Virus record (IMG/VR): IMGVR_UViG_3300035698_035366
Coordinates: 62,001 to 126,000 of that record
Reading direction: 5' to 3' (one strand)
Length of the DNA: 64,000 bases
This document shows positions 1-64,000 of this stretch, one piece after another. The notes under the pieces are model-generated. The model was given only the letters and a program-made list of their open reading frames with translations, made no database searches and was not told the DNA's origin. The position numbers and the translations under genes are program-made. Position 1 is the first letter of the stretch. Every line of letters begins with the position of its first letter.

Positions 1-2
1 CT

Positions 3-989
3 GATTCAGTACGTATATTTGTTGATGATAACATTATCCCTATGTCAGAACGTCTTGGTGAATGGTTGGCAGATGACGGTATACCAAAAGCTATGGGTAA
101 AATTGCAGATTGGTATGATGGTTTATTTGAAGGGGTGGCTGGAACAGACCCAGGGAAAAAATTTACTAATTGGATAGATGGTATTTTTGCATCAGCTGAT
201 GGTAAAGCTGCTACTGGAATTTTGAATGGCCTTGGAAATATGTTTGAAAACATAGGTATTAAGCTTAAAGAAATTTTCTTTGGATCAACAAAGGAAATTG
301 AAGGTGTGATGAAAACATTACCTGGAGTTTTTGGTGATCCTGGAGATTGGGAAGCTATAAAGAAATATGTTAGTGGTTTTATTGAAGGTATAAAAAATAC
401 TTTTGCTTCTTTTGGTGAGTTGACAAAAGAAGACGTTGCAAAAAAAATATCCGAAGTGATTAATAGTGTAATTACAGCTTTTGCGGCTTTTCCAGAATTT
501 ATTGATAATTTTATTGCTTCTTTTATCGGTAGCAAGTTTTTCTCTGATGAAACTGTTGAAGATGCTGAAAAAAGAATTAAAGATAGAGCAATAGCAAAAT
601 TGGAAGCCGAAACAACTGATATTCTTAATAATCCCAAAACCGATCCGAAGAGTAAATATAATCTAGAAATGAAGGAACAGGAAAGAGTTAAAACGGATGT
701 ATCAAACAGAGATTCTGGTGGATGGTTTTCCTTACCTACAAAACCAGAAGAACAACGTGGCCCAACGATACAAGATAGTCTTCAAAAAATGATTGCAGCA
801 AGACAAGATGGTGGTTTGGATAGCAATGAATTAAAAGAAATTAAAGCTGCCATCGCAAAGCTTGGCGTTCCTTTAGAAAAAGCAAATGATGCAATGCAAT
901 ATTTGGCAAGTGTTAAACCTGGTGAGTTGAATGCTGCGACCGCCGCGGTTGAATTAAATGGAAGAATACTTAGAGTTGCTAGAGAATAA
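3..989 (+). CDS. C-terminal part of a large probable virion protein (tape-measure/hub-like), truncated by the window edge
   Basis: Frame is open from position 3, upstream of the track start at 42; helical Gly/Ala/Phe-rich sequence; directly upstream of portal. Confidence 0.35.
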   Translation, partial: DSVRIFVDDNIIPMSERLGEWLADDGIPKAMGKIADWYDGLFEGVAGTDPGKKFTNWIDGIFASADGKAATGILNGLGNMFENIGIKLKEIFFGSTKEIEGVMKTLPGVFGDPGDWEAIKKYVSGFIEGIKNTFASFGELTKEDVAKKISEVINSVITAFAAFPEFIDNFIASFIGSKFFSDETVEDAEKRIKDRAIAKLEAETTDILNNPKTDPKSKYNLEMKEQERVKTDVSNRDSGGWFSLPTKPEEQRGPTIQDSLQKMIAARQDGGLDSNELKEIKAAIAKLGVPLEKANDAMQYLASVKPGELNAATAAVELNGRILRVARE

Positions 990-1042
990 TGACTAATACT
1001 ATAAACAATAAATACTATGTAATTAACTTTTAGGTTGAAAAT

Positions 1043-4000
1043 ATGAGCTGGAAAAAACATTTGGCTGCCGTACCACAAGGGCAAAAACTCCAAGCTGCAA
1101 TTGATAGAATGCACGCTAATATGGATAATGAAGCCATTACTGGTACGAGTGGTAAATTTACTTCTTATCTACCAGAAGTTTATTCTGGGCAAGATAACCG
1201 TATTGAAAGATACGGTCAATATTTGAACATGGATAAAGATCCAGCCGTCAATGCTGCATTGGATACCATTTCATATTTCTGTACACAAACTGAAGAAGAA
1301 TCACCTTTGATGTTCAAAATTGATTACTTTGATAATGTCACTGATGCGGAAACAGAAGTGTTACAAGCTTCCCTTAGAAAATGGACATTAATCAATAAAT
1401 TCAAACAACGACTATTTGGTATTTTCAGAAAAACTATTATGTATGGTGATCAATTCTTTATTCGCGACCCAGAAACATTTGAACTGCATTGGGTCAATCA
1501 CGAAAATGTTGATAAGATAATTGTAGATGAGGCACAAGGAAAGAAACTTGATCAATTCATAGTTAGGGATTTGGATTTGAATCTGCAGACATTAGTAGCA
1601 ACTCAGCCTAGAAAAGGACGTGGTTCACAAGGACCAACAGGGTGGGCTGGAACGCCTAAGGCCGCTGGACCAGTCACTGTTCCATCATCAGCAGGTGGTT
1701 ATGGTACAAGGTTTGATACTGGTCAAGGTGAATATATTGATGCAAATCATGTTGTTCAATTCTCTCTTTCAGATGGACAAGACGCAAATTGGCCGTTTGG
1801 TTCTTCAATTTTGGAATCAGTTTTCAAACCATACAAGCAGAAAGAATTAATTGAAGATGCGGTTATCATTTATCGAGTTCAAAGAGCACCTGAACGTAGA
1901 GTATTTTATATTGATACTGGTAATGCACCCCCACATAAGGCTATGGAGTTCGTTAATCGAATTTCAAATGAAATACACCAACGACGTATACCAACACAGA
2001 CTGGTGGTGGATCAACAATTATGGATGCAGCATACAACCCATTGTGTTTAGCGTTAGACACAACTATACCGCTATTAGATGGTAGAACACTTAAATTGGA
2101 AGAATTGATTACTGAATATAACCAAGGTAAAGAAAATTGGACTTATAGTTGTGACCCTATAACAGGTAAGATTGTTCCTGGTAATATTACATGGGCAGGT
2201 ATCACACGCAAAAACACACAAGTGATTAAATTAAACCTGGATGATGGAACTTCAATTACATTAACACCAGACCACAAAGTACCGGTTTTAGGTAAAGGAT
2301 TCGTCGAAGCACAACACCTGACTAAAAATGATTCATTGATTAGTTATGAAACACGAGAAAAAAGCCTAGTTTCTTCGGATAATGATAGAACATACACTCA
2401 AATTTACGATCATGAACAAAATGAATGGGTTTATGTTCATCGGTTAGTTAATAAATTCTTTAGAGATATTAACAAACATCAAGAATTTACATATCTACCA
2501 GAAAATATTAATTCTCATAAAAGTGTTGTTCACCATAAAGATTTCAATCGATATAATAATGATCCTAGGAATCTACAATTAATGAATCACTTAGACCATA
2601 TTAGATACCATCAGGATACTAATTTTTGGCAGCATATTTCAGAGAAAGAAGCTGAACGAATTAAATTAAAAATAAGTAAGACCTTAAAAAATCGGTGGGA
2701 AAATATTACCGATGATGAAAAAAGAATTTCTTTAAAAAATATAAGAAAAGCGCAGCAACAAGCAGTTTGGTTAAGAAATAATGACAATGATCATGCAACA
2801 AAATATGCTGTTAATTTTGGAAAAGCAAGACGTGAAAAAATTAAAAACGATCCTGATTTCAAAAAACGAATTACTTCACATTTAACAAATTGGCAAGAAA
2901 ATATGCCTAATCAACGAAAGAATTACACTCAAAAGATGTTACAATTAGTAATTGATGTTGTTAGAGAAAATGATTCAAACCGTGTTAATACAGCTAAAAT
3001 ATTAAATGAAAATGGTGATATACTTAACGAAATTAAATTAGTAAATCCAGTAGATCCTAAAAAGAATAATAAAATTGGTTATACAACATTCACTCCTGAA
3101 AATCTCGACGGTATTATTTCTAATTTCGGATACAAAGGATGGAAAGACTTTAAATCTAAAATTAATGTTTATAATCATAGAATTACCTCAATTGAATGGT
3201 TAGATGAAAAACAAGATACTGGCACAATAACAATAGATGGTAAAGAAAAATGGCATAATTATCATACCTTCCCAGTAAATAATAGCATTTTTGTTAAAAA
3301 TTCAATGATTGACGATTATTTCTTTCCACAAACTGCAGAAGGTCGAGGATCAAAGGTTGAAACTCTTCCGGGTGGAGATAGTTTAGGTGAGATTGATGAT
3401 TTGAAATATTTCAATAATAGAATGCTCGATGGTTTGCGCGTTCCCCGTTCATATATTTCAACAGGACCAGATGAAAACCAAGGTGGGTTAAGTGACGGTA
3501 AGCTCGGAATGGCTTATATGCAAGACTTTAGTTTTGGCAAGTATTGTGGTAGAATTCAAGATCAGCTAAATCCAACATTTGACCGTGAATTCAAATTATT
3601 TCTAAAGGACCGCGGTATTCAAGTTGATTCAGGTATGTTCCAAATTGAACTTCATACGCCGCAGAATTTCTCAAAGTATCGCCAAATTGAGGCTGATTCA
3701 GCACAAATTTCAGTATTCCAACCACTAGCTGATGTTCCTTACTTGTCTAAGCGATTCCTAATGAAACGATTCCTAAATCTTTCAGATGAAGAAATTCTTG
3801 AAAATGAGGAATTGTGGAGAGAGGAAAATGAAGAATCTGCAAATGATGCAATGGGTATAAATACTGGTGGTGGAGGCGGAGGTGCCGCTGGCGTTTCAGG
3901 CCTGAGTGCTGTTGGTATTCGTCCAGATGAAGGTGGTGAAGATATTGATACCGGAGAAGAATTGGAAGGCACGGAATCGCCAATCTCTGGTGGTGAAGCT

Positions 4001-4045
4001 GGTGAAGTCGAAACAGGTGAAGAAGCCCCTGAAGTGGAGTTATAA
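1043..4045 (+). CDS. Portal protein (T4 gp20-like) interrupted by an intein
   Basis: gp20 motifs IEDAVIIYRVQRAPERRVFYIDTGN, SMIDDYFFP..EGRGSKVETLPGG..LGEIDDLKYF. Confidence 0.92.
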   Translation: MSWKKHLAAVPQGQKLQAAIDRMHANMDNEAITGTSGKFTSYLPEVYSGQDNRIERYGQYLNMDKDPAVNAALDTISYFCTQTEEESPLMFKIDYFDNVTDAETEVLQASLRKWTLINKFKQRLFGIFRKTIMYGDQFFIRDPETFELHWVNHENVDKIIVDEAQGKKLDQFIVRDLDLNLQTLVATQPRKGRGSQGPTGWAGTPKAAGPVTVPSSAGGYGTRFDTGQGEYIDANHVVQFSLSDGQDANWPFGSSILESVFKPYKQKELIEDAVIIYRVQRAPERRVFYIDTGNAPPHKAMEFVNRISNEIHQRRIPTQTGGGSTIMDAAYNPLCLALDTTIPLLDGRTLKLEELITEYNQGKENWTYSCDPITGKIVPGNITWAGITRKNTQVIKLNLDDGTSITLTPDHKVPVLGKGFVEAQHLTKNDSLISYETREKSLVSSDNDRTYTQIYDHEQNEWVYVHRLVNKFFRDINKHQEFTYLPENINSHKSVVHHKDFNRYNNDPRNLQLMNHLDHIRYHQDTNFWQHISEKEAERIKLKISKTLKNRWENITDDEKRISLKNIRKAQQQAVWLRNNDNDHATKYAVNFGKARREKIKNDPDFKKRITSHLTNWQENMPNQRKNYTQKMLQLVIDVVRENDSNRVNTAKILNENGDILNEIKLVNPVDPKKNNKIGYTTFTPENLDGIISNFGYKGWKDFKSKINVYNHRITSIEWLDEKQDTGTITIDGKEKWHNYHTFPVNNSIFVKNSMIDDYFFPQTAEGRGSKVETLPGGDSLGEIDDLKYFNNRMLDGLRVPRSYISTGPDENQGGLSDGKLGMAYMQDFSFGKYCGRIQDQLNPTFDREFKLFLKDRGIQVDSGMFQIELHTPQNFSKYRQIEADSAQISVFQPLADVPYLSKRFLMKRFLNLSDEEILENEELWREENEESANDAMGINTGGGGGGAAGVSGLSAVGIRPDEGGEDIDTGEELEGTESPISGGEAGEVETGEEAPEVEL
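2045..3301 (+). mobile_element. Intein (~419 aa) with HNH homing endonuclease
   Basis: Starts CLALDTTIPLLDG, block B LTPDHKV, ends ..HNYHTF..IFVKN followed by +1 Ser; internal VVHHKDFNRYNNDPRNL HNH motif; removal restores NPL|SMIDDYFFP. Confidence 0.88.
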
Positions 4046-4046
4046 A

Positions 4047-4310
4047 ATGAAATTAACGGAAGCATTAAAAATTATTTTAGAGTTTGAACAGGAAAATGCT
4101 AATTTTGGGTTTTATGATCCATCTGAAGACAAAATTGCACAACGTAACCTTGACGATACACGCAAAACCAAGTTAACCCTAAAGCACTTAAATCGTTTGA
4201 AGAAAATCCGAGCGACTAAAAAATTGGCTCATGTGCAGAAGACAGGGCTTCTGCAATTAATGTATGGTTCAGCCGGTGGTGAAGAAGAGGGTGGTGCGTC
4301 CCCGTTCTAA
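4047..4310 (+). CDS. Small hypothetical head-module protein
   Basis: ATG 1 nt after the portal stop; basic TRKTKLTLKHLNRLKKIR segment; track start at 3906 overlaps portal and is probably too long. Confidence 0.6.
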   Translation: MKLTEALKIILEFEQENANFGFYDPSEDKIAQRNLDDTRKTKLTLKHLNRLKKIRATKKLAHVQKTGLLQLMYGSAGGEEEGGASPF

Positions 4311-4894
4311 AATCTTAATTTGAATAATAATCTATCATCTTCATTTTGGAAATAAAATATTGGATATATATTAATATATACTTTATTAAACGAATCAACA
4401 AACATTATATCAGCATGAAACCCGAAAGAAGCGTTTATTTTATCTTCTTCTAAGTAATTAATATATTCTTTTAATCCAACCCTGATGATAAAATCACTAA
4501 TGCGTTTAGCGTGTACATTATGGTATAGATTATTATCCCCCAATTCATACATATAATATGTAGAAAATTCTAAAATAGTGTGCCCAATACAAGAAAGCTT
4601 ATACGGGTCAAGTATAAAGTCATCAAGTTTCAGCATATATCTGTGAGTCTTTAATGATCTTTTATGCGTTTCTGTTAAATAACCTCTTAATTGGTTAACG
4701 TTTACTTGATTTTTTATATCACCTTCATAAGAATAGAAAGTAAAATTATACTTAACGTCGTCGACGCGATTTTCGTACGGCTGTATCGCGGTTGGCTCCA
4801 TAAAATTCAGGATCTTTTCGAGCCACCCATTTAATAAATTTTTTAATTTCATCGTGATCATTGATCCGATCCCATGTATAATACCAGTTTGCAA
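4307..4894 (-). CDS. Hypothetical, FxxxxD/ExxxFxL paralog family (start may be 4801)
   Basis: Ends IFYFQNEDDRLLFKLRF. Confidence 0.6.
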   Translation of the reverse strand: MQTGIIHGIGSMITMKLKNLLNGWLEKILNFMEPTAIQPYENRVDDVKYNFTFYSYEGDIKNQVNVNQLRGYLTETHKRSLKTHRYMLKLDDFILDPYKLSCIGHTILEFSTYYMYELGDNNLYHNVHAKRISDFIIRVGLKEYINYLEEDKINASFGFHADIMFVDSFNKVYINIYPIFYFQNEDDRLLFKLRF

Positions 4895-5048
4895 GTTCTT
4901 TCTCCGTAAACACTGAATGAATTTTTTGGTGACATACGCGATGTATCGTTTCAGTACCAGTCCCTTTTTTAGCTTTGGGAATCATGTGATGGTTATCAAT
5001 ACTTTTTCCTTGTATTAATTCTCTACCACACATTGGACAATTATTCAT
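4752..5048 (-). CDS. HNH endonuclease
   Basis: CPMCGR..HHMIPKAKKG..IHRVCHQKIH. Confidence 0.8.
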   Translation of the reverse strand: MNNCPMCGRELIQGKSIDNHHMIPKAKKGTGTETIHRVCHQKIHSVFTEKELANWYYTWDRINDHDEIKKFIKWVARKDPEFYGANRDTAVRKSRRRR

Positions 5049-5676
5049 TATGCATTAACCTAAACATTATTGCTTCTTCATTATCTTCAAATTCAACTAT
5101 TACATCATACGATGGTAAATCATAAAAGACCTTTCCGGTTTCGAAATTGTCATCTACATATTTTCGAAGAGTGAGTAATTGATAATTTACTTGTTTCGGT
5201 GGGGTAAAACGTCGTTCAATTTGAATTTTATATCCCATCAGATATTCCAGTTCATCTTAAACAAGACCGCATCTTCTATATTTTCAAATACAATGTTAAA
5301 ACCTATAACATTTTGCGGACCATCTTGATCATCGTATGTCTCAAATAATGGTTTGATTATACCAAAAATATCATTTTTATCGAAAACATCTTCGATCATT
5401 TGATGCACAAGAGTGAATCCCAAACTATATTGACTACATGGGTATTCGATAAAATAATCAATCATCATATATCAATCTAATTAGGGTTATGTCTTCTTGG
5501 GAGCCACATATCACTTCGTAATAAAATGGTCTTGATTCGGCTTCTGCTATAAACGATTCATTGAGAAAATTTACAGGTAGGACATTTCCGCCAATGTTAT
5601 TTTCCTTTAGAATATTTTTCATTCTCATATAATGTTGATATCTACCTTTGAACATAAATGAAAACATCATACCCAC
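5041..5676 (-). CDS. Three tandem small paralogous ORFs (5041-5238, 5238-5468, 5458-5676)
   Basis: Overlapping stop/starts; C-termini FEDNEEAIMFRL, FENIEDAVLFKM, GSQEDITLIRL. Confidence 0.65.
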
Positions 5677-6137
5677 GTCATTTTAGTTAACAATAAATCT
5701 TCTTGATTTTTAAAAATAATTGCGAAACAATTGACTGAATTTGAGTAAACGTCCTCAGCCCTCACGAAATTGGTACTCCAAGAAATCCTTTGCTCGTTAA
5801 TCCATTGTGTGAATGGTTTATGTCTCCAGCTAAGAGAACAATTATCTTCATGAATTTCTTTAACAACAAACGTTCCATCAAGGTTTGAGACTTGGCTACT
5901 TATATGTTTCAATTCCTGAGGCTTGATAGCACACATTAACCACACAAAGGGTTTTCTAGAATATATGGGATGTTCAGAATCGTATCTCCATATATTACAA
6001 TGTGGGAAATTTTCCAGTTCAAGAATTTTCCATTGTCGATCGGAGAGCTCGAGATTCATACCCCGAGCCCTCTCTATTGCAGATAAATCCGAAGTACGAT
6101 ATTCCTCATACTTCTCGGGTGATACCTTGCCAATCAT
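5667..6137 (-). CDS. Hypothetical, same C-terminal motif family
   Basis: Likely start MIGKVSPE at 6137; ends IIFKNQEDLLLTKMTWV. Confidence 0.55.
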   Translation of the reverse strand: MIGKVSPEKYEEYRTSDLSAIERARGMNLELSDRQWKILELENFPHCNIWRYDSEHPIYSRKPFVWLMCAIKPQELKHISSQVSNLDGTFVVKEIHEDNCSLSWRHKPFTQWINEQRISWSTNFVRAEDVYSNSVNCFAIIFKNQEDLLLTKMTWV

Positions 6138-6684
6138 CTCCCATTTCCTCAATTTGCCTAAATAACCCCTTGCTAATCGACCCCTTAACTGTGACATCAA
6201 AACCAAGAGCAGCAACCCCTCGGACGAAGAAGTCGACACAAATATCAGTAGCAACGCCACCAACTTCGATTTCATTAACACCAGCAGCGAGCATTTCAGA
6301 GAAGAATTGATCTCTTGTCTTCATTGTACCGTATCCTTCGATTCTGAGATTATCCTCTTCGAAGGTGTCGAACGCATTCTTGTAAATGGTATATACCGGA
6401 ATGTCTGAATTGATCACTAATTGATTAACCGCCAGACGTGAGCCAACGGTGTTTTTTACACAGTGGCTTGGGAACGGTGTGCCATCTGGCATAGTTTCAA
6501 CAAAGTCTGCTTCATGCCAATCCTTAGTGAATACAACTGCTTCAATCTCATCGGGATTCAGGTCAATTAAATACTGGGTCATCGGAATAATTAATTCCTT
6601 TGAACCGGGGATTGGTAATTTCGAACCCACCAAATCCAGGAAGTCTACCTGAAAATCTACAATACCTACTAACTTCTTTGCCAT
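6106..6684 (-). CDS. pncA: Nicotinamidase (isochorismatase family)
   Basis: VDFQVDF, TKDWH, FPSHCV..T.GS, KNAFDTF, GVATDICV. Confidence 0.88.
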   Translation of the reverse strand: MAKKLVGIVDFQVDFLDLVGSKLPIPGSKELIIPMTQYLIDLNPDEIEAVVFTKDWHEADFVETMPDGTPFPSHCVKNTVGSRLAVNQLVINSDIPVYTIYKNAFDTFEEDNLRIEGYGTMKTRDQFFSEMLAAGVNEIEVGGVATDICVDFFVRGVAALGFDVTVKGSISKGLFRQIEEMGDDWQGITREV

Positions 6685-6764
6685 CTTACAATCTCCTTAT
6701 AGACGGTTTTTCAATGTGACCAAATGATCCAATTTTGATCCGCTTCATGCGTGACCGAATTACA

Positions 6765-8324
6765 TTATTTTATAATCTTAAAAACTTCAAGCAAATCGAA
6801 CGGATCAATGTTTCTTTCGTTTGCAACAACAATAACCTTCTTAGCTTTATTAAGCCAGGTATTATGTGCATCTGATGGTGTCTCCCAAGAACCATAAAAC
6901 CAACTACATCCTTCAGCGTGATTATGATGGCATAGTGTTTCATGTAATTCCTCAGCGAGTCTACGATCATTGCTAAGTGCCATAAATCTTTGACGTTGTT
7001 TTTCACGTTTTTCTAATTCTTCGCGGAGATCTACAATCTCTCCTTCAATGCATTCTTCGATTGTCTCAAAACTTTGCGTAACCATTATCCTCTCCCACAA
7101 TTGTTATAATATCTCGAATCTTCTGTTGTAGAACTGTGATCTGTTGATCTCTCGATCTAATTTCTCTTTCATGATCTAAACGTGATACTGGCTCCAATTC
7201 TCTAATTCTAACAAACATTGGATTATTATAATCCTTTGCTTCTTTATCAGCCTTGGTTCTGGCAGATTTTTCATTCTTGGCATCAACGATAATATCAACA
7301 CTTTGATGGGGACCAACCTCATATATTGCCTCAAACTGTTTCATCTACCAATTACCTTCATAATGCCTTAATTTTTCTTCATCAGTAAAACCATCTCTTT
7401 GATCCACTCAATGCGTGACCCGATCTCTTACATGCAATCCAAAGCATATTCTTCTAACTCTTCAATATCTTGTCCCTTTGCCCATTTACAAAAAGCATGA
7501 AATTCATATTGTTTATAAAGTTTCGCAGCCTTGAATAACCCAAAGACTCGTTTCAATTGTAATTCCCTTTCAGGTAATGATAATTCTTTGCTCATTATCT
7601 TTACCACCTTAATCCAGCAGCACGTTCAGCAGATTCCAATTGTTCGGCGTCAGTAAACCCACCACCATCTCTTTGGGCGGCTTCTCGTGTCCAAGACGAT
7701 TCACTTGCTTCTTTCCGGTTCAATAGTTCTTTCATCCGATACATTTTCGTTGACAATTCCAGGACAAGAGAAATAAGTTCATCTTTTGATAACTTCTTTA
7801 ATTCCTCTAACGTTTTCATTTTATTTTACCTCACTATTATTATAACAATATTTTGTAAATTGTCAACATTTAATCACCGAAACCGCCATGGTAATAACTT
7901 TGTTTATCGTCTTGGACAAATGAATTTCCTAGTCGTTCGGCATATTCAGTATATATTTCTTCATCTGACCTTGCTGATAACCTTAGAATAGTCTTTGATT
8001 GCATCTCGATAATTGCAATCAATTCATCAACAGATTTTTCTTTCAATTCTTCTTTTTTCATATCTCTACCTCTTTAACCCAATTGTTGGCATCTTGCACA
8101 CATTCATCGTATGGAGTTGGTATATAACGGCTATTCTTTGAAGTCCACACTTGTCTACGCTTAGAACATACTGAACATTCTTGTCCGGTTAGGATACCGT
8201 ATCCATGAAATAGTTTCTTATCCACCCAATGACAATATCCGAGGTTATGGAGTTTCTTTCTAAAATATAGTCTTAATCTCGTTAACAAAGTTTTAATCCT
8301 TTGCCCAAAAACTCTTTGGCTCAT
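6765..8324 (-). CDS. Six small hypothetical ORFs (6765-7100, 7066-7344, 7428-7595, 7601-7819, 7870-8061, 8058-8324)
   Basis: Tightly packed, same strand; 7601-7819 and 7870-8061 share an MKxxELKxxSxDELI start. Confidence 0.55.
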
Positions 8325-8910
8325 TAATACGGAATTCTTCTGGAAAATTATACTCTACAATTTTCCAATTAACCCGGGGAACCCATTCCTTCCAATCATC
8401 GGAGCGAAGTTCCAGAAAAGTTCGAAGATCAGTCGCTGCCGGAACTGGATTAGCGTTACGGTCCAAAACATGTAGGACTCGAGTAATTACATCGTCATTT
8501 ACATAATCCTGTCGGTTTTTCATACCAAACTGGTCATCGCATTTTTCTTCTGGCATAAAACGGCCTTCATACCAACGACCGTCGGCCCGGGATCCGGTAA
8601 AATAATCAGTTGGCTCGGGTAAACCAATCTTGGTTATCTTCTCCAAAATATAATCAACCCACTGGTTGGTTCCCTCAACAGTTCCAAGATCGTTTAGCTG
8701 AACGATTTTCAATCGATCACCGTACACATTTTGGACCATCTTCTTTCGTTCTTCGAACGTGTATGGATCCCACTTTTCACGGCTTTTCTGAGACGAGCCA
8801 ATGCACAGGATTGCGGTCTCATGATCCCGAATCATTTTATTGATGATCCGGCAATGCCCTTCATGTAGAGGTTGAATTCTCATTACCGCAAGTGCAATTC
8901 TTGTTACCAT
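8293..8910 (-). CDS. NMN/NaMN adenylyltransferase (NadM-like)
   Basis: RIQPLHEGH (HxGH), IGSSQKSREKWDPYTFEERKKMV. Confidence 0.85.
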   Translation of the reverse strand: MVTRIALAVMRIQPLHEGHCRIINKMIRDHETAILCIGSSQKSREKWDPYTFEERKKMVQNVYGDRLKIVQLNDLGTVEGTNQWVDYILEKITKIGLPEPTDYFTGSRADGRWYEGRFMPEEKCDDQFGMKNRQDYVNDDVITRVLHVLDRNANPVPAATDLRTFLELRSDDWKEWVPRVNWKIVEYNFPEEFRINEPKSFWAKD

Positions 8911-8922
8911 AATTTTATTCCT

Positions 8923-9390
8923 TCATCCGTCCGAAATAACCCAACCGCGCTGGATAGCCAGTTCAGCTAAATCGCTATGATTGAAAGCCAGGTTCATTTC
9001 GTCAATTTCGTCGATTGGAAATCCCCGAACTTCTGCTAAATCGTCCCCGGCCACCGCATTTACAGCTTCAATATGGGTGAGGTAAGCAATGTAGCAGGTA
9101 TTAACAACATGGCCACGCGGATCAGTTTTTGGATCCGAATGGACGTGATAAAGTTCAAGATCACCAATATGATAGTCGACGCCTGTCTCTTCTTTGAGTT
9201 CACGAACAGCACACTCTTCAGTAGTTTCGGTACCAATGTTTAGGAACCCACCAGGCATACACCACTGGCCAGGAAAAGTATCAACATCATCCCGGCGCCG
9301 ACCAAGCAACATATACATTTGCCCGTTGATGAAATAAATCGGTGCAACTGTTGATGTGTTATCACCCTTCGGATACTTATATTCAAACAT
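8923..9390 (-). CDS. Nudix hydrolase, probable ADP-ribose pyrophosphatase
   Basis: Nudix box GGFLNIGTETTEECAVRELKEETGV; DPRGHVV; LAFNH. Confidence 0.88.
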   Translation of the reverse strand: MFEYKYPKGDNTSTVAPIYFINGQMYMLLGRRRDDVDTFPGQWCMPGGFLNIGTETTEECAVRELKEETGVDYHIGDLELYHVHSDPKTDPRGHVVNTCYIAYLTHIEAVNAVAGDDLAEVRGFPIDEIDEMNLAFNHSDLAELAIQRGWVISDG

Positions 9391-9448
9391 TTTCTATTCT
9401 CCTTTTTGTGCAAACTAATTATAACACATCATTGGTGGATGTAAACCT

Positions 9449-10798
9449 TTACACCGTCACTTCCTGTTCACCGATACCAGCAACATCGAAAATTTTCTTA
9501 TACATCTCAATTGCTTCGGGTGTTCCAGTTGCCTTGTTGATGTTGTTGCTGAGTTTTACAGCGGGATTACCGTCTGCTTCAACTACTTTAATAACAACAC
9601 TGAATGGGCGGAATGCTTCTTCGAGTGTTAAATTGGTTCCGGGAACACAAAGTTCTGGATCAGGTACACAACCAATAAAATCATTCGTTAGGTTTGTTCC
9701 CCAACCATATGGTGTGGTGATTTGTTTCCGGAAATATCCCTGCAATTCAACAATGTCGGGATCATTTAGGCCATCTGAGAAAATATTCGTTTTCTTCAGA
9801 ATTTCTTCATTGTTCAAACCATTGTCACGCAACCACTCGATGAACTTTGTGGCTTCCGTGCGGGGATCGCCCGAGTCCTGACGCTGTCCTCTCCATGAGG
9901 TAACAACTTCCTGTCGAAGATCATCTGGCATACCAGCGTAAAACTGCTCGGATCCGAATGTATCAGGAAGCATGATTCGAAGACCCTTGTTAAACAGTGG
10001 GCCCCATTTCCGCAGGACATCATATTGTGCCATACGCTTCTTTTCGTAAGGGGCAATTGCCGTCATAATCATTGGAAGTTCATGGGCATTTGTACCAATT
10101 GGAACCAGGTCACCATTAAAAGCCATCCATGTATTGGAAGTGCCAACGAAACTAGCCTTCAAAACTTCCTGGCACATTTCGATAGCTTTCTTCTGCCAAA
10201 GGAAACTATGCCTGCGCCTCTGTCCAAAATCTGAAACCAATGCATCAGGAGCATTATCCCGAATATTACATAGCTTCTTGTATAGCTTATCAGTTGCGCG
10301 ACCGTACATGATGTCAATGTCTGTTGGTGACATAAGTTTCATTAGATTCCGGTAATAAAGTTCAGAAATAATGGCAAGAGCAATCGTTTCCCAATCCTTA
10401 GTCATCTGCCATGGACCGTAAAATTCAAGATTGAATTGATCACCTTCAACTGAAAGTGTGTATCCGGAAAGCTGTCTATTTTTCAAACTATCAATATAGC
10501 TTTCGGAGAACATATTCTTACCGTAAACATCCATACCACGAAGATAATAAATATCAGTCAAACGGTATTTTAGTGTTTGGACGTGGTCGAGTTGCTCACG
10601 TAATTGCTGTTCTGGGATAATTTTTGCCAACGGAATCGCCTTATTGCGATTGATTAGCTTAAACCGAACCATAACATTGTCCAGTTCATTTGCGTGGATA
10701 TACTGTCCCATCGTCAGTTTGTAAAAATCAATGTCCATAAGACTACGGACAATGTAATCCGACTGTTGATGGCGTACCTGTTGTGCGAAATCAGTCAT
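9449..10798 (-). CDS. pncB: Nicotinate phosphoribosyltransferase
   Basis: SLMDIDFYKLTM, DFGQRRRHS, GTSN, PIGTNAHE, RQDSGDP, IFSDGL, GWGTNLTND, AVKLSNN..KATG. Confidence 0.93.
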   Translation of the reverse strand: MTDFAQQVRHQQSDYIVRSLMDIDFYKLTMGQYIHANELDNVMVRFKLINRNKAIPLAKIIPEQQLREQLDHVQTLKYRLTDIYYLRGMDVYGKNMFSESYIDSLKNRQLSGYTLSVEGDQFNLEFYGPWQMTKDWETIALAIISELYYRNLMKLMSPTDIDIMYGRATDKLYKKLCNIRDNAPDALVSDFGQRRRHSFLWQKKAIEMCQEVLKASFVGTSNTWMAFNGDLVPIGTNAHELPMIMTAIAPYEKKRMAQYDVLRKWGPLFNKGLRIMLPDTFGSEQFYAGMPDDLRQEVVTSWRGQRQDSGDPRTEATKFIEWLRDNGLNNEEILKKTNIFSDGLNDPDIVELQGYFRKQITTPYGWGTNLTNDFIGCVPDPELCVPGTNLTLEEAFRPFSVVIKVVEADGNPAVKLSNNINKATGTPEAIEMYKKIFDVAGIGEQEVTV

Positions 10799-11560
10799 TT
10801 TCTTTCTCCTTAACGAGCGTCATCATAAGCATTGGCATACCATATTTTGTAGAACTACCGCCTCTATAACACCTGGAATAAACTACGTCGTAGCCATATT
10901 TTTTAGCTAGGTTGTTTACAGCGAAACGCTGTATATCAGCTGCTGGTACACTATGCTTAGAATTGCGTTTATCCCATTGTTTTTGTTTATTGTTATATTG
11001 TTCCCACCAATATTGCAAATAATCATTGTTCTCGATATTAAGTCTAGCAGCAACTACGATATTGATAATGTCAACACCGTTTTCACTGCAAATTTTGATA
11101 GTACGTTCTTGATCCTCGTCGAAATTCTTGATACCATCATAATCAGCAACTCGCACCCTGACTTTTTTAGCAAACAAGTCTTCTAAAACGTCATTAAACA
11201 TTGCACGTTTAATATGCGGCCTAGCTGCTTGATTGGATACTTTACCACAAAGTCTAGTAGCAGCATTCATCAAACTTTTATATGCCTTAAAGTTCCAGTC
11301 GACGAAATGAAGCTGATCTAGGCTTCTAAAACCCAAACCATTGATAAATTCGTTGATATGGTTTTTGAAATTTGAGGGAGTACCCCCAGGAAGTGTTACG
11401 CACACACCTGAATCGAAACCTGCGGGATAAAGCTTATTGATTATTTCTGAATATTCAGAAATCACTTCATGCTTTTTCGGACTTCCGGTTTTAGCTTTAC
11501 CATTCTTATAATTCTTCGAATGTGTTATTCTTTTTTCATCTTTTCAATTTTAGAAATCAT
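10791..11560 (-). CDS. Hypothetical in NAD operon, apparently frameshifted near the 5' end
   Basis: Strong RBS and ATG at 11560; frame continues into 10791-11465 after a 1-nt shift in an A run. Confidence 0.5.
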
Positions 11561-11615
11561 TTCTGTATCTCCTTTTAAGAATAATGAGAAGGAAAATCGC
11601 TCTCTATCACTCTTC

Positions 11616-12551
11616 TTACTGTAGTATAGCAGGCTTATACTGATTGTCAAGGCTTGCCAATTTGGCAAATCTGGACTTATCAAGCGGGTTGTCCAAATAA
11701 GCTGGATTGTAACGCTTGAACGCACTTGCTTTCATACGTTCCGTTACTATCTCTAGAACCTGTTTGGATCGTTCGTCGTTAACTTCAACATCATCTGCGA
11801 GAATTGACATGGTCATAATGTCCCATTCAAGGTAAGAGCAACCAAACTGAGCTTCATCACCATCGTCAATACCTAAACCATCAGTAGGTTTAGCTGTATA
11901 GATGTTTTCAGGAACGCCAGCAAGTCGAGCCATCACAGGAACTTCCCATGACTTCCAAAGAGATTGAATTGGGCTAAGGTCGCCGACATCGCCATGTAGT
12001 GTCCAAAAACCAGCTGTTAATTCTGAAAAATTGTCAGTTGATGCAACGAGGCCACCGCGACCATTCGCATAGTTATAAAGGGTGATCATCCGTAGTTTCG
12101 CACGAATATTACCGTTCATAATGTCTTTGCGCCGGGCCTGACCAGTAAAGTTACCGTTGAGTTTTTCACTCATAACATCGTATTCATTGCTTAGATCGAC
12201 GATGTGGCTTTCAATTCCGAGAGAATTGCAGGCTTCAATACCACGTTCAGTCTCTTCTGGATTCTGATGAATCGGCATTACAACACCAATAACCGTCCAT
12301 CGTGCTTCTTTGAACAATGCGGCTGTAAGTGCGGAATCAACTCCGCCGCTCATACCAACAACCACAGTTGCAATAGATGCTTGATGACGATACGCAATCA
12401 GTGCATCAACAATACCTTCACGCATTTCTGCAATCTGTGCTTCGGTTTTAAAGGAATTATTTTGGATTAGCTTGTTAAGCTGCTGGTCCAACCAACCTGT
12501 TAGTGGACCTTGAGTATCCTGACGGGATACTGATAGGAGTGTATTCTTCAT
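11616..12551 (-). CDS. nadE: NH3-dependent NAD+ synthetase
   Basis: VVGMSGGVDSAL, GNIRAKLRMITLY, STDNFSE..GFWTLHGD, KPTDGL..DE.QFG.SY.E.D. Confidence 0.92.
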   Translation of the reverse strand: MKNTLLSVSRQDTQGPLTGWLDQQLNKLIQNNSFKTEAQIAEMREGIVDALIAYRHQASIATVVVGMSGGVDSALTAALFKEARWTVIGVVMPIHQNPEETERGIEACNSLGIESHIVDLSNEYDVMSEKLNGNFTGQARRKDIMNGNIRAKLRMITLYNYANGRGGLVASTDNFSELTAGFWTLHGDVGDLSPIQSLWKSWEVPVMARLAGVPENIYTAKPTDGLGIDDGDEAQFGCSYLEWDIMTMSILADDVEVNDERSKQVLEIVTERMKASAFKRYNPAYLDNPLDKSRFAKLASLDNQYKPAILQ

Positions 12552-12647
12552 TTTCTTTTACCTCACCTTCATGGGCAAATAGCCTTTAGTTGTGTCCTTG
12601 CGAACCAACAAGCGAGAATTGGATAATCCTAACTCTCTATAATATTA

Positions 12648-12676
12648 TTTATACACTGATTAATTTAATCTGTCAA
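12648..12676 (-). promoter_or_regulatory. Sigma70-like promoter for the NAD operon
   Basis: TTGACA-N17-TATAAA on minus strand. Confidence 0.7.
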
Positions 12677-12694
12677 TACTTTTTTCATATTTCT

Positions 12695-13168
12695 TTAAAA
12701 TTGTATCCCATCGTCGAATGGATTATCGATTTCTTCATCTAATTTATCATCTTCTAATTTATGTAGAATAGCAATTTCCTGAAGATCTAAATCACCGATT
12801 GCGTTTTTTGGTATAATGTTAGTTAATAATTCTTTTTGCCGGATATGCCGTAAATCGACTACCATTTCGTCTGCTTCGATGTTTTCGAACATAGTTAACG
12901 TTTTTATAAGCTTAATCGTTTTGAAATCAACATATATTGCTCCGGGCAGCTTTGTCTTTTTTCCAGATAGAAAATAATCACTACGCACCAGAGTCTTCCT
13001 GTACTTATTAATGGCTTCTTCGGTTGTGTCAAATTTTGTAGAATTAAACCAATCGCTTTGCCATCCCTCGTTCGAGTTCCAGAAGAATATTTCACCGGCA
13101 TTTTGTTGAATGCCTGAAGCTACCCAACAAAACCCATATTCGATAATATTTTCTTTCGAAATTTCCAT
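12695..13168 (-). CDS. Hypothetical protein
   Basis: 157-aa ORF in the minus-strand cluster. Confidence 0.6.
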   Translation of the reverse strand: MEISKENIIEYGFCWVASGIQQNAGEIFFWNSNEGWQSDWFNSTKFDTTEEAINKYRKTLVRSDYFLSGKKTKLPGAIYVDFKTIKLIKTLTMFENIEADEMVVDLRHIRQKELLTNIIPKNAIGDLDLQEIAILHKLEDDKLDEEIDNPFDDGIQF

Positions 13169-13458
13169 ATTTTAAGATACCAAGAATTAATTTCGTACAT
13201 TTATATTATTATGATAACAATATTTTTGTTAAAAATCAATACAAATTTATGTCATTGAAATACTGTTAAAAAACCGAACAGAGTTCATATAGTTACTGCA
13301 AAATTGAGAAAACTACGTAGATTTTAAAAAAACGTTAAAAAAACGAGCATAAAACCGCAATATTTCAATAATTATGTAAATAGATATATGTAGTTATGCC
13401 ACTAAAGGTATGATTACGTGTTCTGTTTTAGAAACTTATAACGTAAGGAGAGTTTAAC

Positions 13459-14469
13459 ATGAGTTTACAAAAGAAGCTAGAAAAACTTCATGCTCTCATC
13501 ATCAACGAAGAACATGAAAAGGCCGAGGCACTATTTCATGAGGCTTTCGTTGAAGCTGCCCGTTCAGTACACAAGAATTTCATGGAAGAAGAAGATTTGA
13601 TGTCAGAAGACGTCTTCGATGAAAATGATGTGGACGCCGCAACAGATGAGATTGAAGATGAAGAAATGTTCGCAGAAGACGAATTCGAAGATGATGATTT
13701 TGAAAGCGACGAAGACGACGCCGAAGATGATCTAGAAACCGAAATGTCAGATGACGACATGGATATGGACATGGACGACGAAGCTGAAGAAGGCGAAGAA
13801 GGCGATGTTGAAGAGCGCCTTGAAGACCTTGAATCAGAAATCGAGCGTCTACAGGCTGAATTCGAAGAATTGATGGGTGTTGAAGAAAAAGAACACGATG
13901 AAGATTTCGATGATGACGGTGTAATTGGTGACGAAGAAGTTTCGGATGAAGAAGTTGAAGACGACGAATTTGAAGACGACGAGGAAGTTGAAGAAGGTGT
14001 TTTTGAATCCGATGATGACGATGAAGACGATGACGATTCACTAGAAGAAGCATTCGACGAACTAGACGAAAGTTTTGAACTAGAAGATGTTAAGAATGAA
14101 AATTCTGAAGATGCAATTGGTACCGGTGGAAAAGAGAGTTTCTCTCCAAACGCACCAGACAACACAGTTCTTCCAAAGAAGTCAGCTAACACAATGGATG
14201 CAAAGCCTCAGAAGATTGGTCAAGGCCCAACTCATAAGGGTTATGACCGTGAAGATGCACCTTCTACATCAAAGATGAAAGCTCGTAAGAACGTTCGTAG
14301 TAAGTCTACTGACGATACAAAGAGTGTATCTAAAGAAGGTGATGCGGGCGCAGCTCTAAACAAGGATTATGCAGGTAATAAGGGTAACCAAAAGAGCCCA
14401 TATGTATCCGCTAAGAATGTTACAGAGAGCAAGAAGACACCAACACGTCGACGTGCTACAAAGAAATAA
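13459..14469 (+). CDS. Highly acidic prohead core/scaffold-like protein
   Basis: Long D/E-rich tract, RBS AAGGAG, first gene of head operon. Confidence 0.6.
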   Translation: MSLQKKLEKLHALIINEEHEKAEALFHEAFVEAARSVHKNFMEEEDLMSEDVFDENDVDAATDEIEDEEMFAEDEFEDDDFESDEDDAEDDLETEMSDDDMDMDMDDEAEEGEEGDVEERLEDLESEIERLQAEFEELMGVEEKEHDEDFDDDGVIGDEEVSDEEVEDDEFEDDEEVEEGVFESDDDDEDDDDSLEEAFDELDESFELEDVKNENSEDAIGTGGKESFSPNAPDNTVLPKKSANTMDAKPQKIGQGPTHKGYDREDAPSTSKMKARKNVRSKSTDDTKSVSKEGDAGAALNKDYAGNKGNQKSPYVSAKNVTESKKTPTRRRATKK

Positions 14470-14482
14470 TTGAGGTATAAAC

Positions 14483-15118
14483 ATGTATAGACGCGGTTTA
14501 ACAGAGGTATTGAATTTCAAGCAGTCACATGCAGAAATCCTCACAGAGGATAGAGCAGATGGCGGTAAGAACCTTTATATGAAGGGGATTTTCTTGGAAG
14601 GAGATGTGCGTAATCATAACCAAAGAGTTTATCCAACTAACGAGATTAAGACGGCAGTGGAGACACTAAACGAGACAATCCGTGATGGAGAAAGCATCCT
14701 TGGTGAAGCGGATCACCCAGAAGAATTAAATATCAACCTTGACCGTGTTTCCCATGAAATTACTGAAATGTGGATGGATGGTTCCCGTGGTTGTGGTAAG
14801 CTAAAAGTGCTACCAACACCCATGGGGAACATCGTTCGAACATTATTAGAAAGCGGCGTGAAACTAGGTGTTTCAAGTCGTGGTTCAGGTAATGTAGACA
14901 ACAACGGTATGGTTTCCGAATTTGAAATTGTTACTGTCGATGTTGTGGCTAAACCAAGTGCTCCAAGTGCCTATCCTAAGGCAATTTATGAAGCATTTAA
15001 TATGCCACGTCACGGTGCAATTGTTGAAGACTTAGCCGTTGCTATGCAACACGATCCAAGAGCTCAAGCGTTTCTCGCAGAGAAACTACTAAAGTTCATG
15101 GAAAGTTTAAAAAGTTAA
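14483..15118 (+). CDS. Prohead protease (T4 gp21-like)
   Basis: YMKGIFLEGDVRNHNQRVYP, LGEADHP, LGVSSRGSG, DVVAKPSAPSAY. Confidence 0.93.
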   Translation: MYRRGLTEVLNFKQSHAEILTEDRADGGKNLYMKGIFLEGDVRNHNQRVYPTNEIKTAVETLNETIRDGESILGEADHPEELNINLDRVSHEITEMWMDGSRGCGKLKVLPTPMGNIVRTLLESGVKLGVSSRGSGNVDNNGMVSEFEIVTVDVVAKPSAPSAYPKAIYEAFNMPRHGAIVEDLAVAMQHDPRAQAFLAEKLLKFMESLKS

Positions 15119-15130
15119 AGGAGATGGTCC

Positions 15131-16378
15131 ATGGATATCATTAAAAGTCTCCTTGAAAGCGAAGGCCTAGACGATAAGTTGAAAGCCAAGCTTGAAGAGG
15201 AATGGAACGCCAAACTTGAAGAAGCCCGTGTTTCTGTTCGTGAAGAAGTTGAAGTAGACATTCGCGAAGAGTTCGCACGTCGTTTTGAGACAGACCGTGC
15301 TAAGATGGTCGAAGCAATGGATAAGTTCATGACCGATTCTATTACTAAGGAACTGGAAGAATTTCACGAGGATCGCCGTCAGGTGTTCGAAGCTCGTGCA
15401 AAGCTTGCTAAACAGATCCGAGAAAATAAGGAATCAGTTGCGAAGACATTATCTGGTGCATCCGCCGTTCTAGAACAGTTTGTTTTGGGCAAGGTTAAAG
15501 AAGAACTAGGTGAGTTCATGCAGGACAAGAAGGCACTAGCCGAACAGCGTAAAGCAATGAAGGTTAAATTGGAAGAGCAGCAGACGCAGCTTAACCAGAT
15601 TACCGCAGAGCGTATCGGTAAGCTAGAGAAGTTTATTACTCGTAAGTTGTCTGAAGAAATTCAGGAATTTGAGACTGATAAGCACGAACTAGTAGAGCAG
15701 AAAGTCCGCATGGCACGTGAAGCAAAGGCAAAACTTGATGAAACACGCAAGAACTTTGTACAGCGTTCAGCTCGTCTAGTAGAACAGACTCTAAATGAGT
15801 CACTACAAAAAGAATTTACTCGTTTCCGCGAAGATATTAAGGCAGCACGACAGAATCACTTCGGTCGTAAAATCTTTGAATCCTTTGCAGCAGAGTATAT
15901 GACATCTTATCTTTCCGAAGGTTCCGAAGTCAAGAAGTTGTCCAATATGTTGGAAGAGAGCAAGTCACAAACGGCTAAAGCTCTTAACACACTTAAAGAA
16001 CAGCAGAATGTCATCGGTGGCCTAAACCGTAAGGTTCAGGTTACAGAAGGAAATGCTAAGAGAACAAAACTCATGACAGAACTATTGTCTCCATTGTCTC
16101 GCGACAATAGAAGCATTATGGAAGAAGTGTTAAGCAACGTGAAGACTGAGCGTCTACGTGAAGCTTTCAAAAAGCACCTACCATCAGTTCTAAATGAGAA
16201 TCGCGGTGCAGCGCGTCGTAAGGAAAATCTTTCCGAAGACCGTGCGGTACCATCCAGGAGAGTTGTTGAAAAGACCGGTAACAAAAAGACTCGAGTAGTA
16301 ACCGAGAATAGACAGCTAGAACAAAGTGCAGGTGATGATAATGTCGTAAGACTTCAAAAGCTTGCCGGCATTAAATAA
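15131..16378 (+). CDS. Prohead core scaffold (T4 gp22-like)
   Basis: Coiled-coil, between protease and MCP; FGRKIFESF motif. Confidence 0.75.
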   Translation: MDIIKSLLESEGLDDKLKAKLEEEWNAKLEEARVSVREEVEVDIREEFARRFETDRAKMVEAMDKFMTDSITKELEEFHEDRRQVFEARAKLAKQIRENKESVAKTLSGASAVLEQFVLGKVKEELGEFMQDKKALAEQRKAMKVKLEEQQTQLNQITAERIGKLEKFITRKLSEEIQEFETDKHELVEQKVRMAREAKAKLDETRKNFVQRSARLVEQTLNESLQKEFTRFREDIKAARQNHFGRKIFESFAAEYMTSYLSEGSEVKKLSNMLEESKSQTAKALNTLKEQQNVIGGLNRKVQVTEGNAKRTKLMTELLSPLSRDNRSIMEEVLSNVKTERLREAFKKHLPSVLNENRGAARRKENLSEDRAVPSRRVVEKTGNKKTRVVTENRQLEQSAGDDNVVRLQKLAGIK

Positions 16379-16404
16379 ACTTATTATTAAAGGGAGAGTT
16401 TACA

Positions 16405-17640
16405 ATGACTAAACTTTTTGAATCACAGTGGAAGAAGACAAAGTCCGCTCTTTGCGAAGGCAGAGATTTAGAATTTAACCAGGATGGTTCCCGTAACGAA
16501 ACTAAGAAAGCAGTTATGGAAACAATTTTGGAAAACACACACAGAGAAATGACCCGTCTGGGTCAGATGCCTTTGATGGAAACAGCAACAGCGGGATCAT
16601 CTTCTGCTGGTAATATTGCTACTCTAAACAAGGTTATTCTACCAGTTATCCGTCGTGTTATGCCAACCGTTATTGCTAACGAAATTATTGGTGTTCAACC
16701 AATGACAGGACCAGTAGCTCAGATTCATACACTTCGCGTTCGCTACGGCGACACTGTTCCATCACTAGGTGGCGGTGTAACAGCAGGTAACGAAGCACTA
16801 TCACCATTTGATATCGCTCGTTATTACTCAGGTAATGAAGATGTAACAACTCCACTAGCTGCTCCTACAGCACGTCTAGAAGGTGTTCCAGGCAACCGCT
16901 TGAACATTGAAATCCTAAAGGAAGTTGTTGAAGCTAAGACACGTCGTCTATCCGCACGTTGGACCTTTGAGGCTCAGCAGGATGCACAGGCACAGCAGGG
17001 CATCGACATTGAAGCAGAAATTCTTGCAGCATTAGCTCAGGAAATTACCGCTGAAATTGACCAGGAAATTCTTGGTTCCCTACGTCGTCTACCAGGCGCA
17101 CCAACAATTACCTTTACACAGGGTACAGTTACAGGTACTCCAACATTCGTTGGTGACACCCACGCTGCCCTAGCAGTTCTAATCAACCAGCAGGCCAACC
17201 TAATCGCTGCACGTACACGTCGTGGCGCAGGTAACTGGGTTGTTGTTTCTCCAACTGCTCTAACCGTTCTACAGTCTGCTACAACATCAGCATTCGCACG
17301 TACAACTGAAGGTGTTTTCGAAGCACCAACAAACACAAAGTTCGTTGGTACTCTTAACTCTTCAATGCGCGTTTATGTTGATCAGTATGCAGATGATGCA
17401 ACCCCAGTCCTAGTTGGATATAAGGGTGATGGTGAAATTGATGCCGCAGCTTATTACTGCCCATATGTTCCACTAACATCTTCTGGTGTTGTTATTGATC
17501 CACAGACATTCGAGCCAGTCGTATCCTTCATGACACGTTATGGCTACCTAGAGCTAACCAACTCCGCTACCTCTCTTGGTAACGCTGCTGATTACCTAGG
17601 CCTAATCGGAATCGACACTGCAACTCTAAAGTTCCAGTAA
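16405..17640 (+). CDS. Major capsid protein (T4 gp23-like)
   Basis: IRRVMPTVIANEIIGVQPMTGP, AKTRRLSARWTFE, YCPYVPL, FMTRYG. Confidence 0.95.
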   Translation: MTKLFESQWKKTKSALCEGRDLEFNQDGSRNETKKAVMETILENTHREMTRLGQMPLMETATAGSSSAGNIATLNKVILPVIRRVMPTVIANEIIGVQPMTGPVAQIHTLRVRYGDTVPSLGGGVTAGNEALSPFDIARYYSGNEDVTTPLAAPTARLEGVPGNRLNIEILKEVVEAKTRRLSARWTFEAQQDAQAQQGIDIEAEILAALAQEITAEIDQEILGSLRRLPGAPTITFTQGTVTGTPTFVGDTHAALAVLINQQANLIAARTRRGAGNWVVVSPTALTVLQSATTSAFARTTEGVFEAPTNTKFVGTLNSSMRVYVDQYADDATPVLVGYKGDGEIDAAAYYCPYVPLTSSGVVIDPQTFEPVVSFMTRYGYLELTNSATSLGNAADYLGLIGIDTATLKFQ

Positions 17641-17667
17641 GATATACCGACGAAAGTCAAAAGAACG

Positions 17668-17696
17668 AACCCGGGGCTTTATGCCTCGGGTTTTTC
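17668..17696 (+). terminator. Intrinsic terminator after MCP
   Basis: AACCCGGGGC-TTTAT-GCCTCGGGTT followed by T run. Confidence 0.8.
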
Positions 17697-19334
17697 TTTA
17701 TTCCATACCCAAACATTATTGCCACAATCCCATATTCTATCATACCCAATTGTTTGCATATATTTCCATTCAGATAAGTCTGTTTTTGGTAATTTTTTCT
17801 TTTGATATTTATAACGTGATTCCCTGATTTCATAATTTCGTGTATATGAATATCCTGGAGATGTCATTTTTTTGAATTTGAATTTATTATGTTTGTACAC
17901 ATTACCATTACCGTATCTTAAATCAGCATATGATAATATAGTATCCGGATCATTATTCTTTATAAAATAATTTAATAACCTTGAAAATCCACCAGTAACA
18001 GTTGTTCCTTGCAAGGAAGTAAATCTAGTCAATTCCCATTCATATGATCTATCAAATCTGGATTTTGAAAATGATGCAACTGATACCAGTGAATCGTCAT
18101 ATACTAAACCAATGTTTATAAGCGAATTTATATGGCCCTGTATATGATTTTTATTATGAAATTTTTGAACATCAGAATTGGATAACTCATTTATGGAACA
18201 TTTTCTTGCCATCAATTTGTTGTTAAAAATTCCCAATTTAGCCGATATAACCGATTTAACAATATCTTGTTTTTGTTTCCATTCATCACTAAAAATTGTT
18301 ATAAGTCTGATTCCTTTATCATTACATTTTACAAATTTATCTTGATGGTATTTTGGATGTTTCGATGAACTTAATTCAGAATGCCAATACAAACCACAAT
18401 ATTCAATTGCAATATTATTATCTGGAATTAATATATCCAATTCATATGGATTAATTAATGATCTATCTCCTGACAATGCATTTACACCTAATGATTTTAC
18501 AAAATCAAATACTTCTAGTTCTTCTCTAGATTTATAAATTACAGGCGTAGGGTTGCATATTTTGCACTCGGGACGTCGACCATTATCAATATACGTGGAG
18601 AACGTATGATCACAACTTATACATTCAAAATCATAATATTTTTGATTTGAAACACCTTCATATAAATCAATTGGTGTTATAAACTTTATATTACAATTTT
18701 CTTTATAATATTCATTTAATTTTAGATATGAAATTCTTTTGAAATGCTCATTCGTATACAATTTTCTTCTAGTTGCTGCTGATTTCCTAGCTACAACTGG
18801 ATCCACCATTGGGTTTTTTTCAGTCAACCGTTTCATAACGTGGGGGAGATGGGCAGCATTTTCAACACCATATCTATCCATCATTGTTTGTTTATGTGTA
18901 GCTAGTTGTTTTTTTATATTATTCTGACTTGCGTAGAAAATCTGGTGTTGTTTTCGAGCATGTTCTGATTGCCCAGCGTTTTCTACACCATATTTTTCTA
19001 AATTTGTTTGATACCTTTTTTCATTAATTTGGTCCTTTTCTTCTTTGTTATATGATTGTTTGGACTGACTTACCTTTTCGGAGACCGTTTTTCTTGCGCA
19101 CTCGCATACACCAGTCCTACCGCAGAACTTATATCCTCTAACAATTGAATCGAATTTTTTCGTATTACCATTAACGCAAATGTTTAATCCTGGATAGATT
19201 TTATTATACACAAATTCTGCAAAAGGAGACGAGTTATCAAACGCAAGCCAATCCATTATTTCAGGATCTTTTTTCAAAAACCTTGAATAATGTTTTGGAT
19301 AATCGTCAATTGTCTTTAGTATTTTATCCCGCAT
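17679..19334 (-). CDS. Free-standing putative homing endonuclease
   Basis: Repeated xxKYGVEN, Zn-finger CxxC pairs, ELDILIP..IAIEYCGLYWH nuclease motif; very low GC. Confidence 0.7.
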   Translation of the reverse strand: MRDKILKTIDDYPKHYSRFLKKDPEIMDWLAFDNSSPFAEFVYNKIYPGLNICVNGNTKKFDSIVRGYKFCGRTGVCECARKTVSEKVSQSKQSYNKEEKDQINEKRYQTNLEKYGVENAGQSEHARKQHQIFYASQNNIKKQLATHKQTMMDRYGVENAAHLPHVMKRLTEKNPMVDPVVARKSAATRRKLYTNEHFKRISYLKLNEYYKENCNIKFITPIDLYEGVSNQKYYDFECISCDHTFSTYIDNGRRPECKICNPTPVIYKSREELEVFDFVKSLGVNALSGDRSLINPYELDILIPDNNIAIEYCGLYWHSELSSSKHPKYHQDKFVKCNDKGIRLITIFSDEWKQKQDIVKSVISAKLGIFNNKLMARKCSINELSNSDVQKFHNKNHIQGHINSLINIGLVYDDSLVSVASFSKSRFDRSYEWELTRFTSLQGTTVTGGFSRLLNYFIKNNDPDTILSYADLRYGNGNVYKHNKFKFKKMTSPGYSYTRNYEIRESRYKYQKKKLPKTDLSEWKYMQTIGYDRIWDCGNNVWVWNKEKPEA

Positions 19335-19440
19335 CGATGTGTCATCCTTTGAACCAGTTATATATTAAATATAGTGTATTTATATTAATAAATCAATAAA
19401 TAATATTGACTATTACTTGATCATTACTATAGAATATAAT

Positions 19441-19590
19441 ATGGATAATAAAAACGATAAAGAAATTAAAGTTACAATGTCAAAAACCCAAGTCTTGGCG
19501 AAGAATAGAGCATTAAGTGCTGACTGGACATTTGAAATTCTTCAAGATCTTCAAACCAATCAGGCCAATCCAAAGGAATGTTATGAGTAA
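19441..19590 (+). CDS. Array micro-ORF1 (49 aa), MCP fragment ~aa166-195 + repeat tag
   Basis: MDNKNDKEIKVTMSKTQVLAKNRALSADWTFEILQDLQTNQANPKECYE. Confidence 0.75.
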   Translation: MDNKNDKEIKVTMSKTQVLAKNRALSADWTFEILQDLQTNQANPKECYE

Positions 19591-19744
19591 TAAACCAGCA
19601 CAACCGCAAAATTGGATTTCGAATGATATTAATGTAGGACTCCATTTTCCAAGCAAGGGGATAGGAAAATTATCATTCAGGAACTCAAAAGAAATTTTAT
19701 TAAATATGACTAATAGAGCGGAACCAAAGGAATGTTATGAGTGA
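19583..19744 (+). CDS. Array micro-ORF2 (53 aa)
   Basis: MSNKPAQPQNW..NRAEPKECYE; ATG overlaps ORF1 stop. Confidence 0.7.
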   Translation: MSNKPAQPQNWISNDINVGLHFPSKGIGKLSFRNSKEILLNMTNRAEPKECYE

Positions 19745-19892
19745 CATAAAAAATAAAGAATATAACAAATTGATCTTTTCAGATATTATTAATGGTCAAA
19801 TTATGCATGAAACAAAGTTCATCAATATTAATAATTGGCAACTTCATAAATATCGAATTAATGAATGTAATCCAAAGGAATGCTATGAATAA
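19737..19892 (+). CDS. Array micro-ORF3 (51 aa)
   Basis: MSDIKNKEYNKLIF..INECNPKECYE. Confidence 0.7.
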   Translation: MSDIKNKEYNKLIFSDIINGQIMHETKFININNWQLHKYRINECNPKECYE

Positions 19893-20034
19893 AATAAAAC
19901 CATCAATCTTTAACGTTGAGGAAGAACTACGTGAAATATTAGCTGCTGAAATATCGCAGGAAATAGATCGGGAAATTATGGAAAAAATTTATAAAGAAAT
20001 GGAAAAAGCTAATCCAAAGGAGTGTTATGAGTGA
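19885..20034 (+). CDS. Array micro-ORF4 (49 aa), MCP fragment ~aa200-226 + tag
   Basis: MNKIKPSIFNVEEELREILAAEISQEIDREIMEKIYKEMEKANPKECYE. Confidence 0.72.
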   Translation: MNKIKPSIFNVEEELREILAAEISQEIDREIMEKIYKEMEKANPKECYE

Positions 20035-20197
20035 TATATATAACGAAATAGAAAATATAGTTCACGGTTTGGTGGGATATAAAGGAAAAATGAAATATGA
20101 ATCCGCCACTTTTTATTGCCCATATGTTCCATTAACATCATTTGGGGTTATAGATCAAACCGATAATTATGCTAATCCAAAGAATTGCTATGAATAA
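20027..20197 (+). CDS. Array micro-ORF5 (56 aa), MCP fragment ~aa336-366 + tag
   Basis: MSDIYNEIENIVHGLVGYKGKMKYESATFYCPYVPLTSFGVIDQTDNYANPKNCYE. Confidence 0.78.
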   Translation: MSDIYNEIENIVHGLVGYKGKMKYESATFYCPYVPLTSFGVIDQTDNYANPKNCYE

Positions 20198-20360
20198 TTC
20201 AAATAATTCAAATAATCCTAATCAGGTATTGTTACCAATAATTCGAAGAATTATGCCTAATCTAATTGCTAATGAAATTATCGGAGTTCAACCAATGACA
20301 GGGGAAACGGGGGCGATTTTCACAGGTAATAGAGCAAATCCAAAGCATTGTTATGAATAA
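20190..20360 (+). CDS. Array micro-ORF6 (56 aa), MCP fragment ~aa75-109 + tag
   Basis: MNNSNNSNNPNQVLLPIIRRIMPNLIANEIIGVQPMTGETGAIFTGNRANPKHCYE. Confidence 0.8.
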   Translation: MNNSNNSNNPNQVLLPIIRRIMPNLIANEIIGVQPMTGETGAIFTGNRANPKHCYE

Positions 20361-20511
20361 ATTTAAAAAACAGGTTGAAATTTTAGAAGAAGCACAACAC
20401 GTTTTTCTTAAATTATCACCGTGGACAAAAAACCTTAGCGAGTTGCAAATGGATATTAATTATATCCTAGATAAAGTTGAGCAATGTAACCCTAAAAATA
20501 GTTACGAATAA
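20353..20511 (+). CDS. Array micro-ORF7 (52 aa)
   Basis: MNKFKKQVEILEE..KVEQCNPKNSYE. Confidence 0.7.
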   Translation: MNKFKKQVEILEEAQHVFLKLSPWTKNLSELQMDINYILDKVEQCNPKNSYE

Positions 20512-20557
20512 ACTATTACTATTATCTACCTATCAATGGTGTAAGTATTAATGAACA

Positions 20558-21109
20558 TTGTGGGTTGGTAATATGCAAAAAGTTTTTAAACAGGATGCGC
20601 AAATTTATAAAAGAGGTGAAACTTATCATTTCAAATGGATAGTGAAGAACCTTACTGAACATCGTATACCATTAAAGCCAGGCATGGTTTTATTGGATGA
20701 AAATCGCCCTAGTGTTCATCCAAGATTTCGCCCAATCGAATGGAATGCAGTTGAGGCAATTGAGCCAAAAGAAACAATCATTATATTGGATCAAGAATTG
20801 TATCCAGATAGAGTCGATAATTACCGTTTCAATTTTGAAGCATACAATACTATTGGAATTGGGGATATCTGGCATCAGTGTTATTACATCACTGAAAAAC
20901 AACGCAAAAATATCGTTAAAAAGCTAAACGAGCTAAGTGATAGAGAGTTACCGCAAGCTTGGTATCTTACAAAGAATGACACTGATAAACAGTTAAATGC
21001 CGCATTAGCCGGAAATGGAATGAAATCAATTATAGAGATATATATGGAAGAAGGATTTAATCCAGATCCAATAAATAAACCAAATAGTGTTACGCTCGAC
21101 AAACTGTAA
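20558..21109 (+). CDS. Hypothetical protein
   Basis: 183-aa ORF right after the array. Confidence 0.6.
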   Translation: MWVGNMQKVFKQDAQIYKRGETYHFKWIVKNLTEHRIPLKPGMVLLDENRPSVHPRFRPIEWNAVEAIEPKETIIILDQELYPDRVDNYRFNFEAYNTIGIGDIWHQCYYITEKQRKNIVKKLNELSDRELPQAWYLTKNDTDKQLNAALAGNGMKSIIEIYMEEGFNPDPINKPNSVTLDKL

Positions 21110-21182
21110 ACTCTCCCCAAGTTACAATTTCCCCGAGCCACTTCTCCCGGTACGCTAAATACTAGCATATCGGGAGTTTTTT

Positions 21183-21884
21183 ATGAGATACGATGAATTA
21201 TTAGAAGTCACAGATGAATATGAAATGGAGCAAGCAATTGCGGCTGCTCGAAAAATTCGTCAGGATTGTGAGCATTATCTACGAAGTAAAAGTGTTGGAT
21301 CAAATCTTGTAAGGGGTGACAATTATACTGAGCAGAAATATACAGTATGGGATCAGGACTTTACACAATTTAGAAACCGGGATAGAATTTATAGTTCAAC
21401 CCATGTATCTCAAATAGTTCACGATTATTTAGATTCAAATGGATTTAAAGCTACCCGCCTTAGAGGGAAATTTTGTTATAAAACAAAAAACTCAACTCCA
21501 ACATTGGCAACCAATTGGTTTGGTAAAGCATTTGTGTGTTTCCCAGTCGGAAATGATTGGGATATCATGTATATAGATGAGAAAGAATCAAAGAAGATTG
21601 GATTTAAAGGCGGGGATTATGGCGGTGACTATTTGGTAGGAAAGGCATCCGACATAATGGATCGGGAAGCAGATGACGATATATCATATGACCACTCTTT
21701 AGAAGAAATAATGAAATGGTTCTTAGATCGTCATGGTAATATATTCAAACATAGCAAAAGTGCCAATGATGTTCCGAATCAACATGAATGTGTGTTGTAT
21801 GCACCAAATGTTCATATGTTAAATGCAAATTTGTTGGTACATAATCCAAATTTACTAAAGATATTATATAAAGGAATTTCTTAA
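21183..21884 (+). CDS. Hypothetical, probable virion protein
   Basis: MRYDELLE N-terminus; GCTAAATA at 21154. Confidence 0.55.
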   Translation: MRYDELLEVTDEYEMEQAIAAARKIRQDCEHYLRSKSVGSNLVRGDNYTEQKYTVWDQDFTQFRNRDRIYSSTHVSQIVHDYLDSNGFKATRLRGKFCYKTKNSTPTLATNWFGKAFVCFPVGNDWDIMYIDEKESKKIGFKGGDYGGDYLVGKASDIMDREADDDISYDHSLEEIMKWFLDRHGNIFKHSKSANDVPNQHECVLYAPNVHMLNANLLVHNPNLLKILYKGIS

Positions 21885-22954
21885 TGCCAAGATTACAATT
21901 ATACAATAGAAGAAAAGGTCACACTTATAAACAGATGGATAATTATGTCCGTCAACAGCTTCTTCAAGGCGGAACAGAATTTCTTGTTCACAAATATGTT
22001 GGACCAGTTAGTTCAAACGATCCCGAGATCGCTACACCAATTGATTTAAGTAGAGATGGTGAAACTAGAGAAATGACTATTCAAGATATTTTCTTTATGG
22101 AAAACCGAGATCGAGTTTATGATGCAGACGTTTATTCGCAATGGGGCCATTATACAATTTCAGATAACGATTTCGATTTATCCCAGTTTGGTTTATTCTT
22201 GCCCAATGATGTAAAGTTTGTTGAATTCCATTTAAATGACATGGTTGACACAATTGGTCGAAAGTTTATGTCGGGTGATGTTTTAGAAATTCCTCACCTC
22301 CGAGATGAATTACTACTTGATGCGAGTCGCCCAGCAATAAATAAATTTTTTGTTATCACAGACGTAAATAAAGCAAGCGACGGTTATTCACCATTATGGT
22401 ATACTCATTTGTATAGAGTAAAAATTGAGCCAATGCCTGCTAGTCAGGAATATAATGATATCCTTGATCAAGAGATTGAGGATTCAGCAGGTGAAACATT
22501 GCGTGATATTCTTTCTTCATATAATGAAGATATTAAAATATCTGACGCAATTGCCGCTGAAGCAGACCGCCGTGTTCCGGAATACAATTTTGAAACAGCA
22601 CATTTTTATTATGTTCCGGATGATGACACAGGAGTGGGATTTCCGTGGATTTTCGCAGGTGATGGTGAGCCACCAAATGGTGCAGAGCTTTTAGGATCTG
22701 GTAACGGTTTTCCAATTGATGCAGTTGAGGGTGAATGGTTCTTGCGCACTGATTATACACCAGCGGTTCTTTTTCAACGAGAAGGAAATTGTTGGAAGAG
22801 ACGTGAAGTTGATTATAGAAGGAAATGGACCGCAGCACATAGAATACTAACAAGCTTCATCAACAATGATAATATAACGACAATGCCTAATGGCGAAGAG
22901 TTTGCAGAGAAGACGGCAATATCAAAAGCAGTTAAACCGAGGGTGGATTTATAA
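21884..22954 (+). CDS. Neck/head-closure protein (gp14-like)
   Basis: MPRLQLY.., IQDIFFMENRDRVYD, FDLSQFGLF, SGDVLEIPHL; upstream of gp15-like. Confidence 0.6.
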   Translation: MPRLQLYNRRKGHTYKQMDNYVRQQLLQGGTEFLVHKYVGPVSSNDPEIATPIDLSRDGETREMTIQDIFFMENRDRVYDADVYSQWGHYTISDNDFDLSQFGLFLPNDVKFVEFHLNDMVDTIGRKFMSGDVLEIPHLRDELLLDASRPAINKFFVITDVNKASDGYSPLWYTHLYRVKIEPMPASQEYNDILDQEIEDSAGETLRDILSSYNEDIKISDAIAAEADRRVPEYNFETAHFYYVPDDDTGVGFPWIFAGDGEPPNGAELLGSGNGFPIDAVEGEWFLRTDYTPAVLFQREGNCWKRREVDYRRKWTAAHRILTSFINNDNITTMPNGEEFAEKTAISKAVKPRVDL

Positions 22955-22955
22955 A

Positions 22956-24323
22956 ATGGCGGCACTAGATTATTTTTATGATGGCCAATTACGTGGATAT
23001 TTGGTTCAAGCAGTAAGGGCATTCCATGGCTTTCAGTATGCATCATTAGACCGAAATGGTAATTCAATTCTCCGTCAAATACCAGTAAGTTATGGTGATC
23101 GAAGTCGATTAGTTGCACATATTTTGAATAATAATTCAGAAAATGTTATGAATTCAACACCTTTTATTTCTGTTTATATTTCAGAATTGCAAATGAGACC
23201 ACAAGACCGACAAGCGCCAGCTCATGAAGAACATGTAAGAGTTAGGGAGCGGGAATTTGATGAAGAAGCTCAGGCTTATACGCAAAATAGTGGTAATGCT
23301 TATTCAATGTATCGATTCATGCCAGTACCATATTTGATGAGTATAAACGTTGATATTTGGACAACCAATAATGAGCAAAAATTACAAATTCTTGAACAAC
23401 TCTTAGTGTTGTATAATCCAACGCTTGATATTCAATCCAACACTAATCCATTGGATTGGACAGCGAAGACATATTTAGAAATGGTTGGTCTGACGTGGTC
23501 AAGTCGTTCCATACCATCAGGAACAGATAACCAGATTGATATTGCAACCATAAACATCAATATACCAATATGGTTAAATCCACCAGCTAAGGTCCAAAAA
23601 CAGAACGTTATTCAGCAAATTGTGCAAAATATCGTTGAACTGAATGTTGATTGTTTTGGTGAAACTGGATTTTTACCAAGTGATGCTGATTTACTATCAC
23701 AACAAATAGTAACCCCCGGAAATTATTTTATACAAATTGATGGTACTGAAATTACATTATTAGGAGAAGGTGGGGGTCCAACTGACGTTACCTGGCCGCA
23801 ACTATTCGACATTTATGGAAACTTCCGTCCTGGTGTTACTGAGCTTCGACTAAAACGGTATGCAGAAAACTTAGATGATTTAACAAACGATATTTTTGGA
23901 CCAATTGAGATTCACCCAACTAATGATTCAATTTTATTATGGGCTCCAGACCCATTATCAATTCCAAGCAACACGTTGCCCGCAATTGATGCAATTATCG
24001 ATCCACACATTTCATTCCCGGGAAATGGATTACCAGTAGTTAATTCGGGTCAGCGTTATTTAATTACTCAAGGAATAGCAGATGAAATTGGTGGGGATGG
24101 TGGGGATACATTTGCGTGGGGTTCGTTAGTTGCCCATGTTAATGATATTATTGAGTTTGATGGGACAGAATGGACTGTTGCATTTGAAGCCGCTACGATC
24201 GTCGATAAACAATTTGCTGTTAATTTATTCGCTGGCCAGCAGCTATTGTTTGATAACAACGAATGGGTATTGGCAGTAGACGGGGAATATTCTCCAGGTT
24301 ATTGGAGATTGAATTTCTGCTAG
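22956..24323 (+). CDS. Tail terminator/sheath stabiliser (gp15-like)
   Basis: YFYDGQLR, PVPYLMSINVDIWTTNNEQKLQILEQL.V.YNP. Confidence 0.8.
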   Translation: MAALDYFYDGQLRGYLVQAVRAFHGFQYASLDRNGNSILRQIPVSYGDRSRLVAHILNNNSENVMNSTPFISVYISELQMRPQDRQAPAHEEHVRVREREFDEEAQAYTQNSGNAYSMYRFMPVPYLMSINVDIWTTNNEQKLQILEQLLVLYNPTLDIQSNTNPLDWTAKTYLEMVGLTWSSRSIPSGTDNQIDIATININIPIWLNPPAKVQKQNVIQQIVQNIVELNVDCFGETGFLPSDADLLSQQIVTPGNYFIQIDGTEITLLGEGGGPTDVTWPQLFDIYGNFRPGVTELRLKRYAENLDDLTNDIFGPIEIHPTNDSILLWAPDPLSIPSNTLPAIDAIIDPHISFPGNGLPVVNSGQRYLITQGIADEIGGDGGDTFAWGSLVAHVNDIIEFDGTEWTVAFEAATIVDKQFAVNLFAGQQLLFDNNEWVLAVDGEYSPGYWRLNFC

Positions 24324-24386
24324 GGTTGACAATCAATTTAACATATAGTATAATTTAACATTGGTTCAACTATTGGATATCTCTAT

Positions 24387-25118
24387 ATGTTAATACTTAA
24401 AGATATAATTGGTAAGCATTTGAATATATTCATTATGTCTACCTTGATGGTTTCTTTTGTGGTTGGAATGCTTTCAGTAAGCCAATTTATCAAACAAGGA
24501 GCCAAGATGGAATTAGCAAATTTACCAGAATATTTAACCCCTGTACCAATTAAGGCAGTTGATTCTGTACAAATAACAAGTATAGAAGACCTGAATTTTG
24601 TAGATAATTTTGATAGCAACAAGCACGCCATGCGCTATGCTACCCAGAAACAACAAAAAGCTATCGATTGTCTTTCAGTAACACTTTTCCTCGAAGCGCG
24701 TAATCAATCACGTAAAGGGGTTATTGCGGTTGGTCGGGTAATTAAGAATAGAGTAGGTGATCCAAGATGGCCTAATACAGTTTGTCAGGTAGTTGAACAG
24801 GGACCAAAACAACAAAGCTGGAAGGATAAATCAATAATGATCCTTCGAAAAAATAAATGCCAATTTTCAGCTCTTTGCGACGGAAAACCCGATGACCCAT
24901 TAGAATTTATGTTTACCAAAGATGGTGAGCTTATTGAACTTGAACGTGAAGCTTGGGAAAATAGCTATCAAATAGCAAAGGATATTGTTTTATATGATCG
25001 CTATAAGGGAGTAGTTCATGGTGCAACCAATTACCACGCTAGTTATGTTAACCCAAATTGGAAGAACGTTAGGCGTGTAGCAATAATAGACGATCATCTC
25101 TTTTATATTAAAAAATAG
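24387..25118 (+). CDS. SleB-like cell wall hydrolase
   Basis: CLSVTLFLEARNQ, AVGRVIKNRV, WPNTVCQVV, CQFS, GATNYHA.YV.P.W. Confidence 0.9.
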   Translation: MLILKDIIGKHLNIFIMSTLMVSFVVGMLSVSQFIKQGAKMELANLPEYLTPVPIKAVDSVQITSIEDLNFVDNFDSNKHAMRYATQKQQKAIDCLSVTLFLEARNQSRKGVIAVGRVIKNRVGDPRWPNTVCQVVEQGPKQQSWKDKSIMILRKNKCQFSALCDGKPDDPLEFMFTKDGELIELEREAWENSYQIAKDIVLYDRYKGVVHGATNYHASYVNPNWKNVRRVAIIDDHLFYIKK

Positions 25119-25123
25119 AATAA

Positions 25124-25423
25124 TTGATAAATAATGCGATAAGGAGTCGTATTATGGAAGATCTCTCACAATTTGCCAGTGTTTTTATAGGATTCTCAGC
25201 ACTATTAATAACGGGTATAACTGCATTATTTGGTGTTGTTAAATATCTATTGTCGATAATCCGAAAAGCTACCGAAGGCAGCGCCATCATCCACGCTGAA
25301 CTAGACATCAAAATTCAAAAATTAGATGAACTTATGCGAGATCGAACTGCCGAAATATCATCGAGAGTTACTCGTTTAGAGACAATTGATGAAGTCAACC
25401 AAAGACCAATACCACCTGAATAA
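25124..25423 (+). CDS. Small membrane protein (one TM + coiled coil)
   Basis: Hydrophobic FASVFIGFSALLITGITALFGVV. Confidence 0.5.
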   Translation: MINNAIRSRIMEDLSQFASVFIGFSALLITGITALFGVVKYLLSIIRKATEGSAIIHAELDIKIQKLDELMRDRTAEISSRVTRLETIDEVNQRPIPPE

Positions 25424-25434
25424 TAGACAAAAAG

Positions 25435-25461
25435 AAACCCGGGATTATTAATCCCGGGTTT
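25435..25461. terminator. Bidirectional terminator
   Basis: AAACCCGGGATT-ATT-AATCCCGGGTTT between convergent genes. Confidence 0.8.
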
Positions 25462-25485
25462 TTAGTGTTTGGGTATTTTTTTATA

Positions 25486-27609
25486 TTAAGCGTCTGTTGC
25501 GATTATTTCATCAACAATGTTCTTTGGTACTTCTGTATATTTTTCAAGATGCATTGTAAATGTTGCGCGCCCTGAAGTCATACTCCGTAATGCAGTCATA
25601 TAGCCAAACATTTCCGAAAGTGGAACGTTTGCTTCTACAACAACTGCGCTACCACGTGCATCTTGTCCAAGAATTAATCCACGACGTCGACTAATATCAC
25701 CAATAACGTCTCCTAGGTAATCATTCGGAGTAACCACTTCAACCATCATCAATGGTTCAAGTAGAACTGGTCCGGCTTTTTTAGCAGCTTCTCGGAAGCA
25801 AGCCTTCGCCGCAATTTCGAACGCAAGAGCACTAGAATCAACATCATGATATTTTCCGTCGATTAGTGTCACTTTAAAGTCCAAAGTTGGATAACCAGCG
25901 ACAACACCGCTCTTGCCTTGTTCTCTAAAACCATCTTCAACGGCTGGGACGTATTCTCTTGGAACATTACCACCCGTAACAAGATTTTCGAACGAATAAC
26001 CAGCACCTGGTTCATTTGGACCAATTGTAACCTTAATTTCAGCAAACTGTCCTGAACCACCAGACTGCTTACGGTGAGTATAAGTATGCTCGACGTCCCT
26101 CGTTAATGTTTCACGATAAGCAACTTTTGGCTTACCGATGTTACATGCAACATCGTATTCACGCATCATGCGGTCGATAATAATGTCTAGGTGTAGTTCA
26201 CCCATACCACTAAGAATGGTTTGCCCGGACTCTTCATCGAGCTTTAGACGCAAGCTTGGATCTTCCTTGCCGAGCTTATTGAGTGCAATGCCCATCTTCT
26301 GCTGGTCAGCTTTGGTTTTTGGTTCAACCGCAATATCAATCACTGGTTCAGGAAAGATCATTCGTTCAAGCACGCATGGTTTATTAATATCACATAATGT
26401 ATCACCAGTCGTAGAGTCCTTTAGACCAACGAACGCAACAATGTCACCCGCCACCACACCGTCAATATTTTCACGACTATTGGCATGCATTTCAACGATG
26501 CGACCAAGACGTTCATTTTTTCCTCGTGTTGAATTTAGTACCGTAGTTCCGGAACTGGCTGTACCAGAATAAACACGGGCGAATGCGAGAGAACCGAATT
26601 TGTCTTCAATAATTTTGAAAACAAGCGCACTAAATGGCTCATTGTCTGAAGATTTTCGAACTCCACTAACTTCACCATCTTCATCGACTGTATTGATATT
26701 ATCAACATCGGTTGGTGCTGGCATATAATCAACGACTGCGTCAAGTAATGGCTGAACGCCTTTATTCTTGAAAGCAGAACCGCACAGGATTGGTACAAAT
26801 AACCCATTAACTGTACCCTTTCGGATGCACTTAATTAATGTATCAAAATCCAAATCACCATTTTCAAAATATGATTCCATAGCATCATCATCGGCGCCAG
26901 CAGCATCTTCGATTAGTTTTTCGCGAAGTTCTGTGATACGCTCAATAACGTCTTTATCTTCCGCAATCAAATCCATATCTGCAATTCGTTTGGAAAATTC
27001 ATCGCTGGTTACATCAACTTCATCCCATGTCGCTCCCAAATCTTCACCATGATAAAACAGTCCTTTCATAGTGACAAGGTTCACAATCCCTTCGAATTTT
27101 TCTTCAGAACCCATAGGAAGTTGTGTAATAAGCGGCGTAGCAGCAAGACGGCTTTCAATCATGTCAACACACCGCATGAAGCTGGCACCATCACGGTCCA
27201 TCTTGTTAATAAAACACATACGGGGAACGTTGTATTGATCAGCTAAACGCCAATTTGTTTCGGACTGTGGCTCAACCCCAGCAACACCGTCAAAAACAAC
27301 AACAGCACCATCAAGCACGCGAAGTGAACGATTTACCTCAATCGTGAAGTCAACGTGTCCTGGAGTATCGATAATATTGATTTGATGATCTCGCCAGAAG
27401 ACAGTAGTTGCAGCGGAGGTAATAGTAATACCACGCTCTTGCTCTTGTGCCATATAATCAGTGGTGGCGGCGCCATCATGTACTTCACCAATTTTATGGC
27501 CCTTTCCGGTGTAGTATAGAATACGTTCGGTTGTGGTGGTTTTACCTGCATCGACGTGGGCGATAATACCAATATTCCGGTACATATTCAAGGGTTTATT
27601 GCGAGCCAT
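25486..27609 (-). CDS. fusA: Elongation factor G, full length
   Basis: [64 protein letters not shown]. Confidence 0.97.
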
Positions 27610-27726
27610 AAAAATTCTCCTGCGCGTTTCAATTAATAGTGTATTTATGTTGTCTATTTATAGCATATTCAAAGCTAAATTTCAATTAATTAAATATGTA
27701 TATTAAACATATGAAAGGAATCTATT

Positions 27727-28032
27727 ATGAACGAGTTAACTGTACTGCATTCAATGATCGCCATTGAAATTACTGAAAAAGAAAGAAAGTCCGATGGTGG
27801 TATCTTTCTACCAGATGCCCATGAGGTTCTTCCAATGGAGGGCGTAGTGTCTTCCCTTGGGATTGGAAGCTGGGTTGAAAATGAAAAAACTGGAACCCTT
27901 GAAAGAGATACTTTTCAGGTTAAGGTTGGTGACCACGTTATTTTCTCTCCGAACACACCAATTGAATTGGAAGTTGGTGAGAAAAAATATTATCTGCTAG
28001 AAGAAAAGAATATTATTGGAATTATTGTATGA
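27727..28032 (+). CDS. groES: Co-chaperonin GroES/Cpn10
   Basis: KSDGGIFLPD, EGVV..LG.G, VKVGDHVIF, Y.LLEEKNIIGI. Confidence 0.88.
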   Translation: MNELTVLHSMIAIEITEKERKSDGGIFLPDAHEVLPMEGVVSSLGIGSWVENEKTGTLERDTFQVKVGDHVIFSPNTPIELEVGEKKYYLLEEKNIIGIIV

Positions 28033-29291
28033 TTCGAATCATTGGTGATATAATGTTAGACCGTTGGGTCATTGGGTCAACTGACCGTATATCGCCAGAA
28101 GCGCCTGTTTTGATATTAAGAAAAGAGATGATTACGTCATCACCTGGCGGTGCTGCCAATCTTGCTATCAATTTAGCAAACATAATAGATGAAGAAATCC
28201 AATTATGTGGTGCTGTTGCAATAGGTAATGAATTGACAGACCTTGTTAAGGGGTTGGATGAATACCCAAACATCCAACCTTGGTTTGATTCTGATCACCC
28301 AATAACAACAACAAAAACCCGTTTTATGGATAACAGTGGGCATTACCTCCTCCGTGTAGATAATGAAGAAAAATATACAAAACAAACCTGCACAAGCAAT
28401 ATGACTAGCGTGTTAGCAAAAAATGATATTGTATTAATAAGTGATTATAATAAAGGCGTTATACAATTTGACACAACACTTCGGATCTTAAAGCAAACGC
28501 CTTATGTGTTTGTCGATCCCAAGCAACCCCCATCTTTTTATCGGGGAGCATTTTTAGTAAAACCAAACATGGTTGAATATGAAGCTTGGAATGGTAAATT
28601 TGAAATTGATTCAGCGTTATCGTTTATGAATAGTTTTTCTTGGACATGGTTAGTGGTGACGGCGAGTAGTGATGGGATGCACGTTTTGAATAAAGATGGG
28701 AACTACCATCATTTCAAATCAACAGCCCATGAAGTTGCTGATGTAACTGGTGCTGGTGACACCGTTCTTGCGGTAATATCGTATTGTTTTAACAACGGAA
28801 TGGATATTCCTGAGGCTTGTAAATTAGCTTGTCATGCAGCATCAAAGGGAGTTGAACGTCGAGGGGTTTCTCCGGTCCGCCCCGAAGATTTGATATTGGA
28901 CCAAGTTGTTTTTACGAACGGCGTGTTTGATATTTTGCACACGGGTCATCTTGAGCTCTTAAAATTCTGTAAAGAACAAGGAAAGAAATTAATTGTTGGT
29001 TTGAATAGTGATGAAAGCGTCAAGCGTCTCAAAGGGCCTTCTAGACCGATAAATAACATTGATGCTCGTCGATCCCAAATTGAAGCGTTACCATGGGTTG
29101 ACGAAGTCGTTGTTTTTGAAGAAGACTCACCGTACGAAATCTTACAGGAAATTCGTCCTGATATTATCGTAAAGGGTGGCGATTATACAGAAGATGAAGT
29201 CGTTGGTAAGGAATTAGCAAAAGTTATTATCTATCCAACGGTTGACAATTACTCAAGTTCTGCTATAATTAAGCGTACAGAGGAAAAATAG
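28029..29291 (+). CDS. hldE: Bifunctional heptose-7P kinase / heptose-1P adenylyltransferase
   Basis: GDIMLDRW..RISPEAPV, PGGAAN, DVTGAGDT; FTNGVFDILHTGH, VGLNSDESV.RLKG..RPIN, KGGDY. Confidence 0.92.
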   Translation: MIRIIGDIMLDRWVIGSTDRISPEAPVLILRKEMITSSPGGAANLAINLANIIDEEIQLCGAVAIGNELTDLVKGLDEYPNIQPWFDSDHPITTTKTRFMDNSGHYLLRVDNEEKYTKQTCTSNMTSVLAKNDIVLISDYNKGVIQFDTTLRILKQTPYVFVDPKQPPSFYRGAFLVKPNMVEYEAWNGKFEIDSALSFMNSFSWTWLVVTASSDGMHVLNKDGNYHHFKSTAHEVADVTGAGDTVLAVISYCFNNGMDIPEACKLACHAASKGVERRGVSPVRPEDLILDQVVFTNGVFDILHTGHLELLKFCKEQGKKLIVGLNSDESVKRLKGPSRPINNIDARRSQIEALPWVDEVVVFEEDSPYEILQEIRPDIIVKGGDYTEDEVVGKELAKVIIYPTVDNYSSSAIIKRTEEK

Positions 29292-29292
29292 A

Positions 29293-30501
29293 ATGAGAAT
29301 TGCAATGTTTGAAGATCGAACAACCGCTCACGTGGATGCCAGTACAATCGTCACGCCTGATATGCTGACGATTCGAAGAGCATTTCAGGAAGCAGGGCAT
29401 GAACTCCGTATTGTTGGTGGAACAGTCCGTGATCTTCTTCTTGGGAAAGACCCCAAGGACATCGACTTCGCAACAACGGCCACACCTGAAGAAATGAAAG
29501 AAATCTTTGAGAACAATGGTTTCTCTTGGATCCCAACAGGTGAGCAGCACGGAACGTTGACAGTTCTTGGTACCAAAGACCGTGAACCGTTTGAGGTTAC
29601 AACCCTGCGTATTGACACCAATCAAGATGGTCGTCATGCTGATGTAGAGTTCACTCGCTCATGGGAAAAAGATGCATCCCGCCGTGATCTTACCTACAAT
29701 GCAATGAGCATGGATTTTGATGGAAACGTTTTTGATTACAACGGTGGTCTCGCTGATCTACAAAGCGAAACGACGCGATTTGTTGGTTCACCCGATGAGC
29801 GTGTTCGAGAAGATTTCCTGCGTATTCTCCGCTTTTTCCGTTTCCAATCTCGTTTTGCACACGATATTCCTGATGACGAGCTTTTGGCTATCAAAAATAA
29901 CGTTGACGGCCTCCGCAATATCAGTGGAGAGCGGATGTGGATGGAGATGAGTAAAATTCTTAGTGGAAACACCGAAAAGTTGGCGGCTATCATCGACACT
30001 ATGCAAAACCTCAACGTCCTGGACGCAATTGGCTTCGCTCGAAAGGTCAATGCAAATGACGTTGAGCTAGTTCGAAAGCTTACTGATAATCCAGTTACAG
30101 TCCTTGTGGCACTGGTAAAAACGCATGATGGTTTCAACCGCCTGGCGGATAAGTGGAAGATGAGTAGTGCTGAGCGCAACCTCGGTGAGTTTATCCTTGA
30201 TAATCTTTTTGAAAACATCGGTGTTCAAGAAGCTGAAGACATGCTCACTGACAAAGTTGATCCAGCATGGATCCAAGAACTGTTTGCAGCGAAGGGGAAG
30301 CCCAATCCCGTGGCTACTTTCACTCCAACAAAATTCCCAGTGACAGGTGGAGACCTAATCGCTCAGGGTCACAAACCGGGACCAGAAATGGGCAATACGC
30401 TCAAGTTTTTGAATCAGGAATGGAAGAAGAGTCGTTTTTCTCTTTCAAAGGACGAGTTGCTTCGTTTGAGCAAACCGGCGAGCAAAACCATTCAACGGTA
30501 A
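29293..30501 (+). CDS. cca: CCA-adding enzyme / tRNA nucleotidyltransferase
   Basis: VGGTVRDLLLGKDPKDIDFAT, EVTTLRID, DASRRDLTYNAM, EDFLRILRFFRF. Confidence 0.9.
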   Translation: MRIAMFEDRTTAHVDASTIVTPDMLTIRRAFQEAGHELRIVGGTVRDLLLGKDPKDIDFATTATPEEMKEIFENNGFSWIPTGEQHGTLTVLGTKDREPFEVTTLRIDTNQDGRHADVEFTRSWEKDASRRDLTYNAMSMDFDGNVFDYNGGLADLQSETTRFVGSPDERVREDFLRILRFFRFQSRFAHDIPDDELLAIKNNVDGLRNISGERMWMEMSKILSGNTEKLAAIIDTMQNLNVLDAIGFARKVNANDVELVRKLTDNPVTVLVALVKTHDGFNRLADKWKMSSAERNLGEFILDNLFENIGVQEAEDMLTDKVDPAWIQELFAAKGKPNPVATFTPTKFPVTGGDLIAQGHKPGPEMGNTLKFLNQEWKKSRFSLSKDELLRLSKPASKTIQR

Positions 30502-30682
30502 TCTCATCGTTGATAACTTTCTGCAATTCTTCCATTGACAACGGATTGACTTTTTCACGACGATTATAGAGTGGCATACCGAGATCATTTTCTCGGTACC
30601 ATTCTTTGTCATATTTTTTGGCACAATGATCACACTGTAACCGCCCCCAAAGATCAGGGCGAAATAATATTGTTGAAAACAC

Positions 30683-30710
30683 TTGACAACCTCCTATTTT
30701 TAAGTATAAT
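30683..30710 (+). promoter_or_regulatory. Sigma70-like early promoter (similar at 32307-32334, 42794-42821, 60060-60087)
   Basis: TTGACA-N16-TATAAT in all four. Confidence 0.75.
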
Positions 30711-30735
30711 AGCAGAATGAACAGGAATATTCAAT

Positions 30736-31520
30736 ATGCCAAGTCTTAATCTATCACTAAAACTGAAAAAGGGCGAAAGCTCTGCTGACGCGATCATGCG
30801 GATGCTCAGCGACATTGGTAAAGAACGAGAACCGTCTGAAGAATTTCCTGGCATTAGTGAAGCAGGTATGGTGACAGAAGACGTTTATACGTCTAAAACT
30901 GATAAGGAAATTAAGGAGTTAGCTCTCGAACTTTATCGTGGAGAGATTTTCACTAGTCTACAGCTTCGGGATCTTGAGAGTGAGCTTTCAATGGTATTCA
31001 TGCCTCTTAGGTTCATGGACGAAATTGCAATCAAAATTCTTGTTGAATCTAAGGTGGGGATGTTTTACGCCAAAATGAATCAAGCCGCTCCCCGTTGCAT
31101 TAATGGACTACCAGTCTTCTTCGGAGTAAGTTATATCAACGAAGATGACACGGATCGATTAATGAAAAAGTATAACAAAGTCATTGAACTTATGGAGGAT
31201 TTGTAATTATGAAAAAATTGATCGATTCGGAGACATTCCGCAATGAGAAGTCTCTTCCCTTCTATTATATAAAGCTCGAGGAGCGGTTATATTCTGGTAT
31301 GAAACGCGATATCGTCGACAAATGGATTGATGAAAACATTTCCGGAGATTGGTGGTATACTGACGGTCTAACCTACGTATTCTCTACTAAGGAAGATTCG
31401 GTTCTTTTTGCATTGCATTACAAATCGGGATTATTTTCGGCTGATAACGGAAACCTTGAATTCATAAGAGACAATTGGCTTGAAGAACTTAGTGAGTCGT
31501 CGGAGGGTTTGGAAGAGTAA
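30736..31520 (+). CDS. Two hypotheticals (30736-31206; 31209-31520, motif family)
   Basis: ORFs after promoter; second has YVFSTKEDSVLFALHY. Confidence 0.6.
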
Positions 31521-31869
31521 TCCTCCGACTTCTTGCCCGAACGATTTTAGCAAGCTTAATTTCTTTCATTTTGGTGTTAGCAACGTAGCGCCATACGGTT
31601 CCATGTTCGTCATCTATTTGGAAAACTGTGTTCCTGATTCCAATAGATATAATGATAGCTTTTTGGTCTTCCAATAAAACATCATCACCGGCTTTGAATT
31701 GCTGGCTTAATTTGAATAATAAGCCAACAACGAAGCTTGTTGCAAGCTCTTTGACAATTAAACTACCGATTAGTGTTATAATCATAGCCATGCCTGCGAT
31801 CTCATTTGGTGTTAAATTTAAGTCTGGCATTCTTTCTCCTCCATATATTATATATTTATCGCTTGACAA
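31489..31869 (-). CDS. Short MscS-like membrane protein
   Basis: TM helix then F..GDDVLL..QKAIIISIGIRNTVF beta-domain pattern. Confidence 0.55.
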   Translation of the reverse strand: MSSDKYIIYGGERMPDLNLTPNEIAGMAMIITLIGSLIVKELATSFVVGLLFKLSQQFKAGDDVLLEDQKAIIISIGIRNTVFQIDDEHGTVWRYVANTKMKEIKLAKIVRARSRRITLPNPPTTH

Positions 31870-31897
31870 TAAAAATTAATGAAAGTATAGTAGTTTT

Positions 31898-32263
31898 ATG
31901 GGTAATCGTCTAACAGCCATGCAATGGTCAAAAATCAAAAAAGATTTTCCGGAAATTGCTAAATCAGCAACAAAGGTTATTCTTGATTTTGAAAGCCGTA
32001 TTTTTAAGATTCATTATCGACGGTTTAAGAAATTGAAAAACAAAACACCGGATGGAAAATCCGGTATAATTAATGACACAATGCTTGAAATTATGGATTG
32101 GTGCGAAGAAGTGTTGGATGGTGACTTTTATATCACTGCCTCATCAAACAGCCCATTAACAAGTGAGCGACGTTCAGCAACCTTTTATTTTGCTGAAGAT
32201 AGTGATGCAACCTTGTTTACACTAACCTGGTTGAATAGTAAGGGTATTGTCGATAGCAAGTAG
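31898..32263 (+). CDS. Hypothetical, motif family
   Basis: FYFAEDSDATLFTLTW. Confidence 0.6.
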   Translation: MGNRLTAMQWSKIKKDFPEIAKSATKVILDFESRIFKIHYRRFKKLKNKTPDGKSGIINDTMLEIMDWCEEVLDGDFYITASSNSPLTSERRSATFYFAEDSDATLFTLTWLNSKGIVDSK

Positions 32264-32364
32264 TATAACCAATTGAAATAAAAAGAAACTATTAGATTCC
32301 CAAAGGTTGACATCGTCCTATTCTGTGTTATAATAATGGTACAACAACGGAAAAGGAATACAAA

Positions 32365-33438
32365 ATGGCTAAAGCTTCCAAGATTTCAACAAAGATTTTG
32401 ATCGAAGAATCGTATGGCAAACTTCCGACGCTCAAGGGCCTCGAAGTTGGTACTTCAGAATATCGTCTCGCTAACGCCCGTATGCTCAATTGGGTTAATG
32501 TGATGTTCGAAACATCGGAACTCAAAAAAATATTTGTTAAGCGCGAAGGTGTGAAGTTTTCCGACGTACCGGATTACGAATTCAAAACCCTTGGAGCACT
32601 GTCCCACTTCCTTGATAACGGCGAAGAACTGTCCGTCGATGCAATGGAATGGTACGACCGGAAGGTTTCAGAAATTGTTGAAAAATACAATTTGAACGAG
32701 GTAGCGGAAGTTGCTTCCACTCCCGTCGTAAATACGAACCTTTTGACCTACTATAATGCCCGAAATTACCTGGCGGACATGGTTGAAGACCGTACCGTCC
32801 GACGCGAAGATGACAACACTGCATACAATTACCTGGTTGAATTGAAAGGCAATAAGTTTGTCTTCAAGAAATTGAAAGATTATGTCGACGAGGTTATTGC
32901 AGAACTGGTTGATGCCCGCAGCGAAGAAACAGCGGAATACTTTGAGAATGTTTCCGACGAGGCTTTGAACGCAGACCTCGAACAGTACAAGATGCTCAAG
33001 GAAATGTTGTTCAGTATCGAAGAAAACACGAAGGCAACTCGACGCAAGCCGCGCAAGCGAGTGAAGTCTGCAGAAAAAATGACCAAGAACGTCAAATTCA
33101 TGCAGAATGATGATAGCCTGAATATTACTAGTATCAATCCAGGGACCATTGTTGGAGCACAGGCGCTCATGGTGTTCAATGTGAAAACCCGCAAATTGGG
33201 AATGTACTACGCAAAGGACGAATCAGGCCTGGCAATGAAGGGCACGACGGTACAGAACTTTTCTGAGAAGAGTACTGCTAAAACGGTCCGCAAACCGAAC
33301 GATGTGTTGCCGCATTTCCGTAAGGGTACACGGATCCGCAGGTGGGAAACATTGTTTAGTGATATCAATGCAAAGTCCCAATCGCTTACTGGTCGGATCA
33401 ACGCTGATACACTGATTGTTAAGGTACTAAGTGTCTAA
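32365..33438 (+). CDS. Hypothetical phage protein
   Basis: 357-aa ORF with promoter and RBS; C-terminal SINP..IVGAQ.L.VFN.K.RKL domain. Confidence 0.7.
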   Translation: MAKASKISTKILIEESYGKLPTLKGLEVGTSEYRLANARMLNWVNVMFETSELKKIFVKREGVKFSDVPDYEFKTLGALSHFLDNGEELSVDAMEWYDRKVSEIVEKYNLNEVAEVASTPVVNTNLLTYYNARNYLADMVEDRTVRREDDNTAYNYLVELKGNKFVFKKLKDYVDEVIAELVDARSEETAEYFENVSDEALNADLEQYKMLKEMLFSIEENTKATRRKPRKRVKSAEKMTKNVKFMQNDDSLNITSINPGTIVGAQALMVFNVKTRKLGMYYAKDESGLAMKGTTVQNFSEKSTAKTVRKPNDVLPHFRKGTRIRRWETLFSDINAKSQSLTGRINADTLIVKVLSV

Positions 33439-34108
33439 CGGTATTGGTATAATCAACGGGGGCGGTCCAATACGGACCGCCCTTAGTAGCTATATAAAAG
33501 TTTATGTCCCAAGGGAACACATAATCGAAACAGTTAACTTTTGTTTTGATAATTTTGAGTTCCAATGCTGGCTTTCAATAGAAGCAAATTTTTATTTCAA
33601 GAACCAAACCGATGCAACATTGTTCAGTTTAACATTTGATACATATTAACTTAATAATTAGAGTTTGAAATGAGAGATACAATGTCTAACATCCAATCCC
33701 CCAAGCTTAAAAATTGGCATCGAGTAGTTGCTAAAAAGGGGAAACAAAAAGACACTGTTCGATTCTGTGAAGAGCATTGTGAAACACGACATCATTGGCA
33801 CAATTCTGGTCGACATTTTTATTTCAAAAATGTTGAAGTTGCGGTTCTATTCAAAATGACCTTTCTTATTGGTGGAGAATAATATGGATATGGGACTTTC
33901 GTTGTGTATGAATGCTGGCGGTGGTGGTGATGATGTCAGGGATGATTGGTATGCATTTCAAGTATCATGTGATATAAGTAAAATGGACGAAATCGATGAA
34001 TATTGCTGGGACGAGTTTGGTCCTAAAGATTGGTTTCGATCAGGAATGTTTTATAATTTCCGTAATAAAGAGGATTCGGTGCAATTCCGTTTGATGTTTG
34101 CAGGCTAA
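33431..34108 (+). CDS. Three small motif-family paralogs (33431-33649, 33670-33882, 33869-34108)
   Basis: FYFKNQTDATLFSLTF, FYFKNVEVAVLFKMTF, YNFRNKEDSVQFRLMF. Confidence 0.65.
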
Positions 34109-34139
34109 ATAGTAGCGACTCATAATTTGGGAGACTACT

Positions 34140-34910
34140 ATGGCTAAAAGTCCACGCACAATACAACAGAAACCAGTTCGAACTGAACTTACAAAACAAC
34201 TCCGTTTGATGCTCGGTGAAGGTATGATTGACATTGAACCAGATCCTGAACATATCAATTTAGCCATTGACCTTTCGTTCGATCAGATCCGCCGCCGCTC
34301 ATCCAATGCAAAAGAAGAAGCTTATGTATTTTTGGAATTACAAGCTGATGTTCAGGAGTACACATTACCGAAAGAGTTCGCTGATGTGCGTGAAGTTTTC
34401 CGTAGGGGAACATCTGGATTGAACACTGGTGGTGGAACGCAAATTGACCCATTCAGCCTAGCGTTTAATAATTTGTATCTATTACGTTCAGGAGATCAGG
34501 GGGGTTTGGCGACGTATCATCTGTTCGCTGATTACCAGGAAACCGTTGGGAGACTGTTTGGGCTGTATATCAATTATACGTATAATCAATCTTCTAGAGT
34601 TCTAACACTTATGCGACGCCCTCGCACCAATGAAACTATTCTTTTATGGGTTTATAAGAATCGTTCAGAAGAAGAATTATGGGAAGATGAATATTTGCGT
34701 CCATGGATCCGAGATTATAGTTTAGCACAGACAAAGCTTATGATGGCTGAAGCCCGTACATTGTTTGCATCTATTCCAGGTCCTGGTGGGGGAACTACAC
34801 TAAACGGTGATACCCTGAAAGCTGACGCCCAACAACGTATCCTAGAACTCGAAGATGAGATTAAAAATCTATTAGATGGATCACAACCGATGTGGTTTTG
34901 TATCCGTTAA
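34140..34910 (+). CDS. Neck protein (gp13-like)
   Basis: LRLMLGEGMIDIE, W.RDY.LA.TKLM..EAR..F.SIPGPGGGTTLNG. Confidence 0.8.
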   Translation: MAKSPRTIQQKPVRTELTKQLRLMLGEGMIDIEPDPEHINLAIDLSFDQIRRRSSNAKEEAYVFLELQADVQEYTLPKEFADVREVFRRGTSGLNTGGGTQIDPFSLAFNNLYLLRSGDQGGLATYHLFADYQETVGRLFGLYINYTYNQSSRVLTLMRRPRTNETILLWVYKNRSEEELWEDEYLRPWIRDYSLAQTKLMMAEARTLFASIPGPGGGTTLNGDTLKADAQQRILELEDEIKNLLDGSQPMWFCIR

Positions 34911-34914
34911 TATA

Positions 34915-35733
34915 TTAATAATTGACTCTTTCATAATCTTCAAACAATTTCTCTTTTGTTTTACCACATTTAGCACCTTTACTGCTATTATCATATCGAG
35001 ATAATATCTGTAAATTTGTATAATGGGAAATAATCTCAGGTGGAATGTCTTGATTGTATCCTTCAGAGATTGAAAATATATGATCGAGATACCATTCATT
35101 GCTCCGTTTATCAGCATTTGGTATATCATGAAAATGTTTATAATACTGTGAATTGGTTAATTCGCATACCGTAGCATTGTATTCGGCTTTTTTCGTATCA
35201 TAATTATACCATTTCCCGCTTTCTTTGTTAACTTGTGATATTTTTTCTATCACTTTTTCAGCTTTGAATGGATTATCAACTCCATATTTTTTCATCCATG
35301 TTTCTTTTCGTTTTTCTTGAACTTCCTTCTTACTAAAAGGAGATGTATATTTTGAATAATCTCGCTCTTTTTGTTTTATCAATTGTTCTTCTCTATCGGG
35401 ATTCTCCTTAGCGTACCAATGCCGTTCGCCCGTCCGTTCTTGATATGTTTGCATACGTAATTTTGTATGTTCGGGATCACGCGCCTTAGCACTATTTGAA
35501 CTGTATTTTGAATAGTGGCTACCCCACCATCTTACCGGAATATTATCTATGGGGCATAACTTGATTTCGTATGATTCATTGAGTATGTGCCAACAGCGTT
35601 GAGCAGGCTTAACATCTTCCGGTAAAAAATTAGTAGCTTGTATAATTTCTTCCCATAATTTGGTCTCCCGTTTTGGAAGACCTCGATAGGTGTAAATTTT
35701 GAGATATTGTTTTAATTGTTCTTTGATAGACAT
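34915..35733 (-). CDS. Putative HNH-type homing endonuclease
   Basis: KKYGVDNP repeat; WYLDHIFSI..NLQIL..DNSSK. Confidence 0.7.
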   Translation of the reverse strand: MSIKEQLKQYLKIYTYRGLPKRETKLWEEIIQATNFLPEDVKPAQRCWHILNESYEIKLCPIDNIPVRWWGSHYSKYSSNSAKARDPEHTKLRMQTYQERTGERHWYAKENPDREEQLIKQKERDYSKYTSPFSKKEVQEKRKETWMKKYGVDNPFKAEKVIEKISQVNKESGKWYNYDTKKAEYNATVCELTNSQYYKHFHDIPNADKRSNEWYLDHIFSISEGYNQDIPPEIISHYTNLQILSRYDNSSKGAKCGKTKEKLFEDYERVNY

Positions 35734-35914
35734 AGTATTTATACCGCTTGTATAGAAAATCGCAAAATAATGTTAATTATTTACCCCTTATATATTTATG
35801 TTACATAAATAAAGATGTAGGTAGTTACTTACAGAAACCGTAGGTTTTGCATTGTTACAAACATTGAAGTAAAAAAAGGGGAGTGCGATAACATCCCCTT
35901 TTAATAAAACTAAA

Positions 35915-35977
35915 TTATACTACTTTTTCAATGATCTTTAAAGCAGCTAGTATAATTTTTAAAATTTGGTTGATCAT
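35915..35977 (-). CDS. 20-aa amphipathic micro-peptide MINQILKIILAALKIIEKVV
   Basis: SD AAGGAGG, upstream TATAAATA and hairpin, downstream terminator 35871-35902. Confidence 0.6.
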   Translation of the reverse strand: MINQILKIILAALKIIEKVV

Positions 35978-36179
35978 ACTTGATCCTCCTTTTAACGCAG
36001 ATTTAGATAGGGTGCTCCAACACCCTATCTAGTGCGCTAATTATTTATATATTAAATTTTGATATATCGATAATATGCTTGTATAATACTTTCTTCGAAG
36101 TTATAAAATAATCCAATTTATCTTGACATTTTATACGCATTCATAGTATTATAATAGCTTAATGAAATGGAGAGTTATT

Positions 36180-36786
36180 ATGGAAATAATTTTAATTGCG
36201 TTAGTTGCCGGTATCGCGGTTGGTTCATTATATCATACCGTCAAGTATTTCGTTAACCGCCCCACGCAGTCAGACACTGACAATTCTTTGTCTCGTCAAG
36301 AAGCAATCTCGCTTTATCACAAAAAATCCCACTAGAGCCCGCTATCTAGTTGCTCGACGTCGACCTGAGCTTTATGTAGATAACGATTCCGACATGTTTG
36401 AAGTCTTCATCCTACTTTATCTCGTGCTCGGCAATGATTTCACGTATATCGATGATTTCGACAATTTCTCTGAACCGCTTAACTACACTGAAACAGAATT
36501 TCTCAAAGATTACGAGGAAAATCTATCGGTTCACCTTGTAGATGATGCGTATACATTACACGCAATGACTGATGTTGTTCGAGAATCCGATGGCTCAACC
36601 TCATCGGCTGATGTAGAAATTGAAGATACGAAATCTTCAACACCGTCGTATGATACACCGGAACCGGAAACCCGCCGCGAACCAACACCATCGTATGAAC
36701 CTTCATCATATGATTCCGGAAGTTCGTCGTATGACAGTGGAAGTAGTTCTTCCGACAGTTCTAGTTCAAGTTCAAGTTCGGATTAA
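36180..36786 (+). CDS. Membrane-anchored protein with Ser-rich tail, split by a frameshift in an A6 run
   Basis: 36180-36335 (TM start) joins the 36205-36786 frame as ..SLYHK-NPTRARY.. Confidence 0.5.
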
Positions 36787-39700
36787 GCTGAAAAGCTTTT
36801 TGTAGTATCGTTACCAGAATAACCATCCTGGGCAGAATTGCTTGGGGTGGTTCTTGCTATTTTAGCGGCCATAGCCTCTTTACCGTATGCAGATCCCAGT
36901 CTTGGATCATTAATTGGATCGCCCTTCTTGATTATGTCTTTATATTTCTTCTTGACCGATCCATCCTTTCGAACCATGCCAAGAGGACCACTGGCACGGG
37001 AAAAAATAAAATCTTTTGGTGGTATTGTTAACGGAGACAAGCGATTATCGGCTGGGTCATCGTCGGAACGGATATCCTTCTTATGATCGTCTTCGTCAAA
37101 TAGTTCATAAAGGCGCATATTATATTACCATCTAGCCTTCGCGCGGACAGATTTTGGCACAATGCGACCGCCTTCTAGACCAAGAACAACTTCAAGACGT
37201 TCTGGTGGACGATTTTCTTCATCATTTGCTCTATACATTTCTCGCCAATCCGGTCCTTGATCAATAGTGTATTCAATTGTGGACTCACCGTGGAATGAAT
37301 CCTTACCACTAAGGCTTCGGAGATTAATACGATCATTGCTCAATGAATACGTAAAACCACCAACGTTGATTTTATCAATATAACCTTTTTCTATAATATA
37401 TGGTAACATTTCTTCAACAGACCCAACCTGCGCTGCTCGACTTGACTTGAATTGATCTAAACGTATTTTAAGCTGCTGGCGCATGCCACGAATATATTCT
37501 TGTGAGGTCATATCAATTGGTTGGTTTGCTTTGCGTTCTTTTCGTTTTTCTAGACGTTCAGTATCAACAGTAAGCAACTGCATTCCAACTTTGCCACCTG
37601 TATCTCTAATTGCTTTTTGTAACAAACGAATAAGCGTCTTGACTTGGTTTTCAGCAGTGTTATGGTCCTTTGGTCGAATATCATAGTTGGTAATTTTTTG
37701 CATAAGTTCTGAATCAGGATACTTCTCAGCCATTACGGTTTCATCCACAGCGTATGATGAACCATATTTTCCAAATTTTGTACTTCGATATGATGGCGTT
37801 GGTTGACCAACAATTATTGCCAATTGATCTTCACCGTCAGTAATTAAAATACCAGCGGCACTACCATCAACCAGTTCTCTATAAGCCTGCGATGCATTCT
37901 TGTATTCACCAATTATTATCTTTGATTGTGGGCCAAGGTGGCTAGGGCCAATACGAGGTGAAGATGAAGACCAACCACTCTTTAATGCTACTTGAAGAGG
38001 AGAGGAAATATTTTCTAAGTTTCCAATATCTTCATTTAATTGTGTGCTACTATTAATGTCAGGAGATGCTATTTCAAGTAATTTCCTCATTCCGCTACGA
38101 TAACCCATTATTATATTCTCCTTGTGTTCACACTTTGTAATTATTTATTCAATACCTTGATGGAATTTCCCAATTCGAGATCTTTTAGCTATACGCTTTA
38201 AATCTTCCCATTCAATGGGTTGTCCATCCAAGGTATATTGGCGAGGGCTACCAATAGCTGTTACTACTCGAGCCTTTCCATTCCTATCAATTAAATTTAC
38301 TTTGGCACCATCATAATACATACCAGCATACATACTGAAATCAACAATGTCACCTTCAACAAGAACGCTTTTCATTCGTTCAAGTATGGATTTCATATCG
38401 CTTCCAGGGTGATCTTCCATATATTCTACCATTGCTTCCGCGGCCCGCTCATAATCACCGCCAGCGTGTTTTAGTTCTTTAACAGAATCAATGATTGTTG
38501 AATCACCTGCACCATGCGGATATTCTTCAGATCCAGCAGCACTCATAATATGACCATACCAATATGAACGAGCACGCTCATAGTGTCCACCATTTTGCTG
38601 TACCAGGTGCAAAGCTTCACGCGCTAGTTCCTGAATCTCTTCGGAAATCTCGTGTAGACGGGCAGAAGCATCATTACCGCCTTCTGTCAATTCAAGTGAC
38701 TCAGATACATTATTGCATTCACAAGGGCAATTCTCATCACCACATTTCCCACCACAATTTCCTCCGCAAAGGCAATCAGGCCCACATCCACAGGATGACT
38801 CAGATGCATTCATTGATTCGAGGATTGTTCTCATATTTTTTGTTCTATTGATATGCATTTTATTCTCCTAGTGGTTTTCCGTTATGCATTAATCTAACTT
38901 TACCCCCGTCATCGTCGTTAATCATTTCAATAGTAACCCCAATGGAAGCTAATCTATCAGCAAGTTCCTCTAAGACGTCGTTGATATCTGTGTCATCACC
39001 CCAGACTTCAAACCATCCCGGTTCATTGTCGTCACCCCACTCATCATCTTGCCAAAGATCGCTTCTGTCAACGATATTGGATTCATTCATTTCTACGGAT
39101 TCGTCGAAACTATCATCTTCCGGAAATGTCATAGATTCTAGAATTGTTCTCATATTTTTTGTTCTATTGATATTCATTTAAATTACCTCTTTAGGTGTTT
39201 GCTTTTGGTTGGGCGGTTCATTACAATCTTACGAGCTTCAGCAATCTGTCGTCCAGCAAGATGGATAAGGCGGTCTAGTTCGGTTTGTGAAGATTCATCT
39301 AAATCTTCATCATCATAATCTACTCCTCCGTAACCGTCCCAGAGAAGTGCATCATCTCGGTCTTGCTTAATTTGGTTTACTACATCCATGGTAATGAGTT
39401 GCATTTCGGATTTGATTCTTTCTGGTACATCACCGCCACCGATTAGTTCATAACCAGAATCGGGATATGCAGTGCCAATTCCGATATCACCTAGAACATT
39501 AATAAAATTAGAGTAGGTTCCTTCGTTATCAAACATACAATATGTCATATAATCACCGACACCGTTTTCAGCATAAACAACTGAATCTTCGTCTTCATAA
39601 ATACCGTCTTTGTCATCGCCGAATGAAACGCTATTATTCTTTACACCCTTGTTCATCTTGAAATTGCGTGGCTTTCTGCCATTCTTTTCCCAACCTGCGT

Positions 39701-41093
39701 CATTTGGTCCTGATCCCATTGTTGAAAGATGATTAGATTCCTTCACTTCTTCTGATTCATCTTCATCTTTATCAACGTCTTGATCTTCAACATTGTCATC
39801 CTTGTTACAGAATGGGCAAGTGCAATCTGGCTTGTGGTTTTTATTTTCAAACATGTTCAATATGCCACGCATATTTTTAGTTCTATTAATAGCCATTGGT
39901 TTTGTTCCTCGATTATCGCTTTCGTATGTGTGTTTTGGGTCTGCACCGTATTCATAGTCTGTGTTTTCTTGTGCCTGATCAACAAACTCTTGTCGATCCC
40001 GGTGATCTTTTAAAAGCATTTTTATGTATGAATCATTTACTTTGGCAACGTTAAAATCATTTGTGGCATAACCAGTTAAACTGTTTGGATCAACTACATA
40101 TTTTCCATTGACTTTGTTAGCTTTGTAGTGCAAATAACCAGATGCCATTTCACCATCATCTCCTGGCCATTCAATTTCCATCTCACAATCAATAACATCT
40201 GAATCATCTTCACTCATTTGAAGTTGTGTGCGACCATAAGCCGCCGCAGCATTAGCATGACTTGCTGCACTTGGGCGAATTGGGTCGTTAGTGAGGGAGT
40301 TTTCGTTACCATCAATCACTGCACGCACTGCACTAGTTGTCATGCCAAGACTGGCGGCAATCATTGACGGTTTCATACCATCGTCGTGCATGTCCATAAT
40401 ATCGTCGTAATTTTCAGTAACTTTCTTCTTATCGCCTCTCCAACCCTTTAAAAGAGAATGAATAGCTTTGCCTTCTTTACCTTTAATTCGTTTATCTTTT
40501 TTGATTTCTTTTTCAACGGAATCTTCGTTGTATTCAGGTTCTTCGTAAACTTCCCAATCTTCTTGCATTATACCAGAACCGGATAATGCAAAGTCGAGTT
40601 CTTCTTTAGCCATACGTTGTAGATGACCAAACTTGGGGGAACGACACCATGATTCATTTAAAATATCTAGAAGATCTGAATACTTTACAAAATCGGGATA
40701 AGATTGTGATACTCTGTCAGAAATTCTATTTAGAAATTTACCAAGTTCTGGATCAACGTCACTAATTTCTTCAGCAGATGACTTCAACGCTTTAATAACA
40801 ATATCGCTATCCCAATCATTGTTTGAATTTTCTGTTAAATCTTCTTGCATCTCCACTTCTTCATATGGATCAATACCATAATTATCTCGACAATATTCAG
40901 CGGTTGTTTCGGGATCAAGATCGTATTCCATACAAATCATTTCCCAGTCATCTCGGTTATTTAGGAGTTCTTGACAAGCAGAATCACGTGGATCATCATC
41001 TACTGGATTTGAATAATCAACTCGGAGTGGTTCATCCGAATTGAAAGCTTCTAAAAGCTTACGCATATTCTGGACTTTGTTAATTCTAGACAT
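36783..41093 (-). CDS. Five probable internal head proteins (36783-37118, 37125-38108, 38145-38858, 38860-39177, 39183-41093)
   Basis: Acidic; N-termini MRLYELFDE, MRKLLE, INRTKNMRTILE x2, INKVQNMRKLLE. Confidence 0.55.
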
Positions 41094-41144
41094 ACTGGTT
41101 CCTCTAAGTACAAATGTTCTATTGTATTTAGTTAACCAGTGATT

Positions 41145-41564
41145 TTATTTTTCATTAACCATGTAATGTAGAGCGTAATTGTCTTCACCAACGCGGATAA
41201 TTTCAGGTTTTTCTGAAATTTCCATACCATACGCATCAATAATAGCATGAACATCTTCATTGAGGCTTTTAACTAATTCTTTATCATCCACTTCAGCCCT
41301 ACTCAAATGGATAACAATCGCTGATGAATCATCATCTCGGCAGATTTGACTATCATCGTCGAAAACAAAATAGTGTAGGGCGCAATCCTGATCCGTTATT
41401 GCGGATAAACCATGGTCAGTAATGGACTTTTCAGTTGCTATGTAACTAACGACATCAACACCAGTTTTCGCTTTTAGTGCAAACGCCAGAATGGCTGGAA
41501 TTTCAACCCCACCGCAACCTGAAAGCATAAAACTAAAGATAAGTAGAAATAATATTTTTTTCAT
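41145..41564 (-). CDS. Lipoprotein
   Basis: MKKILFLLIFSFMLSGC lipobox. Confidence 0.7.
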   Translation of the reverse strand: MKKILFLLIFSFMLSGCGGVEIPAILAFALKAKTGVDVVSYIATEKSITDHGLSAITDQDCALHYFVFDDDSQICRDDDSSAIVIHLSRAEVDDKELVKSLNEDVHAIIDAYGMEISEKPEIIRVGEDNYALHYMVNEK

Positions 41565-41771
41565 AATAATCTTTCAAAAGGATAAAATTTATTGTACACA
41601 TTTTTATATAAAATTGCAATGAAAATATCGATATACTATAATTAGTATAAATATTATGGACAGATGAATCAAAGAGTTAGAACACTCTTCCACCCACAGG
41701 GGAAATATAAAGCAGACTCTGTTTTCCCGAAGAATTGTGGTAAGACCTGCTAGGAAACTAGGAGTTTAACG

Positions 41772-42797
41772 ATGAATCTATATGAGGAGATTAATATTGC
41801 TGGCTACGAACGAGTAGTAAAATGCACGAATGATATAACCGGGCTTCATTCCTGGATTGTCGTCCATAATACGAGCAGGGGACCATCTCTTGGTGGTTGC
41901 CGAATGTGGAATTATGCAACGGAAAAAGATGCACTTCAAGACTGCTTAAACCTCGCAAAGGGAATGACCTACAAATCAGCAATAAGTAATTTGCCACTGG
42001 GCGGTGGAAAAGCCGTAATTTGGGGAGATAAACGACATAAAACTAGAGATTTACTTTTATCAATGGCTGAGTTTGTAAATTATCTTGATGGAAAATATAT
42101 CATCGCAGAAGATGTTGGTACAACAATTGACGATATGCTTATTATGCAGGAACTTGGAAAAGCCAATATTGTAAATTGTGATTGTGGTGATCCTGGACCT
42201 TATACGGCCTGGGGTGTTGTATCTGGTATCAAAGCTTGTTTAGATTTTAAACACGGGTCACCTGATCCAACCAATCGTTCATTTATGATACAAGGTATTG
42301 GTTCAGTTGGAAATGGTGTTGCGAATCATTTAAGTGAAGATAATGTTGATTTGTATATCAGCGATATTAATGAAGAAGCACTTCTTAGAGTAGCCACTGA
42401 AACGGGAGCAACTATCGTATCAAACGATGAAATTTATGCAAAAGATGTCGATGTTTATGTTCCTTGTGCTCTTGGTCAAACTATAAATGAAGAATGTTTA
42501 ACAACGCTTAAAGCACCAATAATTGCTGGCTCAGCTAATAACCAACTGGCCGCCTCTGAATACGGAGATCATCTTTTCCATAAGGGTATTTTGTATGCCC
42601 CTGATTATGTGATTAACGCCGGTGGCATCATCTTGGCGTGCGAGGCCACACGATCCGATGGCAATGAGCAGAAGATTATGGAAGCTATTTCCAAAATTGG
42701 GCCAACGTTAATTGAGGTATTTGAAAGAAGTAGAGATGAAAAGCTGCCAACTAATGTCATAGCTGACAGAATGGCAGAAGAACGATTTAAAGGTTGA
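41772..42797 (+). CDS. Leu/Phe/Val dehydrogenase
   Basis: GPSLGGCRM, LAKGMTYK, LGGGKAVI, AEDVGT, QGIGSVG, PCALG, GSANNQL, PDYVINAGG. Confidence 0.92.
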   Translation: MNLYEEINIAGYERVVKCTNDITGLHSWIVVHNTSRGPSLGGCRMWNYATEKDALQDCLNLAKGMTYKSAISNLPLGGGKAVIWGDKRHKTRDLLLSMAEFVNYLDGKYIIAEDVGTTIDDMLIMQELGKANIVNCDCGDPGPYTAWGVVSGIKACLDFKHGSPDPTNRSFMIQGIGSVGNGVANHLSEDNVDLYISDINEEALLRVATETGATIVSNDEIYAKDVDVYVPCALGQTINEECLTTLKAPIIAGSANNQLAASEYGDHLFHKGILYAPDYVINAGGIILACEATRSDGNEQKIMEAISKIGPTLIEVFERSRDEKLPTNVIADRMAEERFKG

Positions 42798-42860
42798 CAC
42801 AATCCAGTTTGGTGCTATAATAAGGGTACAAACAAACAGCAACCAACTGGAGATCGAAAA

Positions 42861-43783
42861 ATGACCAAACAAGTAACCAAATTTAGCAAGCCCGTTTGCA
42901 AGGACCTTCGCGACACCTTCTTCGCGGAAGTTGAAGAGCTCGCCAAGAAGTACGGCATGGAAGCAGACACGAAGAATATGCGCTTCTACGATACAAGTTG
43001 TGACGTTAAGCTGGTCCTGACCATCGCTGGTGCCGAGTCCGTTGAAGTGAAGGATTTCAAGCTGTATGCTAATATGTTTGGTATGGAACCAACTGATCTC
43101 GGCCGCAAGTATCGGTCCAACGGAAAGGTGTTCACTATTTCCGGATATCTCCGCAGCCGCCGGAAGCTCAACATCCTGATCGTTGATCAGGACGGTAAGG
43201 CGTTCATTAACAGCGTTGAAGACGCGAAGCGCGGCCTGTCTTACGCGGAAGTGAAATAACAGAAAAACATGAGATCAAAACGAAAACAATTATAAAGGAA
43301 TTGGGGTGGAAATTTTCCCCTTACCAATATTCTATTTTTCACAACCATCCGCACACTAGAGGAGTTTTTATGTTTAAAGAAGAAGACCGCGTCGTTGTTA
43401 TTCGAACCGGCGCAGCAGGTTTTATTACTTATGCCGAAGATGGCTACTATGTTGTAGAACTTGATAACGGCGCCGAGCAAGAGTTTGAAAATGCTGGGCT
43501 TTTAATCGCAGAAGACGATTATGTACCAGTTGCACCGGCGGAGAAATATACCGTTGAACAGGCTCGAAAGGTCCTCAAAAGTGTGAATGCATGTAACCGC
43601 GTCTTTTATAGTGCATTTGAGGGAAGCGTAATCTCCAAAGGAATTGATTATGATTCACTTTCACCACAAGAACAAGTGAATGAACTGGCTAAAATGACCG
43701 CTGTTGATAAGCGTGAATTTTATGACGCATCCCGTGATGATAAAACTATGAAAAAATTATTGCAGATCATTTCTGATAGTTGA
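42861..43783 (+). CDS. Two hypotheticals (42861-43259, 43370-43783)
   Basis: RBS-bearing ORFs after an early promoter. Confidence 0.6.
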
Positions 43784-43787
43784 TAAT

Positions 43788-44329
43788 GTGATATCTAAAA
43801 AGATTATACTTGTATATTTGATTGTTTGGCTGTTGTCATCTTCGGTGATGGCAGAGGAGTATAATCGTGGTTTAGTTATGTCCATTGTTGGTAAAATACA
43901 TTCTGGAAACACTGGTGAATTATTAACCACAAATCCAAAAACAATTAGAAGGCTGCATTTGAATTCGATTGGTGGTAAAGTTGAATCGGCAATTTTGATG
44001 GCCCAATATGTTAGAAAAATAATATCACAACATATGTTGGTAAGGATCAGAAATGTTATAGCGCCTGCACGTTAGTCTTTCAATCTGGTGTAAACCGCAT
44101 AGCACACCGATCTGCGATGTTCATGTATCATTATGCATCAAATAAGAAAATTGTCAATGGTGAAGAAACTCGCGTACCAAATATACAATGGACTGATGTC
44201 GTAAAGGTTTATTTGTTAAAATTTGGAGCAATGCCGGATTTGCTCGATAATATACAGCCAAATATAGATGTATATCTTACAGCAGAAGAAGCTATGTGGT
44301 TTGGTGTTGTTACTAGTATTGAAGATTAA
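43788..44329 (+). pseudogene. Secreted ClpP/crotonase-like protein split by a frameshift
   Basis: LNSIGGKVESA then, after a shift at A5 44015-44019, NNITTYV..CYSACTLVFQSG..MFMYH. Confidence 0.6.
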
Positions 44330-44359
44330 TACTTTACCACAAACCGTATAAATATAAAT

Positions 44360-44452
44360 ATGAGATATATTGAATTAATTGAGGCTCCCATTGACAATTG
44401 GGAATCCGATCCGAACTTTGAACGTAATGAACAAGACCTGGTAAGGTGGTAA
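44360..44452 (+). pseudogene. 30-aa remnant of an MRYIELIE-type virion gene
   Basis: TATAAATA upstream, early stop. Confidence 0.35.
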
Positions 44453-44567
44453 AGAACGACGAAATTTTGAGAAAGTTGGAAGAGTCTTTAAATAACCAAA
44501 AATTATAAACTTGATATTCAATAAAAGTGTGCTATTATATACAATATAATTTAATTAGGAGGTTTAC

Positions 44568-45068
44568 GTGGATACGTTTCCAGTTCTTTATATCTTGGCT
44601 CGCTCGTATGCAACCGATCTTCCCTCGTGTAATGCGGGGAAATTAGCCGCGCAATGCAGTCATGCATCGAATGCATTTGTACATTCAATGAATGTAGGCG
44701 ATAAGGAATATTTGGGGAAAGAATTGACCAATAACGACGAATTGTTCAACAAATGGCAACTTGAAACGCCACAGGGTTTCGGAACCGTTCTTGTCCTGGC
44801 GGTCAATGAAACGCAGATGCGAACGGCTGTAAAGGTCGCTACTGCATTAGATCTTGTTTCTGGTGTAGTAAATGACCCAACGTATCCAGCACATTTAGAT
44901 GCCGAAGCGGCGGTGATGATTCCCGCTGAAACATGGACGCTGGATCCTATTCCCGCTGGCGACAAAATGGTTACCTTCCGAAGCGAAGATACGTGCTCAT
45001 ATATTTTTGGCGATAAGAATGACCCAATGCTTTCGGCAGTTGTTGGTAGATTTCCATTGCATCCATAA
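44568..45068 (+). CDS. Peptidyl-tRNA hydrolase, PTH2-like
   Basis: LYIL.R.D..GKLAAQCSHA, W..VLVLAV, V.DP. Confidence 0.7.
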   Translation: MDTFPVLYILARSYATDLPSCNAGKLAAQCSHASNAFVHSMNVGDKEYLGKELTNNDELFNKWQLETPQGFGTVLVLAVNETQMRTAVKVATALDLVSGVVNDPTYPAHLDAEAAVMIPAETWTLDPIPAGDKMVTFRSEDTCSYIFGDKNDPMLSAVVGRFPLHP

Positions 45069-45157
45069 AAGATTGGTAATACCAAGTAATACATTTTAAT
45101 ATTGAATAAAAGGTCTCCTTTTGTTATAGTTAATAAAATAATAAAGGGAGATTTTTT

Positions 45158-45787
45158 ATGATTTCAAATAGAAAGACCGTATTCATTTCAGGATTCAAGA
45201 ACTCAGGCAAAGATACAGTAGCCAATTACTTAGTTAATACACGGAATTATCGAAAAGATTCATTTGCTGCTTCATTAAAAGACATAACAGGAATTTTGTT
45301 TGGGTGGGATAGAGCAATGCTTGAGGGAGACACTTCTGAAAGTAGGGCACAACGAGAAATACCAGACGAATGGTGGACAGAACGCTTGGGAATTAATGAC
45401 CTTTCCCCTCGATATGCATTACAGTTAGTAGGAACAGAGGCACTTAGAAACAATTTCCACAATGATATTTGGGTTGCTAGTGTAGAAAAACGCATCATTG
45501 ACAATAATAATCCAACAGTCTTGAGCGATTGTAGGTTTCAAAATGAACTTTTGCTTTGTGATAAGCTTGGTGGATCAACCGTTTGTGTTATGCGGGGTGA
45601 TTATCCAGAATGGTGGGATACCGCAATCGAGGCTAATATGGGTTCAGATGCAGCAATACGAAAAATGGCAGATTTAGAAATTCACACTAGTGAATATAAC
45701 TGGATTGGGTTTCCGTTTGATTATGTTATCGAAAATAATGGGACGATTGAAGAATTATATGAACAAGTTAAAGAAATCTTATCTTAA
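45158..45787 (+). CDS. Deoxynucleoside monophosphate kinase
   Basis: GFKNSGKDTVA, FAASLKD, PRYALQLVGTE, SDCRFQNE. Confidence 0.88.
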   Translation: MISNRKTVFISGFKNSGKDTVANYLVNTRNYRKDSFAASLKDITGILFGWDRAMLEGDTSESRAQREIPDEWWTERLGINDLSPRYALQLVGTEALRNNFHNDIWVASVEKRIIDNNNPTVLSDCRFQNELLLCDKLGGSTVCVMRGDYPEWWDTAIEANMGSDAAIRKMADLEIHTSEYNWIGFPFDYVIENNGTIEELYEQVKEILS

Positions 45788-47569
45788 AGAGTTTTTAAGG
45801 CCTGTTCTATATAACTTCTAAATATTGGGTCTGATTTGGCCCATGCCATAATTGCCGCTTCTGGATTTGCGGGATCATATTTAACATCATCGATCATATT
45901 ATCGGTCGCTTTATTGTCAGTTTCTCCATCAGAATCTTTAGCGGTGATACCAATCTCATTGAATGCTATCGTTATTACGTCATTGGGCACTTCCAATTTT
46001 TTAAGAAACGCGCCTAATGCTTGTGCATCGGTTGGTCTGCTTGCTTTTTTCCAAGAAGCTATCAACGATTTATCATCCAGTTTTCCAACGTCTTTTGCTT
46101 TATCACCAATTTTTGAAGCGATCTTTTTCGCAAAGGCGGCGACATCTTTAAGCTCTGCTTCTGTCAACATTGGATTATTTTTTATATATGATTCATTCGC
46201 AGATTTTCCTGTCAATTTATCAATAACATCTGGTTCCAAACCTTCACCAACAGAGGTAGAAAATTTATCATCTTGTAGGAGATTGTTACCACCACGAAGA
46301 AACATACCAACCGCTGCATCACCGGCTCTACCCGTGGCTAAGGCCAGCCCACCAACTAACAAACCAATGATCAATGCTTGCTTGCCAGGAATTTTCTTAG
46401 CCCATTTTCCATAATTGGCAACAACCTTAACGATTTTGTCATCATCACCACCCAATTTTTGTACTAGGCTAGTTTTTAGTTTATCAAATTTTTCATCAAA
46501 GTTCTTAACTGGCTCAGTATCACCAACGTATTTTTTTGCAATTGCACCAACTGCTTTGTTTAGCACAGAGAGCCCCTCTGCACCCTTTTTAGCCAGATTG
46601 ACTGTTGTTGAGTTTGCAACTTTATCACCTAGTCTCTCAATGCTACCGGATTGTTTTTCTTTGGGATAATTTACGATAACACTTCGGAATAATGTTTTGA
46701 GTTGGTCTTTATCTAGATCCCGCTCAATTAAATGAAAGCTATTAATTTTATTTGATGCTAGAAAAACCTCATGGATGACACCATCAATAATACATTTTTG
46801 ATCAAATGTATAATCTTGAATATCTTCAAGTAAAATTTCACACGGTGTTGGATAAGTTTCTAAAAACTTCATAATTATACCTTTATGTATTCTTTAATGC
46901 CGCTTGTAAGATTGCAGTAAGAACCTTTGGATCATTTTTAGTTGCTTTTTTTAGTTGTTCTAATGCATTCTTTTGCTCATCGGTTATTTCACCTGATTTA
47001 TTGGCTGTTTTTCGGCCATTGTTAACGTTATCAGATTGTTTATCAGTTTGTCCACCATGTATATCACCTTTCAGTACAGCAACAATACGATTTAGGATAG
47101 GCTTGGACACCGCTGGGTCTGATGATACTAAAAATGCTGAAACATCGTCTAATGCATCTTTTTCATTCTTCCAACTTCCGGAAAGCATTTTATCAAATGC
47201 ATCTTCATTCATTGATTCGTTTGCTAATTCATCAGCGACTTTGTTTTGTTCTTTAGCAATGATTTCTATTTGTTTATCAGTTATTCCGATAATGCTAAGA
47301 AATCTCTTCAATCCAGCCATGCCTTTTGGTGGGAATTCATTTGTTTTCGGATCTCTAACCTTTTTGAATTTTTTATATGAATTAACCAACCCTTTAAAAA
47401 TTTTCTGAGATTTAACCGTGTTTGATTTTTGCACTGCTCCCTTGACACCAGGTATTTTTGACCCAACAGCAATCGCCGCTTTTTTGGCTATTCTATTAAT
47501 GAGACCCTTTTCAGTTAAATCTTGGCTTTCATTAATAACATTGAGATAATTTCTAATATCGTGTGTCAT
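45784..47569 (-). CDS. Two hypothetical probable virion proteins (45784-46872, 46883-47569)
   Basis: GCTAAATA at 47603-47610 (minus); IRNYLNVINES-type N-terminus. Confidence 0.55.
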
Positions 47570-47740
47570 ACTATCGTCCTAATGATGGATTCACTTATAC
47601 AATATTTAGCATCTTTTAAAAAATACACAGTTTTTATACTCGTCTGCTAAATACCAACGTATAATTTATGTGTATGATTGCATGAATAAAACAATTTGAA
47701 TAATATGCAATTTGCAAGAAACATTAAGGAGAGATATATA

Positions 47741-50700
47741 ATGGCACTCGTATCACCAGGCGTAGAAGTCACAGCAACCGATGAAAGTTTCTTTGCCAAC
47801 CCAGGGCAAGGAACAATTCCTTTCATTATGATTGCTACCGCTGAAGACAAGCCAAATCCAGGTAATCCAGCTTTAAATGCACCTGGTACAACACAAGCAA
47901 ACGCTGATAAACTTTTTCTTATCACTAGTCAAAGAGAACTAATCCAAACATTTGGTGAACCAACTTTTGCTCAGGTTCAAGGTACTCCACAACATGGTAA
48001 TGAGACAAACGAATACGGTTTATGGGCCGCGTATAGTTACATGGGGATTTCAAATCGCGCCTATGTTATGCGTGCTGATCTAAACTTGGATCAGTTGCAG
48101 CCAGAAGTTAATGAACCACGTAGTCAAGCACTAAATGGAACGTATTGGTTAGACACCGGAACAACAAATTTTGGTATTTTCCGATCAATCGGTTCCGATG
48201 GCAATCCCGCTACTTCCGCGTTTAATGATTGGTCTGTAAAAACACCATTTGTTGTAGATACGACTGCTGAAGCAAGCACACAACGAGTTTCATCTTTCTT
48301 CGTACCAACAATTGGCGACGCACTAATTGCCGGCGCCGGAGACCTAGTAATTAATGGTGTTACAATACCATTAGCTGGTGGTGAGGACCTAAGCAATGTT
48401 GGACTTGATAATGGTTTGGTTCAGATCATTAACAATGCTGTTATTCCAGGAATTGAAGCTTCAGTTTGGTGGTTTGGTCGCGGTTTAAAGTTGGTAATTA
48501 CAAATACAACGTCGGGATCAATTGATCTAACCGGCTCTGATTCTTCTATCCTAATTGATCTTGGTCTCGGCTCATCAGAGATTGTTCCTGACCGTGCATT
48601 ATTTGACGGAGAAACATTCTTTGCGGTTGTTACAATTGATTTTGAAAACAGAGTTTATGAGTGGATCACCCCAGTTGATGGAAATGGTGTTACTTTGGGA
48701 CCTGCTCAATGGTACCTAGTTGGTACTGATGGTTGGAGAAATGCTGTTCCTTCACAAGTTGAGGGAGATGGCACAGTTGTTACCGCAGCATCAACAATTT
48801 CAGTAACTTTTAGTTTATCAGGAAATACAACTTCAACCCAAACAGTTGTTGCAAGCGCGGCAACCGTCCCAGCGATGGTTGCAGATTTAACAACAGCATT
48901 CGCAACTGAAGTTGCTGATCAACAAGTTGAGTTCGCAGTTGGTGGATCAGGAAGTTTAGTAATTACAAACAATGACGGTGGTTCAATTACGGTATCAGGA
49001 CCACTTGCTGGTTCAACTCAATTGGATATGCCATCCCTAAAAGCTAAAGAGCTATTTTATGCTCCACATACGAACATTCCAGATAATAGTATCGAGGGTG
49101 ATGTTTGGATTAAGACAACTGAGCCAAACAATGGTGCAGATTATCAAGTGGCAATTTTTGATGATTCAATTGGACAGTTCGTTACAGTTAATGCCCCATT
49201 ATTTGCAGATGATACTGCCGCTCTTGCGGCACTGGGACCAAACCCAGCACCAGGTATCCTTTACGTTGAATTTGATGTAACAGATGAAGGTGTTGCTACC
49301 CACGTACTAAAACGTTCTAATGGTGTATCATTTGACCCATTGGTTTATGTGGCACAGGTTGCTGAGCCAACAAATGCTCCTCTAGAAGGAACATTATGGT
49401 ACAACACAAACTTTGATGTTGATATTATGGTAAGCACTGGTACTTCTTGGGTAGGTCTTAACAACCACCCATTCTATGCTAATGCTGATATTATTCTAAA
49501 TGCATCAAAACCAACACAGAAGCCAGTTGGATCACCAAATGGTGTTGCTCTTGTAGAGAATGACATCTGGATTGACACAAGTAATTTGGAGGATTATCCA
49601 ATAATCCGCCGTTATCGTGCAGCATCACAGAGTTTTGAACTAGTAGATAATACAGATCAAACAACACCGTTTGGTATTGTGTTTGCTGATGCCCGTCAAG
49701 ACGATGGTCTTGGTAATGAGGATTCAACCAGTCTTGCAAATAGCGATTTCGTTGATCCAGATGCACCAAATCCATTAACATTCCCTAATGGTTTCCTACT
49801 GTGGAATACACGCTTTAGCACATTGAATGTTAAGGAATGGCAACCAGATGCTCTTCTAGAATTTACAGAGGCAGAGCTTCTTGGAGCAAATGTTGTTCCA
49901 GCACAGTATGAAGTTGGTCTATCCGTATTCCCACCAATCCTTGATGGTGATCAGGGACGTTGGGTGACAATCAGTGGTAACCAGAATGATGGCGCGCCAA
50001 ATATGGCGCGTAATGCACAGAGAGCAATGGTTGTACGTCGAATGGCTGCATCAATTGCTGGAAATGAAGAACTTCGTGCAGAAACAGTGTTCTTCAATCT
50101 TATCGCTACACCAGGTTACCCAGAATTGATTGATGAAATGGTAACATTGAATTTTGATAAGAAGGAAATTGCGTTTATTATTGGTGATACACCAGCTAGA
50201 CTTGCTCCTTCAGGAACATCGATTCAGTCTTGGGCAACGAATGCAGAAAATGCACCAAGTAATGGTGAACTTGCACTAACAACCCGCGATACTAACGTTG
50301 GTATCTATTACCCATGGGGTCTAGGAACCAATATTGACGGGTTTGAGGTTATGGTACCACCATCAGCAATTGCACTAAGAACAATCGCGTTCAGTGATAG
50401 TGTTTCTTATCCATGGTTTGCACCCGCTGGTTTCTCCAGAGGTCGTGTTTCTAACGTGTCAAGTGTTGGTTTCTTGAACGCTGAAGAAGAATACAATCCA
50501 GTTATTCTTAATCAGGGACAACGAGATGTTCTTCAGCTTAATGACATCAATCCAATTGCATTCATGCCTAATCAGGGATTGGTTGTATTTGGACAGAAAA
50601 CACTTCATCCAGTTGACTCTGCTCTAGACAGGGTTAATGTTGTTCGATTGGTGAACTTCTTACGTTATAACTTTGATATTATTGCAAAACCATTCTTGTT

Positions 50701-50944
50701 CGAACCAAACGATCAGATTACTCGCGATTCAGTAACGTCAACATTTGAACGTTTCTTGGGTGATTTGGTTGGTCTAAGAGCACTTTTGGAGTTTGCGGTA
50801 GTCTGTGATTCGAGCAATAATACTCCAGAACGCATTGACAGGAACGAGTTGTGGATTGATATTGCCATCAAACCTGTGAAAAGTATAGAGTTTATTTTCA
50901 TTCCTATCCGCGTTCTAAACACAGGCGACGATTTAACAGCATAA
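47741..50944 (+). CDS. Tail sheath protein (gp18-like) with large insertion
   Basis: MALVSPGVEV, NEYGL.AAYSY, YYPWG, PWFAPAG..RG, INPI, GQKT..SALDRVNVVRL, IKPVKSIEFI. Confidence 0.95.
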   Translation: MALVSPGVEVTATDESFFANPGQGTIPFIMIATAEDKPNPGNPALNAPGTTQANADKLFLITSQRELIQTFGEPTFAQVQGTPQHGNETNEYGLWAAYSYMGISNRAYVMRADLNLDQLQPEVNEPRSQALNGTYWLDTGTTNFGIFRSIGSDGNPATSAFNDWSVKTPFVVDTTAEASTQRVSSFFVPTIGDALIAGAGDLVINGVTIPLAGGEDLSNVGLDNGLVQIINNAVIPGIEASVWWFGRGLKLVITNTTSGSIDLTGSDSSILIDLGLGSSEIVPDRALFDGETFFAVVTIDFENRVYEWITPVDGNGVTLGPAQWYLVGTDGWRNAVPSQVEGDGTVVTAASTISVTFSLSGNTTSTQTVVASAATVPAMVADLTTAFATEVADQQVEFAVGGSGSLVITNNDGGSITVSGPLAGSTQLDMPSLKAKELFYAPHTNIPDNSIEGDVWIKTTEPNNGADYQVAIFDDSIGQFVTVNAPLFADDTAALAALGPNPAPGILYVEFDVTDEGVATHVLKRSNGVSFDPLVYVAQVAEPTNAPLEGTLWYNTNFDVDIMVSTGTSWVGLNNHPFYANADIILNASKPTQKPVGSPNGVALVENDIWIDTSNLEDYPIIRRYRAASQSFELVDNTDQTTPFGIVFADARQDDGLGNEDSTSLANSDFVDPDAPNPLTFPNGFLLWNTRFSTLNVKEWQPDALLEFTEAELLGANVVPAQYEVGLSVFPPILDGDQGRWVTISGNQNDGAPNMARNAQRAMVVRRMAASIAGNEELRAETVFFNLIATPGYPELIDEMVTLNFDKKEIAFIIGDTPARLAPSGTSIQSWATNAENAPSNGELALTTRDTNVGIYYPWGLGTNIDGFEVMVPPSAIALRTIAFSDSVSYPWFAPAGFSRGRVSNVSSVGFLNAEEEYNPVILNQGQRDVLQLNDINPIAFMPNQGLVVFGQKTLHPVDSALDRVNVVRLVNFLRYNFDIIAKPFLFEPNDQITRDSVTSTFERFLGDLVGLRALLEFAVVCDSSNNTPERIDRNELWIDIAIKPVKSIEFIFIPIRVLNTGDDLTA

Positions 50945-50965
50945 GGATTACTTAATAAGTATTTG

Positions 50966-50997
50966 AAAAGCGCCGGGAATTTCTCCCCGGCGTTTTT
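50966..50997 (+). terminator. Intrinsic terminator
   Basis: GCGCCGGG..CCCGGCGT followed by T run. Confidence 0.75.
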
Positions 50998-51072
50998 TGT
51001 TGGGTTTTATATTGATTTTTACGCAATCGTTACTGTAATATTAAGTATAAAAATAATTTGAGGTAATGTGTA

Positions 51073-52155
51073 ATGAGAATCGAGTCCGATGAAAAACTTG
51101 ACTTTTCCGATGTACTAATTCGTCCAAAACGAAGTGAATTAACTAGTCGGCGTGAAGTAAGCCTAGAGCGCACCTATAAATTTAAGCATTTACAAGACAT
51201 TGAATGGACTGGTATTCCTATCATAGCTACCAATATGGATACGGTTGGTACATTCGATATGGCTATTGCATTAAGTCGACATGGATTAATGACTGCTTTA
51301 CACAAGCATTATCAAATAAGCGACATTGCAGACTTTTTTAAGAATTATCCTAAAATGGAACAAAATAATATGTTCTATTCAATGGGAATATCAACCATGG
51401 ATCATGTTAAATTAAAGGAATTTTCCGAACTGCATCGTTTCCCAAAATTTATTTGCGTTGATGTTGCTAATGGCTATTCTGAAAAGTTTGTTCGGTTTAT
51501 TTCCAAACTCCGTGATGAAGTAGGTGACAAATCGGTTATAATGGCTGGAAATGTTGTTACTGGAGAAATGGTTGAAGAACTTATATTAGCTGGCGCTGAT
51601 ATAATTAAGGTGGGTATCGGCCCAGGATCCGTATGTACGACCCGTACAACAACTGGTGTAGGCTATCCGCAACTTTCTGCTATTATCGAATGTTCTGATG
51701 CAGCACATGGTCTTGGTGGTCTAGTTTGTGCCGACGGTGGATGTACCAATTCGGGAGACATAGCAAAAGCATTTGGTGCAGGTGCTGATTTTGTAATGCT
51801 AGGATCAATGTTCGCTGGTCATGATGAAAGTGGTGGTGAAATAGTTTATGAAACCTTTGCTGGAAAGGGTGGTTCAACCAAAATCCCAAAAAGTGTTAAA
51901 TTTTATGGCATGAGTTCATCCGAGGCAATGGATAAACATTCCGGAGGCGTAGCGGAATACAGAGCATCTGAAGGTAAATCAGTTTTGCTCCCATATCGAG
52001 GACCGGTTGAGAATACAGTTAAACAGATACTTGGTGGCATTAGATCAGCTTGCACCTACACGGGTGCCCATCAATTAAAAGAGCTAAGTAAACGCACAAC
52101 CTTTATTAAAGTTTCTGGAAAACAACAAGTCAATGAAATATATGGCAAGAGTTGA
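51073..52155 (+). CDS. guaC: GMP reductase
   Basis: [58 protein letters not shown]. Confidence 0.95.
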
Positions 52156-52418
52156 TGCCTAAAGTTGAAGATTTGACTCCATTGGAGCAAAATAGATTAT
52201 TGCACGGGCATGAGGTTTGGGATGGTCAATTTGTCACAATAGCCTTTAAATTAATGACTTCACCCCAGGTTGAAAAACAAAAAGATGATATTTTTGAATG
52301 GTTGGAAAATAATACTACTGGGAAATATAAGGTTGTAACCAACATTGGTCACAAACTGGTCGCGAAGATTGAAAAAGAACAAGATGTTATTATGTTTAAA
52401 TTAACATTTCAAATATAA
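52152..52418 (+). CDS. Hypothetical, motif family
   Basis: [15 protein letters not shown]. Confidence 0.6.
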
Positions 52419-52431
52419 AAAGGATACAATA

Positions 52432-54462
52432 ATGAGATTAAGCGAATTAAAGAAGATTGAAAAATTACCAAGTTTTACTATTGATCTTGATAATTTCGTC
52501 GAAAATGTAAAAACCAGTATTGATTCAATTAAAGAAACAGTTGATGATATCGCTAATAGTAATGAACCAATAACATGGGAATCATTTGATAAGTTATCAC
52601 TAATAGAAGAAAAATACGGTGATCTCATAGAATTGGCTGCTCACCTAAAAGGCGTTAGGGATGAACCACGTCTCAGAGAAGTTTGGGAAGAGATCATTCC
52701 AATAGCGGATGATTTTGGGAACTGGATGCGCTTCCACCGACGATTTGCTGATAGGCTTACAGAACTACGCGATTCCGGAACGCTAAATGATGAACAACAG
52801 TATATTACGGATGAAGCAGTTAAAAGCTACGAACGTAGCGGATTACTACTTGATGGTGAGCCAAAGAAACGCTTTTCTCAAATATCGTTGCGTTCCAGTG
52901 AACTAGTAAATAATTTCAATAAAAATCTTTTGGATGGAACAAAGGCTTGGTCCTTAAATATAACCGATGAATCGGAATTAGCTGGTGTACCAGAATCCGA
53001 TATGGAAGCCCTAGCTGATATGGCTGAAAGCCGTGGAGAGAAGGGTTGGACAATTACACTTGATTATCCATTATATTCTCCAATTATGGAATATTGCCAA
53101 AATAGGGAACTTCGAAGAATTTGTTCCAAGGCAATGATTACAAAATGCTCAGAATTGGCAGACGATACTAGTTTTGATAACACATCAATTATTAATGAAT
53201 TGATCAAACTTAAAGAAGAATCAGCAAAAATATTAGGGATGAAAACACCAGCCCATTTAAGTGTTGCTAGTAAAATGGTTGAATCACCTGAACAAGTTAT
53301 TGAATTCCTGCGAGATTTAATAGTCAGAACAAAACCACAGGCTGAAAAGGAATTATTCGAGCTCGAAGAGTTCGCCGGGAAAAATGGTCTAGACGGAAAA
53401 ATGCAACCATGGGATAGGGGCTTTTATGCTGAAAAAATGCTACAAAAGAACTTCAAGGTTGATTCAGAAAAGATCCGACAATATTTTATTCTTGATAATG
53501 TTATTGATGGTTTGTTTGGTCTAGTATCACGCCTATATGACATTGAAATCAAAGACGAAACTGATTTAATTGATGATAAATGGGATGACAAGGTTCGATT
53601 CTATCGCCTATACAGAGATGGTGAACATTTTGCTTCGGTATATGCAGACTTTTTTGCTGATTCGAAACGCAAGCGCGGTGGTGCCTGGATGAATGACCCA
53701 GTAACTCGCTGGACCAAACCAGACAAAATTACACAATTACCGGTTGCATATATGGTGATGAATTTCCCATCAGCTACAAAAACTCGTCCAAGTCTTCTAA
53801 CACATAATGACATTGAGACATTGTTCCACGAATTTGGTCACGCCTTGCATCACATGATGACAGAGGTCATCTACAAAGACGCCTCCGGTATACGAGGAGT
53901 TGAATGGGATGCCGTTGAATTACCAAGCCAGCTTATGGAAAACTGGTGCTGGAATGAAGATATTGTACGATCAATGTCATCTCATTGGAAAACTAAAAGA
54001 AAGCTACCAAAGTCACAATTTAAGAATATGCTTGCCGCGAAGAACTTTATGAGTGGTATGGGATTGCTTCGTCAGACAGAAATGGCATTGTTTGATTTCC
54101 TTTTGCATTACGATAGAAAACCAGATGAAACAATTCTTGATGTTCTTACACGTACCCGAGAAGAAACAAAAATATCAGAACCGCTTGAATATGACCGCTT
54201 CCCAAATGGGTTTAGTCATATTTTTGGTGGAGGATACTCGGCGGGATATTTCAGTTATCTTTGGTCTGAGGTTTTAAGTTCTGACACATTCGCCGCCTTT
54301 GAAGAAACTGGTGACGTTTTTAATCCATCAATTGCGGAAAAATTCCGTAAGGAATTATTATCAAAGGGTGGTACAAATAGTATGAGTGAATTATATAGGA
54401 ATTTTAGGGGTCGAGACGTAATATTAGAACCATTCCTTAAAAATCGAGGTATATCCACTTAG
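52432..54462 (+). CDS. prlC: Oligopeptidase A (M3 metallopeptidase)
   Basis: KRGGAWM, LFHEFGHALHH, VEWDAVELPSQLMENW, HIFGGGYSAGYFSY.WSE. Confidence 0.93.
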   Translation: MRLSELKKIEKLPSFTIDLDNFVENVKTSIDSIKETVDDIANSNEPITWESFDKLSLIEEKYGDLIELAAHLKGVRDEPRLREVWEEIIPIADDFGNWMRFHRRFADRLTELRDSGTLNDEQQYITDEAVKSYERSGLLLDGEPKKRFSQISLRSSELVNNFNKNLLDGTKAWSLNITDESELAGVPESDMEALADMAESRGEKGWTITLDYPLYSPIMEYCQNRELRRICSKAMITKCSELADDTSFDNTSIINELIKLKEESAKILGMKTPAHLSVASKMVESPEQVIEFLRDLIVRTKPQAEKELFELEEFAGKNGLDGKMQPWDRGFYAEKMLQKNFKVDSEKIRQYFILDNVIDGLFGLVSRLYDIEIKDETDLIDDKWDDKVRFYRLYRDGEHFASVYADFFADSKRKRGGAWMNDPVTRWTKPDKITQLPVAYMVMNFPSATKTRPSLLTHNDIETLFHEFGHALHHMMTEVIYKDASGIRGVEWDAVELPSQLMENWCWNEDIVRSMSSHWKTKRKLPKSQFKNMLAAKNFMSGMGLLRQTEMALFDFLLHYDRKPDETILDVLTRTREETKISEPLEYDRFPNGFSHIFGGGYSAGYFSYLWSEVLSSDTFAAFEETGDVFNPSIAEKFRKELLSKGGTNSMSELYRNFRGRDVILEPFLKNRGIST

Positions 54463-54561
54463 AGCGCTAATTTCTCCATGTGGGGCTAAATAATTGTAGA
54501 GATATATGTATATATTATGCATATTCTCTTCTATATATAGAATTTACAAGGAGAAATTATT

Positions 54562-55002
54562 ATGGAAAGTACATTAGTTGATTTAAGCCCATTGCTACTA
54601 CAATTGCTTAGTGTTGTGGGTGTGGCTGTCCTAGCCATTGCTGGTTGGGCAGTTAAGAAAGTCGCTGACAAGTTTGGTCTCGAAAACGATGCTAAAATTC
54701 GTGAGTATCTACTTAGTGCAGTTGAACGCGGCGTTGAGTTTGGTAAGCATAAAGCTGAAGAAAAGCTTGGTGATGCCAACTGGGCAAAAATTGATGTTAA
54801 GAACGAATTGGTTGCTAGTGCCGCCGGTTATGTTTTGAAGAAGGTCCCTGATGCATTGAAGAAGTTCAAGCTAACAGAAGATGATGTTAAGGATCTTATT
54901 CTGTCTAAGTTGGGTGCTTCAAACGAAGAAACGGCGGCGACTAAGCCTGCCCAAGCCAGTCCTGTCCCTGTTGCCGCCCCAGTAGCCGAACCTGTAAAGT
55001 AA
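54562..55002 (+). CDS. Holin-like membrane protein
   Basis: Single N-terminal TM, LL-H-like pattern, precedes spanin-like pair. Confidence 0.5.
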   Translation: MESTLVDLSPLLLQLLSVVGVAVLAIAGWAVKKVADKFGLENDAKIREYLLSAVERGVEFGKHKAEEKLGDANWAKIDVKNELVASAAGYVLKKVPDALKKFKLTEDDVKDLILSKLGASNEETAATKPAQASPVPVAAPVAEPVK

Positions 55003-55030
55003 TAATTTAACTTTTAAGGAGGGTGTTACA

Positions 55031-55252
55031 ATGTGGACAACGGTTTTAGGAATATTTGGTAAACTTATCGGTCCAATTATGAAAATGCTGCCATTTTTAG
55101 CAGCGTATAAGGTCGGACAGGGGAAGGCAGAAAAGGATGTTTTAGAAAACAACCTTGAAGCCCGAACCGAAGGTGAGAAAGCTGCAAACGAGGTCAAACA
55201 AGAGGTCCGAGATAAGGGCCTCGCTGACACCGTTCGAAATAGGAAAATTTAA
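55031..55252 (+). CDS. Inner-membrane spanin-like
   Basis: N-terminal hydrophobic segment + coiled coil. Confidence 0.5.
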   Translation: MWTTVLGIFGKLIGPIMKMLPFLAAYKVGQGKAEKDVLENNLEARTEGEKAANEVKQEVRDKGLADTVRNRKI

Positions 55253-55263
55253 GGAGAGTAGAT

Positions 55264-55509
55264 ATGAAAAATGTTATTTTAATCGGCGTTCTACTTACAG
55301 CCACATTAATAGTTAGTGGTTGTGGAACAGATGTCCGTAGTACATCAAGTCTACCTACTTTGCTTGAATATTCCGACCAATTTAGGAATTCTTTTGCTGA
55401 TGAACTTGATGAAATTTGTAAAATAGGTGCTGAAAAAACACCAAAAACTTGCCAATTTATTCAAGATGCAATTGAATTACGTGCCAAAGTTAGAGCGGCA
55501 CAAGAATAA
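55264..55509 (+). CDS. Outer-membrane spanin-like lipoprotein
   Basis: Lipobox VSGC; PTLLEYS..F...ADEL..D...LRAKVRA. Confidence 0.6.
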   Translation: MKNVILIGVLLTATLIVSGCGTDVRSTSSLPTLLEYSDQFRNSFADELDEICKIGAEKTPKTCQFIQDAIELRAKVRAAQE

Positions 55510-55511
55510 TA

Positions 55512-55540
55512 TTGATATCGATATATAATGATGTTAGTAT
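55512..55540 (+). promoter_or_regulatory. Promoter for the non-coding RNA
   Basis: TTGATA-N17-TAGTAT with extended TG. Confidence 0.6.
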
Positions 55541-55550
55541 ATAAAATATA

Positions 55551-55892
55551 AACAGTGGGCAGCAATGTCCTGAACCCATAAACTCTATGTTGGTGACTGG
55601 GATGCCTAGTTCATGGCGTAATGATAGCGGGGGTGACAACCTCGAATATAGAGATCAATGGAATGAACCATTAACTGTTTAAGTGATAACGTAATGTTAT
55701 TACACGGGACATGGAATAGGAATGATAGCGGATGCCCGTACCGCCTTGCAAAGGTCAGCTGCCTTTGTTTGTATAGTTCATACGAGATAATTACTTAGAC
55801 CAATATCAGTCGGGTAATTATCAAGAGACTGGCAATGGATCTTCGATGATCTGTTAAAATTGAAAGCATGATATGCCGGCATTCCTATTCCA
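55551..55892 (+). ncRNA. Unclassified ~340-nt pseudoknotted RNA
   Basis: Stems 55558-63/55758-63, 55565-72/55705-12, 55713-24/55880-91 (12 bp perfect), 55786-94/55814-22; no ORF. Confidence 0.65.
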
Positions 55893-55958
55893 GATCGAAA
55901 AAAGATATTGCAAATATCATTCGCTTATATTATACTACTTAAATAATAAGGAGAAACG

Positions 55959-56114
55959 ATGTTTATTTTTACAATTGCTTGGAGCCAAACAGACCGAGAC
56001 GTTATCGCAGTTGAAGCAAAGACGCGAGACGAAGCTTATGAGAAGATGGTAAAAAGGATTGGAAATAGCTTTAACATCGTTGACACAAGGGAGGTTACAA
56101 AAATAATAGAATAA
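55959..56114 (+). CDS. 51-aa hypothetical
   Basis: RBS TAAGGAG; MFIFTIAWSQTDRDVIAVEAKTRDEAYEKM.. Confidence 0.6.
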   Translation: MFIFTIAWSQTDRDVIAVEAKTRDEAYEKMVKRIGNSFNIVDTREVTKIIE

Positions 56115-56147
56115 TAGAATAATAGAATAATAGAATAATAGAATAAT
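56102..56147 (+). repeat. Tandem 8-mer (AATAATAG) x5.75
   Basis: Direct reading. Confidence 0.95.
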
Positions 56148-56371
56148 TTTTAAAAAACGAACATTTTTTTATTGTTTTAGTACGAAAATTATAGTATATT
56201 ATAAATAACAATGAGGCAGGAGCGTAGGAGCAACAAAAACCTCACATAAATTAAATTATTTAGATCGAAGTCGTAGCTGGAGGTAACGTTACCAGTGAAA
56301 GCGGAAGGGCGGTATACCGCGTCCGATAAGATGAGCCTAAGTCGCAGAACGGAACTGGCACGGATACAGAT

Positions 56372-56438
56372 CGAAGAGCCGAATGCAAACGGTTATCATT
56401 TGGATTGAAACTGTCGTTTGTAAATAACTTGTTCTTCG
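56372..56438 (+). ncRNA. Y-RNA-like unit 1
   Basis: CGAAGAGC[C]GA..GGTTATC..TAACTTGTTCTTCG; 8-bp stem with bulged C. Confidence 0.65.
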
Positions 56439-56444
56439 TAGATC

Positions 56445-56511
56445 GATTGAGCCGAAGGGTAGTTGGTTATCTCTTATTGAAAGAACGTGTTGCAGCACAT
56501 TAACTTGCATC
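56445..56511 (+). ncRNA. Y-RNA-like unit 2
   Basis: GAGC[C]GAAGGGTAGTTGGTTATCTC..TAACTTGC; an alternative pairing with 56511-18 is possible. Confidence 0.6.
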
Positions 56512-57216
56512 CAACCCCAATCCTTGCTCATGATAATTGGTTTCCAATTTCCATAAAAAATTGGTGGTGGAGGCAGCATATAAGGATTAATCCTATTATG
56601 ATACCGCCCCAGGTTTCCAACTTCCTTAAAGAGTTGGTGGCGGATAAAAGTTTTAAGGTAGTGTAATTACCATATGACTCCTCCAAAAGCGGGAAAGAAA
56701 TTTCCCGCTGGATCGAGGCTCTAATAATAACAGGAGCAAGGCGCAGTAGAAAAACCACTCGGTATGTTTATGGGTAAGCTGCATAGACTATAAACGATTA
56801 TACAGATTTGATGCCTGATTCAGCTAAGAAGGCATCTCACGGTGGTGGTGCTGAAACCGCATGATCGTGGGGGTATTCGAGTAAAGCTCGGTACATTTTG
56901 TGGAGGAAGGCTGATTGTGGCACCGACGGAAATCTAGGGTCACCTGTTCTTCAAGGGAGGAGGCACCACAAAGATCGACCTAAATTAGTTTTACTTAGTT
57001 AAACTAAGTTGGGTTGACTTGTTTAGCGATGTATTTGTTGGCTGAAAGCCAATAAAGGTGATTATCCACTGGATAGGTAAGAGGTATACACCTTGGGGCT
57101 ATACATGGCGTTAAATGATGCGTGTAAGGGCGAGCACTGAGTTCAGAGTGCATAGGAAATAAACGGAAGTCGGGAAGCAGTAAGCCTTACGGTAGTCGCT
57201 TCCAAGTCCTAAGATC

Positions 57217-57280
57217 GAAGAGCCGAAGAAATATGGTTATCTTGCAATGATGAACCCCATATTTCATTAACTTGCTCTTT
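57217..57280 (+). ncRNA. Y-RNA-like unit 3
   Basis: GAAGAGC[C]GA..GGTTATC..TAACTTGCTCTTT. Confidence 0.65.
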
Positions 57281-57291
57281 TAATTTTGATC

Positions 57292-57362
57292 GGGGCCGTA
57301 GTATGTGGGTTATCTTACATTCAGAAAACAGTTTCTTGCAGTAAGACCGCTAACACTATCGC
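57292..57362 (+). ncRNA. Y-RNA-like unit 4 (divergent)
   Basis: GGGC[C]GTAGTATGTGGGTTATC; TCTTAC/GTAAGA stem. Confidence 0.5.
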
Positions 57363-57450
57363 AATTACTGATTAGTAATCAATTTATTGGTGAAAATCGG
57401 TTTTCGGATGTTTAATATGGATCACTTAGAATGATTTCAATTAAGTTAAA

Positions 57451-57488
57451 CTAGCCGAAGTCCATGTACACTATTTGCCCTTTGTTAG
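57451..57488 (+). ncRNA. Minimal Y-like bulged-C hairpin
   Basis: CTAGC[C]GAAG pairs with CTTTGTTAG. Confidence 0.4.
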
Positions 57489-58184
57489 CTGGAAGTCATG
57501 ATCCAGCGAAAGACGATAGATGCGGGAATATGGAAGCAAGAGCGTCTTTATTAGAAAGAACTGGCGATATCCAGGGACGTTTGATAGGGATTTTCAAATA
57601 GCCAAAATGGTTATCGAGGAGTCAAATTCCGGTCCGGAATATCTGGAAAGACGTTGATACGATAACTAATCAATTAGCCAGGGCCTACCCGGCGCTTGGT
57701 TTAGAGGGGTTGGTGTAGAACACCTTCCCCTCCTTAATTGAAGTTAATTGAAGATGAATACAGAAGAATAGAACAATTTTTGAAAAACTTGAAAAAAGTT
57801 GTTGCTATTCATAAAAAACAGTGTTAGTATAACGTCTCATATAGTAACTTACAGTAAGAGAGGAATACTAAATGGAAATTTTTAGTAGATAGATTTTATT
57901 TTTAGAGAACTTATTTTTTACTTAGAAAAGTATAGTATGATAGTCGGCCGCGCACCTTGAAATAACCGGCATTTCCTTATTATCCGAAAATGCGTGACAG
58001 GATTTTAAGGGTAGAAAACAAAAATGTTTTTTACTTATGATAGATAAATTTTAATGGGCTTGTATTCTATTAGATAGAAGTTACAAACTCTATAATAGTA
58101 GAACATTAAGGGTAACGGTAGTGGCCACTACCGTTACTCTAGATCGGAGCATAAATTGGAGCATTTAAACAGGAGGGCATAACC

Positions 58185-59819
58185 ATGTCTAGCTTTAACA
58201 GTCTACGTAACACTAATAATTCGCGCCAGAACGCGGCAACCCCACAGTCACAGCCAATTCCAGGCCGTGAAGAGGAGATGGTCGAGAACAACGCAGGTGG
58301 TTTCACCTTCACCGTCGATCTATGGGACCGTCTTGACCGTTTCCTAATCCTTGGAGTTGAGGGTGGAACATACTACGTTTCAGAAAAGAAGCTCGCAGTT
58401 GACAACGCCAAAAACGTTGTTAAGGCAATTGAGCAGGACGGCCTACGGGTTGTTCAGAGAATTGTTGAAATTAGCGACTCTGGCCGAGCAGCAAAGAACG
58501 ATCCAGCATTGTTTGCTCTAGCACTAGCAGCTAGTGCAGATAATCCGCAGACTCGTCAGGCAGCACTTGTGGCTTTGCCACAGGTAGCTCGTATCGGTAC
58601 ACATCTTTTCCACTTTGCGGATTTCGTACAGAATTTCCGTGGTTGGGGCCGCGCACTTCGCCGGGCAATTGGTGATTGGTATACGAAGCAGGATGTCAGT
58701 AATCTAGCCTATCAGGCAGTTAAGTACCGCCAGCGTGATGGTTGGACCCACCGCGACTTACTCCGTTTGAGTCACCCAAAGACTCGCAACGAATCACGTA
58801 ACGATGTTTTCAAGTGGATTGTAACGGGTAAGAACGTTTCCGATGTTCCAGTTATCGCTGGATTTGAACAGGCACAAACGGCAACTTCACCAAAAGAAAT
58901 TGTACGCTTGATTAACGAATTCAATCTTCCACGTGAGGCAATTCCAACAGAGTTCCTTAACGACGTTAATGTATGGGATGCGCTTCTCCAGAAGATGCCT
59001 TTGCACGCAATGATTCGAAACCTTGGTAAGATGAGCAGCATTGGTCTACTTGCACCAATGAGTAATGCCCAGAACCTGGTTGTTAATAAGCTTTCTAACG
59101 CGGAGGATCTCCGTAGAAGCCGTGTACATCCAATGGCTGTTTTGACAGCTTTGTACACGTACAAGAGTGGTCACGGTATCCGTGGTAGCCTTTCTTGGGA
59201 CGTTAACTCTCAGGTGATGGATGCATTGGACGAATCGTTCTATGGAACTTTCCAGAACGTTGAGCCAACTGGTAAGCCAACTATGCTCGCTCTTGATGTT
59301 TCAGGAAGCATGTCAATGGACAACATTGGTGGCGTCCCAGGACTCACACCGCGTGTTGCTAGTGCTGCGATGGCTATGATTACGGCCCGCACTGAGCCAA
59401 ACTATATGGTTACTGCTTTTACCGGTGGTGGAAGCTGGGGACGTAGTGGTAATGTTGATAATTTGACAGTTCTTGATATCACTCCCCGCCAGCGTATGGA
59501 CGATGTAATTCGGAAGGTAAGTGGCCTTTCATTTGGTGGGACGGATTGTGCATTACCAATGATTTATGCCGATAAGAAGAATTTGGCTATTGACAACTTT
59601 GCGGTTTATACTGATAACGAAACATGGGCGGGTTCGATTCAGCCATCCCAGTCTTTGGTAAATTACCGTAAGAAGAGTGGTCGTGGAGCTCGTCTCGCAG
59701 TGGTGGGAATGACGTCAACGGATTTCACTATCGCTGATCCAAAGGATGCTGGTATGATGGACGTGGTTGGATTCGATTCAGCGGCTCCAGCAATTATGGC
59801 CAACTTCTTTCGAGGTTAA
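58185..59819 (+). CDS. rsr: Ro60 RNA-binding protein (TROVE + vWA)
   Basis: NNAGGF, RLDRFLILG.EGGTYY, AVKYRQRDGWTHRDLLRLSHP, MIRNLGKM, LALDVSGSM, GGTDCALP, TDNETW. Confidence 0.96.
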   Translation: MSSFNSLRNTNNSRQNAATPQSQPIPGREEEMVENNAGGFTFTVDLWDRLDRFLILGVEGGTYYVSEKKLAVDNAKNVVKAIEQDGLRVVQRIVEISDSGRAAKNDPALFALALAASADNPQTRQAALVALPQVARIGTHLFHFADFVQNFRGWGRALRRAIGDWYTKQDVSNLAYQAVKYRQRDGWTHRDLLRLSHPKTRNESRNDVFKWIVTGKNVSDVPVIAGFEQAQTATSPKEIVRLINEFNLPREAIPTEFLNDVNVWDALLQKMPLHAMIRNLGKMSSIGLLAPMSNAQNLVVNKLSNAEDLRRSRVHPMAVLTALYTYKSGHGIRGSLSWDVNSQVMDALDESFYGTFQNVEPTGKPTMLALDVSGSMSMDNIGGVPGLTPRVASAAMAMITARTEPNYMVTAFTGGGSWGRSGNVDNLTVLDITPRQRMDDVIRKVSGLSFGGTDCALPMIYADKKNLAIDNFAVYTDNETWAGSIQPSQSLVNYRKKSGRGARLAVVGMTSTDFTIADPKDAGMMDVVGFDSAAPAIMANFFRG

Positions 59820-59828
59820 CTAAATACG

Positions 59829-59853
59829 GGGGATGGCTTGGCCATCCCCTTTA
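59829..59853 (+). terminator. Terminator after Ro60
   Basis: GGGGATGGC-TTG-GCCATCCCC-TTTA. Confidence 0.75.
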
Positions 59854-59894
59854 TTGCTTGACAAACGGAAATATACGTCTACTTAGTAGATGGT

Positions 59895-60053
59895 ATCAAG
59901 CAATTGATCGACCACCCCTGCTCCTGTTAATTGGGGTGACTCGGCGGCATTTTTTAATATTGCCGTATTACGAAAAGTGATCAACACGATCACATTTTCC
60001 GCTCCTCCTGTAGAACGGGCCGCGCAATGAACGCGTCGGCCCGTTCTTTCTTT
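59895..60053 (+). ncRNA. Candidate sRNA with CU-rich anti-SD motifs
   Basis: TTGACA at 59858, three hairpins, 11-bp terminator stem 60012-22/60037-47. Confidence 0.45.
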
Positions 60054-60116
60054 ATAAAGTTGACAATACACCAAATCGTGCTATAATACGGTATATCGAA
60101 AATAAGGAGATCGAAA

Positions 60117-61127
60117 ATGCCAAAGGCTATTGTGCTAATTCATCGAGAAGAAGTCGGGTTTCCTGGCGAAATGTTCAACCGTGATACTGTCATTGGTGTC
60201 ATGACACAAAACACCAACGAGACCGAGGTTGAATTTGATTCTCGAGTAAATGAAGTTCAAACTCGATTGAAGAACACCACAATTCTTGATCAGCTCGCAA
60301 AGTCACCTGAATTTAAAGGCATCGCCGCCCCATTCCTCGGTGATAAGCATTATGAGGGATTGATTATCGTTGAAGGAACCGAAATACTGTAATTTCTGGA
60401 GAATAGAATGAATCATATGAAATATGTGGTAATTGATAATGGTATGTATGAACAGATTTTTATTTTCTGTGATGCAATACCGCATGATTCGATGGTTGCT
60501 AAAATTGGACAATCGACTAAAAATGTCGTTTCGGCTGGTTTTGTAACATATGGAAGTGACGGTAATTTGTCGTGTTACGGTCATTCGACCAGCTTGAACT
60601 TAAAAAGTCGTCTTATCGAAGATACCGATCTATTGAATCTAGAACTTCGAGGACGAAACCCATACTAAGGAAAAAGAATGCCTAGTATTTTTGATATTGT
60701 ACCAAATGAAAGTTTCCAAGAAGAACAAAAGAAGGCAAAGGAAATTGTCTTACGTTCTCTTCTTATCAAGAGTCGTGATATTGACGGATTCAGGAACAAT
60801 TCAACTTTGATATCTGAATTTTCTTTGTCTAACCTAGATCTATTGACATATACGGCGGTTTTCTATATAAAACCAGGCGAGTCGAATGTGAAAGAATTTA
60901 AGGAATCTGTGTCTGAGTGGGTTGCAGATTCAGCCATTGAAGGAAATTTTATTGGCTTTTTCCGAGTTAATGGTACCGGAAAAAAGAAAGAATTCGAAAC
61001 AACCAACAAAAATAAACGAAAATATACGCATCGTGCCATTGCCGTAAATGTATCATTTACGCATAAAGGAGATTATGACCTCTTCGAGAATGAATTTATG
61101 GTATTAAGTAAGCTTACTGATACATAA
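60117..61127 (+). CDS. Three hypotheticals (60117-60392, 60408-60668, 60678-61127)
   Basis: RBS-bearing ORFs after an early promoter. Confidence 0.6.
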
Positions 61128-61302
61128 TTTATCAAGAAATATTAGAAACCCCAATCTTAAAGCACGTAAAAAATTGCGTGGCCGCCTTCACGAGTAAAAA
61201 ATCATATCTCCGAAGTAATATGAAAATTTGGCAGACTAGAAAAGCTAAATAAATATATAAAGTGTAATAACTTGTACACAAAAATTAAGGAGATATCAAA
61301 AG

Positions 61303-61890
61303 ATGGTGGAAACGTTAAATAAATTCGGAGTTCCGGTAGACGGTGAAAGAGCTGGTATGCTTATGCCAAAGCTCACAAACCGCTTTCGCGTTCGTCTAAC
61401 AAATTTCGGCCCGCTTAATTCGGCACAATCAGTAGATCTATCACGTCAGGTTATATCGGTTGCAAAGCCAAACTTAACACATGAAGAAGTTATGGTTCAT
61501 AGTTATAACTCAATTGCTTACTTTGCTGGTAAACATGCATGGCAAACTGTTGATCTAGTAGCACGTGATGACATCACAAACGCTGTAACGCGCCTTGTGT
61601 ATCATCAGGTACAGAAACAGATGAACCACTTTGAACAGACTAGCCCAATTGCTGGTTCTAACTACAAATTCGGTATGGTTGTTGAAACACTAGACGGTGG
61701 AAACGATGGTGTGTTGGAAAAATGGGAACTGGAAGGTTGCTTCCTAACTAATATTGCTACGGAAGGTCTAAATTATGAATCTGCAAATGCGCAGACCATT
61801 ACGATGACAATTCGTTACGATAACGCAACACTACAGGATGGTCTACAGACACAGACACCAGAGCTTCTAACAGGATTGACGAGAGTTTAA
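61303..61890 (+). CDS. Tail tube protein (gp19-like)
   Basis: PKL.NRFRV, AGKH.WQ, WELEGCF, ITMTIRYDNA; GCTAAATA at 61244. Confidence 0.88.
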   Translation: MVETLNKFGVPVDGERAGMLMPKLTNRFRVRLTNFGPLNSAQSVDLSRQVISVAKPNLTHEEVMVHSYNSIAYFAGKHAWQTVDLVARDDITNAVTRLVYHQVQKQMNHFEQTSPIAGSNYKFGMVVETLDGGNDGVLEKWELEGCFLTNIATEGLNYESANAQTITMTIRYDNATLQDGLQTQTPELLTGLTRV

Positions 61891-61911
61891 TTTAATCCTG
61901 GAGGAATTCTA

Positions 61912-63426
61912 ATGCCTTTAGTTAATGATTTACTGTCTTTTGCTTTTAGTGGACAAAATCCGTTTGAAGATAGGATGCTACGTGATAGTAGACATGCACG
62001 TCACCGCTTTGAAACAAGAGATGCACAAACAGAACAAGATTTTGGTGGACGACCAAAACCAAAATTCCTGTTTGGTGTGCGATTCATAACTCAGTTCAAT
62101 TCACCGGCCTTTGGACAATTTTCTGACCAAAATGGCGACGTCGCTTTTATGGTTAAAACTGTTGATAAACCAAAAATTGATTTTGACGTCACAGTTATGA
62201 ATCAATATAATAAGCGTAGATTAGTTCAAACAAAAATAAAATATCAACCAATTAATATGCGTTTTTATGATTCAGTAGATGAAAGACTATCAAAATTTAT
62301 ATTATCATACATGCAGCATTACTATGGTGATCATTTAGCAGAAAATGTTGATCAATGGAGTTATGATAAAATTTCTTCAGAATTCAATAATGGTGTAGAT
62401 GGTTGGGGTTACAGAGGTATTTCCCAACCAGGCCGCTCAAATTCTGCCCCTTTCATGTCACATATTGAACTTTATCAATTCTTTGGTGGTAATTTTTCTC
62501 GTTGGGTTTTTGTTAACCCATTGATTACTAGCTTTGATCATGATAATGTTGATGCAGAATCGGGCAATGTTGCACAAGAAGCAAGTATGTCAGTCGAATT
62601 TGAAGGACTTCTTTATAGAGAAAAAAATATCCCATTAGCAACATCTAAAGTTGGTCGCGCAGCAATTGATTTCTTCAAGCTAGAAGAGTTCGCTGATAAT
62701 TTAGAATTACCTGATGCACTACAAATCGGCGGTTTAAATCTCGGTGGTATTAGTGATCTTGCATCGGCTAGATCAGTTTTTGGTCGAGAACTTGGTAGGA
62801 AAACAATCGAAGTTTTGAGCGGTAGCCCAATCGATACATCAGGCATTTCTAGAACATCATCATCGGCATTAACACCGTTTGGTAACTTTGATTTTGGTTC
62901 AGTTATTGTTGGTGAAGGTGTTGATGGATTAATTAGTAGCGGTGTAAGTGGATCGACAGGTGCGGTTTCAAACGCCATTAGAGCTGGTACTGCAAACGTT
63001 GCACGTGATGCTCTTAACTTGGTTAGAGGTAATATTCTTGGAACAGGTGGTACTCGACTCAATGACGGCGCTGCCTCGTTTTGTGCTGACCCAGCAACAG
63101 GATCTGGGACTTCACCGTCCGCATCCCCGGCAGGTGCCGCCAAAGCTGTTGGTCAAACAGGTGGGTTTTCCACACCAGGAGTAGCAGCAGATGAAAATTC
63201 AGCAGTTGTACAGTTTGCAGGAGCGGTGACAACTGGTGTTGATACAGTGGTCAAAGGGGTTGGTGATGGTTTACAGTTTGGATTAGAGACCATCGGGCTT
63301 AGAAATTCCCAATCTACTACAGGAAACCAAATTGGAGTAACAGCTAAACCATTTGTTGACCCAGATTCATTAACGCCTTCACAACGGGCTATTCGGGCAC
63401 AAAACCAATTTCCGGATAACACCTGA
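61912..63426 (+). CDS. Baseplate tail-tube cap/initiator (gp48/gp54-like)
   Basis: VKTVDKPKI, NQYNKRRLVQTKIKYQPI.MRFYDS; follows tube gene. Confidence 0.6.
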   Translation: MPLVNDLLSFAFSGQNPFEDRMLRDSRHARHRFETRDAQTEQDFGGRPKPKFLFGVRFITQFNSPAFGQFSDQNGDVAFMVKTVDKPKIDFDVTVMNQYNKRRLVQTKIKYQPINMRFYDSVDERLSKFILSYMQHYYGDHLAENVDQWSYDKISSEFNNGVDGWGYRGISQPGRSNSAPFMSHIELYQFFGGNFSRWVFVNPLITSFDHDNVDAESGNVAQEASMSVEFEGLLYREKNIPLATSKVGRAAIDFFKLEEFADNLELPDALQIGGLNLGGISDLASARSVFGRELGRKTIEVLSGSPIDTSGISRTSSSALTPFGNFDFGSVIVGEGVDGLISSGVSGSTGAVSNAIRAGTANVARDALNLVRGNILGTGGTRLNDGAASFCADPATGSGTSPSASPAGAAKAVGQTGGFSTPGVAADENSAVVQFAGAVTTGVDTVVKGVGDGLQFGLETIGLRNSQSTTGNQIGVTAKPFVDPDSLTPSQRAIRAQNQFPDNT

Positions 63427-63857
63427 TGGCTAAGTATGGTCATGTGCATAGTGGTGAATTTACGCCCAGCAATCCGGCAAAATATAAAGGTTCATATCCA
63501 ATAACATATAGAAGTTCATGGGAACTCACTGTATTCAACATGTTTGATTCGCACCCCAACGTTTTAGAATGGGCAAGTGAAAGCATAAAAATACCTTATA
63601 TGCACCCATTTAAGGGTAGAATGTCATTTTATATCCCAGACATTGTTGCAAAATTCGTGGATAAAAAAGGAAAAACTCATGTTGAGGTTATCGAGATAAA
63701 GCCTTTGAAAGAAACTTTGGCAGAACATGCCAAATCCAGGTATGATCAAGCACAATTAGCGGTTAATCATGCTAAATGGAAATCGGCTCAAGCTTATTGT
63801 GCAAAAGTCGGTATGAAATTTAGGATTTTAACCGAAAAACAAATATATAGAAATTAG
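63426..63857 (+). CDS. Head completion nuclease (T4 gp4-like)
   Basis: NPAKYKG, YRSSWE, WASESIKIPY, Y.PD, IEIKP, KW.SA..YC...GMKFRILTE. Confidence 0.9.
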   Translation: MAKYGHVHSGEFTPSNPAKYKGSYPITYRSSWELTVFNMFDSHPNVLEWASESIKIPYMHPFKGRMSFYIPDIVAKFVDKKGKTHVEVIEIKPLKETLAEHAKSRYDQAQLAVNHAKWKSAQAYCAKVGMKFRILTEKQIYRN

Positions 63858-63954
63858 CAATTACTTAGTGCAATTGCGGTTTATACAACTTCTTTGCTGT
63901 GAACCTTACGAAATTCGTTTTGTAAATAATAAAAATATATTGAGGAGATATTGT

Positions 63955-64000
63955 ATGCCTAAACAGCAAAAAACAAAACTTGAAGAAACCTTGGATTTGC
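63955..64000 (+). CDS. 5' end of next gene (truncated)
   Basis: RBS GAGGAG; MPKQQKTKLEETLDL. Confidence 0.5.
   Translation, partial: MPKQQKTKLEETLDL

What the first reader, a model, noticed from the sequence alone, without database searches (positions are those of the whole stretch)
6106..12551. Complete deamidating NAD+ salvage route (PncA-PncB-NMNAT-NadE) plus Nudix in one phage operon
Seen: all four steps Nam->Na->NaMN->NaAD->NAD+ with a putative ADP-ribose pyrophosphatase, co-oriented. Knowledge: Thoeris/SIR2/DSR defences cleave NAD+ to Nam + ADPR; the described phage counters are NARP1 (Adps+Namat) and NARP2 (Nampt+Nmnat). Inference: a third, Preiss-Handler-type reconstitution pathway. 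No PRPP synthetase is in the window, so PRPP would come from elsewhere. Individual genes are known in other jumbo phages.
Basis: partly seen in the sequence, partly recalled or inferred. Interest (0 to 1): 0.68.

Follow-up and report, generated by a model that had tools for sequence, protein, structure and literature searches.

The report
Phage island rebuilding NAD+ from nicotinamide
A giant T4-like phage from a salt lake carries its own set of genes for turning nicotinamide back into NAD+ by the nicotinic-acid route; the set is real and recurs in other giant phages, but this kind of cluster has already been reported and nobody has tested whether it defeats bacterial NAD+-destroying defences.

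Summary
On the minus strand of 6106-12551 lie a nicotinamidase (PncA-like), a NadM-type NMN/NaMN adenylyltransferase, a Nudix hydrolase of the ADP-ribose-recognising clade, a nicotinate phosphoribosyltransferase (PncB) and an ammonia-type NAD synthetase (NadE). All catalytic motifs are intact. The same five genes occur in the same order in 12 IMG/VR contigs and in the cultured Sinorhizobium phage Phosso.

Three points need correcting.
- It is not a tight operon. Seven ORFs of unknown function are interspersed, and four near-consensus sigma-70-type promoters sit in intergenic gaps.
- The phage does encode a canonical PRPP synthetase, about 223 kb away. That gene is missing from nine of ten other large records that carry a related PncB, so it is not part of the module.
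- "Third pathway" is out of date. NARP3 is now PnuC+NadR, and complete Preiss-Handler clusters in jumbo phages were reported from genomics in 2024.

Most likely function: early-expressed salvage of nicotinamide to NAD+ through Na, NaMN and NaAD. Still open are a counter-defence role, the NaMN versus NMN preference of the adenylyltransferase, NaAD versus NaMN for NadE, and the Nudix substrate. I file it as a new member of a known kind, of moderate interest.

The parts
11616..12551 (-). NadE: single-domain, ammonia-type NAD+ synthetase, 311 aa, with the SGGVDS PP-loop and a roughly 45-aa N-terminal extension
   Evidence: PF02540 5e-46 and TIGR00552 152.7 bits, above its cut-off of 63.65. Best PDB matches are 2E18, 3P52 and 3FIU. 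The SD sequence ggtgaggt precedes the ATG.
12648..12676 (-). Sigma-70-like promoter (11 of 12 positions) in the 143-nt gap upstream of NadE
   Evidence: Genome-wide, such sites number 90 against 16.7 +/- 3.2 in shuffles.
10791..11465 (-). u224: 224-aa ORFan between NadE and PncB. Its stop overlaps the PncB start by 8 nt. Function unknown.
   Evidence: No Pfam, NCBIfam or PHROG family. Only itself among 5.8 billion proteins. The single-sequence AF2 model has pLDDT 45 and is unusable. It is present, without any difference, in contigs from other salt-lake runs.
11623..11650 (-). Sigma-70-like promoter (11 of 12, with extended -10 TG) upstream of u224/PncB
9449..10798 (-). PncB: nicotinate phosphoribosyltransferase, 449 aa, with the GTNAHELPM motif (H239) at the position I recall, from memory and unchecked, as the phospho-histidine of PncB enzymes
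   Evidence: PF17767 plus PF04095. NF003704 347 bits, just under its cut-off of 379. PDB 1YBE (Agrobacterium NAPRTase) 6.3e-95 over residues 2-448. H239 is invariant in alignment A1.
9418..9445 (-). Sigma-70-like promoter (11 of 12, with TG) in the 58-nt gap upstream of Nudix
8923..9390 (-). Nudix hydrolase, 155 aa. Nudix-box residues E55, R63, E64, E67 and E68 are intact. It belongs to the NrtR / NadM-Nudix (ADP-ribose-recognising) clade.
   Evidence: PF00293 4.9e-19. Best NCBIfam model is the ADPR-responsive NtrR. PDB matches are 2FML, 3I9X and 3GZ8, then 2QJO and 2QJT with the family profile. Invariant residues are listed in A4. It is the only Nudix in the 296-kb record.
8293..8910 (-). NadM-type (archaeal-type) NMN/NaMN adenylyltransferase, 205 aa, with motifs RIQPLHEGH and PAATDLR
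   Evidence: NF002243 2.3e-14 and TIGR01527. AF2 model pLDDT 84.9, pTM 0.82. The top 14 Foldseek matches are all archaeal NMNAT or NadM, with TM-scores normalised to the target of 0.74-0.78 for the single-domain archaeal enzymes. Motifs are invariant in 15 phage homologues.
6765..8324 (-). Six small ORFs of unknown function: 8058-8324, 7870-8061, 7601-7819, 7428-7607, 7066-7344 and 6765-7100
   Evidence: No Pfam family, apart from a weak PF08302 hit (E = 0.008) and phrog_12218 for 6765-7100. None is found in the related loci.
7839..7866 (-). Perfect sigma-70 consensus promoter (12 of 12, with TG) upstream of ORF 7601-7819 and, further downstream, PncA
6106..6684 (-). PncA-like nicotinamidase, 192 aa, with catalytic triad D10/K102/C149 and metal ligands D55/H57/H74
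   Evidence: PDB matches are led by nicotinamidases (1ILW 1e-12). A profile of 20 phage homologues hits seven nicotinamidases at 3e-44 to 4e-31, ahead of other isochorismatase-fold enzymes. D10, D55, H57, H74 and C149 are invariant and K102 is at least 90% conserved.

Best explanation
The island is a phage-encoded deamidating NAD+ salvage module.

Proposed steps:
1. The PncA-like enzyme deamidates nicotinamide to nicotinate.
2. PncB joins nicotinate to PRPP to give NaMN.
3. The NadM-type adenylyltransferase makes NaAD.
4. The ammonia-type NadE amidates NaAD to NAD+.
5. The adjacent Nudix most likely hydrolyses ADP-ribose to AMP and ribose-5-phosphate, as the Nudix domain of bifunctional NadM-Nudix enzymes does.

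PRPP comes from the host, and in this phage also from its own canonical Prs elsewhere in the genome.

The genes sit as a minus-strand accessory island inside the T4-like head-gene block. Four near-consensus sigma-70-type promoters suggest transcription early by host RNA polymerase.

The net effect would be to hold up or rebuild the NAD+ pool of the infected cell from nicotinamide. That covers both drainage by a host NADase defence and the demands of a very large phage.

Shown here: gene identities, intact catalytic motifs, the NMNAT fold, conservation of the module, and promoter enrichment.
Inferred: every enzymatic activity, the substrate order, the timing of expression and the biological benefit.
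For: - Family and structure matches for all five enzymes.
- Catalytic residues are invariant across phage homologues: the PncA triad and metal site, the NMNAT HxGH and xATxLR motifs, the Nudix REx2EE residues and PncB H239.
- The five-gene order NadE-PncB-Nudix-NMNAT-PncA recurs in 12 IMG/VR contigs plus phage Phosso. Nineteen loci have at least NadE, PncB, NMNAT and PncA.
- PncB, NMNAT and PncA distances co-vary (Mantel r 0.59-0.70, p <= 0.0005).
- In L006, L017 and L028 the NadE slot holds a two-domain glutamine-dependent NAD synthetase. As far as I recall, every characterised enzyme of that type amidates NaAD. This argues that the partner adenylyltransferase supplies NaAD.
- Four other loci have fused NadM-Nudix proteins next to PncB.
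- No NAMPT or Namat and no PnuC is present in the record.
- Sigma-70-like sites number 90 against 16.7 +/- 3.2 expected. Four lie in island gaps.
- The Prs is canonical and lies among phage genes.
- A cellular precedent exists: bifunctional NadM acting with a conventional NAD synthetase in Acinetobacter (PMC3376133).
Against: - No activity has been measured and no RNA data exist for this phage.
- The NMNAT matches known enzymes by sequence only over its first 60-120 residues, and NadM enzymes generally use NMN well (PMC3376133).
- The NadE is about as close to the Francisella NMN synthetase (3FIU, 2e-21) as to archaeal NAD synthetases (2E18, 1e-24).
- PncB scores just under the NCBIfam cut-offs (347 against 379 bits; 230 against 270).
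- The Nudix substrate is inferred from clade membership only.
- Prs is absent from nine of ten other large records with a related PncB, so an ADPR->R5P->PRPP loop is not a conserved feature.
- Seven interspersed unknown ORFs could change the picture.
Confidence: 0.72

Rival explanations
1. Same enzymes, selected specifically as a counter-defence. On this reading the island is a fourth NAD+ reconstitution pathway. It rebuilds NAD+ from the nicotinamide released by Thoeris, DSR, SIR2-HerA and similar NADases, and so rescues phage replication. The Nudix, with the phage Prs, would recycle the ADP-ribose half into PRPP.
For: - The pathway starts from nicotinamide, which is a product of the NADases; the PncA-like gene is conserved in 19 loci.
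- Early-type promoters are present.
- The island has an accessory position inside the structural block.
- Three validated phage pathways with the same purpose provide precedent (10.1101/2024.02.11.579819; PMC13464706).
- Unknown genes inserted in NARP1 operons have turned out to be anti-defence genes (PMC13232231).
- This phage has its own Prs.
Against: - Nothing here tests defence. The host is unknown.
- The route is long and costs much ATP compared with NARP1, NARP2 and NARP3.
- From general knowledge, hosts such as E. coli carry the same pathway and are still depleted by NADases.
- Prs is not conserved with the module.
- The 2024 genomic survey interprets such clusters mainly as NAD+ supply (PMC11662467).
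Confidence: 0.4
2. Francisella-type order of steps. PncA and PncB make NaMN, the short NadE acts as an NMN synthetase (NaMN->NMN), and the NadM-type enzyme then adenylates NMN to NAD+.
For: - The adenylyltransferase is of the NadM family, not NadD.
- NadM enzymes use NMN efficiently. In Francisella, replacement of NadD by NadM goes with a NadE homologue adapted as an NMN synthetase (PMC3376133).
- 3FIU, which I recall from memory to be that Francisella enzyme (the PDB table labels it only NH3-dependent NAD+ synthetase), is among the three best PDB matches of the phage NadE.
Against: - The best PDB match is archaeal-type NadE (2E18), and the one archaeal NadE tested, from M. jannaschii, is a true NaAD-using NAD synthetase (PMC3376133).
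- Archaeal NadM is bifunctional for NMN and NaMN, and Acinetobacter pairs NadM with a conventional NAD synthetase (PMC3376133).
- In L006, L017 and L028 the same module carries a two-domain glutamine-dependent NadE.
Confidence: 0.2
3. The Nudix does not recycle ADP-ribose. It might degrade NADH or NAD+ or NAD-capped RNA, destroy ADPR-derived immune signals, or sanitise nucleotides. On this reading its position next to the NMNAT reflects regulation rather than pathway chemistry.
For: - Nudix substrates cannot be read reliably from sequence.
- Several of the PDB matches are other kinds of Nudix enzyme, for example NudI and an entry titled 8-oxo-dGTPase domain.
Against: - The best NCBIfam model (the ADPR-responsive NtrR) is an ADPR-binding family. 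From memory, the top PDB matches (2FML, 3GZ5/3GZ8) belong to the related NrtR-like group; their PDB titles say only 'MutT/nudix family protein'. NadM-Nudix ADPR pyrophosphatases (2QJO, 2QJT) also match the family profile.
- The gene sits directly upstream of the NMNAT in 13 loci and is fused to it in four others, mirroring NadM-Nudix enzymes.
Confidence: 0.25

Closest known systems
'NAD-jumbo phages' with Preiss-Handler gene clusters (Microbiome 2024, PMC11662467)
   Same: A jumbo phage that carries, clustered, all genes needed to make NAD+ by the Preiss-Handler route (pncB, an adenylyltransferase, nadE). The paper also mentions phage pncA. It is genomic prediction only.
   Different: - The example cluster in the paper uses nadD; here the adenylyltransferase is NadM-type, with a separate Nudix gene.
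- A divergent PncA-like gene extends the route back to nicotinamide. PHROGs lists that family as 'unknown function', and the homologues are annotated 'hydrolase' or 'hypothetical' in cultured phages.
- The habitat is a salt lake rather than the gut, and the phage is T4-like.
Sinorhizobium phage Phosso (PV764938) NAD gene array, and Agrobacterium phage Atu_ph07
   Same: Phosso has NadE, one hypothetical gene, PncB, four small genes, Nudix, NMNAT and a 'hydrolase' (the PncA-like gene) in the same order and orientation, at 30-42% identity. Atu_ph07 has PncB with Nudix, NMNAT and the PncA-like gene nearby.
   Different: - The intervening small genes are unrelated.
- No NadE lies within 8 kb of PncB in Atu_ph07.
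- Neither phage has a Prs.
- From GenBank these are annotations only. The Atu_ph07 paper mentions PncB, NUDIX, NadR and PnuC but not the full route (PMC6102473).
NARP2 (Nampt + Nmnat, e.g. Vibrio phage KVP40 NadV/NatV)
   Same: It rebuilds NAD+ from nicotinamide and PRPP and includes an NMNAT. In KVP40 NatV the NMNAT is joined to a Nudix-like module (PMC13464706).
   Different: NARP2 is an amidated two-step route through NMN using NAMPT. Here there is no NAMPT (one PF04095 hit, of the PncB type). Instead there is a four-step deamidated route with PncA, PncB and NadE.
NARP1 (Adps + Namat)
   Same: The stated purpose is to regenerate NAD+ from the products of NADases. One of its enzymes has a PRPS-family fold.
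   Different: - NARP1 pyrophosphorylates ADPR and joins it directly to nicotinamide.
- Here the only PRPS-like protein is a canonical class I Prs (467 bits to NF002320; PDB 3DAH 7e-105). It lies 223 kb away among nucleotide-metabolism genes.
- The phosphoribosyltransferase here is a NAPRTase, not a NAMPT-like Namat.
NARP3 (PnuC + NadR; PMC13464706)
   Same: A phage NAD+-restoring gene pair that contains an NMNAT domain.
   Different: NARP3 imports nicotinamide riboside. No PnuC is present in this record, and the NMNAT here is NadM-type and only 205 aa long, too short to carry NadR's ribosylnicotinamide kinase domain as well.
Cellular NadM with a conventional NAD synthetase (Acinetobacter) and bifunctional NadM-Nudix enzymes (Synechocystis, Francisella)
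   Same: - A NadM-type adenylyltransferase working with a conventional NAD synthetase (PMC3376133).
- A Nudix associated with NadM (PDB 2QJO, 2QJT, 2R5W).
   Different: - Here the Nudix and NMNAT are separate genes in the reverse order (Nudix first).
- NadE is single-domain, whereas the Acinetobacter enzyme is the fused type.
- All the genes are clustered on a phage genome.

Membership tests
Nicotinamidase (PncA) within the isochorismatase-like superfamily | Asp-Lys-Cys catalytic triad | tested here: met
   D10, K102 and C149 align with D10, K94 and C133 of P. horikoshii PncA (the 1ILW alignment; the roles of the 1ILW residues are recalled from the literature). D10 and C149 are invariant and K102 is at least 90% conserved in 20 phage homologues.
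Nicotinamidase (PncA) within the isochorismatase-like superfamily | Metal-binding Asp-x-His ... His site, which separates nicotinamidases from other isochorismatase-fold hydrolases | tested here: met
   D55, H57 and H74 align with D52, H54 and H71 of 1ILW and are invariant. The family profile hits seven nicotinamidases at 3e-44 to 4e-31; other isochorismatase-fold enzymes score 2e-22 or weaker.
Nicotinamidase (PncA) within the isochorismatase-like superfamily | Score above the curated family cut-off | tested here: not met
   NF008623 scores 38.6 bits against a cut-off of 174. Only the general PF00857 model passes (34 against 27 bits). This is a divergent, phage-specific subgroup (phrog_19305, 'unknown function').
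Nicotinate phosphoribosyltransferase (PncB) | NAPRTase N-terminal and catalytic domains, full-length similarity to solved NAPRTases, and a conserved histidine in the GTxAHE motif | tested here: met
   PF17767 plus PF04095. PDB 1YBE at 6.3e-95 over residues 2-448. H239 in GTNAHELPM is invariant. The equivalence of H239 to the phospho-histidine is from memory and was not checked.
Nicotinate phosphoribosyltransferase (PncB) | Score above the NCBIfam cut-offs | tested here: not met
   NF003704 scores 347.1 bits against 379, and TIGR01514 scores 230.1 against 269.55. Both are near misses, so this is a divergent member.
NadM / archaeal-type NMN(NaMN) adenylyltransferase | Nucleotidyltransferase fold closest to archaeal NMNAT, with the HxGH and C-terminal xxTxxR motifs | tested here: met
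   AF2 pLDDT 84.9. Foldseek ranks 1-14 are all NMNAT or NadM. RIQPLHEGH and AATDLR are conserved.
NadM / archaeal-type NMN(NaMN) adenylyltransferase | Ability to use NaMN, which the canonical Preiss-Handler order requires | not testable with these tools
   Supported only indirectly: module relatives carry two-domain NAD synthetases, and archaeal NadM is reported as bifunctional (PMC3376133).
NH3-dependent NAD+ synthetase (NadE) | PP-loop ATP pyrophosphatase domain (SGGxDS) without a glutaminase domain | tested here: met
   PF02540 5e-46, TIGR00552 152.7 bits against a cut-off of 63.65, and no CN_hydrolase domain. The motif SGGVDS is visible in the alignment.
NH3-dependent NAD+ synthetase (NadE) | Preference for NaAD over NaMN (NAD synthetase as opposed to NMN synthetase) | not testable with these tools
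   PDB neighbours include both kinds (2E18, 3P52, 3FIU). The paper that defines the determinants was not available.
ADP-ribose pyrophosphatase (Nudix) | Intact Nudix-box catalytic residues | tested here: met
   E55, R63, E64, E67 and E68 are invariant. There is a one-residue insertion in the box loop relative to 2FML.
ADP-ribose pyrophosphatase (Nudix) | ADP-ribose as the preferred substrate | tested here: inconclusive
   The nearest models and structures are the ADPR-responsive NtrR family, the NrtR-like structures and NadM-Nudix. Clade membership does not fix the substrate.
NARP1 | An adjacent Adps (remodelled PRPS-like) and Namat (NAMPT-like) gene pair | tested here: not met
   The single PRPS-like gene is a canonical Prs 223 kb away. 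The single PF04095 gene is of the PncB type.
NARP2 | NAMPT together with an NMNAT | tested here: not met
   No NAMPT in the 296-kb record. An NMNAT is present. The record is only 79% complete, so absence is not proven.
NARP3 | A PnuC transporter together with a NadR-like NMNAT/RNK enzyme | tested here: not met
   No PF04973 match. The NMNAT is NadM-type and 205 aa long.
NAD-jumbo phage with a Preiss-Handler cluster (PMC11662467) | A phage genome over 200 kb encoding every step of one complete NAD+ pathway | tested here: met
   The record is 296 kb, and the same phage lies on contigs of 362,903 and 407,795 bp. Portal, sheath, tube and Gp23 genes flank the island. PncB, an adenylyltransferase and NadE are present, and PncA as well.

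The most novel reading that the evidence does not exclude
The conserved NadE-PncB-Nudix-NMNAT-PncA module is a fourth, deamidating NAD+ reconstitution pathway that lets jumbo phages escape NADase-based immunity. In this phage it would be coupled to recycling of the ADP-ribose half through Nudix and the phage Prs into PRPP. The lineage-specific genes wedged into the island (u224 and the six small ORFs) would be accessory anti-defence factors, as RyDEP is in NARP1 operons.
Probability: 0.3. Interest if true: 0.65.

Novelty: new member of a known kind. Interest (0 to 1): 0.42.

Why it matters
If it is active, this module shows that phages have captured the long nicotinic-acid route as well as the short nicotinamide routes (NARP1-3), complete with a nicotinamidase that starts from a product of the NADases. 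The module is conserved across very divergent jumbo phages, two of them cultured: Phosso with the full array and Atu_ph07 with a partial one. That makes it a ready, testable candidate for a fourth NAD+-restoring counter-defence.

It also gives a likely function to phrog_19305, a phage protein family now labelled 'unknown function' or 'hydrolase'. The idea itself is not new: Preiss-Handler clusters in jumbo phages are already published, so the value lies in the experiment rather than the concept.

Tried and rejected
- **Near-identical DNA in the phage collection:** none found.
- **u224:** the protein-atlas search, the word-based homologue search and a single-sequence AF2 model (pLDDT 45) gave nothing usable, so no fold search was attempted.
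- **ORF 6765-7100:** the atlas search gave no hit.
- **Papers:** those that define the NMN-synthetase determinants and NadM specificity (PMC2651253, PMC2258087, PMC2998121) are not held. I did not test specificity residues from memory.
- **Expression:** no RNA runs exist. The contigs laid on the stretch show only that the identical sequence occurs in several salt-lake runs.
- **Prs as a host flank of a 'provirus':** rejected, because it lies 1.3 kb from a T4 rIIB homologue among small phage ORFs on a 363-kb contig.
- **Prs as an Adps (NARP1):** rejected, because it passes the canonical Prs cut-offs and matches bacterial and human PRPS at 1e-85 to 1e-105.
- **Prs as a conserved partner of the module:** rejected, because it is absent from nine of ten other large records.
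- **A single operon:** not supported, given four near-consensus promoters in the gaps.
- **NAD-consuming phage enzymes as the rationale:** no NAD-dependent ligase was found, only one Macro-domain ORF.

Full report
**1. What is there**

The window is bases 62,001-126,000 of a 296,119-bp IMG/VR virus record, estimated 79% complete. The same phage lies on JGI contigs of 362,903 and 407,795 bp and comes from salt-lake metagenomes.

It is a T4-like jumbo myovirus. The window holds these phage genes:

| Gene | Window coordinates |
|---|---|
| Portal | 1043-4045 |
| Prohead protease | 14483-15118 |
| Gp23-type major capsid protein | 16405-17640 |
| Tail sheath | 47696-50944 |
| Tail tube | 61912-63426 |

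A block of minus-strand genes from about 4.3 to 13.2 kb sits between the plus-strand portal and prohead-protease genes. It therefore looks like an accessory island inserted in the head-gene block.

**2. The five enzymes**

*NadE, 11616-12551.*
- It is a single-domain PP-loop NAD synthetase: PF02540 at 5e-46, and TIGR00552 at 152.7 bits, above its cut-off.
- Its best solved relatives are the short enzymes 2E18, 3P52 and 3FIU.

*PncB, 9449-10798.*
- It has both NAPRTase domains and matches the Agrobacterium NAPRTase 1YBE at 6e-95 over its whole length.
- The histidine of the GTNAHE motif is conserved.
- It narrowly misses the NCBIfam cut-offs.

*Nudix, 8923-9390.*
- Its Nudix-box catalytic residues are intact.
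- Its nearest NCBIfam model is the ADPR-responsive NtrR family. Its nearest structures are 2FML, 3I9X and 3GZ5/3GZ8. With a family profile, the NadM-Nudix ADPR pyrophosphatases 2QJO and 2QJT also match.

*NMNAT, 8293-8910.*
- It matches archaeal NMNAT and NadM by sequence only in its first 60-120 residues.
- An alignment-based AlphaFold model (pLDDT 84.9) has archaeal NMNAT or NadM structures as its top 14 Foldseek hits.
- Both nucleotidyltransferase motifs are invariant in 15 phage homologues.

*PncA-like, 6106-6684.*
- It scores weakly on family models: 34 bits on PF00857, and far below the NF008623 cut-off.
- Even so, its solved relatives are led by nicotinamidases.
- The catalytic triad D10/K102/C149 and the metal site D55/H57/H74 line up with P. 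horikoshii PncA. Five of the six residues are invariant and K102 is nearly invariant in 20 phage homologues.
- A profile of those homologues hits seven nicotinamidases at 3e-44 to 4e-31, ahead of all other isochorismatase-fold enzymes.
- PHROGs lists this family (phrog_19305) as 'unknown function'.

**3. Not a chance grouping**

A scan of IMG/VR with a PncB alignment returned 46 loci.
- Twelve of them, plus the cultured Sinorhizobium phage Phosso, carry NadE-PncB-Nudix-NMNAT-PncA in the same order on one strand, at 24-59% identity.
- Nineteen loci carry at least NadE, PncB, NMNAT and PncA.
- Pairwise distances of PncB, NMNAT and PncA co-vary (Mantel r 0.59-0.70, p <= 0.0005). Those of NadE do so less.
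- The weaker NadE signal fits swaps of NadE type: L006, L017 and L028 have a two-domain glutamine-dependent NadE in that slot.
- Four loci have fused NadM-Nudix proteins beside PncB, so the adjacent Nudix and NMNAT genes here are a split version of that enzyme.
- The co-variation shows shared descent with the phage lineage. It is not proof of functional co-evolution.

**4. Corrections to the reading**

*(a) It is not a compact operon.*
- An ORFan of 224 aa (10791-11465) lies between NadE and PncB. It is found nowhere else among 5.8 billion proteins.
- Six small unknown ORFs (6765-8324) separate the NMNAT from PncA.
- The genome holds 90 sites within one mismatch of TTGACA-N16-18-TATAAT, against 16.7 +/- 3.2 in shuffles.
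- Four of these sites lie in the island's intergenic gaps: before NadE, before u224/PncB, before Nudix/NMNAT, and before the ORFs that lead to PncA.
- By analogy with T4 early promoters, this suggests several early transcription units read by host RNA polymerase. That is an inference; there are no RNA data.

*(b) The phage does encode a PRPP synthetase.*
- It lies at G000:C1:294588, outside the window.
- It passes the canonical Prs cut-offs and matches bacterial PRPS at about 1e-105.
- It sits among phage genes, with an rIIB homologue 1.3 kb upstream.
- It is not the remodelled Adps of NARP1.
- It is absent from nine of ten other large records with a related PncB, and its neighbours are nucleotide-metabolism genes. 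It is best seen as a general PRPP supply, not as part of the module.

*(c) No NAMPT, Namat or PnuC is present*. The island is therefore none of NARP1, NARP2 or NARP3.

**5. Mechanism**

The best-supported reading is deamidating salvage:
- Nam -> Na (PncA-like)
- Na + PRPP -> NaMN (PncB)
- NaMN -> NaAD (NadM-type enzyme)
- NaAD -> NAD+ (NadE)
- The Nudix probably converts ADP-ribose to AMP and ribose-5-phosphate.

The main biochemical rival is the Francisella order, NaMN -> NMN -> NAD+. It is possible because NadM enzymes use NMN well and a NadE homologue can act as an NMN synthetase (PMC3376133).

Three points speak against that rival:
- The only archaeal NadE tested is a true NAD synthetase (PMC3376133).
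- Acinetobacter pairs NadM with a conventional NAD synthetase (PMC3376133).
- Related phage modules carry two-domain NAD synthetases.

Sequence alone cannot settle the order. The papers that give the specificity determinants were not available.

**6. Biological role**

Two readings share the same chemistry:
- general NAD+ supply for a very large phage, which is the reading of the 2024 survey of 'NAD-jumbo phages' (PMC11662467);
- specific counter-defence against NADase immunity.

The start from nicotinamide, the early-type promoters and the accessory position fit counter-defence. Nothing here tests it. No paper found in the library shows it for this route. The validated pathways are NARP1 and NARP2 (10.1101/2024.02.11.579819) and NARP3, which is PnuC+NadR (PMC13464706).

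**7. Novelty**

- The concept of a clustered Preiss-Handler pathway in jumbo phages is published (PMC11662467).
- The same five-gene array is annotated in Phosso.
- Atu_ph07's PncB was noted in 2018 (PMC6102473).
- What this case adds:
  - the NadM-plus-separate-Nudix form of the module;
  - recognition of the divergent nicotinamidase family that closes the loop from nicotinamide;
  - the extent of conservation of the module;
  - the promoter architecture;
  - a phage Prs.
- I rate it a new member of a known kind, of moderate interest, mainly as a well-defined candidate for experiment.

Noticed in passing
window 1043-4045 (+): The portal ORF is 1000 aa. The portal family phrog_213 matches in two stretches, and an HNH endonuclease domain lies at residues 436-540. 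This may be an intein or an inserted homing endonuclease within the portal gene.
   Followed up: no
window 25486-27609 (-): A 707-aa protein matches the phage 'translation elongation factor' family phrog_6880 at 4.7e-124. The family name suggests a translation factor, which is unusual cargo for a phage.
   Followed up: no
window 17679-19334 (-) and 4752-5048 (-): A 551-aa homing/HNH endonuclease lies directly after the Gp23 capsid gene, and a small HNH ORF lies at the edge of the NAD island. Mobile endonucleases border the structural genes.
   Followed up: no
whole record G000; window sites 12676-12648, 11650-11623, 9445-9418 and 7866-7839 (all -): Near-consensus sigma-70 promoters are enriched more than five-fold genome-wide: 90 sites against 16.7 +/- 3.2 in Markov shuffles. 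They are densest at 238-294 kb on the plus strand. Four lie in the island's gaps.
   Followed up: partly
G000:C1:294588-295541 (L002:1501-2454); L051: A canonical PRPP synthetase is encoded by the phage. It lies next to a T4 rIIB homologue and near PurM-like (AIRS), aldehyde dehydrogenase, carbamoyltransferase-like and thioredoxin genes. This looks like a separate cluster of nucleotide-metabolism genes.
   Followed up: partly
window 10791-11465 (-): An ORFan of 224 aa sits between NadE and PncB, with an 8-nt overlap onto the PncB start. It has no relatives anywhere and no usable fold. It is stable in all salt-lake contigs that cover it. By analogy with RyDEP inside NARP1 operons (PMC13232231), it could be an accessory factor.
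   Followed up: partly
window 6765-7100 (-): This small ORF has a weak match to the 2H-phosphoesterase-type domain PF08302 (E = 0.008, below the cut-off) and to phrog_12218 (3.7e-16, unknown function). The atlas search gave nothing.
   Followed up: partly
G000:C1:214854-215189 (+): This is the single Macro-domain ORF of the record (PF01661, 4.8e-9), a possible ADP-ribose-binding or ADP-ribose-removing protein. No NAD-dependent DNA ligase was found in the record.
   Followed up: no
whole record: IMG/VR labels the record 'provirus'. The content is that of a T4-like jumbo phage, and longer contigs of the same phage exist, so the label looks doubtful. The first 15 kb were not examined.
   Followed up: no
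L006:3838-4398: In this related module the NMNAT has LSKGH in place of the HxGH motif. It may be an inactive or altered adenylyltransferase.
   Followed up: no
window 28029-29291 (+): A 420-aa protein has a C-terminal match to the heptose 7-phosphate kinase / heptose 1-phosphate adenylyltransferase family (phrog_7878, 3.2e-34).
   Followed up: no

What the first reader, a model, noticed from the sequence alone, without database searches (positions are those of the whole stretch)
19441..20511. Array of seven coupled micro-ORFs, four being scrambled major-capsid fragments with a shared C-terminal tag
Seen: seven 49-56 aa ORFs all ending [A/C][N/E]PKx[C/S]YE*. Hand alignment to this window's MCP gives ORF1 15/30 identical (aa~166-195), ORF4 11/27 (~200-226), ORF5 18/27 (~336-362) and ORF6 22/28 (~75-102). 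The order is scrambled, every frame is open and the uniform size argues against a decayed MCP copy. Knowledge: MCPs trigger anti-phage sensors (Lit via Gol, CapRel-SJ46). Inference: a cassette library of capsid-epitope decoys that blunt host immunity, or dominant-negative peptides against competitor capsid assembly. I know no described system like this.
Basis: partly seen in the sequence, partly recalled or inferred. Interest (0 to 1): 0.95.

Follow-up and report, generated by a model that had tools for sequence, protein, structure and literature searches.

The report
Tagged virion-protein-fragment mini-gene array
A giant salt-lake phage carries an operon of seven tiny coupled genes, four of them short conserved pieces of its capsid protein (three of unknown origin), all ending in a tail that copies the capsid-maturation protease's own processing-site motif; the same design recurs in at least six other uncultured phages, has not been described, and may be a way to blind host immune sensors.

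Summary
Window 19441-20511 holds seven coupled ORFs of 49-56 aa, each overlapping the next by 8 nt, and all ending in P-K-x-[C/S]-Y-E-stop. Four are significant matches to separate invariant segments of the gp23-type capsid protein (MCP). Three are orphans.

New findings:
- The design recurs in at least six more uncultured phages. One is a syntenic ortholog in which every frame and tag is kept, although the peptides are only 30-70% identical while the MCP is 98% identical.
- Sister arrays also hold portal, prohead-protease and fibre-motif fragments.
- The tag is constrained as a peptide, not as DNA. Its codons vary synonymously, and terminal cassettes keep it after losing the embedded ATG.
- The tag copies a motif otherwise found only in the prohead protease (YPKAIYE here, PKEITE in T4). 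That motif lies in a flexible linker 40 aa from the C-terminus and fits the Φ-x-E cleavage rule.
- A conserved sigma-70-like promoter suggests early expression.

Best reading, unproven: early-made mimic peptides with a virion-protein "address" and a protease-site "handle". They would hide protease activity or capsid motifs from host sensors. Packaged cargo and assembly poisons remain open alternatives. No translation evidence, cultured carrier or published description was found.

The parts
19406..19435 (+). Sigma-70-like promoter TTGACT-18 nt-TAGAAT, ending 5 nt before the m1 ATG, which implies a nearly leaderless first cistron
   Evidence: It scores 10 of 12 in the consensus scan, joint best in the region. 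The block TTGAC(T/A)ATTACTTG is conserved upstream of the orthologous L108 array although the flanks have diverged. No T4-type late promoter (TATAAATA) lies on this strand upstream.
19441..19590 (+). m1, 49 aa: MCP segment aa 166-198 plus the tag ANPKECYE. By alignment this is T4 gp23 ~250-282, a strand plus the short P-domain helix.
   Evidence: Ortholog b1 in L108 is 47% identical. T4 mapping.
19583..19744 (+). m2, 53 aa: body of unknown origin plus the tag AEPKECYE
   Evidence: The ORF and tag are. No match in the window, the phage genome collection, PHROGs or the MCP profile.
19737..19892 (+). m3, 51 aa: body of unknown origin plus the tag CNPKECYE
19885..20034 (+). m4, 49 aa: MCP spine-helix segment aa 201-223 (T4 gp23 ~285-307) plus the tag ANPKECYE
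   Evidence: Family F4 also contains b5 (L108) and d3 (L109). T4 mapping.
20027..20197 (+). m5, 56 aa: MCP P-domain sheet and P-loop segment aa 336-363 (T4 gp23 ~436-461) plus the tag ANPKNCYE
   Evidence: Family F5 also contains b6 and g1. T4 mapping.
20190..20360 (+). m6, 56 aa: MCP N-arm, Gol-type segment aa 66-109 (T4 gp23 ~93-126) plus the tag ANPKHCYE. This is the most widespread cassette type.
   Evidence: Family F6 also contains b7, c2, a2, g3, f0, f1 and f3. T4 mapping. [quoted passage not shown]
20353..20511 (+). m7, 52 aa: body of unknown origin plus the terminal tag CNPKNSYE, in which TAC replaces TAT so that no ATG follows
   Evidence: Ortholog b8 in L108 is 53% identical and also uses TAC. 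Relative to the consensus tag it has 5 synonymous and 2 non-synonymous changes.
14972..14992 (+). Motif Y-P-K-A-I-Y-E (aa 164-170) in the gp21-type prohead protease gene (14483-15118). It is the apparent source or model of the tag and a probable C-terminal self-processing site.
   Evidence: In the AlphaFold model it lies in a flexible linker with pLDDT below 50, between the catalytic domain and a helical tail. T4 gp21 cleaves after L/I-x-E and is itself C-terminally processed (PMC9026906).
16405..17640 (+). gp23-type major capsid protein gene, parent family of m1, m4, m5 and m6
   Evidence: Pfam Gp23 1e-92 and PHROG 138. It aligns to T4 gp23* structures.
20573..21109 (+). 178-aa gene of unknown function directly after the array. 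Its membership in the system is uncertain.
   Evidence: It is found only in the array-bearing loci window, L108 and L110, at 77-78% identity. It has no Pfam or PHROG hit and only weak Ig-like leads. It is absent beside the arrays of other clades.

Best explanation
Window 19406-20511 is one operon, probably early and read by host RNA polymerase, of seven translationally coupled mini-genes.

Each product has two parts:
- An "address" of about 35-45 aa. In four of the seven it is a copy of a family-invariant segment of the major capsid protein's N-arm or P-domain. In sister arrays the address can also be a piece of the portal, the prohead protease or a fibre-type motif.
- A C-terminal "handle", P-K-x-C-Y-E-COOH. 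It copies the residues just upstream of the prohead protease's own conserved, probable C-terminal processing site (Y-P-K-A-I-Y-E|A here, P-K-E-I-T-E|S in T4) and stops exactly at the Glu after which that protease cuts.

The peptides therefore look like ready-made cleavage products, or uncleavable pseudo-substrates, of the maturation protease, joined to motifs of head proteins.

Most likely mode of action (inferred): made before the real late proteins, they occupy whatever recognises these short motifs. That could be the protease's substrate groove when the enzyme is free in the cytoplasm, and/or host sensors that fire on prohead-protease activity (CBASS tripwire loops) or on short capsid motifs (Lit with Gol and EF-Tu, CapRel). 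Abortive-infection immunity would then not be triggered.

The identical tag DNA also carries the next cassette's start codon. Recombination between tags would therefore keep every cassette in frame, although cassette exchange by this route has not been shown.

Shown: the anatomy, the origin of the addresses and of the handle, peptide-level constraint, recurrence in several phages, and patchy, fast-evolving distribution. Inferred: translation, timing, binding partners and the counter-defence effect.
For: **Anatomy and chance.**

**Peptide-level constraint on the tag.**
- 25 tags from six loci vary synonymously at every conserved codon: CCA 15/CCT 4/CCG 3, AAA 16/AAG 7, TGT 16/TGC 7, GAA 15/GAG 10.
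- The Shine-Dalgarno sequence is absent from the tags of L090, yet P-K-H-C-Y-E is kept.
- The terminal cassettes m7, b8 and d4 keep the motif but switch TAT to TAC, which removes the ATG.

**Recurrence.** 38 tagged cassettes occur in 7 phage lineages: window 7, L108 8, L110 3, L090 4, L109 4, L111 3 and L114 9.

**Tested origins of the addresses.**
- 17 cassettes match the MCP profile.
- a3 is a prohead-protease fragment (4e-11).
- f9 is a portal fragment (PHROG 213, 8e-7).
- a1 and f6 carry a fibre-type structural motif.

**Selection.**
- The ortholog L108 keeps all frames.
- Head genes are 92-98% identical between the two phages, but the cassettes are 30-70% identical with dN/dS 0.25-0.52.
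- Cassettes keep MCP-invariant residues (52-64%) far more often than variable ones (13-40%).

**The tag is a protease motif.**
- P[KR]x[CIVLM]YE occurs 14 times in 468,265 aa against 0.8 expected. Twelve of these are in prohead proteases and two in tags.
- All 76 protease orthologs have AYPxxΦYE 40-44 aa from the C-terminus.
- The motif aligns to T4 gp21 PKEITE|S.
- It lies in a disordered linker before a helical tail.

**Literature.**
- gp21 cuts after L/I-x-E and is C-terminally processed (PMC9026906).
- CBASS is activated when gp21 cuts a tripwire loop (PMC12991175).
- Lit and CapRel sense MCP through short motifs, and many sensors target core virion proteins (preprint 10.64898/2026.01.04.697583).

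**Accessory character.**
- The array is absent from 80 MCP-relative loci.
- It sits in hypervariable regions and in different genome contexts.
- A conserved sigma-70-type promoter precedes it, and no late promoter does.
Against: - There is no evidence of transcription or translation. No RNA run is listed, and the DNA runs show no variants.
- No binding or phenotype data exist, and no cultured phage carries the array.
- The tag has Cys where the protease motif has Ile, Val, Met or Leu. No protease ortholog has Cys there, so it is not a plain copy of a good substrate.
- Free-carboxylate product mimics are usually weak protease inhibitors (general knowledge).
- If the protease is the target, the need for capsid or portal addresses is unexplained. 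If sensors are the target, the need for a protease handle is unexplained.
- The Gol peptide activates Lit rather than blocking it, so a Gol mimic could be harmful to the phage.
- 17 of the 38 cassettes have no identified origin.
- No partner gene is conserved beside the arrays of different clades.
- The Acb5 (anti-CBASS) flag near the L114 array was not reproduced.
- L090 shows a frameshifted cassette and one without a start codon.
- The timing rests only on a consensus promoter match and analogy with T4.
Confidence: 0.4

Rival explanations
1. Head-targeted cargo. The tag acts like a capsid-targeting sequence. By docking to the prohead protease or core, it loads the mini-proteins into proheads. 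They then stay in the head, like T4 internal proteins and internal peptides, and are injected into the next host.
For: - T4 internal proteins are small, hypervariable and share a 10-aa targeting peptide that ends at a protease site (I-A-E). The gp21 propeptides are suspected to target it to the core, and T4 heads retain Glu-ended peptides (PMC9026906).
- The tag equals the protease-site motif.
- The addresses come mostly from prohead components.
- L118 has MCP-fragment mini-proteins with a shared N-terminal motif instead, the usual position of a targeting sequence.
Against: - The tag is C-terminal and ends at the Glu, so nothing can be cleaved off.
- The tag corresponds to the part that stays on the mature protease, not to its removed propeptide.
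- The promoter looks early rather than late.
- According to the same review, small fragments mostly escape from proheads.
- There are no virion proteomics data.
Confidence: 0.17
2. Assembly or maturation poison aimed at rivals. The peptides insert into, or cap, the capsid-protein, portal or protease contacts of co-infecting T4-like phages or capsid-hijacking satellites, or they block the rival's protease. This would be a dominant-negative form of exclusion.
For: - The four MCP pieces are the N-arm, the spine helix, the short P-domain helix and the P-loop. These regions hold the intercapsomer contacts, the head-length mutation sites and the portal contacts in T4 (PMC9546572).
- The fragments keep pan-family residues, not their own lineage's residues.
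- They diverge quickly while their own MCP stays constant.
- Distribution is accessory and patchy.
Against: - The resident phage's own MCP and protease carry the same invariant residues and the same motif, so the phage would be expected to poison itself.
- Early and continuous expression would overlap its own assembly.
- No self-immunity feature was found.
Confidence: 0.15
3. Self-regulation. The peptides are accessory morphogenesis factors of the phage itself. They keep its protease zymogen or unassembled capsid protein quiet or soluble until the prohead forms.
For: - The tag equals the protease's own site.
- Free gp21 is harmful and is normally limited by autoproteolysis (PMC12991175).
- The P-domain segments contain the chaperonin-bypass positions of gp23 (PMC9546572).
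- In clade A the array sits in the head module.
Against: - It is absent from about 80 close relatives with near-identical head genes.
- The peptides diverge to 30-70% identity while their supposed targets are 97-98% identical.
- In other clades the array sits among DNA-metabolism genes.
Confidence: 0.1
4. Ribosomal natural-product precursors. The conserved C-terminal heptapeptide is a recognition (follower) sequence or a Cys/Tyr/Glu modification site for a tailoring enzyme.
For: Tandem small ORFs with one conserved end and one hypervariable part resemble precursor-peptide arrays. Cys, Tyr and Glu are chemically reactive residues.
Against: - No modifying enzyme is conserved next to the arrays. 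The neighbours differ by clade.
- The variable parts are recognisable copies of virion proteins that keep their invariant residues, which such a model does not predict.
- The tag is explained by the protease motif.
Confidence: 0.04
5. No peptide function. The array is debris of gene fragments spread by a selfish cassette, a by-product of the neighbouring homing endonuclease, or a repeat whose only role is the DNA or RNA coupling signal (Shine-Dalgarno plus ATG).
For: - The tag DNA contains AAGGA and the next ATG.
- A homing endonuclease lies between the MCP gene and the array.
- L090 has one frameshifted cassette and one start-less cassette.
- dN/dS is only moderately low.
Against: - Frames are kept open in 7 lineages (P about 3e-13 for this window alone).
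- Tags vary synonymously and survive loss of both the Shine-Dalgarno sequence and the ATG.
- MCP-invariant residues are preferentially kept.
- Endonuclease homologs sit beside the MCP in array-less relatives, and arrays occur without any endonuclease.
- Nucleotide identity to the MCP gene is only 48-70%, with the longest identical run 17 nt, so there is no recombination or antisense role.
- No Rfam family matches.
Confidence: 0.05

Closest known systems
T4 internal proteins (IPI, IPII, IPIII) with their capsid-targeting sequence
   Same: They are sets of small, fast-evolving, patchily distributed phage proteins that share one short terminal peptide tied to the prohead protease's L/I-x-E specificity (PMC9026906). 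As I recall, IPI* counters a restriction system.
   Different: - The T4 targeting sequence is N-terminal, is cleaved off, and precedes a real folded protein.
- Here the shared peptide is C-terminal and ends at the Glu with nothing to cleave.
- Here it copies the protease's own motif, and the bodies are fragments of virion proteins.
- Here the genes are coupled through the tag itself.
Gol peptide of T4 gp23 and the Lit protease / EF-Tu exclusion system
   Same: By alignment, the m6-type cassette is the Gol-equivalent segment of the capsid protein. A short stand-alone piece of this region is known to be biologically active, since it binds EF-Tu.
   Different: - Gol is part of the full capsid protein and is the trigger of host suicide, not a phage countermeasure.
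- No natural stand-alone Gol gene, tag or array has been described.
- EF-Tu binding by m6 is untested.
Protease-tripwire immunity (CBASS CD-NTase activation loops cut by gp21; NLRP1/CARD8 in animals) and pseudo-substrate inhibitors of proteases
   Same: The tag carries the recognition side of a prohead-protease site. Hosts are now known to sense exactly this enzyme's activity (PMC12991175).
   Different: - The tripwire is a host loop that is cut.
- The tag belongs to the phage and cannot be cut.
- No phage-encoded inhibitor or buffer of its own prohead protease is known.
- Inhibition by the tag is untested here.
Phage decoy or mimic anti-defence proteins (for example DSAD1 against DSR2, DNA mimics such as Ocr, nucleotide sponges)
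   Same: They are small, accessory, rapidly evolving phage proteins that act by occupying a host sensor. DSAD1 is from PMC11087589 as listed. The other examples are from my own knowledge.
   Different: The known examples are single folded proteins unrelated to the sensed phage protein. Here the mimic is a literal fragment of the sensed protein, organised as a multi-cassette library with a common tag.
Tandem precursor-peptide genes of ribosomal natural products; CRISPR arrays (formal resemblance only)
   Same: Both show a repeat-plus-variable-unit architecture. Precursor arrays have one conserved end and a hypervariable remainder.
   Different: - Neither a tailoring enzyme nor cas genes are present.
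- The units are about 150 nt long and are protein-coding, with start and stop codons inside the repeat.
- The variable parts are homologs of the phage's own genes at only 48-70% nucleotide identity.

Membership tests
T4-type internal proteins with a capsid-targeting sequence | A shared N-terminal peptide of about 10 aa that is removed by the prohead protease at L/I-x-E | tested here: not met
   The shared peptide is C-terminal and is followed directly by a stop codon. The N-termini (MS., MN.) are dictated by the overlap with the preceding stop codon.
T4-type internal proteins with a capsid-targeting sequence | The shared peptide conforms to the prohead-protease site rule (hydrophobic residue, any residue, Glu) | tested here: inconclusive
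   The tag ends in C-Y-E. The homologous protease motif has I/V/M/L-Y-E, but Cys is never seen at that position in 76 proteases.
T4-type internal proteins with a capsid-targeting sequence | The protein is present inside the mature head and is injected | not testable with these tools
   There is no cultured phage and no virion proteome.
Gol-type activator peptide (gp23 residues ~93-122) | Homology to the Gol region of gp23 | tested here: met
   The m6 core aligns to MCP aa 76-109, which aligns to T4 gp23 ~93-126. The exact Gol coordinates are from my memory. The review confirms a 29-residue region in the first quarter of gp23 that is the most conserved part of the protein.
Gol-type activator peptide (gp23 residues ~93-122) | Binds EF-Tu domains II-III and licenses Lit cleavage | not testable with these tools
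   This is a biochemical property.
Decayed or pseudogenised MCP duplicate | Collinear remnants with stops or frameshifts and neutral evolution | tested here: not met
   - Each piece has its own start, stop and tag.
- All frames are open in the window and in L108.
- dN/dS is 0.24-0.52.
- MCP-invariant residues are kept preferentially.
Ribosomal natural-product precursor array | A co-located, conserved tailoring enzyme or recognition-element protein | tested here: not met
   The neighbours differ by clade: a 178-aa unknown gene, a DpdA/TGT-like gene, a phosphoribosyltransferase and a 262-aa unknown gene.
CRISPR-like or non-coding repeat array | Non-coding repeats with short spacers; an RNA family or cas genes | tested here: not met
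   The units are coding. There is no Rfam hit. The repeat varies synonymously.
Homing-endonuclease mobile unit | The array and the endonuclease occur together | tested here: not met
   Endonuclease homologs lie beside the MCP in the array-less loci L006, L008, L012 and L043. The arrays in L090, L109, L111 and L114 have no endonuclease.
Translationally coupled polycistron | The start codon of each gene overlaps the end of the previous gene | tested here: met
   The 8-nt overlap ATGAGTAA (or ATGAATAA) is present at all six junctions in the window, and a purine-rich AAGGA lies 5 nt upstream of the ATG in four of the six. Actual coupling has not been measured.

The most novel reading that the evidence does not exclude
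T4-superfamily phages maintain exchangeable libraries of "self-epitope" mini-proteins. Each is a short invariant motif of a core virion protein (capsid, portal, protease or fibre) fused to an uncleavable copy of the maturation protease's own cleavage-site motif. Made early, they pre-empt host pattern-recognition and protease-tripwire immunity. This would be a protein-level, modular counter-defence strategy with no described precedent. The many untagged or differently tagged capsid-fragment mini-genes found in passing would be variants of the same principle.
Probability: 0.35. Interest if true: 0.95.

Novelty: categorically new. Interest (0 to 1): 0.86.

Why it matters
Bacterial immunity is now known to read phage infection through conserved virion proteins and through the prohead protease's activity. 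How phages hide these unavoidable signals is largely unknown, apart from point mutations and nucleotide sponges.

A modular set of early-made fragments of the sensed proteins, all carrying a copy of the protease's own site, would be a new kind of answer. It also gives a directly testable handle. The tag is six residues long, the cassettes are about 50 aa, and T4 gp21 carries the homologous motif (PKEITE), so the idea can be tested in the T4, CBASS and Lit systems in E. coli.

Whatever the function, three results stand on their own:
- A conserved motif at the probable self-processing site of gp21-type proteases has been identified.
- Stand-alone Gol-type mini-genes turn out to be common in metagenomic T4-like phages.
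- The repeat design, with the start codon inside the tag so that recombination between tags would keep cassettes in frame, suggests a simple route to building peptide libraries.

Tried and rejected
- **Tag as a purely DNA-level signal.** Rejected as the sole explanation. The tag varies synonymously, L090 tags lack the Shine-Dalgarno sequence, and terminal tags lack the ATG yet keep the peptide.
- **Fusion of the seven ORFs by +1 frameshifting.** Every junction is a +1 step, but each cassette has its own ATG there, there is no slippery site, and the fused order would not form a capsid fold. I did not pursue it further.
- **Link to the homing endonuclease.** Rejected.
- **Recombination or antisense role through MCP-gene homology.** Rejected. 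Nucleotide identity is 48-70% and the longest identical run is 17 nt.
- **Recent capture from a particular rival lineage.** Not supported. The fragments are about equally distant from all gp23 lineages.
- **Origins of m2, m3 and m7.** Nothing was found by BLAST against the window, tblastn against phage genomes, PHROGs, or profile searches of all held loci. A weak, repeated m2 match lay on the wrong strand of an upstream gene and was dismissed.
- **A conserved partner gene.** The 178-aa gene is restricted to clade A. The gene after the clade B arrays looks like a DpdA/TGT DNA-modification enzyme. The Acb5 flag near L114 was not reproduced.
- **A natural protein ending in the tag.** None is present in the held loci.
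- **Recurrence of the array's promoter motif in the window.** It is no more frequent than chance.
- **Expression and population data.** No RNA run is listed, and all salt-lake DNA contigs are identical. L001 is 100% identical to the window.
- **Chance or unrelated pattern hits.** Five of seven metagenome hits, most single-tag viral hits and the one genome hit were non-coding repeats or chance matches.
- **A method note.** For a local BLAST only, I joined the two halves of the frameshifted L090 cassette. The tools themselves received the pieces separately.
Full report
**1. What is there**

Window 19441-20511 contains seven + strand ORFs, m1 to m7, of 49-56 aa. Each ends in [A/C][N/E]-P-K-x-[C/S]-Y-E-stop.

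The tag coincides with a DNA repeat of about 24 nt (consensus AATCCAAAGGAATGTTATGAGTAA). It occurs 7 times in the window against 0.14 expected by chance. The repeat does two jobs:
- Its Tyr-Glu codons (TAT GAR) contain the ATG of the next ORF, so neighbours overlap by 8 nt and each ORF sits one frame further on.
- In this window, its Lys-Glu codons spell an AAGGA Shine-Dalgarno sequence.

Seven open frames of this length at 30.5% GC have a chance probability of about 3e-13. A sigma-70-like promoter (TTGACT, 18 nt, TAGAAT) ends 5 nt before the m1 ATG. A strong terminator follows the capsid gene upstream. No Rfam family matches the region.

**2. Surroundings**

The array lies in a T4-type head module:

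| Feature | Coordinates | Evidence |
|---|---|---|
| gp21-type prohead protease | 14483-15118 | Pfam Peptidase_S77, 9e-26 |
| 415-aa gene in the scaffold position | 15131-16378 | PHROG 10922 |
| gp23-type major capsid protein (MCP) | 16405-17640 | Pfam Gp23, 1e-92 |
| Homing endonuclease, minus strand | 17679-19334 | PHROG 3339 |
| The array | 19441-20511 | this report |
| 178-aa unknown gene | 20573-21109 | no hit |
| Further virion genes | downstream | |

The source is a jumbo phage. The same sequence occurs on contigs of 296 kb and 363 kb from salt-lake metagenomes.

**3. The capsid-fragment claim holds**

| ORF | MCP residues | BLASTP E | Clade profile E |
|---|---|---|---|
| m6 | 66-109 | 2e-13 | 6e-17 |
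| m5 | 336-363 | 1e-9 | 2e-12 |
| m1 | 166-198 | 1e-5 | 5e-9 |
| m4 | 201-223 | 4e-3 | 1e-5 |

All four also hit PHROG 138. m2, m3 and m7 match nothing.

The fragments are old and constrained:
- Nucleotide identity to the MCP gene is 48-70%.
- Synonymous sites are saturated or nearly so.
- dN/dS is 0.24-0.45.

I mapped the four pieces onto T4 gp23 using the alignment to solved structures and the residue landmarks given in PMC9546572:
- m6 is the N-arm or Gol-type region (about 93-126, around Met98).
- m1 is the strand and short P-domain helix (about 250-282, including A268 and A275).
- m4 is the spine helix (285-307).
- m5 is the P-domain sheet and P-loop (about 436-461).

These regions carry the chaperonin-bypass, head-length, intercapsomer-contact and portal-contact positions. 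[quoted passage not shown]

**4. It is not unique**

None of 80 loci around related MCP genes has the tag. Pattern and profile searches of larger collections found more carriers:

| Locus | Content | Context |
|---|---|---|
| L108 | 8 cassettes | Syntenic ortholog of the window |
| L110 | 3 cassettes | Followed by the same 178-aa gene |
| L090 | 4 cassettes | Between a phrog_12062 gene and a DpdA/TGT-like gene, near DNA polymerase and QueC |
| L109 | 4 cassettes | Same context as L090 |
| L111 | 3 cassettes | After GTP cyclohydrolase I |
| L114 | 9 tagged cassettes plus 2 untagged ORFs | 70.6-kb contig |
| L097 | 1 tagged ORF | Doubtful; may be a chance match |

That makes 38 tagged cassettes in seven lineages. 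The consensus tag is P-[K/R]-x-C-Y-E-stop, with Tyr or Ser rarely replacing Cys.

With tags removed, the cassettes form families shared between phages. Tested origins:
- 17 are MCP-derived: eight m6-type, three m1-type (one of them fused to an m4-type segment), three m4-type and three m5-type.
- One is a prohead-protease N-terminal piece (a3, 4e-11).
- One is a portal piece (f9, PHROG 213, 8e-7).
- Two carry a fibre-type structural motif (a1 and f6).
- 17 are orphans.

No deposited phage genome has a stand-alone copy. I found no paper describing such arrays.

**5. Selection**

Between the window and L108:

| Gene | aa identity | dS | dN/dS |
|---|---|---|---|
| Protease | 97% | 0.35-0.44 | 0.04-0.13 |
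| 415-aa gene | 92% | 0.35-0.44 | 0.04-0.13 |
| MCP | 98% | 0.35-0.44 | 0.04-0.13 |
| Five alignable cassettes | 30-70% | 0.85 to saturated | 0.25-0.52 |

All eight frames and tags of the L108 array are nevertheless intact. The array is therefore a deeply diverged or exchanged accessory module under moderate purifying selection, and the fragments do not track their own phage's capsid protein.

What the fragments do keep are the MCP-family-invariant residues: 52-64% identity at invariant columns against 13-40% at variable ones. Their best database matches are MCPs of distant gp23 lineages.

The tag is constrained as a peptide:
- Every conserved codon varies synonymously across 25 tags.
- L090 tags have no Shine-Dalgarno sequence.
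- The terminal cassettes m7, b8 and d4 keep the motif but use TAC for Tyr, which removes the now useless ATG.

One relative shows damage. In L090, one cassette is split by a frameshift in an A-run and another has no start codon.

**6. Where the tag comes from**

The window's own prohead protease contains Y-P-K-A-I-Y-E at residues 164-170.
- All 76 protease orthologs in the held loci have A-Y-P-x-x-[I/V/M/L]-Y-E, always 40-44 residues before the C-terminus.
- The motif aligns with P-K-E-I-T-E|S of T4 gp21 (PDB 5jbl).
- In 468,265 aa of held ORFs, the pattern P[KR]x[CIVLM]YE occurs 14 times against 0.8 expected. Twelve are in proteases and two in array tags.
- An AlphaFold model (mean pLDDT 81) puts the motif in the only disordered stretch (158-166, pLDDT below 50). 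It lies between the last strand of the catalytic domain and a helical tail.
- The orthologs also share an N-terminal hydrophobic-x-Glu motif at residues 6-9.

According to PMC9026906, gp21 cuts after Glu in L/I-x-E and is itself processed at its C-terminus. Short propeptides ending at such sites target T4 internal proteins into the head.

The tag is thus a copy of the P6-P1 side of the protease's probable self-processing site, with Cys in place of the aliphatic residue. It ends exactly at the Glu. The peptides look like finished cleavage products or uncleavable pseudo-substrates.

**7. How it most likely works**

*Established.* It is a conserved, modular, coupled operon of two-part mini-proteins: a virion-protein motif plus a protease-site mimic. 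It is accessory, fast-evolving and placed in variable regions.

*Inferred timing.* The promoter block is conserved between the window and L108 and is of the host sigma-70 type. T4-type late promoters (TATAAATA) precede several other genes, including the endonuclease, but not the array. By analogy with T4, this suggests early or middle expression, before the real late proteins appear.

*Relevant host biology.*
- CBASS enzymes carry a loop that is cut by gp21 at I/L-x-E, and this switches immunity on. gp21 alone suffices (PMC12991175).
- Lit and CapRel recognise capsid proteins through short motifs. Many STAND sensors recognise capsid, portal and other core proteins, sometimes together with EF-Tu (preprint 10.64898/2026.01.04.697583).

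*My best reading (confidence about 0.4).* The peptides are early-made mimics that occupy the protease's substrate groove and/or the sensors of these motifs, and so delay or prevent abortive-infection responses.

*Rivals.*
- Head-targeted cargo (0.17).
- Dominant-negative poison of rival phages or satellites (0.15).
- Self-regulation of assembly (0.10).
- Natural-product precursors (0.04).
- No peptide function (0.05).

*Weak points.*
- There is no expression or binding evidence.
- The Cys is unexplained.
- No single model yet explains why both an address and a handle are needed.
- Gol is an activator of Lit.

**8. Comparison with known systems**

The nearest analogue in design is the T4 internal-protein set with its shared targeting peptide. 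That peptide is N-terminal, cleaved, and attached to unrelated proteins, so membership fails on the defining feature.

The m6 cassette is homologous to the Gol region, but Gol is a trigger inside a full capsid protein.

Known phage decoys are single proteins unrelated to the sensed protein. No enzyme, cas gene or endonuclease is consistently linked to the arrays.

I therefore rate the architecture as categorically new. Its function is still open.

Noticed in passing
P0002 (L084 809-1087), P0003 (L086 911-1147), P0014, P0022, P0056, P0059, P0062, P0067, P0069, P0076, P0091, P0104-P0106, P0108, P0130, P0131, P0144, P0146, P0155: There are dozens of untagged stand-alone mini-proteins (about 60-160 aa). 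Each consists of an unrelated N-terminus, the m6/Gol-type capsid segment, and often an acidic tail. The two contexts I examined lie among early or DNA-metabolism genes: after a dCMP-deaminase-like ORF, and coupled to a gp47-like nuclease. Some other hits in the same list are just frameshifted or partial capsid genes.
   Followed up: partly
L118 451-1617 (ORFs 466-636, ~988-1209, 1161-1379, 1363-1617): A different design with the same theme. Four small ORFs share an N-terminal motif E-(A/E)-(D/N)-E-I-(V/I)-R-R-L. Two of them carry capsid segments, one m6-type and one weakly m4-type (MCP-profile E = 0.008, with an SRW motif of the m1 region by eye). None has a C-terminal tag. L117 shows an m4-type fragment followed by an m6-type mini-protein with an acidic tail.
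   Followed up: partly
L014 6855-7256 (-): A 133-aa ORF directly after the capsid gene, on the opposite strand. Its C-terminus is an m5-type capsid segment (…VGYK…FYCPYVPLT…GVI…) fused to an unrelated N-terminal part.
   Followed up: no
window 17679-19334 (-), with TATAAATA at 19377-19384 (-): A 551-aa homing endonuclease (PHROG 3339, 1.6e-109) is inserted between the capsid gene and the array, preceded by a T4-type late promoter. Diverged homologs occupy the same place in L108 and in the array-less relatives L006, L008, L012 and L043.
   Followed up: partly
L090 2740-2760 and 2904-2945: Signs of decay or assembly error in one array. Cassette a0 ends in a tag with a 3-aa insertion (PKQIRHCYE) and TAC, which leaves the next cassette (a1) without a start codon. 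Cassette a2 is split by a 1-nt frameshift in an A6 run.
   Followed up: partly
L114 6407-6851; L114 11880-12023 (-); L114 2418-2645 (-): - Two untagged ORFs (53 and 96 aa) sit inside the tagged array.
- A 47-aa minus-strand ORF elsewhere on the contig also ends in TPKACYE.
- A nearby 75-aa gene carried a precomputed Acb5 (anti-CBASS) flag that my Pfam scan did not reproduce.
   Followed up: partly
L097 276-617: A 113-aa ORF in an unrelated 10.7-kb viral contig ends in YPLTPKECYE-stop, with the full ATGA-overlap tag DNA, and is coupled to an untagged 90-aa ORF. It may be a single-cassette carrier or a chance match.
   Followed up: partly
L004 11524-14558 (-): In the closest array-less relatives, the space after the capsid gene is filled by about ten tandem minus-strand ORFs of 80-120 aa that look like paralogs of one another. 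This would be another small-gene expansion at the same hypervariable spot.
   Followed up: no
L087 1030-1420; L088; L089/L092/L093; L107 6349-6490: These are non-coding tandem or dispersed repeats (periods 46, 74 and ~143 nt) that happen to contain a tag-like string (for example GAACCAAAACATTGTTACGAG). I judged them chance matches to the degenerate pattern.
   Followed up: partly
window 14483-14510 and protease orthologs: gp21-type proteases of this clade share an N-terminal hydrophobic-x-Glu motif at residues 6-9 (LTE, LIE, LVE, LRE), parallel to T4's LIE-9. This suggests trimming at both ends.
   Followed up: no
L090 3240-8193; L111 2849-3589: Arrays of clades B and C sit next to genes of a 7-deazaguanine DNA-modification pathway: a DpdA/TGT-like gene, a QueC-like gene and GTP cyclohydrolase I.
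   Followed up: no
P0093, P0141: Two untagged m6-type mini-proteins begin with what look like export signals. One is twin-arginine-like (SRRWFLGGALAVPAAA). This is odd for a capsid-derived peptide.
   Followed up: no

What the first reader, a model, noticed from the sequence alone, without database searches (positions are those of the whole stretch)
19564..20511. Repeat-spacer architecture: the 27-bp repeat is stop codon, RBS and next start in one
Each repeat encodes the tag, and its ATGA(G/A)T(A/G)A core gives an 8-nt stop/start overlap. Copies 1-4 contain an AAGGA Shine-Dalgarno in the K-E codons. The last copy has TAC instead of TAT, losing the ATG exactly where no further ORF follows. Any fragment inserted between repeats would be translated and tagged, suggesting an expandable, integron/CRISPR-like protein-coding cassette array. 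No integrase, Cas or RT is in the window.
Basis: partly seen in the sequence, partly recalled or inferred. Interest (0 to 1): 0.78.

Follow-up and report, generated by a model that had tools for sequence, protein, structure and literature searches.

The report
Tagged mini-genes made of virion-protein fragments
A giant salt-lake phage carries seven back-to-back mini-genes, at least five of which encode a short piece of its capsid or tail-fibre protein family, all ending in the same eight-residue tail; I found no described counterpart, but it is a fixed operon and not a CRISPR- or integron-like collecting device.

Summary
Seven + strand mini-ORFs of 49-56 codons (19441-20511) tile the region. 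Each ends in (A/C)NPKxCYE. Each 27-nt repeat holds the tail codons, a Shine-Dalgarno (copies 1-4), the stop and the next ATG.

The motif occurs seven times in 64 kb against 0.02-0.15 expected. The chance that all seven frames stay open is about 1e-15. Synonymous variation in the tail points to selection on the peptide.

The bodies are not random. c1, c4, c5 and c6 are in-frame pieces of four conserved blocks of the gp23-type major capsid protein (Pfam PF07068, above threshold). c6 is the block equivalent to T4 Gol. c2 is one unit of a tail-fibre shaft repeat. c3 and c7 are orphans.

The array lies 1.8 kb downstream of the phage's own capsid gene, behind a homing endonuclease.

It is identical in three assemblies and in contig pieces from three further runs. 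It is absent from 80 relatives' capsid neighbourhoods, from IMG/VR and from the metagenome contig collection. Searches of the 50,697 phage records and of the protein collection with individual cassettes found no similar free-standing mini-protein. The window has no integrase, Cas or RT, and the junctions have no hairpins.

Best reading, at low confidence: a co-translated set of structural-protein mimic peptides, each a bait with a common handle. The integron/CRISPR reading is not supported.

The parts
19406..19435 (+). Sigma-70-like promoter (TTGACT, 18 nt, TAGAAT). It ends 5 nt before the c1 ATG. c1 has no Shine-Dalgarno, so the transcript may be leaderless; this is an inference.
19441..19590 (+). 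c1, 49 aa. The body matches capsid (gp23-type) profile positions 131-166, which is own-MCP residues 165-198. Tail ANPKECYE.
19583..19744 (+). c2, 53 aa. Residues 12-46 are one unit of a 57-aa tail-fibre shaft repeat (consensus GSDTNIGL..STKGTG..SFRT). Tail AEPKECYE.
19737..19892 (+). c3, 51 aa. Orphan body. Tail CNPKECYE.
19885..20034 (+). c4, 49 aa. The body matches capsid profile positions 168-197, which is own-MCP residues 200-223. In capsid coordinates this block directly follows the c1 block. Tail ANPKECYE.
20027..20197 (+). c5, 56 aa. The body matches capsid profile positions 303-335, own-MCP residues 335-363 and T4 gp23 residues 435-459. Tail ANPKNCYE.
20190..20360 (+). c6, 56 aa. The body matches capsid profile positions 4-39, own-MCP residues 65-109 and T4 gp23 residues 95-126. 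This is the most conserved gp23 block, the one equivalent to Gol. Tail ANPKHCYE.
20353..20511 (+). c7, 52 aa. Orphan helical body. Tail CNPKNSYE, with four synonymous changes and no downstream ATG.
17679..19334 (-). Free-standing homing endonuclease, 551 aa, transcribed divergently from the array. It shares the array's low GC of about 29-31%.
16405..17640 (+). The phage's own gp23-type major capsid protein gene (GC about 46%). It belongs to the family from which c1, c4, c5 and c6 derive.
17667..17693 (+). Terminator-like hairpin between the capsid gene and the endonuclease gene.

Best explanation
The locus is a polycistronic operon of seven translationally coupled mini-genes in an uncultivated jumbo T4-like myophage of about 363 kb from salt lakes.

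Each product has three parts. The first is a short Lys/Asn-rich head. The second is a body of 30-45 residues that in at least five cassettes is an in-frame copy of a conserved block of a virion structural protein: four blocks of the gp23-type capsid protein, including the Gol-equivalent block, and one unit of a tail-fibre repeat. The third is a shared C-terminal octapeptide, (A/C)NPKxCYE.

The 27-nt repeat makes the ribosome that finishes one peptide restart on the next. The set is therefore made together from one transcript, probably an early one driven by a sigma-70-type promoter.

I infer that the peptides act as mimics of structural-protein motifs. The body would be a bait for whatever reads that motif, and the common tail a shared handle such as a partner-binding, inhibitory or turnover signal. 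Candidate readers are host immune sensors of the Lit or CapRel kind that recognise short capsid motifs, EF-Tu, or chaperones.

The array probably arose and was rearranged by ordinary duplication and homologous recombination between junction modules, next to a hot spot for homing-endonuclease insertion. It is now fixed.

Shown: the anatomy, the homology of five bodies, the signs of selection, the uniqueness and the fixity. Inferred: the expression timing, the bait-and-handle function and the mode of origin.
For: Anatomy and non-randomness.

Selection on the tail peptide. The Ala codon appears as GCC, GCG, GCT and GCA. Cys is TGT or TGC, and Glu is GAA or GAG. Copy 7 needs no downstream start, yet it keeps N-P-K-N-S-Y-E through four synonymous changes.

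Capsid-derived bodies. Pfam Gp23 hits are above the gathering score for c1, c4, c5 and c6. PHROG major head protein matches c1, c5 and c6 (c4 was not submitted to PHROGs). Shuffle z-scores are 7-23. A lineage-specific HMM gives the same four cassettes.

Tail-fibre origin of c2. Library-wide E-values are 1e-7 and 2e-6 to proteins built of this repeat. Carriers of the repeat hit PHROG tail-fibre families.

All identified bodies are sense and in frame.

The cassette-versus-own-capsid comparison gives pS 0.65 (saturated) against pN 0.29. The copies are therefore old, yet about 66% of capsid-invariant residues are kept.

c6 aligns to T4 gp23 residues 95-126. That is the most conserved gp23 region, and the review PMC3014915 equates it with the EF-Tu-binding, Lit-activating Gol peptide.

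Short-motif sensing of capsid proteins by Lit and CapRel, and broad immune sensing of structural proteins, are documented.

A promoter-like site lies just upstream and c1 has no Shine-Dalgarno.
Against: There is no expression data, and no RNA run was listed.

The array is known from a single phage lineage, so there is no comparative support.

The sense, in-frame orientation could result merely from a need for open frames in AT-rich DNA.

A dN/dS below 1 is partly expected, because the capsid-gene branch is itself constrained. A third of capsid-invariant residues are replaced in the cassettes.

Free Gol peptide activates Lit rather than blocking it, so a decoy role needs non-activating variants.

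No partner for the tail was identified. The neighbours p183 and p233 gave unusable models with pLDDT 34-35.

Two bodies are unexplained.
Confidence: 0.35

Rival explanations
1. Assembly poison for competitors. The peptides would be dominant-negative fragments that cap or misfold capsid and fibre subunits of co-infecting related phages. They would form, with the adjacent homing endonuclease, an interference-competition island.
For: The array is adjacent to, and shares low GC with, a homing endonuclease. Endonucleases of the same family sit right after the capsid gene in relatives L013, L015, L019 and L050. Related capsid-gene variants co-occur in the same samples, seen as loose ends. Intron endonucleases are known to serve in phage-phage competition (PMC11620839, listed).
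Against: The bodies keep exactly the motifs that the phage's own capsid protein also has; for example ANEIIGVQPMTG is identical. A poison would therefore hit the phage itself. There is no evidence of specificity.
Confidence: 0.15
2. Non-adaptive patchwork. Repeated break repair at the endonuclease hot spot, by template switching or duplication, pasted bits of structural genes between copies of one small-gene end. The frames would stay open only because stop-free (sense) fragments are the ones that survive, or because translation must run through to downstream genes.
For: The endonuclease hot spot lies downstream of the capsid gene. A relative, L021, also has a stray capsid block, own-MCP residues 337-368, fused into a 133-aa ORF right after its capsid gene. 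The array is a singleton lineage feature. A third of capsid-invariant residues are lost.
Against: The tail shows peptide-level conservation through many synonymous changes, even in the last copy. Seven perfectly tiled open frames have a chance probability of about 1e-15. Synonymous divergence from the capsid gene is saturated without ORF decay.
Confidence: 0.2
3. Tail-centred peptide family. The conserved C-terminal hepta- or octapeptide would be the active product. It could be released like the C-terminal signal peptides of arbitrium, Phr or SHP propeptides, or modified like a RiPP with a follower or recognition sequence. The bodies would be mere carriers.
For: There are seven precursors of about 50 aa with a conserved C-terminus and one variable position, as in families of propeptide alleles. 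The phage encodes an M3 oligopeptidase at 52432-54462 that acts on short peptides.
Against: The bodies have no N-terminal export signal. No TPR receptor or maturase was recognised within about 10 kb. The bodies are conserved structural-protein blocks rather than arbitrary carriers. RRNPP systems belong to Firmicutes, whereas this phage's cultivated relatives infect Gram-negative hosts.
Confidence: 0.1
4. Gene in pieces. The peptides would assemble non-covalently into a capsid-like accessory or vertex protein. This follows the T4 gene order 23 - segD - 24, in which the capsid paralogue gp24 follows a homing endonuclease (from my own knowledge of the T4 map).
For: The position is right, after the capsid gene and an endonuclease. 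c1 and c4 abut exactly in capsid coordinates, at residues 198 and 200. Core-fold motifs are retained.
Against: The order is scrambled relative to the capsid protein. c2 is a tail-fibre unit, not capsid. Only about 130 of roughly 350 mature capsid residues are represented. About 40% of each peptide is head and tail.
Confidence: 0.07
5. One reading: an expandable integron- or CRISPR-like array that acquires fragments and expresses them as tagged peptides.
For: The junction design would tag any in-frame insert. The contents come from at least two gene families.
Against: No recombinase, Cas or RT was found. The junctions have no structured recombination site. Content is identical in every sample, with no circular or skipped forms. 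No other array was found anywhere. The fragments are old, with saturated synonymous sites.
Confidence: 0.05

Closest known systems
PeSL regulatory cassettes of T4-type phages (Arbiol et al. 2010, PMC2839356; Comeau et al. 2014, PMC4122927)
   Same: Both are short repeated modules that flank small accessory ORFs in a T4-like genome. Both could mediate shuffling by ordinary homologous recombination without a dedicated recombinase.
   Different: PeSLs are intergenic promoter-plus-stem-loop units. Here the module is coding (tail codons, Shine-Dalgarno, stop and start), has no stem-loop, and shows no evidence of shuffling.
Gol peptide of T4 gp23 and the Lit protease (review PMC3014915)
   Same: c6 is a free-standing peptide that contains the same, most conserved gp23 block, aligned to T4 gp23 residues 95-126.
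   Different: Gol is part of the capsid protein and is a trigger of host suicide. Here the block is encoded separately, with a tail, by the phage itself. EF-Tu binding and any effect on Lit-type sensors are untested.
Integron gene-cassette arrays
   Same: Both are tandem units bounded by a repeated element that supplies expression signals.
   Different: There is no IntI, no attC hairpins, no promoterless whole genes and no variability. The units here are about 150 nt and are gene fragments.
CRISPR arrays
   Same: Both have a repeat-spacer look, and the spacers here derive from phage structural genes.
   Different: The repeats here are degenerate and coding. The spacers are 115-136 nt, in-frame, translated sequence only 48-70% identical to the phage's own capsid gene. 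There are no cas genes and no leader. The array is in a phage and matches the phage's own gene family.
Genes in pieces created by homing endonucleases (for example the split nrdA of phage Aeh1; from my own knowledge)
   Same: Both involve fragments of an essential gene expressed as separate translationally linked ORFs next to a homing endonuclease.
   Different: Those are two colinear halves of one working enzyme. Here there are seven scrambled short pieces from at least two families, all with an added common tail.
Families of small precursor peptides with a conserved recognition end (RiPP precursors; arbitrium, Phr and SHP propeptides; the insect pri/tal polycistronic smORFs with a shared heptapeptide; from my own knowledge)
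   Same: Both are several small ORFs in tandem that share a short conserved motif next to a variable part.
   Different: No maturase, receptor or export signal was found. The variable parts here are recognisable structural-protein blocks.

Membership tests
Integron cassette array | An adjacent IntI tyrosine recombinase with attI | tested here: not met
   Pfam scans of 55 ORFs of 100 aa or more in the 64-kb window found no integrase or recombinase. ORFs under 100 aa and the rest of the genome, which is outside the window, were not scanned.
Integron cassette array | attC sites: imperfect inverted repeats that fold as hairpins at cassette boundaries | tested here: not met
   There are no inverted repeats at the junctions. 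Folding z-scores of all seven junctions lie between -0.4 and +0.9.
Integron cassette array | Variable cassette content and order among carriers, and circular intermediates | tested here: not met
   The array is identical in three assemblies and in contig pieces from three further runs, with no skip or circle joints within it. All carriers are one phage population, so the test is weak.
CRISPR array | Near-identical non-coding repeats of 23-55 nt with uniform short spacers, plus cas genes | tested here: not met
   The repeats are coding and degenerate; 24 of the 27 nt fit one degenerate pattern with 0-2 mismatches per copy and five distinct tail peptides result. The spacers are 115-136 nt of open reading frame. 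No cas genes were found (Pfam calls above).
PeSL cassettes of T4-type phages | An early promoter plus a terminator stem-loop in the repeated intergenic module | tested here: not met
   The junction modules lie inside ORFs and have no stem-loop. Only one promoter-like site with a 10-of-12 consensus match lies upstream of the array; promoter-like sites in the region are no more frequent than in shuffles.
Translationally coupled operon (termination-reinitiation at overlapping stop and start) | An overlapping ATGA-type stop and start with an upstream Shine-Dalgarno in the preceding ORF | tested here: met
   There are six junctions of the form ATGA(G/A)T(A/G)A. AAGGA lies 5 nt upstream at the first four. 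Actual coupling was not measured.
Gp23 major capsid protein family (Pfam PF07068) | A profile match above the gathering score | tested here: met
   c1 scores 31.5 bits, c4 27.4, c5 37.9 and c6 45.0, against a cut-off of 24.4. Each covers only 30-36 of 376 profile positions, so these are fragments and not capsid proteins. c2, c3 and c7 do not match.
Gol peptide (Lit activator, EF-Tu ligand) | Corresponds to the conserved gp23 region that defines Gol | tested here: met
   c6 residues 14-45 align to T4 gp23 residues 95-126. The review states that Gol is the most conserved gp23 region. The exact Gol residue numbers were not available in the text I read.
Gol peptide (Lit activator, EF-Tu ligand) | Binds EF-Tu domains II and III and activates Lit | not testable with these tools
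   This needs biochemistry or co-expression.
Tail-fibre shaft repeat proteins (uncultivated viruses) | Sequence match to the 57-aa repeat unit found in proteins that hit tail-fibre families | tested here: met
   c2 residues 12-46 are 39-44% identical to repeat units of P0008 and P0009, with library-wide E-values of 1e-7 and 2e-6. Carriers of the repeat hit PHROG tail-fibre families. There is no match in cultivated phage records.
RiPP precursor family | A conserved recognition sequence plus an adjacent modifying enzyme | tested here: inconclusive
   The conserved tail is present. No maturase was recognised nearby. The neighbours p183 and p233 are of unknown function, and their models were unusable.
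RRNPP or arbitrium propeptides | An N-terminal export signal and an adjacent TPR receptor | tested here: not met
   The bodies are hydrophilic capsid or fibre blocks. No TPR protein was found in the window (Pfam calls).

The most novel reading that the evidence does not exclude
A phage-encoded library of structural-protein epitopes. It would be a single operon that co-produces short mimics of the conserved capsid and tail-fibre motifs that bacterial immune sensors read, or that EF-Tu and chaperones bind. Each mimic would be fused to a common C-terminal handle that neutralises, titrates or destroys whatever binds the bait. That would be a protein-level, multi-target decoy system, possibly extendable by recombination at its junction modules.
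Probability: 0.2. Interest if true: 0.9.

Novelty: new variant of a known kind. Interest (0 to 1): 0.66.

Why it matters
Capsid proteins and other virion proteins are now known to be major triggers of bacterial immunity. Some sensors, such as Lit and CapRel, read short capsid motifs.

A phage that separately encodes those motifs as tagged mini-proteins would be a new kind of counter-measure or host-manipulation device. It would also offer a ready-made set of natural peptide probes for motif-sensing defences and for the long-noted but unexplained binding of the Gol region to EF-Tu.

Even if it proves non-adaptive, the locus is a clear natural example of how gene fragments next to a homing-endonuclease hot spot can be turned into expressed mini-genes by a 27-nt stop-restart module.

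Tried and rejected
**Searches for other arrays**
- The tail pattern in IMG/VR and in metagenome contigs found only this phage, plus chance single hits. One recurrent single hit is an unrelated conserved gene start.
- Word-indexed protein searches with c1 and c6 returned only the query proteins themselves and frameshifted capsid genes.
- A scan of 80 relatives' capsid neighbourhoods for shared-tail ORF clusters found none.

**Origin of c2, c3 and c7**
- There was nothing in Pfam or PHROGs, in tblastn against the phage records, or in the ESM Atlas.
- There was nothing in the lineage HMMs for capsid, scaffold and protease, tried in all six frames, or in any fetched locus.
- Only the exhaustive HMMER search solved c2.

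**A mistake I corrected**
- I briefly thought a 19.8-kb contig was a circular permutation across the array. It is simply a linear contig that had been split into two loci.

**Frameshift fusion of the ORFs**
- I rejected this because the junctions contain no slippery sequence and each has its own ATG and Shine-Dalgarno. This rests on reading the sequence.

**Sortase-type NPKxx sorting signal**
- I rejected this because no hydrophobic anchor follows the motif.

**Other checks that gave nothing**
- AlphaFold models of the downstream neighbours p183 and p233 had pLDDT 34-35 and were unusable, so no fold searches were run.
- Rfam shows no RNA family in the locus.
- No RNA-seq run was listed.
- The literature searches found no described counterpart.
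Full report
**1.

Between 19441 and 20511 on the + strand, seven ORFs of 49-56 codons tile the sequence. I call them c1 to c7:
- c1 19441-19590
- c2 19583-19744
- c3 19737-19892
- c4 19885-20034
- c5 20027-20197
- c6 20190-20360
- c7 20353-20511

Each ends with a 27-nt unit that encodes (A/C)(N/E)PKx(C/S)YE plus a stop.

In copies 1-6 the Tyr-Glu-stop codons read TATGA(G/A)T(A/G)A. The next ORF therefore starts at an ATG 8 nt before the end of the previous one, and every junction shifts the frame by +1. Copies 1-4 have AAGGA 5 nt before that ATG. Copy 7 has TAC, hence no ATG, and nothing follows it.

The motif occurs seven times in the 64-kb window and only here. Chance expectation is 0.15 and 0.02 for the two patterns used. 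Shuffling each ORF gives a joint probability of about 1e-15 that all seven frames stay open in DNA with 24-34% GC. Over the array each of the six reading frames read straight through carries 18-36 stops, whereas each cassette is open in its own frame.

The junctions have no secondary structure, with z-scores from -0.4 to +0.9. They have no inverted repeats and no Rfam match.

**2. The tail is selected as a peptide**

Within the tail, Ala is written GCC, GCG, GCT and GCA. Cys is TGT or TGC, and Glu is GAA or GAG.

Copy 7 is no longer constrained to provide a Shine-Dalgarno or a start. It differs from the consensus by four synonymous changes (AAC, CCT, AAA, TAC) and only two or three replacements.

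By my count there are about 13 synonymous against 7 replacement codon differences across the seven tails. Three of the replacements fall at the one variable position. That pattern points to selection on the amino-acid sequence and not only on the ribosome-binding DNA. The count is an inference from small numbers.

**3. What the genome is**

The window belongs to an uncultivated jumbo myophage of the Rak2 / GAP32 / CBB / PA5oct / Phosso group. Three observations support this:
- The order gp21-type prohead protease, scaffold, gp23-type capsid protein at 14483-17640.
- Best DNA and protein matches to those phages.
- A capsid protein 82% identical to that of Sinorhizobium phage Phosso and about 81% identical to huge IMG/VR contigs.

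The same sequence is present in a 363-kb metagenome contig, a 296-kb IMG/VR contig and a 19.8-kb IMG/VR contig. Public runs holding it are salt-lake metagenomes.

The array lies 1.8 kb downstream of the capsid gene. In between, on the minus strand, is a 551-aa free-standing homing endonuclease (phrog_3339, E 1.6e-109). The endonuclease and the array share a GC of 28-31%, against 46% for the capsid gene.

Endonucleases of the same family sit immediately after the capsid gene, in either orientation, in four of the relatives examined: L013, L015, L019 and L050. That position is therefore an insertion hot spot. In T4 itself, segD lies between genes 23 and 24; I state this from my own knowledge.

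**4. The key finding: the bodies are pieces of virion proteins**

Four bodies hit Pfam Gp23 (PF07068) above its gathering score of 24.4 bits. Each hits a different block.

| Cassette | Profile positions | Bits | Own capsid residues |
|---|---|---|---|
| c6 | 4-39 | 45.0 | 65-109 |
| c1 | 131-166 | 31.5 | 165-198 |
| c4 | 168-197 | 27.4 | 200-223 |
| c5 | 303-335 | 37.9 | 335-363 |

Smith-Waterman scores against the phage's own capsid protein exceed all 500 shuffles, with z-scores of 7 to 23. A profile built from 83 capsid proteins (the phage's own plus 82 from this lineage) finds the same four.

Run against all 22,130 ORF segments of the window and the fetched loci, that profile finds outside true capsid genes only these cassettes and two other things. 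One is a stray fragment in relative L021. The other is a set of frameshifted capsid genes.

c1 and c4 abut exactly in capsid coordinates (residues 198 and 200) but are separated in the array by c2 and c3. The overall order is scrambled.

c6 aligns to T4 gp23 residues 95-126. This is the most conserved stretch of gp23. The T4 review PMC3014915 equates that stretch with Gol, the 29-residue peptide that binds EF-Tu and switches on the Lit protease.

c2 gave nothing in Pfam, PHROGs, the phage records or the ESM Atlas. The exhaustive HMMER search then matched it to proteins built from a 57-residue tandem repeat:
- P0008, E 1.1e-7, with five or more stretches.
- P0009, E 1.8e-6.
- P0010, which carries a baseplate N-terminal domain.

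c2 residues 12-46 are 39-44% identical to single units of that repeat. Carriers of the repeat hit PHROG tail-fibre families, and the repeat recurs in IMG/VR contigs.

c3 and c7 remain orphans.

All five identified bodies are in the sense frame. No other frame of any cassette matches anything.

**5. Age and constraint**

Codon-by-codon, the four capsid-like bodies differ from the phage's own capsid gene at 65% of synonymous sites, which is saturation. They differ at 29% of non-synonymous sites, and nucleotide identity is 48-70%. They are therefore not recent copies or assembly artefacts.

At columns invariant among the 83 capsid proteins, the cassettes keep 66% of residues. At variable columns they keep about 34%. 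They are clearly relaxed relative to a working capsid protein, but far better kept than neutral drift over a saturating distance would allow.

Two caveats apply. The capsid branch contributes to the low dN. The GC shift inflates dS.

**6. Is it mobile, expandable or shared?**

No evidence supports any of these.
- The array is 100% identical in three assemblies.
- Contig pieces from three further salt-lake runs, X3, X4 and X5, cover five of the six junctions and the array end with no differences.
- No joint internal to the array and no circular form was seen. The only joint touching the array is the c6-to-capsid-gene similarity, 35 of 38 nt.
- The degenerate tail pattern finds multi-copy matches nowhere else in IMG/VR or in the metagenome contig collection.
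- Protein searches with c1 and c6 find no other mini-protein of this kind.
- 1,153 phage records match the c6 body, at 1,156 places in all, so second copies of this block are rare; all 25 rows listed had one place, under an annotated capsid gene or an unannotated ORF at the corresponding position.
- None of 80 relatives' capsid neighbourhoods has a shared-tail ORF cluster.
- 55 ORFs of 100 aa or more in the window were scanned against Pfam. No integrase, transposase of an integrating type, Cas protein or reverse transcriptase appeared.

**7. Expression signals**

A sigma-70-type promoter match (TTGACT, 18 nt, TAGAAT; 10 of 12) ends 5 nt before the c1 ATG. Unlike its neighbours, c1 has no Shine-Dalgarno. 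A leaderless early transcript is therefore plausible, but it is inferred.

Another gene in the window, the cell-wall hydrolase, has a perfect TTGACA-17-TATAAT promoter, so the phage does use host-type promoters.

No terminator is predicted within or just after the array. No RNA run was listed.

**8. How it most likely works**

Shown: one transcript unit; six stop-restart junctions of a canonical coupling design; seven small products with a common, peptide-selected C-terminus; bodies that are old, in-frame, partly conserved copies of conserved blocks of at least two virion proteins.

Inferred: the peptides are made together and act as mimics of those blocks. Because the tail is the only thing they all share, it is most simply a common handle, and the bodies supply different specificities.

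Candidate readers of such blocks are known. Lit and CapRel detect capsid proteins through short motifs, and many Avs and Dsr sensors detect capsid, tail and fibre-associated proteins. EF-Tu binds the Gol block.

Early co-expression of non-triggering mimics could occupy or remove such readers before the real proteins appear. I rate this reading at about 0.35.

The rivals, in order of weight, are:
- a non-adaptive repair patchwork at the endonuclease hot spot (0.2);
- a dominant-negative assembly poison aimed at co-infecting relatives (0.15);
- a tail-centred signal or RiPP-like peptide family (0.1);
- a capsid paralogue in pieces (0.07);

The tail-fibre identity of c2 argues against simple fragmentation of one capsid paralogue. 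The need for open frames in AT-rich DNA may by itself explain why only sense fragments are seen.

**9. Origin**

The junction modules extend to about 45-50 nt at 60-100% identity. They fall into sub-types: the c2/c3 and c4/c5 junctions are alike, and so are the c3/c4, c5/c6 and c6/c7 junctions. This suggests duplication of units.

Recombination between such modules would keep frame and coupling while permuting cassettes. That is what was shown for PeSL modules in T4-type phages (PMC2839356, PMC4122927). It is a plausible route to the scrambled order that needs no dedicated recombinase. It remains inference.

**10. Comparison and novelty**

The locus fails the defining tests for an integron, CRISPR, PeSL or RRNPP system. 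The RiPP test was inconclusive (see the membership table).

It is a member of the general class of translationally coupled small-ORF operons in phage accessory regions. Four of its products carry fragments of the Gp23 family.

An operon of mini-proteins that each fuse a structural-protein block to one common tail has no counterpart that I could find in the literature searches or in the sequence collections.

It is so far a single-lineage oddity without expression data. I therefore file it as a new variant of a known kind with a high-novelty alternative reading, and I score interest at 0.66.

Noticed in passing
window 1043-4045 (+): The T4-type portal protein gene (1000 aa) is interrupted by an intein. 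The Intein_splicing domain spans residues 342-740, between the two portal halves. It is another selfish element in the head module.
   Followed up: no
L021 6855-7256 (-): A relative with 76% capsid identity has a 133-aa ORF right after its capsid gene. Its C-terminal 40 residues are a diverged copy of capsid block 337-368, the same block as c5, fused to an unrelated N-terminal part. Only close relatives of this ORF exist.
   Followed up: partly
L013 7372-9177; L015 7575-8783 and 8798-9973; L019 7267-8694; L050: Homing endonucleases of the same family as window 17679-19334 (28-35% identity) sit immediately downstream of the capsid gene in several relatives, in either orientation. This looks like an insertion hot spot.
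   Followed up: partly
window 25486-27609 (-), 27727-28032, 29293-30501, 44568-45068, 52432-54462: The phage encodes a full EF-G homologue, a Cpn10/GroES-like protein, a CCA-adding or poly(A) polymerase family enzyme, a Pth2 peptidyl-tRNA hydrolase and an M3 oligopeptidase. That is an unusual load of translation and peptide-turnover functions.
   Followed up: no
window 55500-59819: An ORF-poor stretch of about 2.5 kb contains a wcaG RNA motif at 56536-56651 (56 bits against a gathering score of 42). It lies just upstream of a Ro60/TROVE homologue at 58185-59819. Y-RNA-like partners might be encoded there.
   Followed up: no
window 8293-12551 (-): This is an NAD salvage and synthesis cluster: a cytidylyltransferase-like protein, a NUDIX protein, a nicotinate phosphoribosyltransferase and an NAD synthase.
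   Followed up: no
window 34915-35733 (-) and 63426-63857 (+): There are further nuclease-like accessory genes: a weak DUF7487 match and a TnsA-like endonuclease N-terminal domain.
   Followed up: no
window 39921-39941 (-): An internal DPKHTYE inside a 636-aa ORF of unknown function is the only other tail-like string in the window. It is probably chance.
   Followed up: no
L092, L093, L109, L116, L117, L150, L167 and others: Many unrelated metagenome contigs share the DNA string for NPKRCYE-stop overlapping an ATG of a gene that begins MNEAIR. This is a conserved gene-start region of some abundant organism and is unrelated to the array.
   Followed up: no
L015 10090-11958 (+): A relative has a small paralogue family of 62-168 aa ending in DAxLFKLxM downstream of two endonuclease genes. 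It is an ordinary tandem small-ORF family and useful as a contrast to the array.
   Followed up: no
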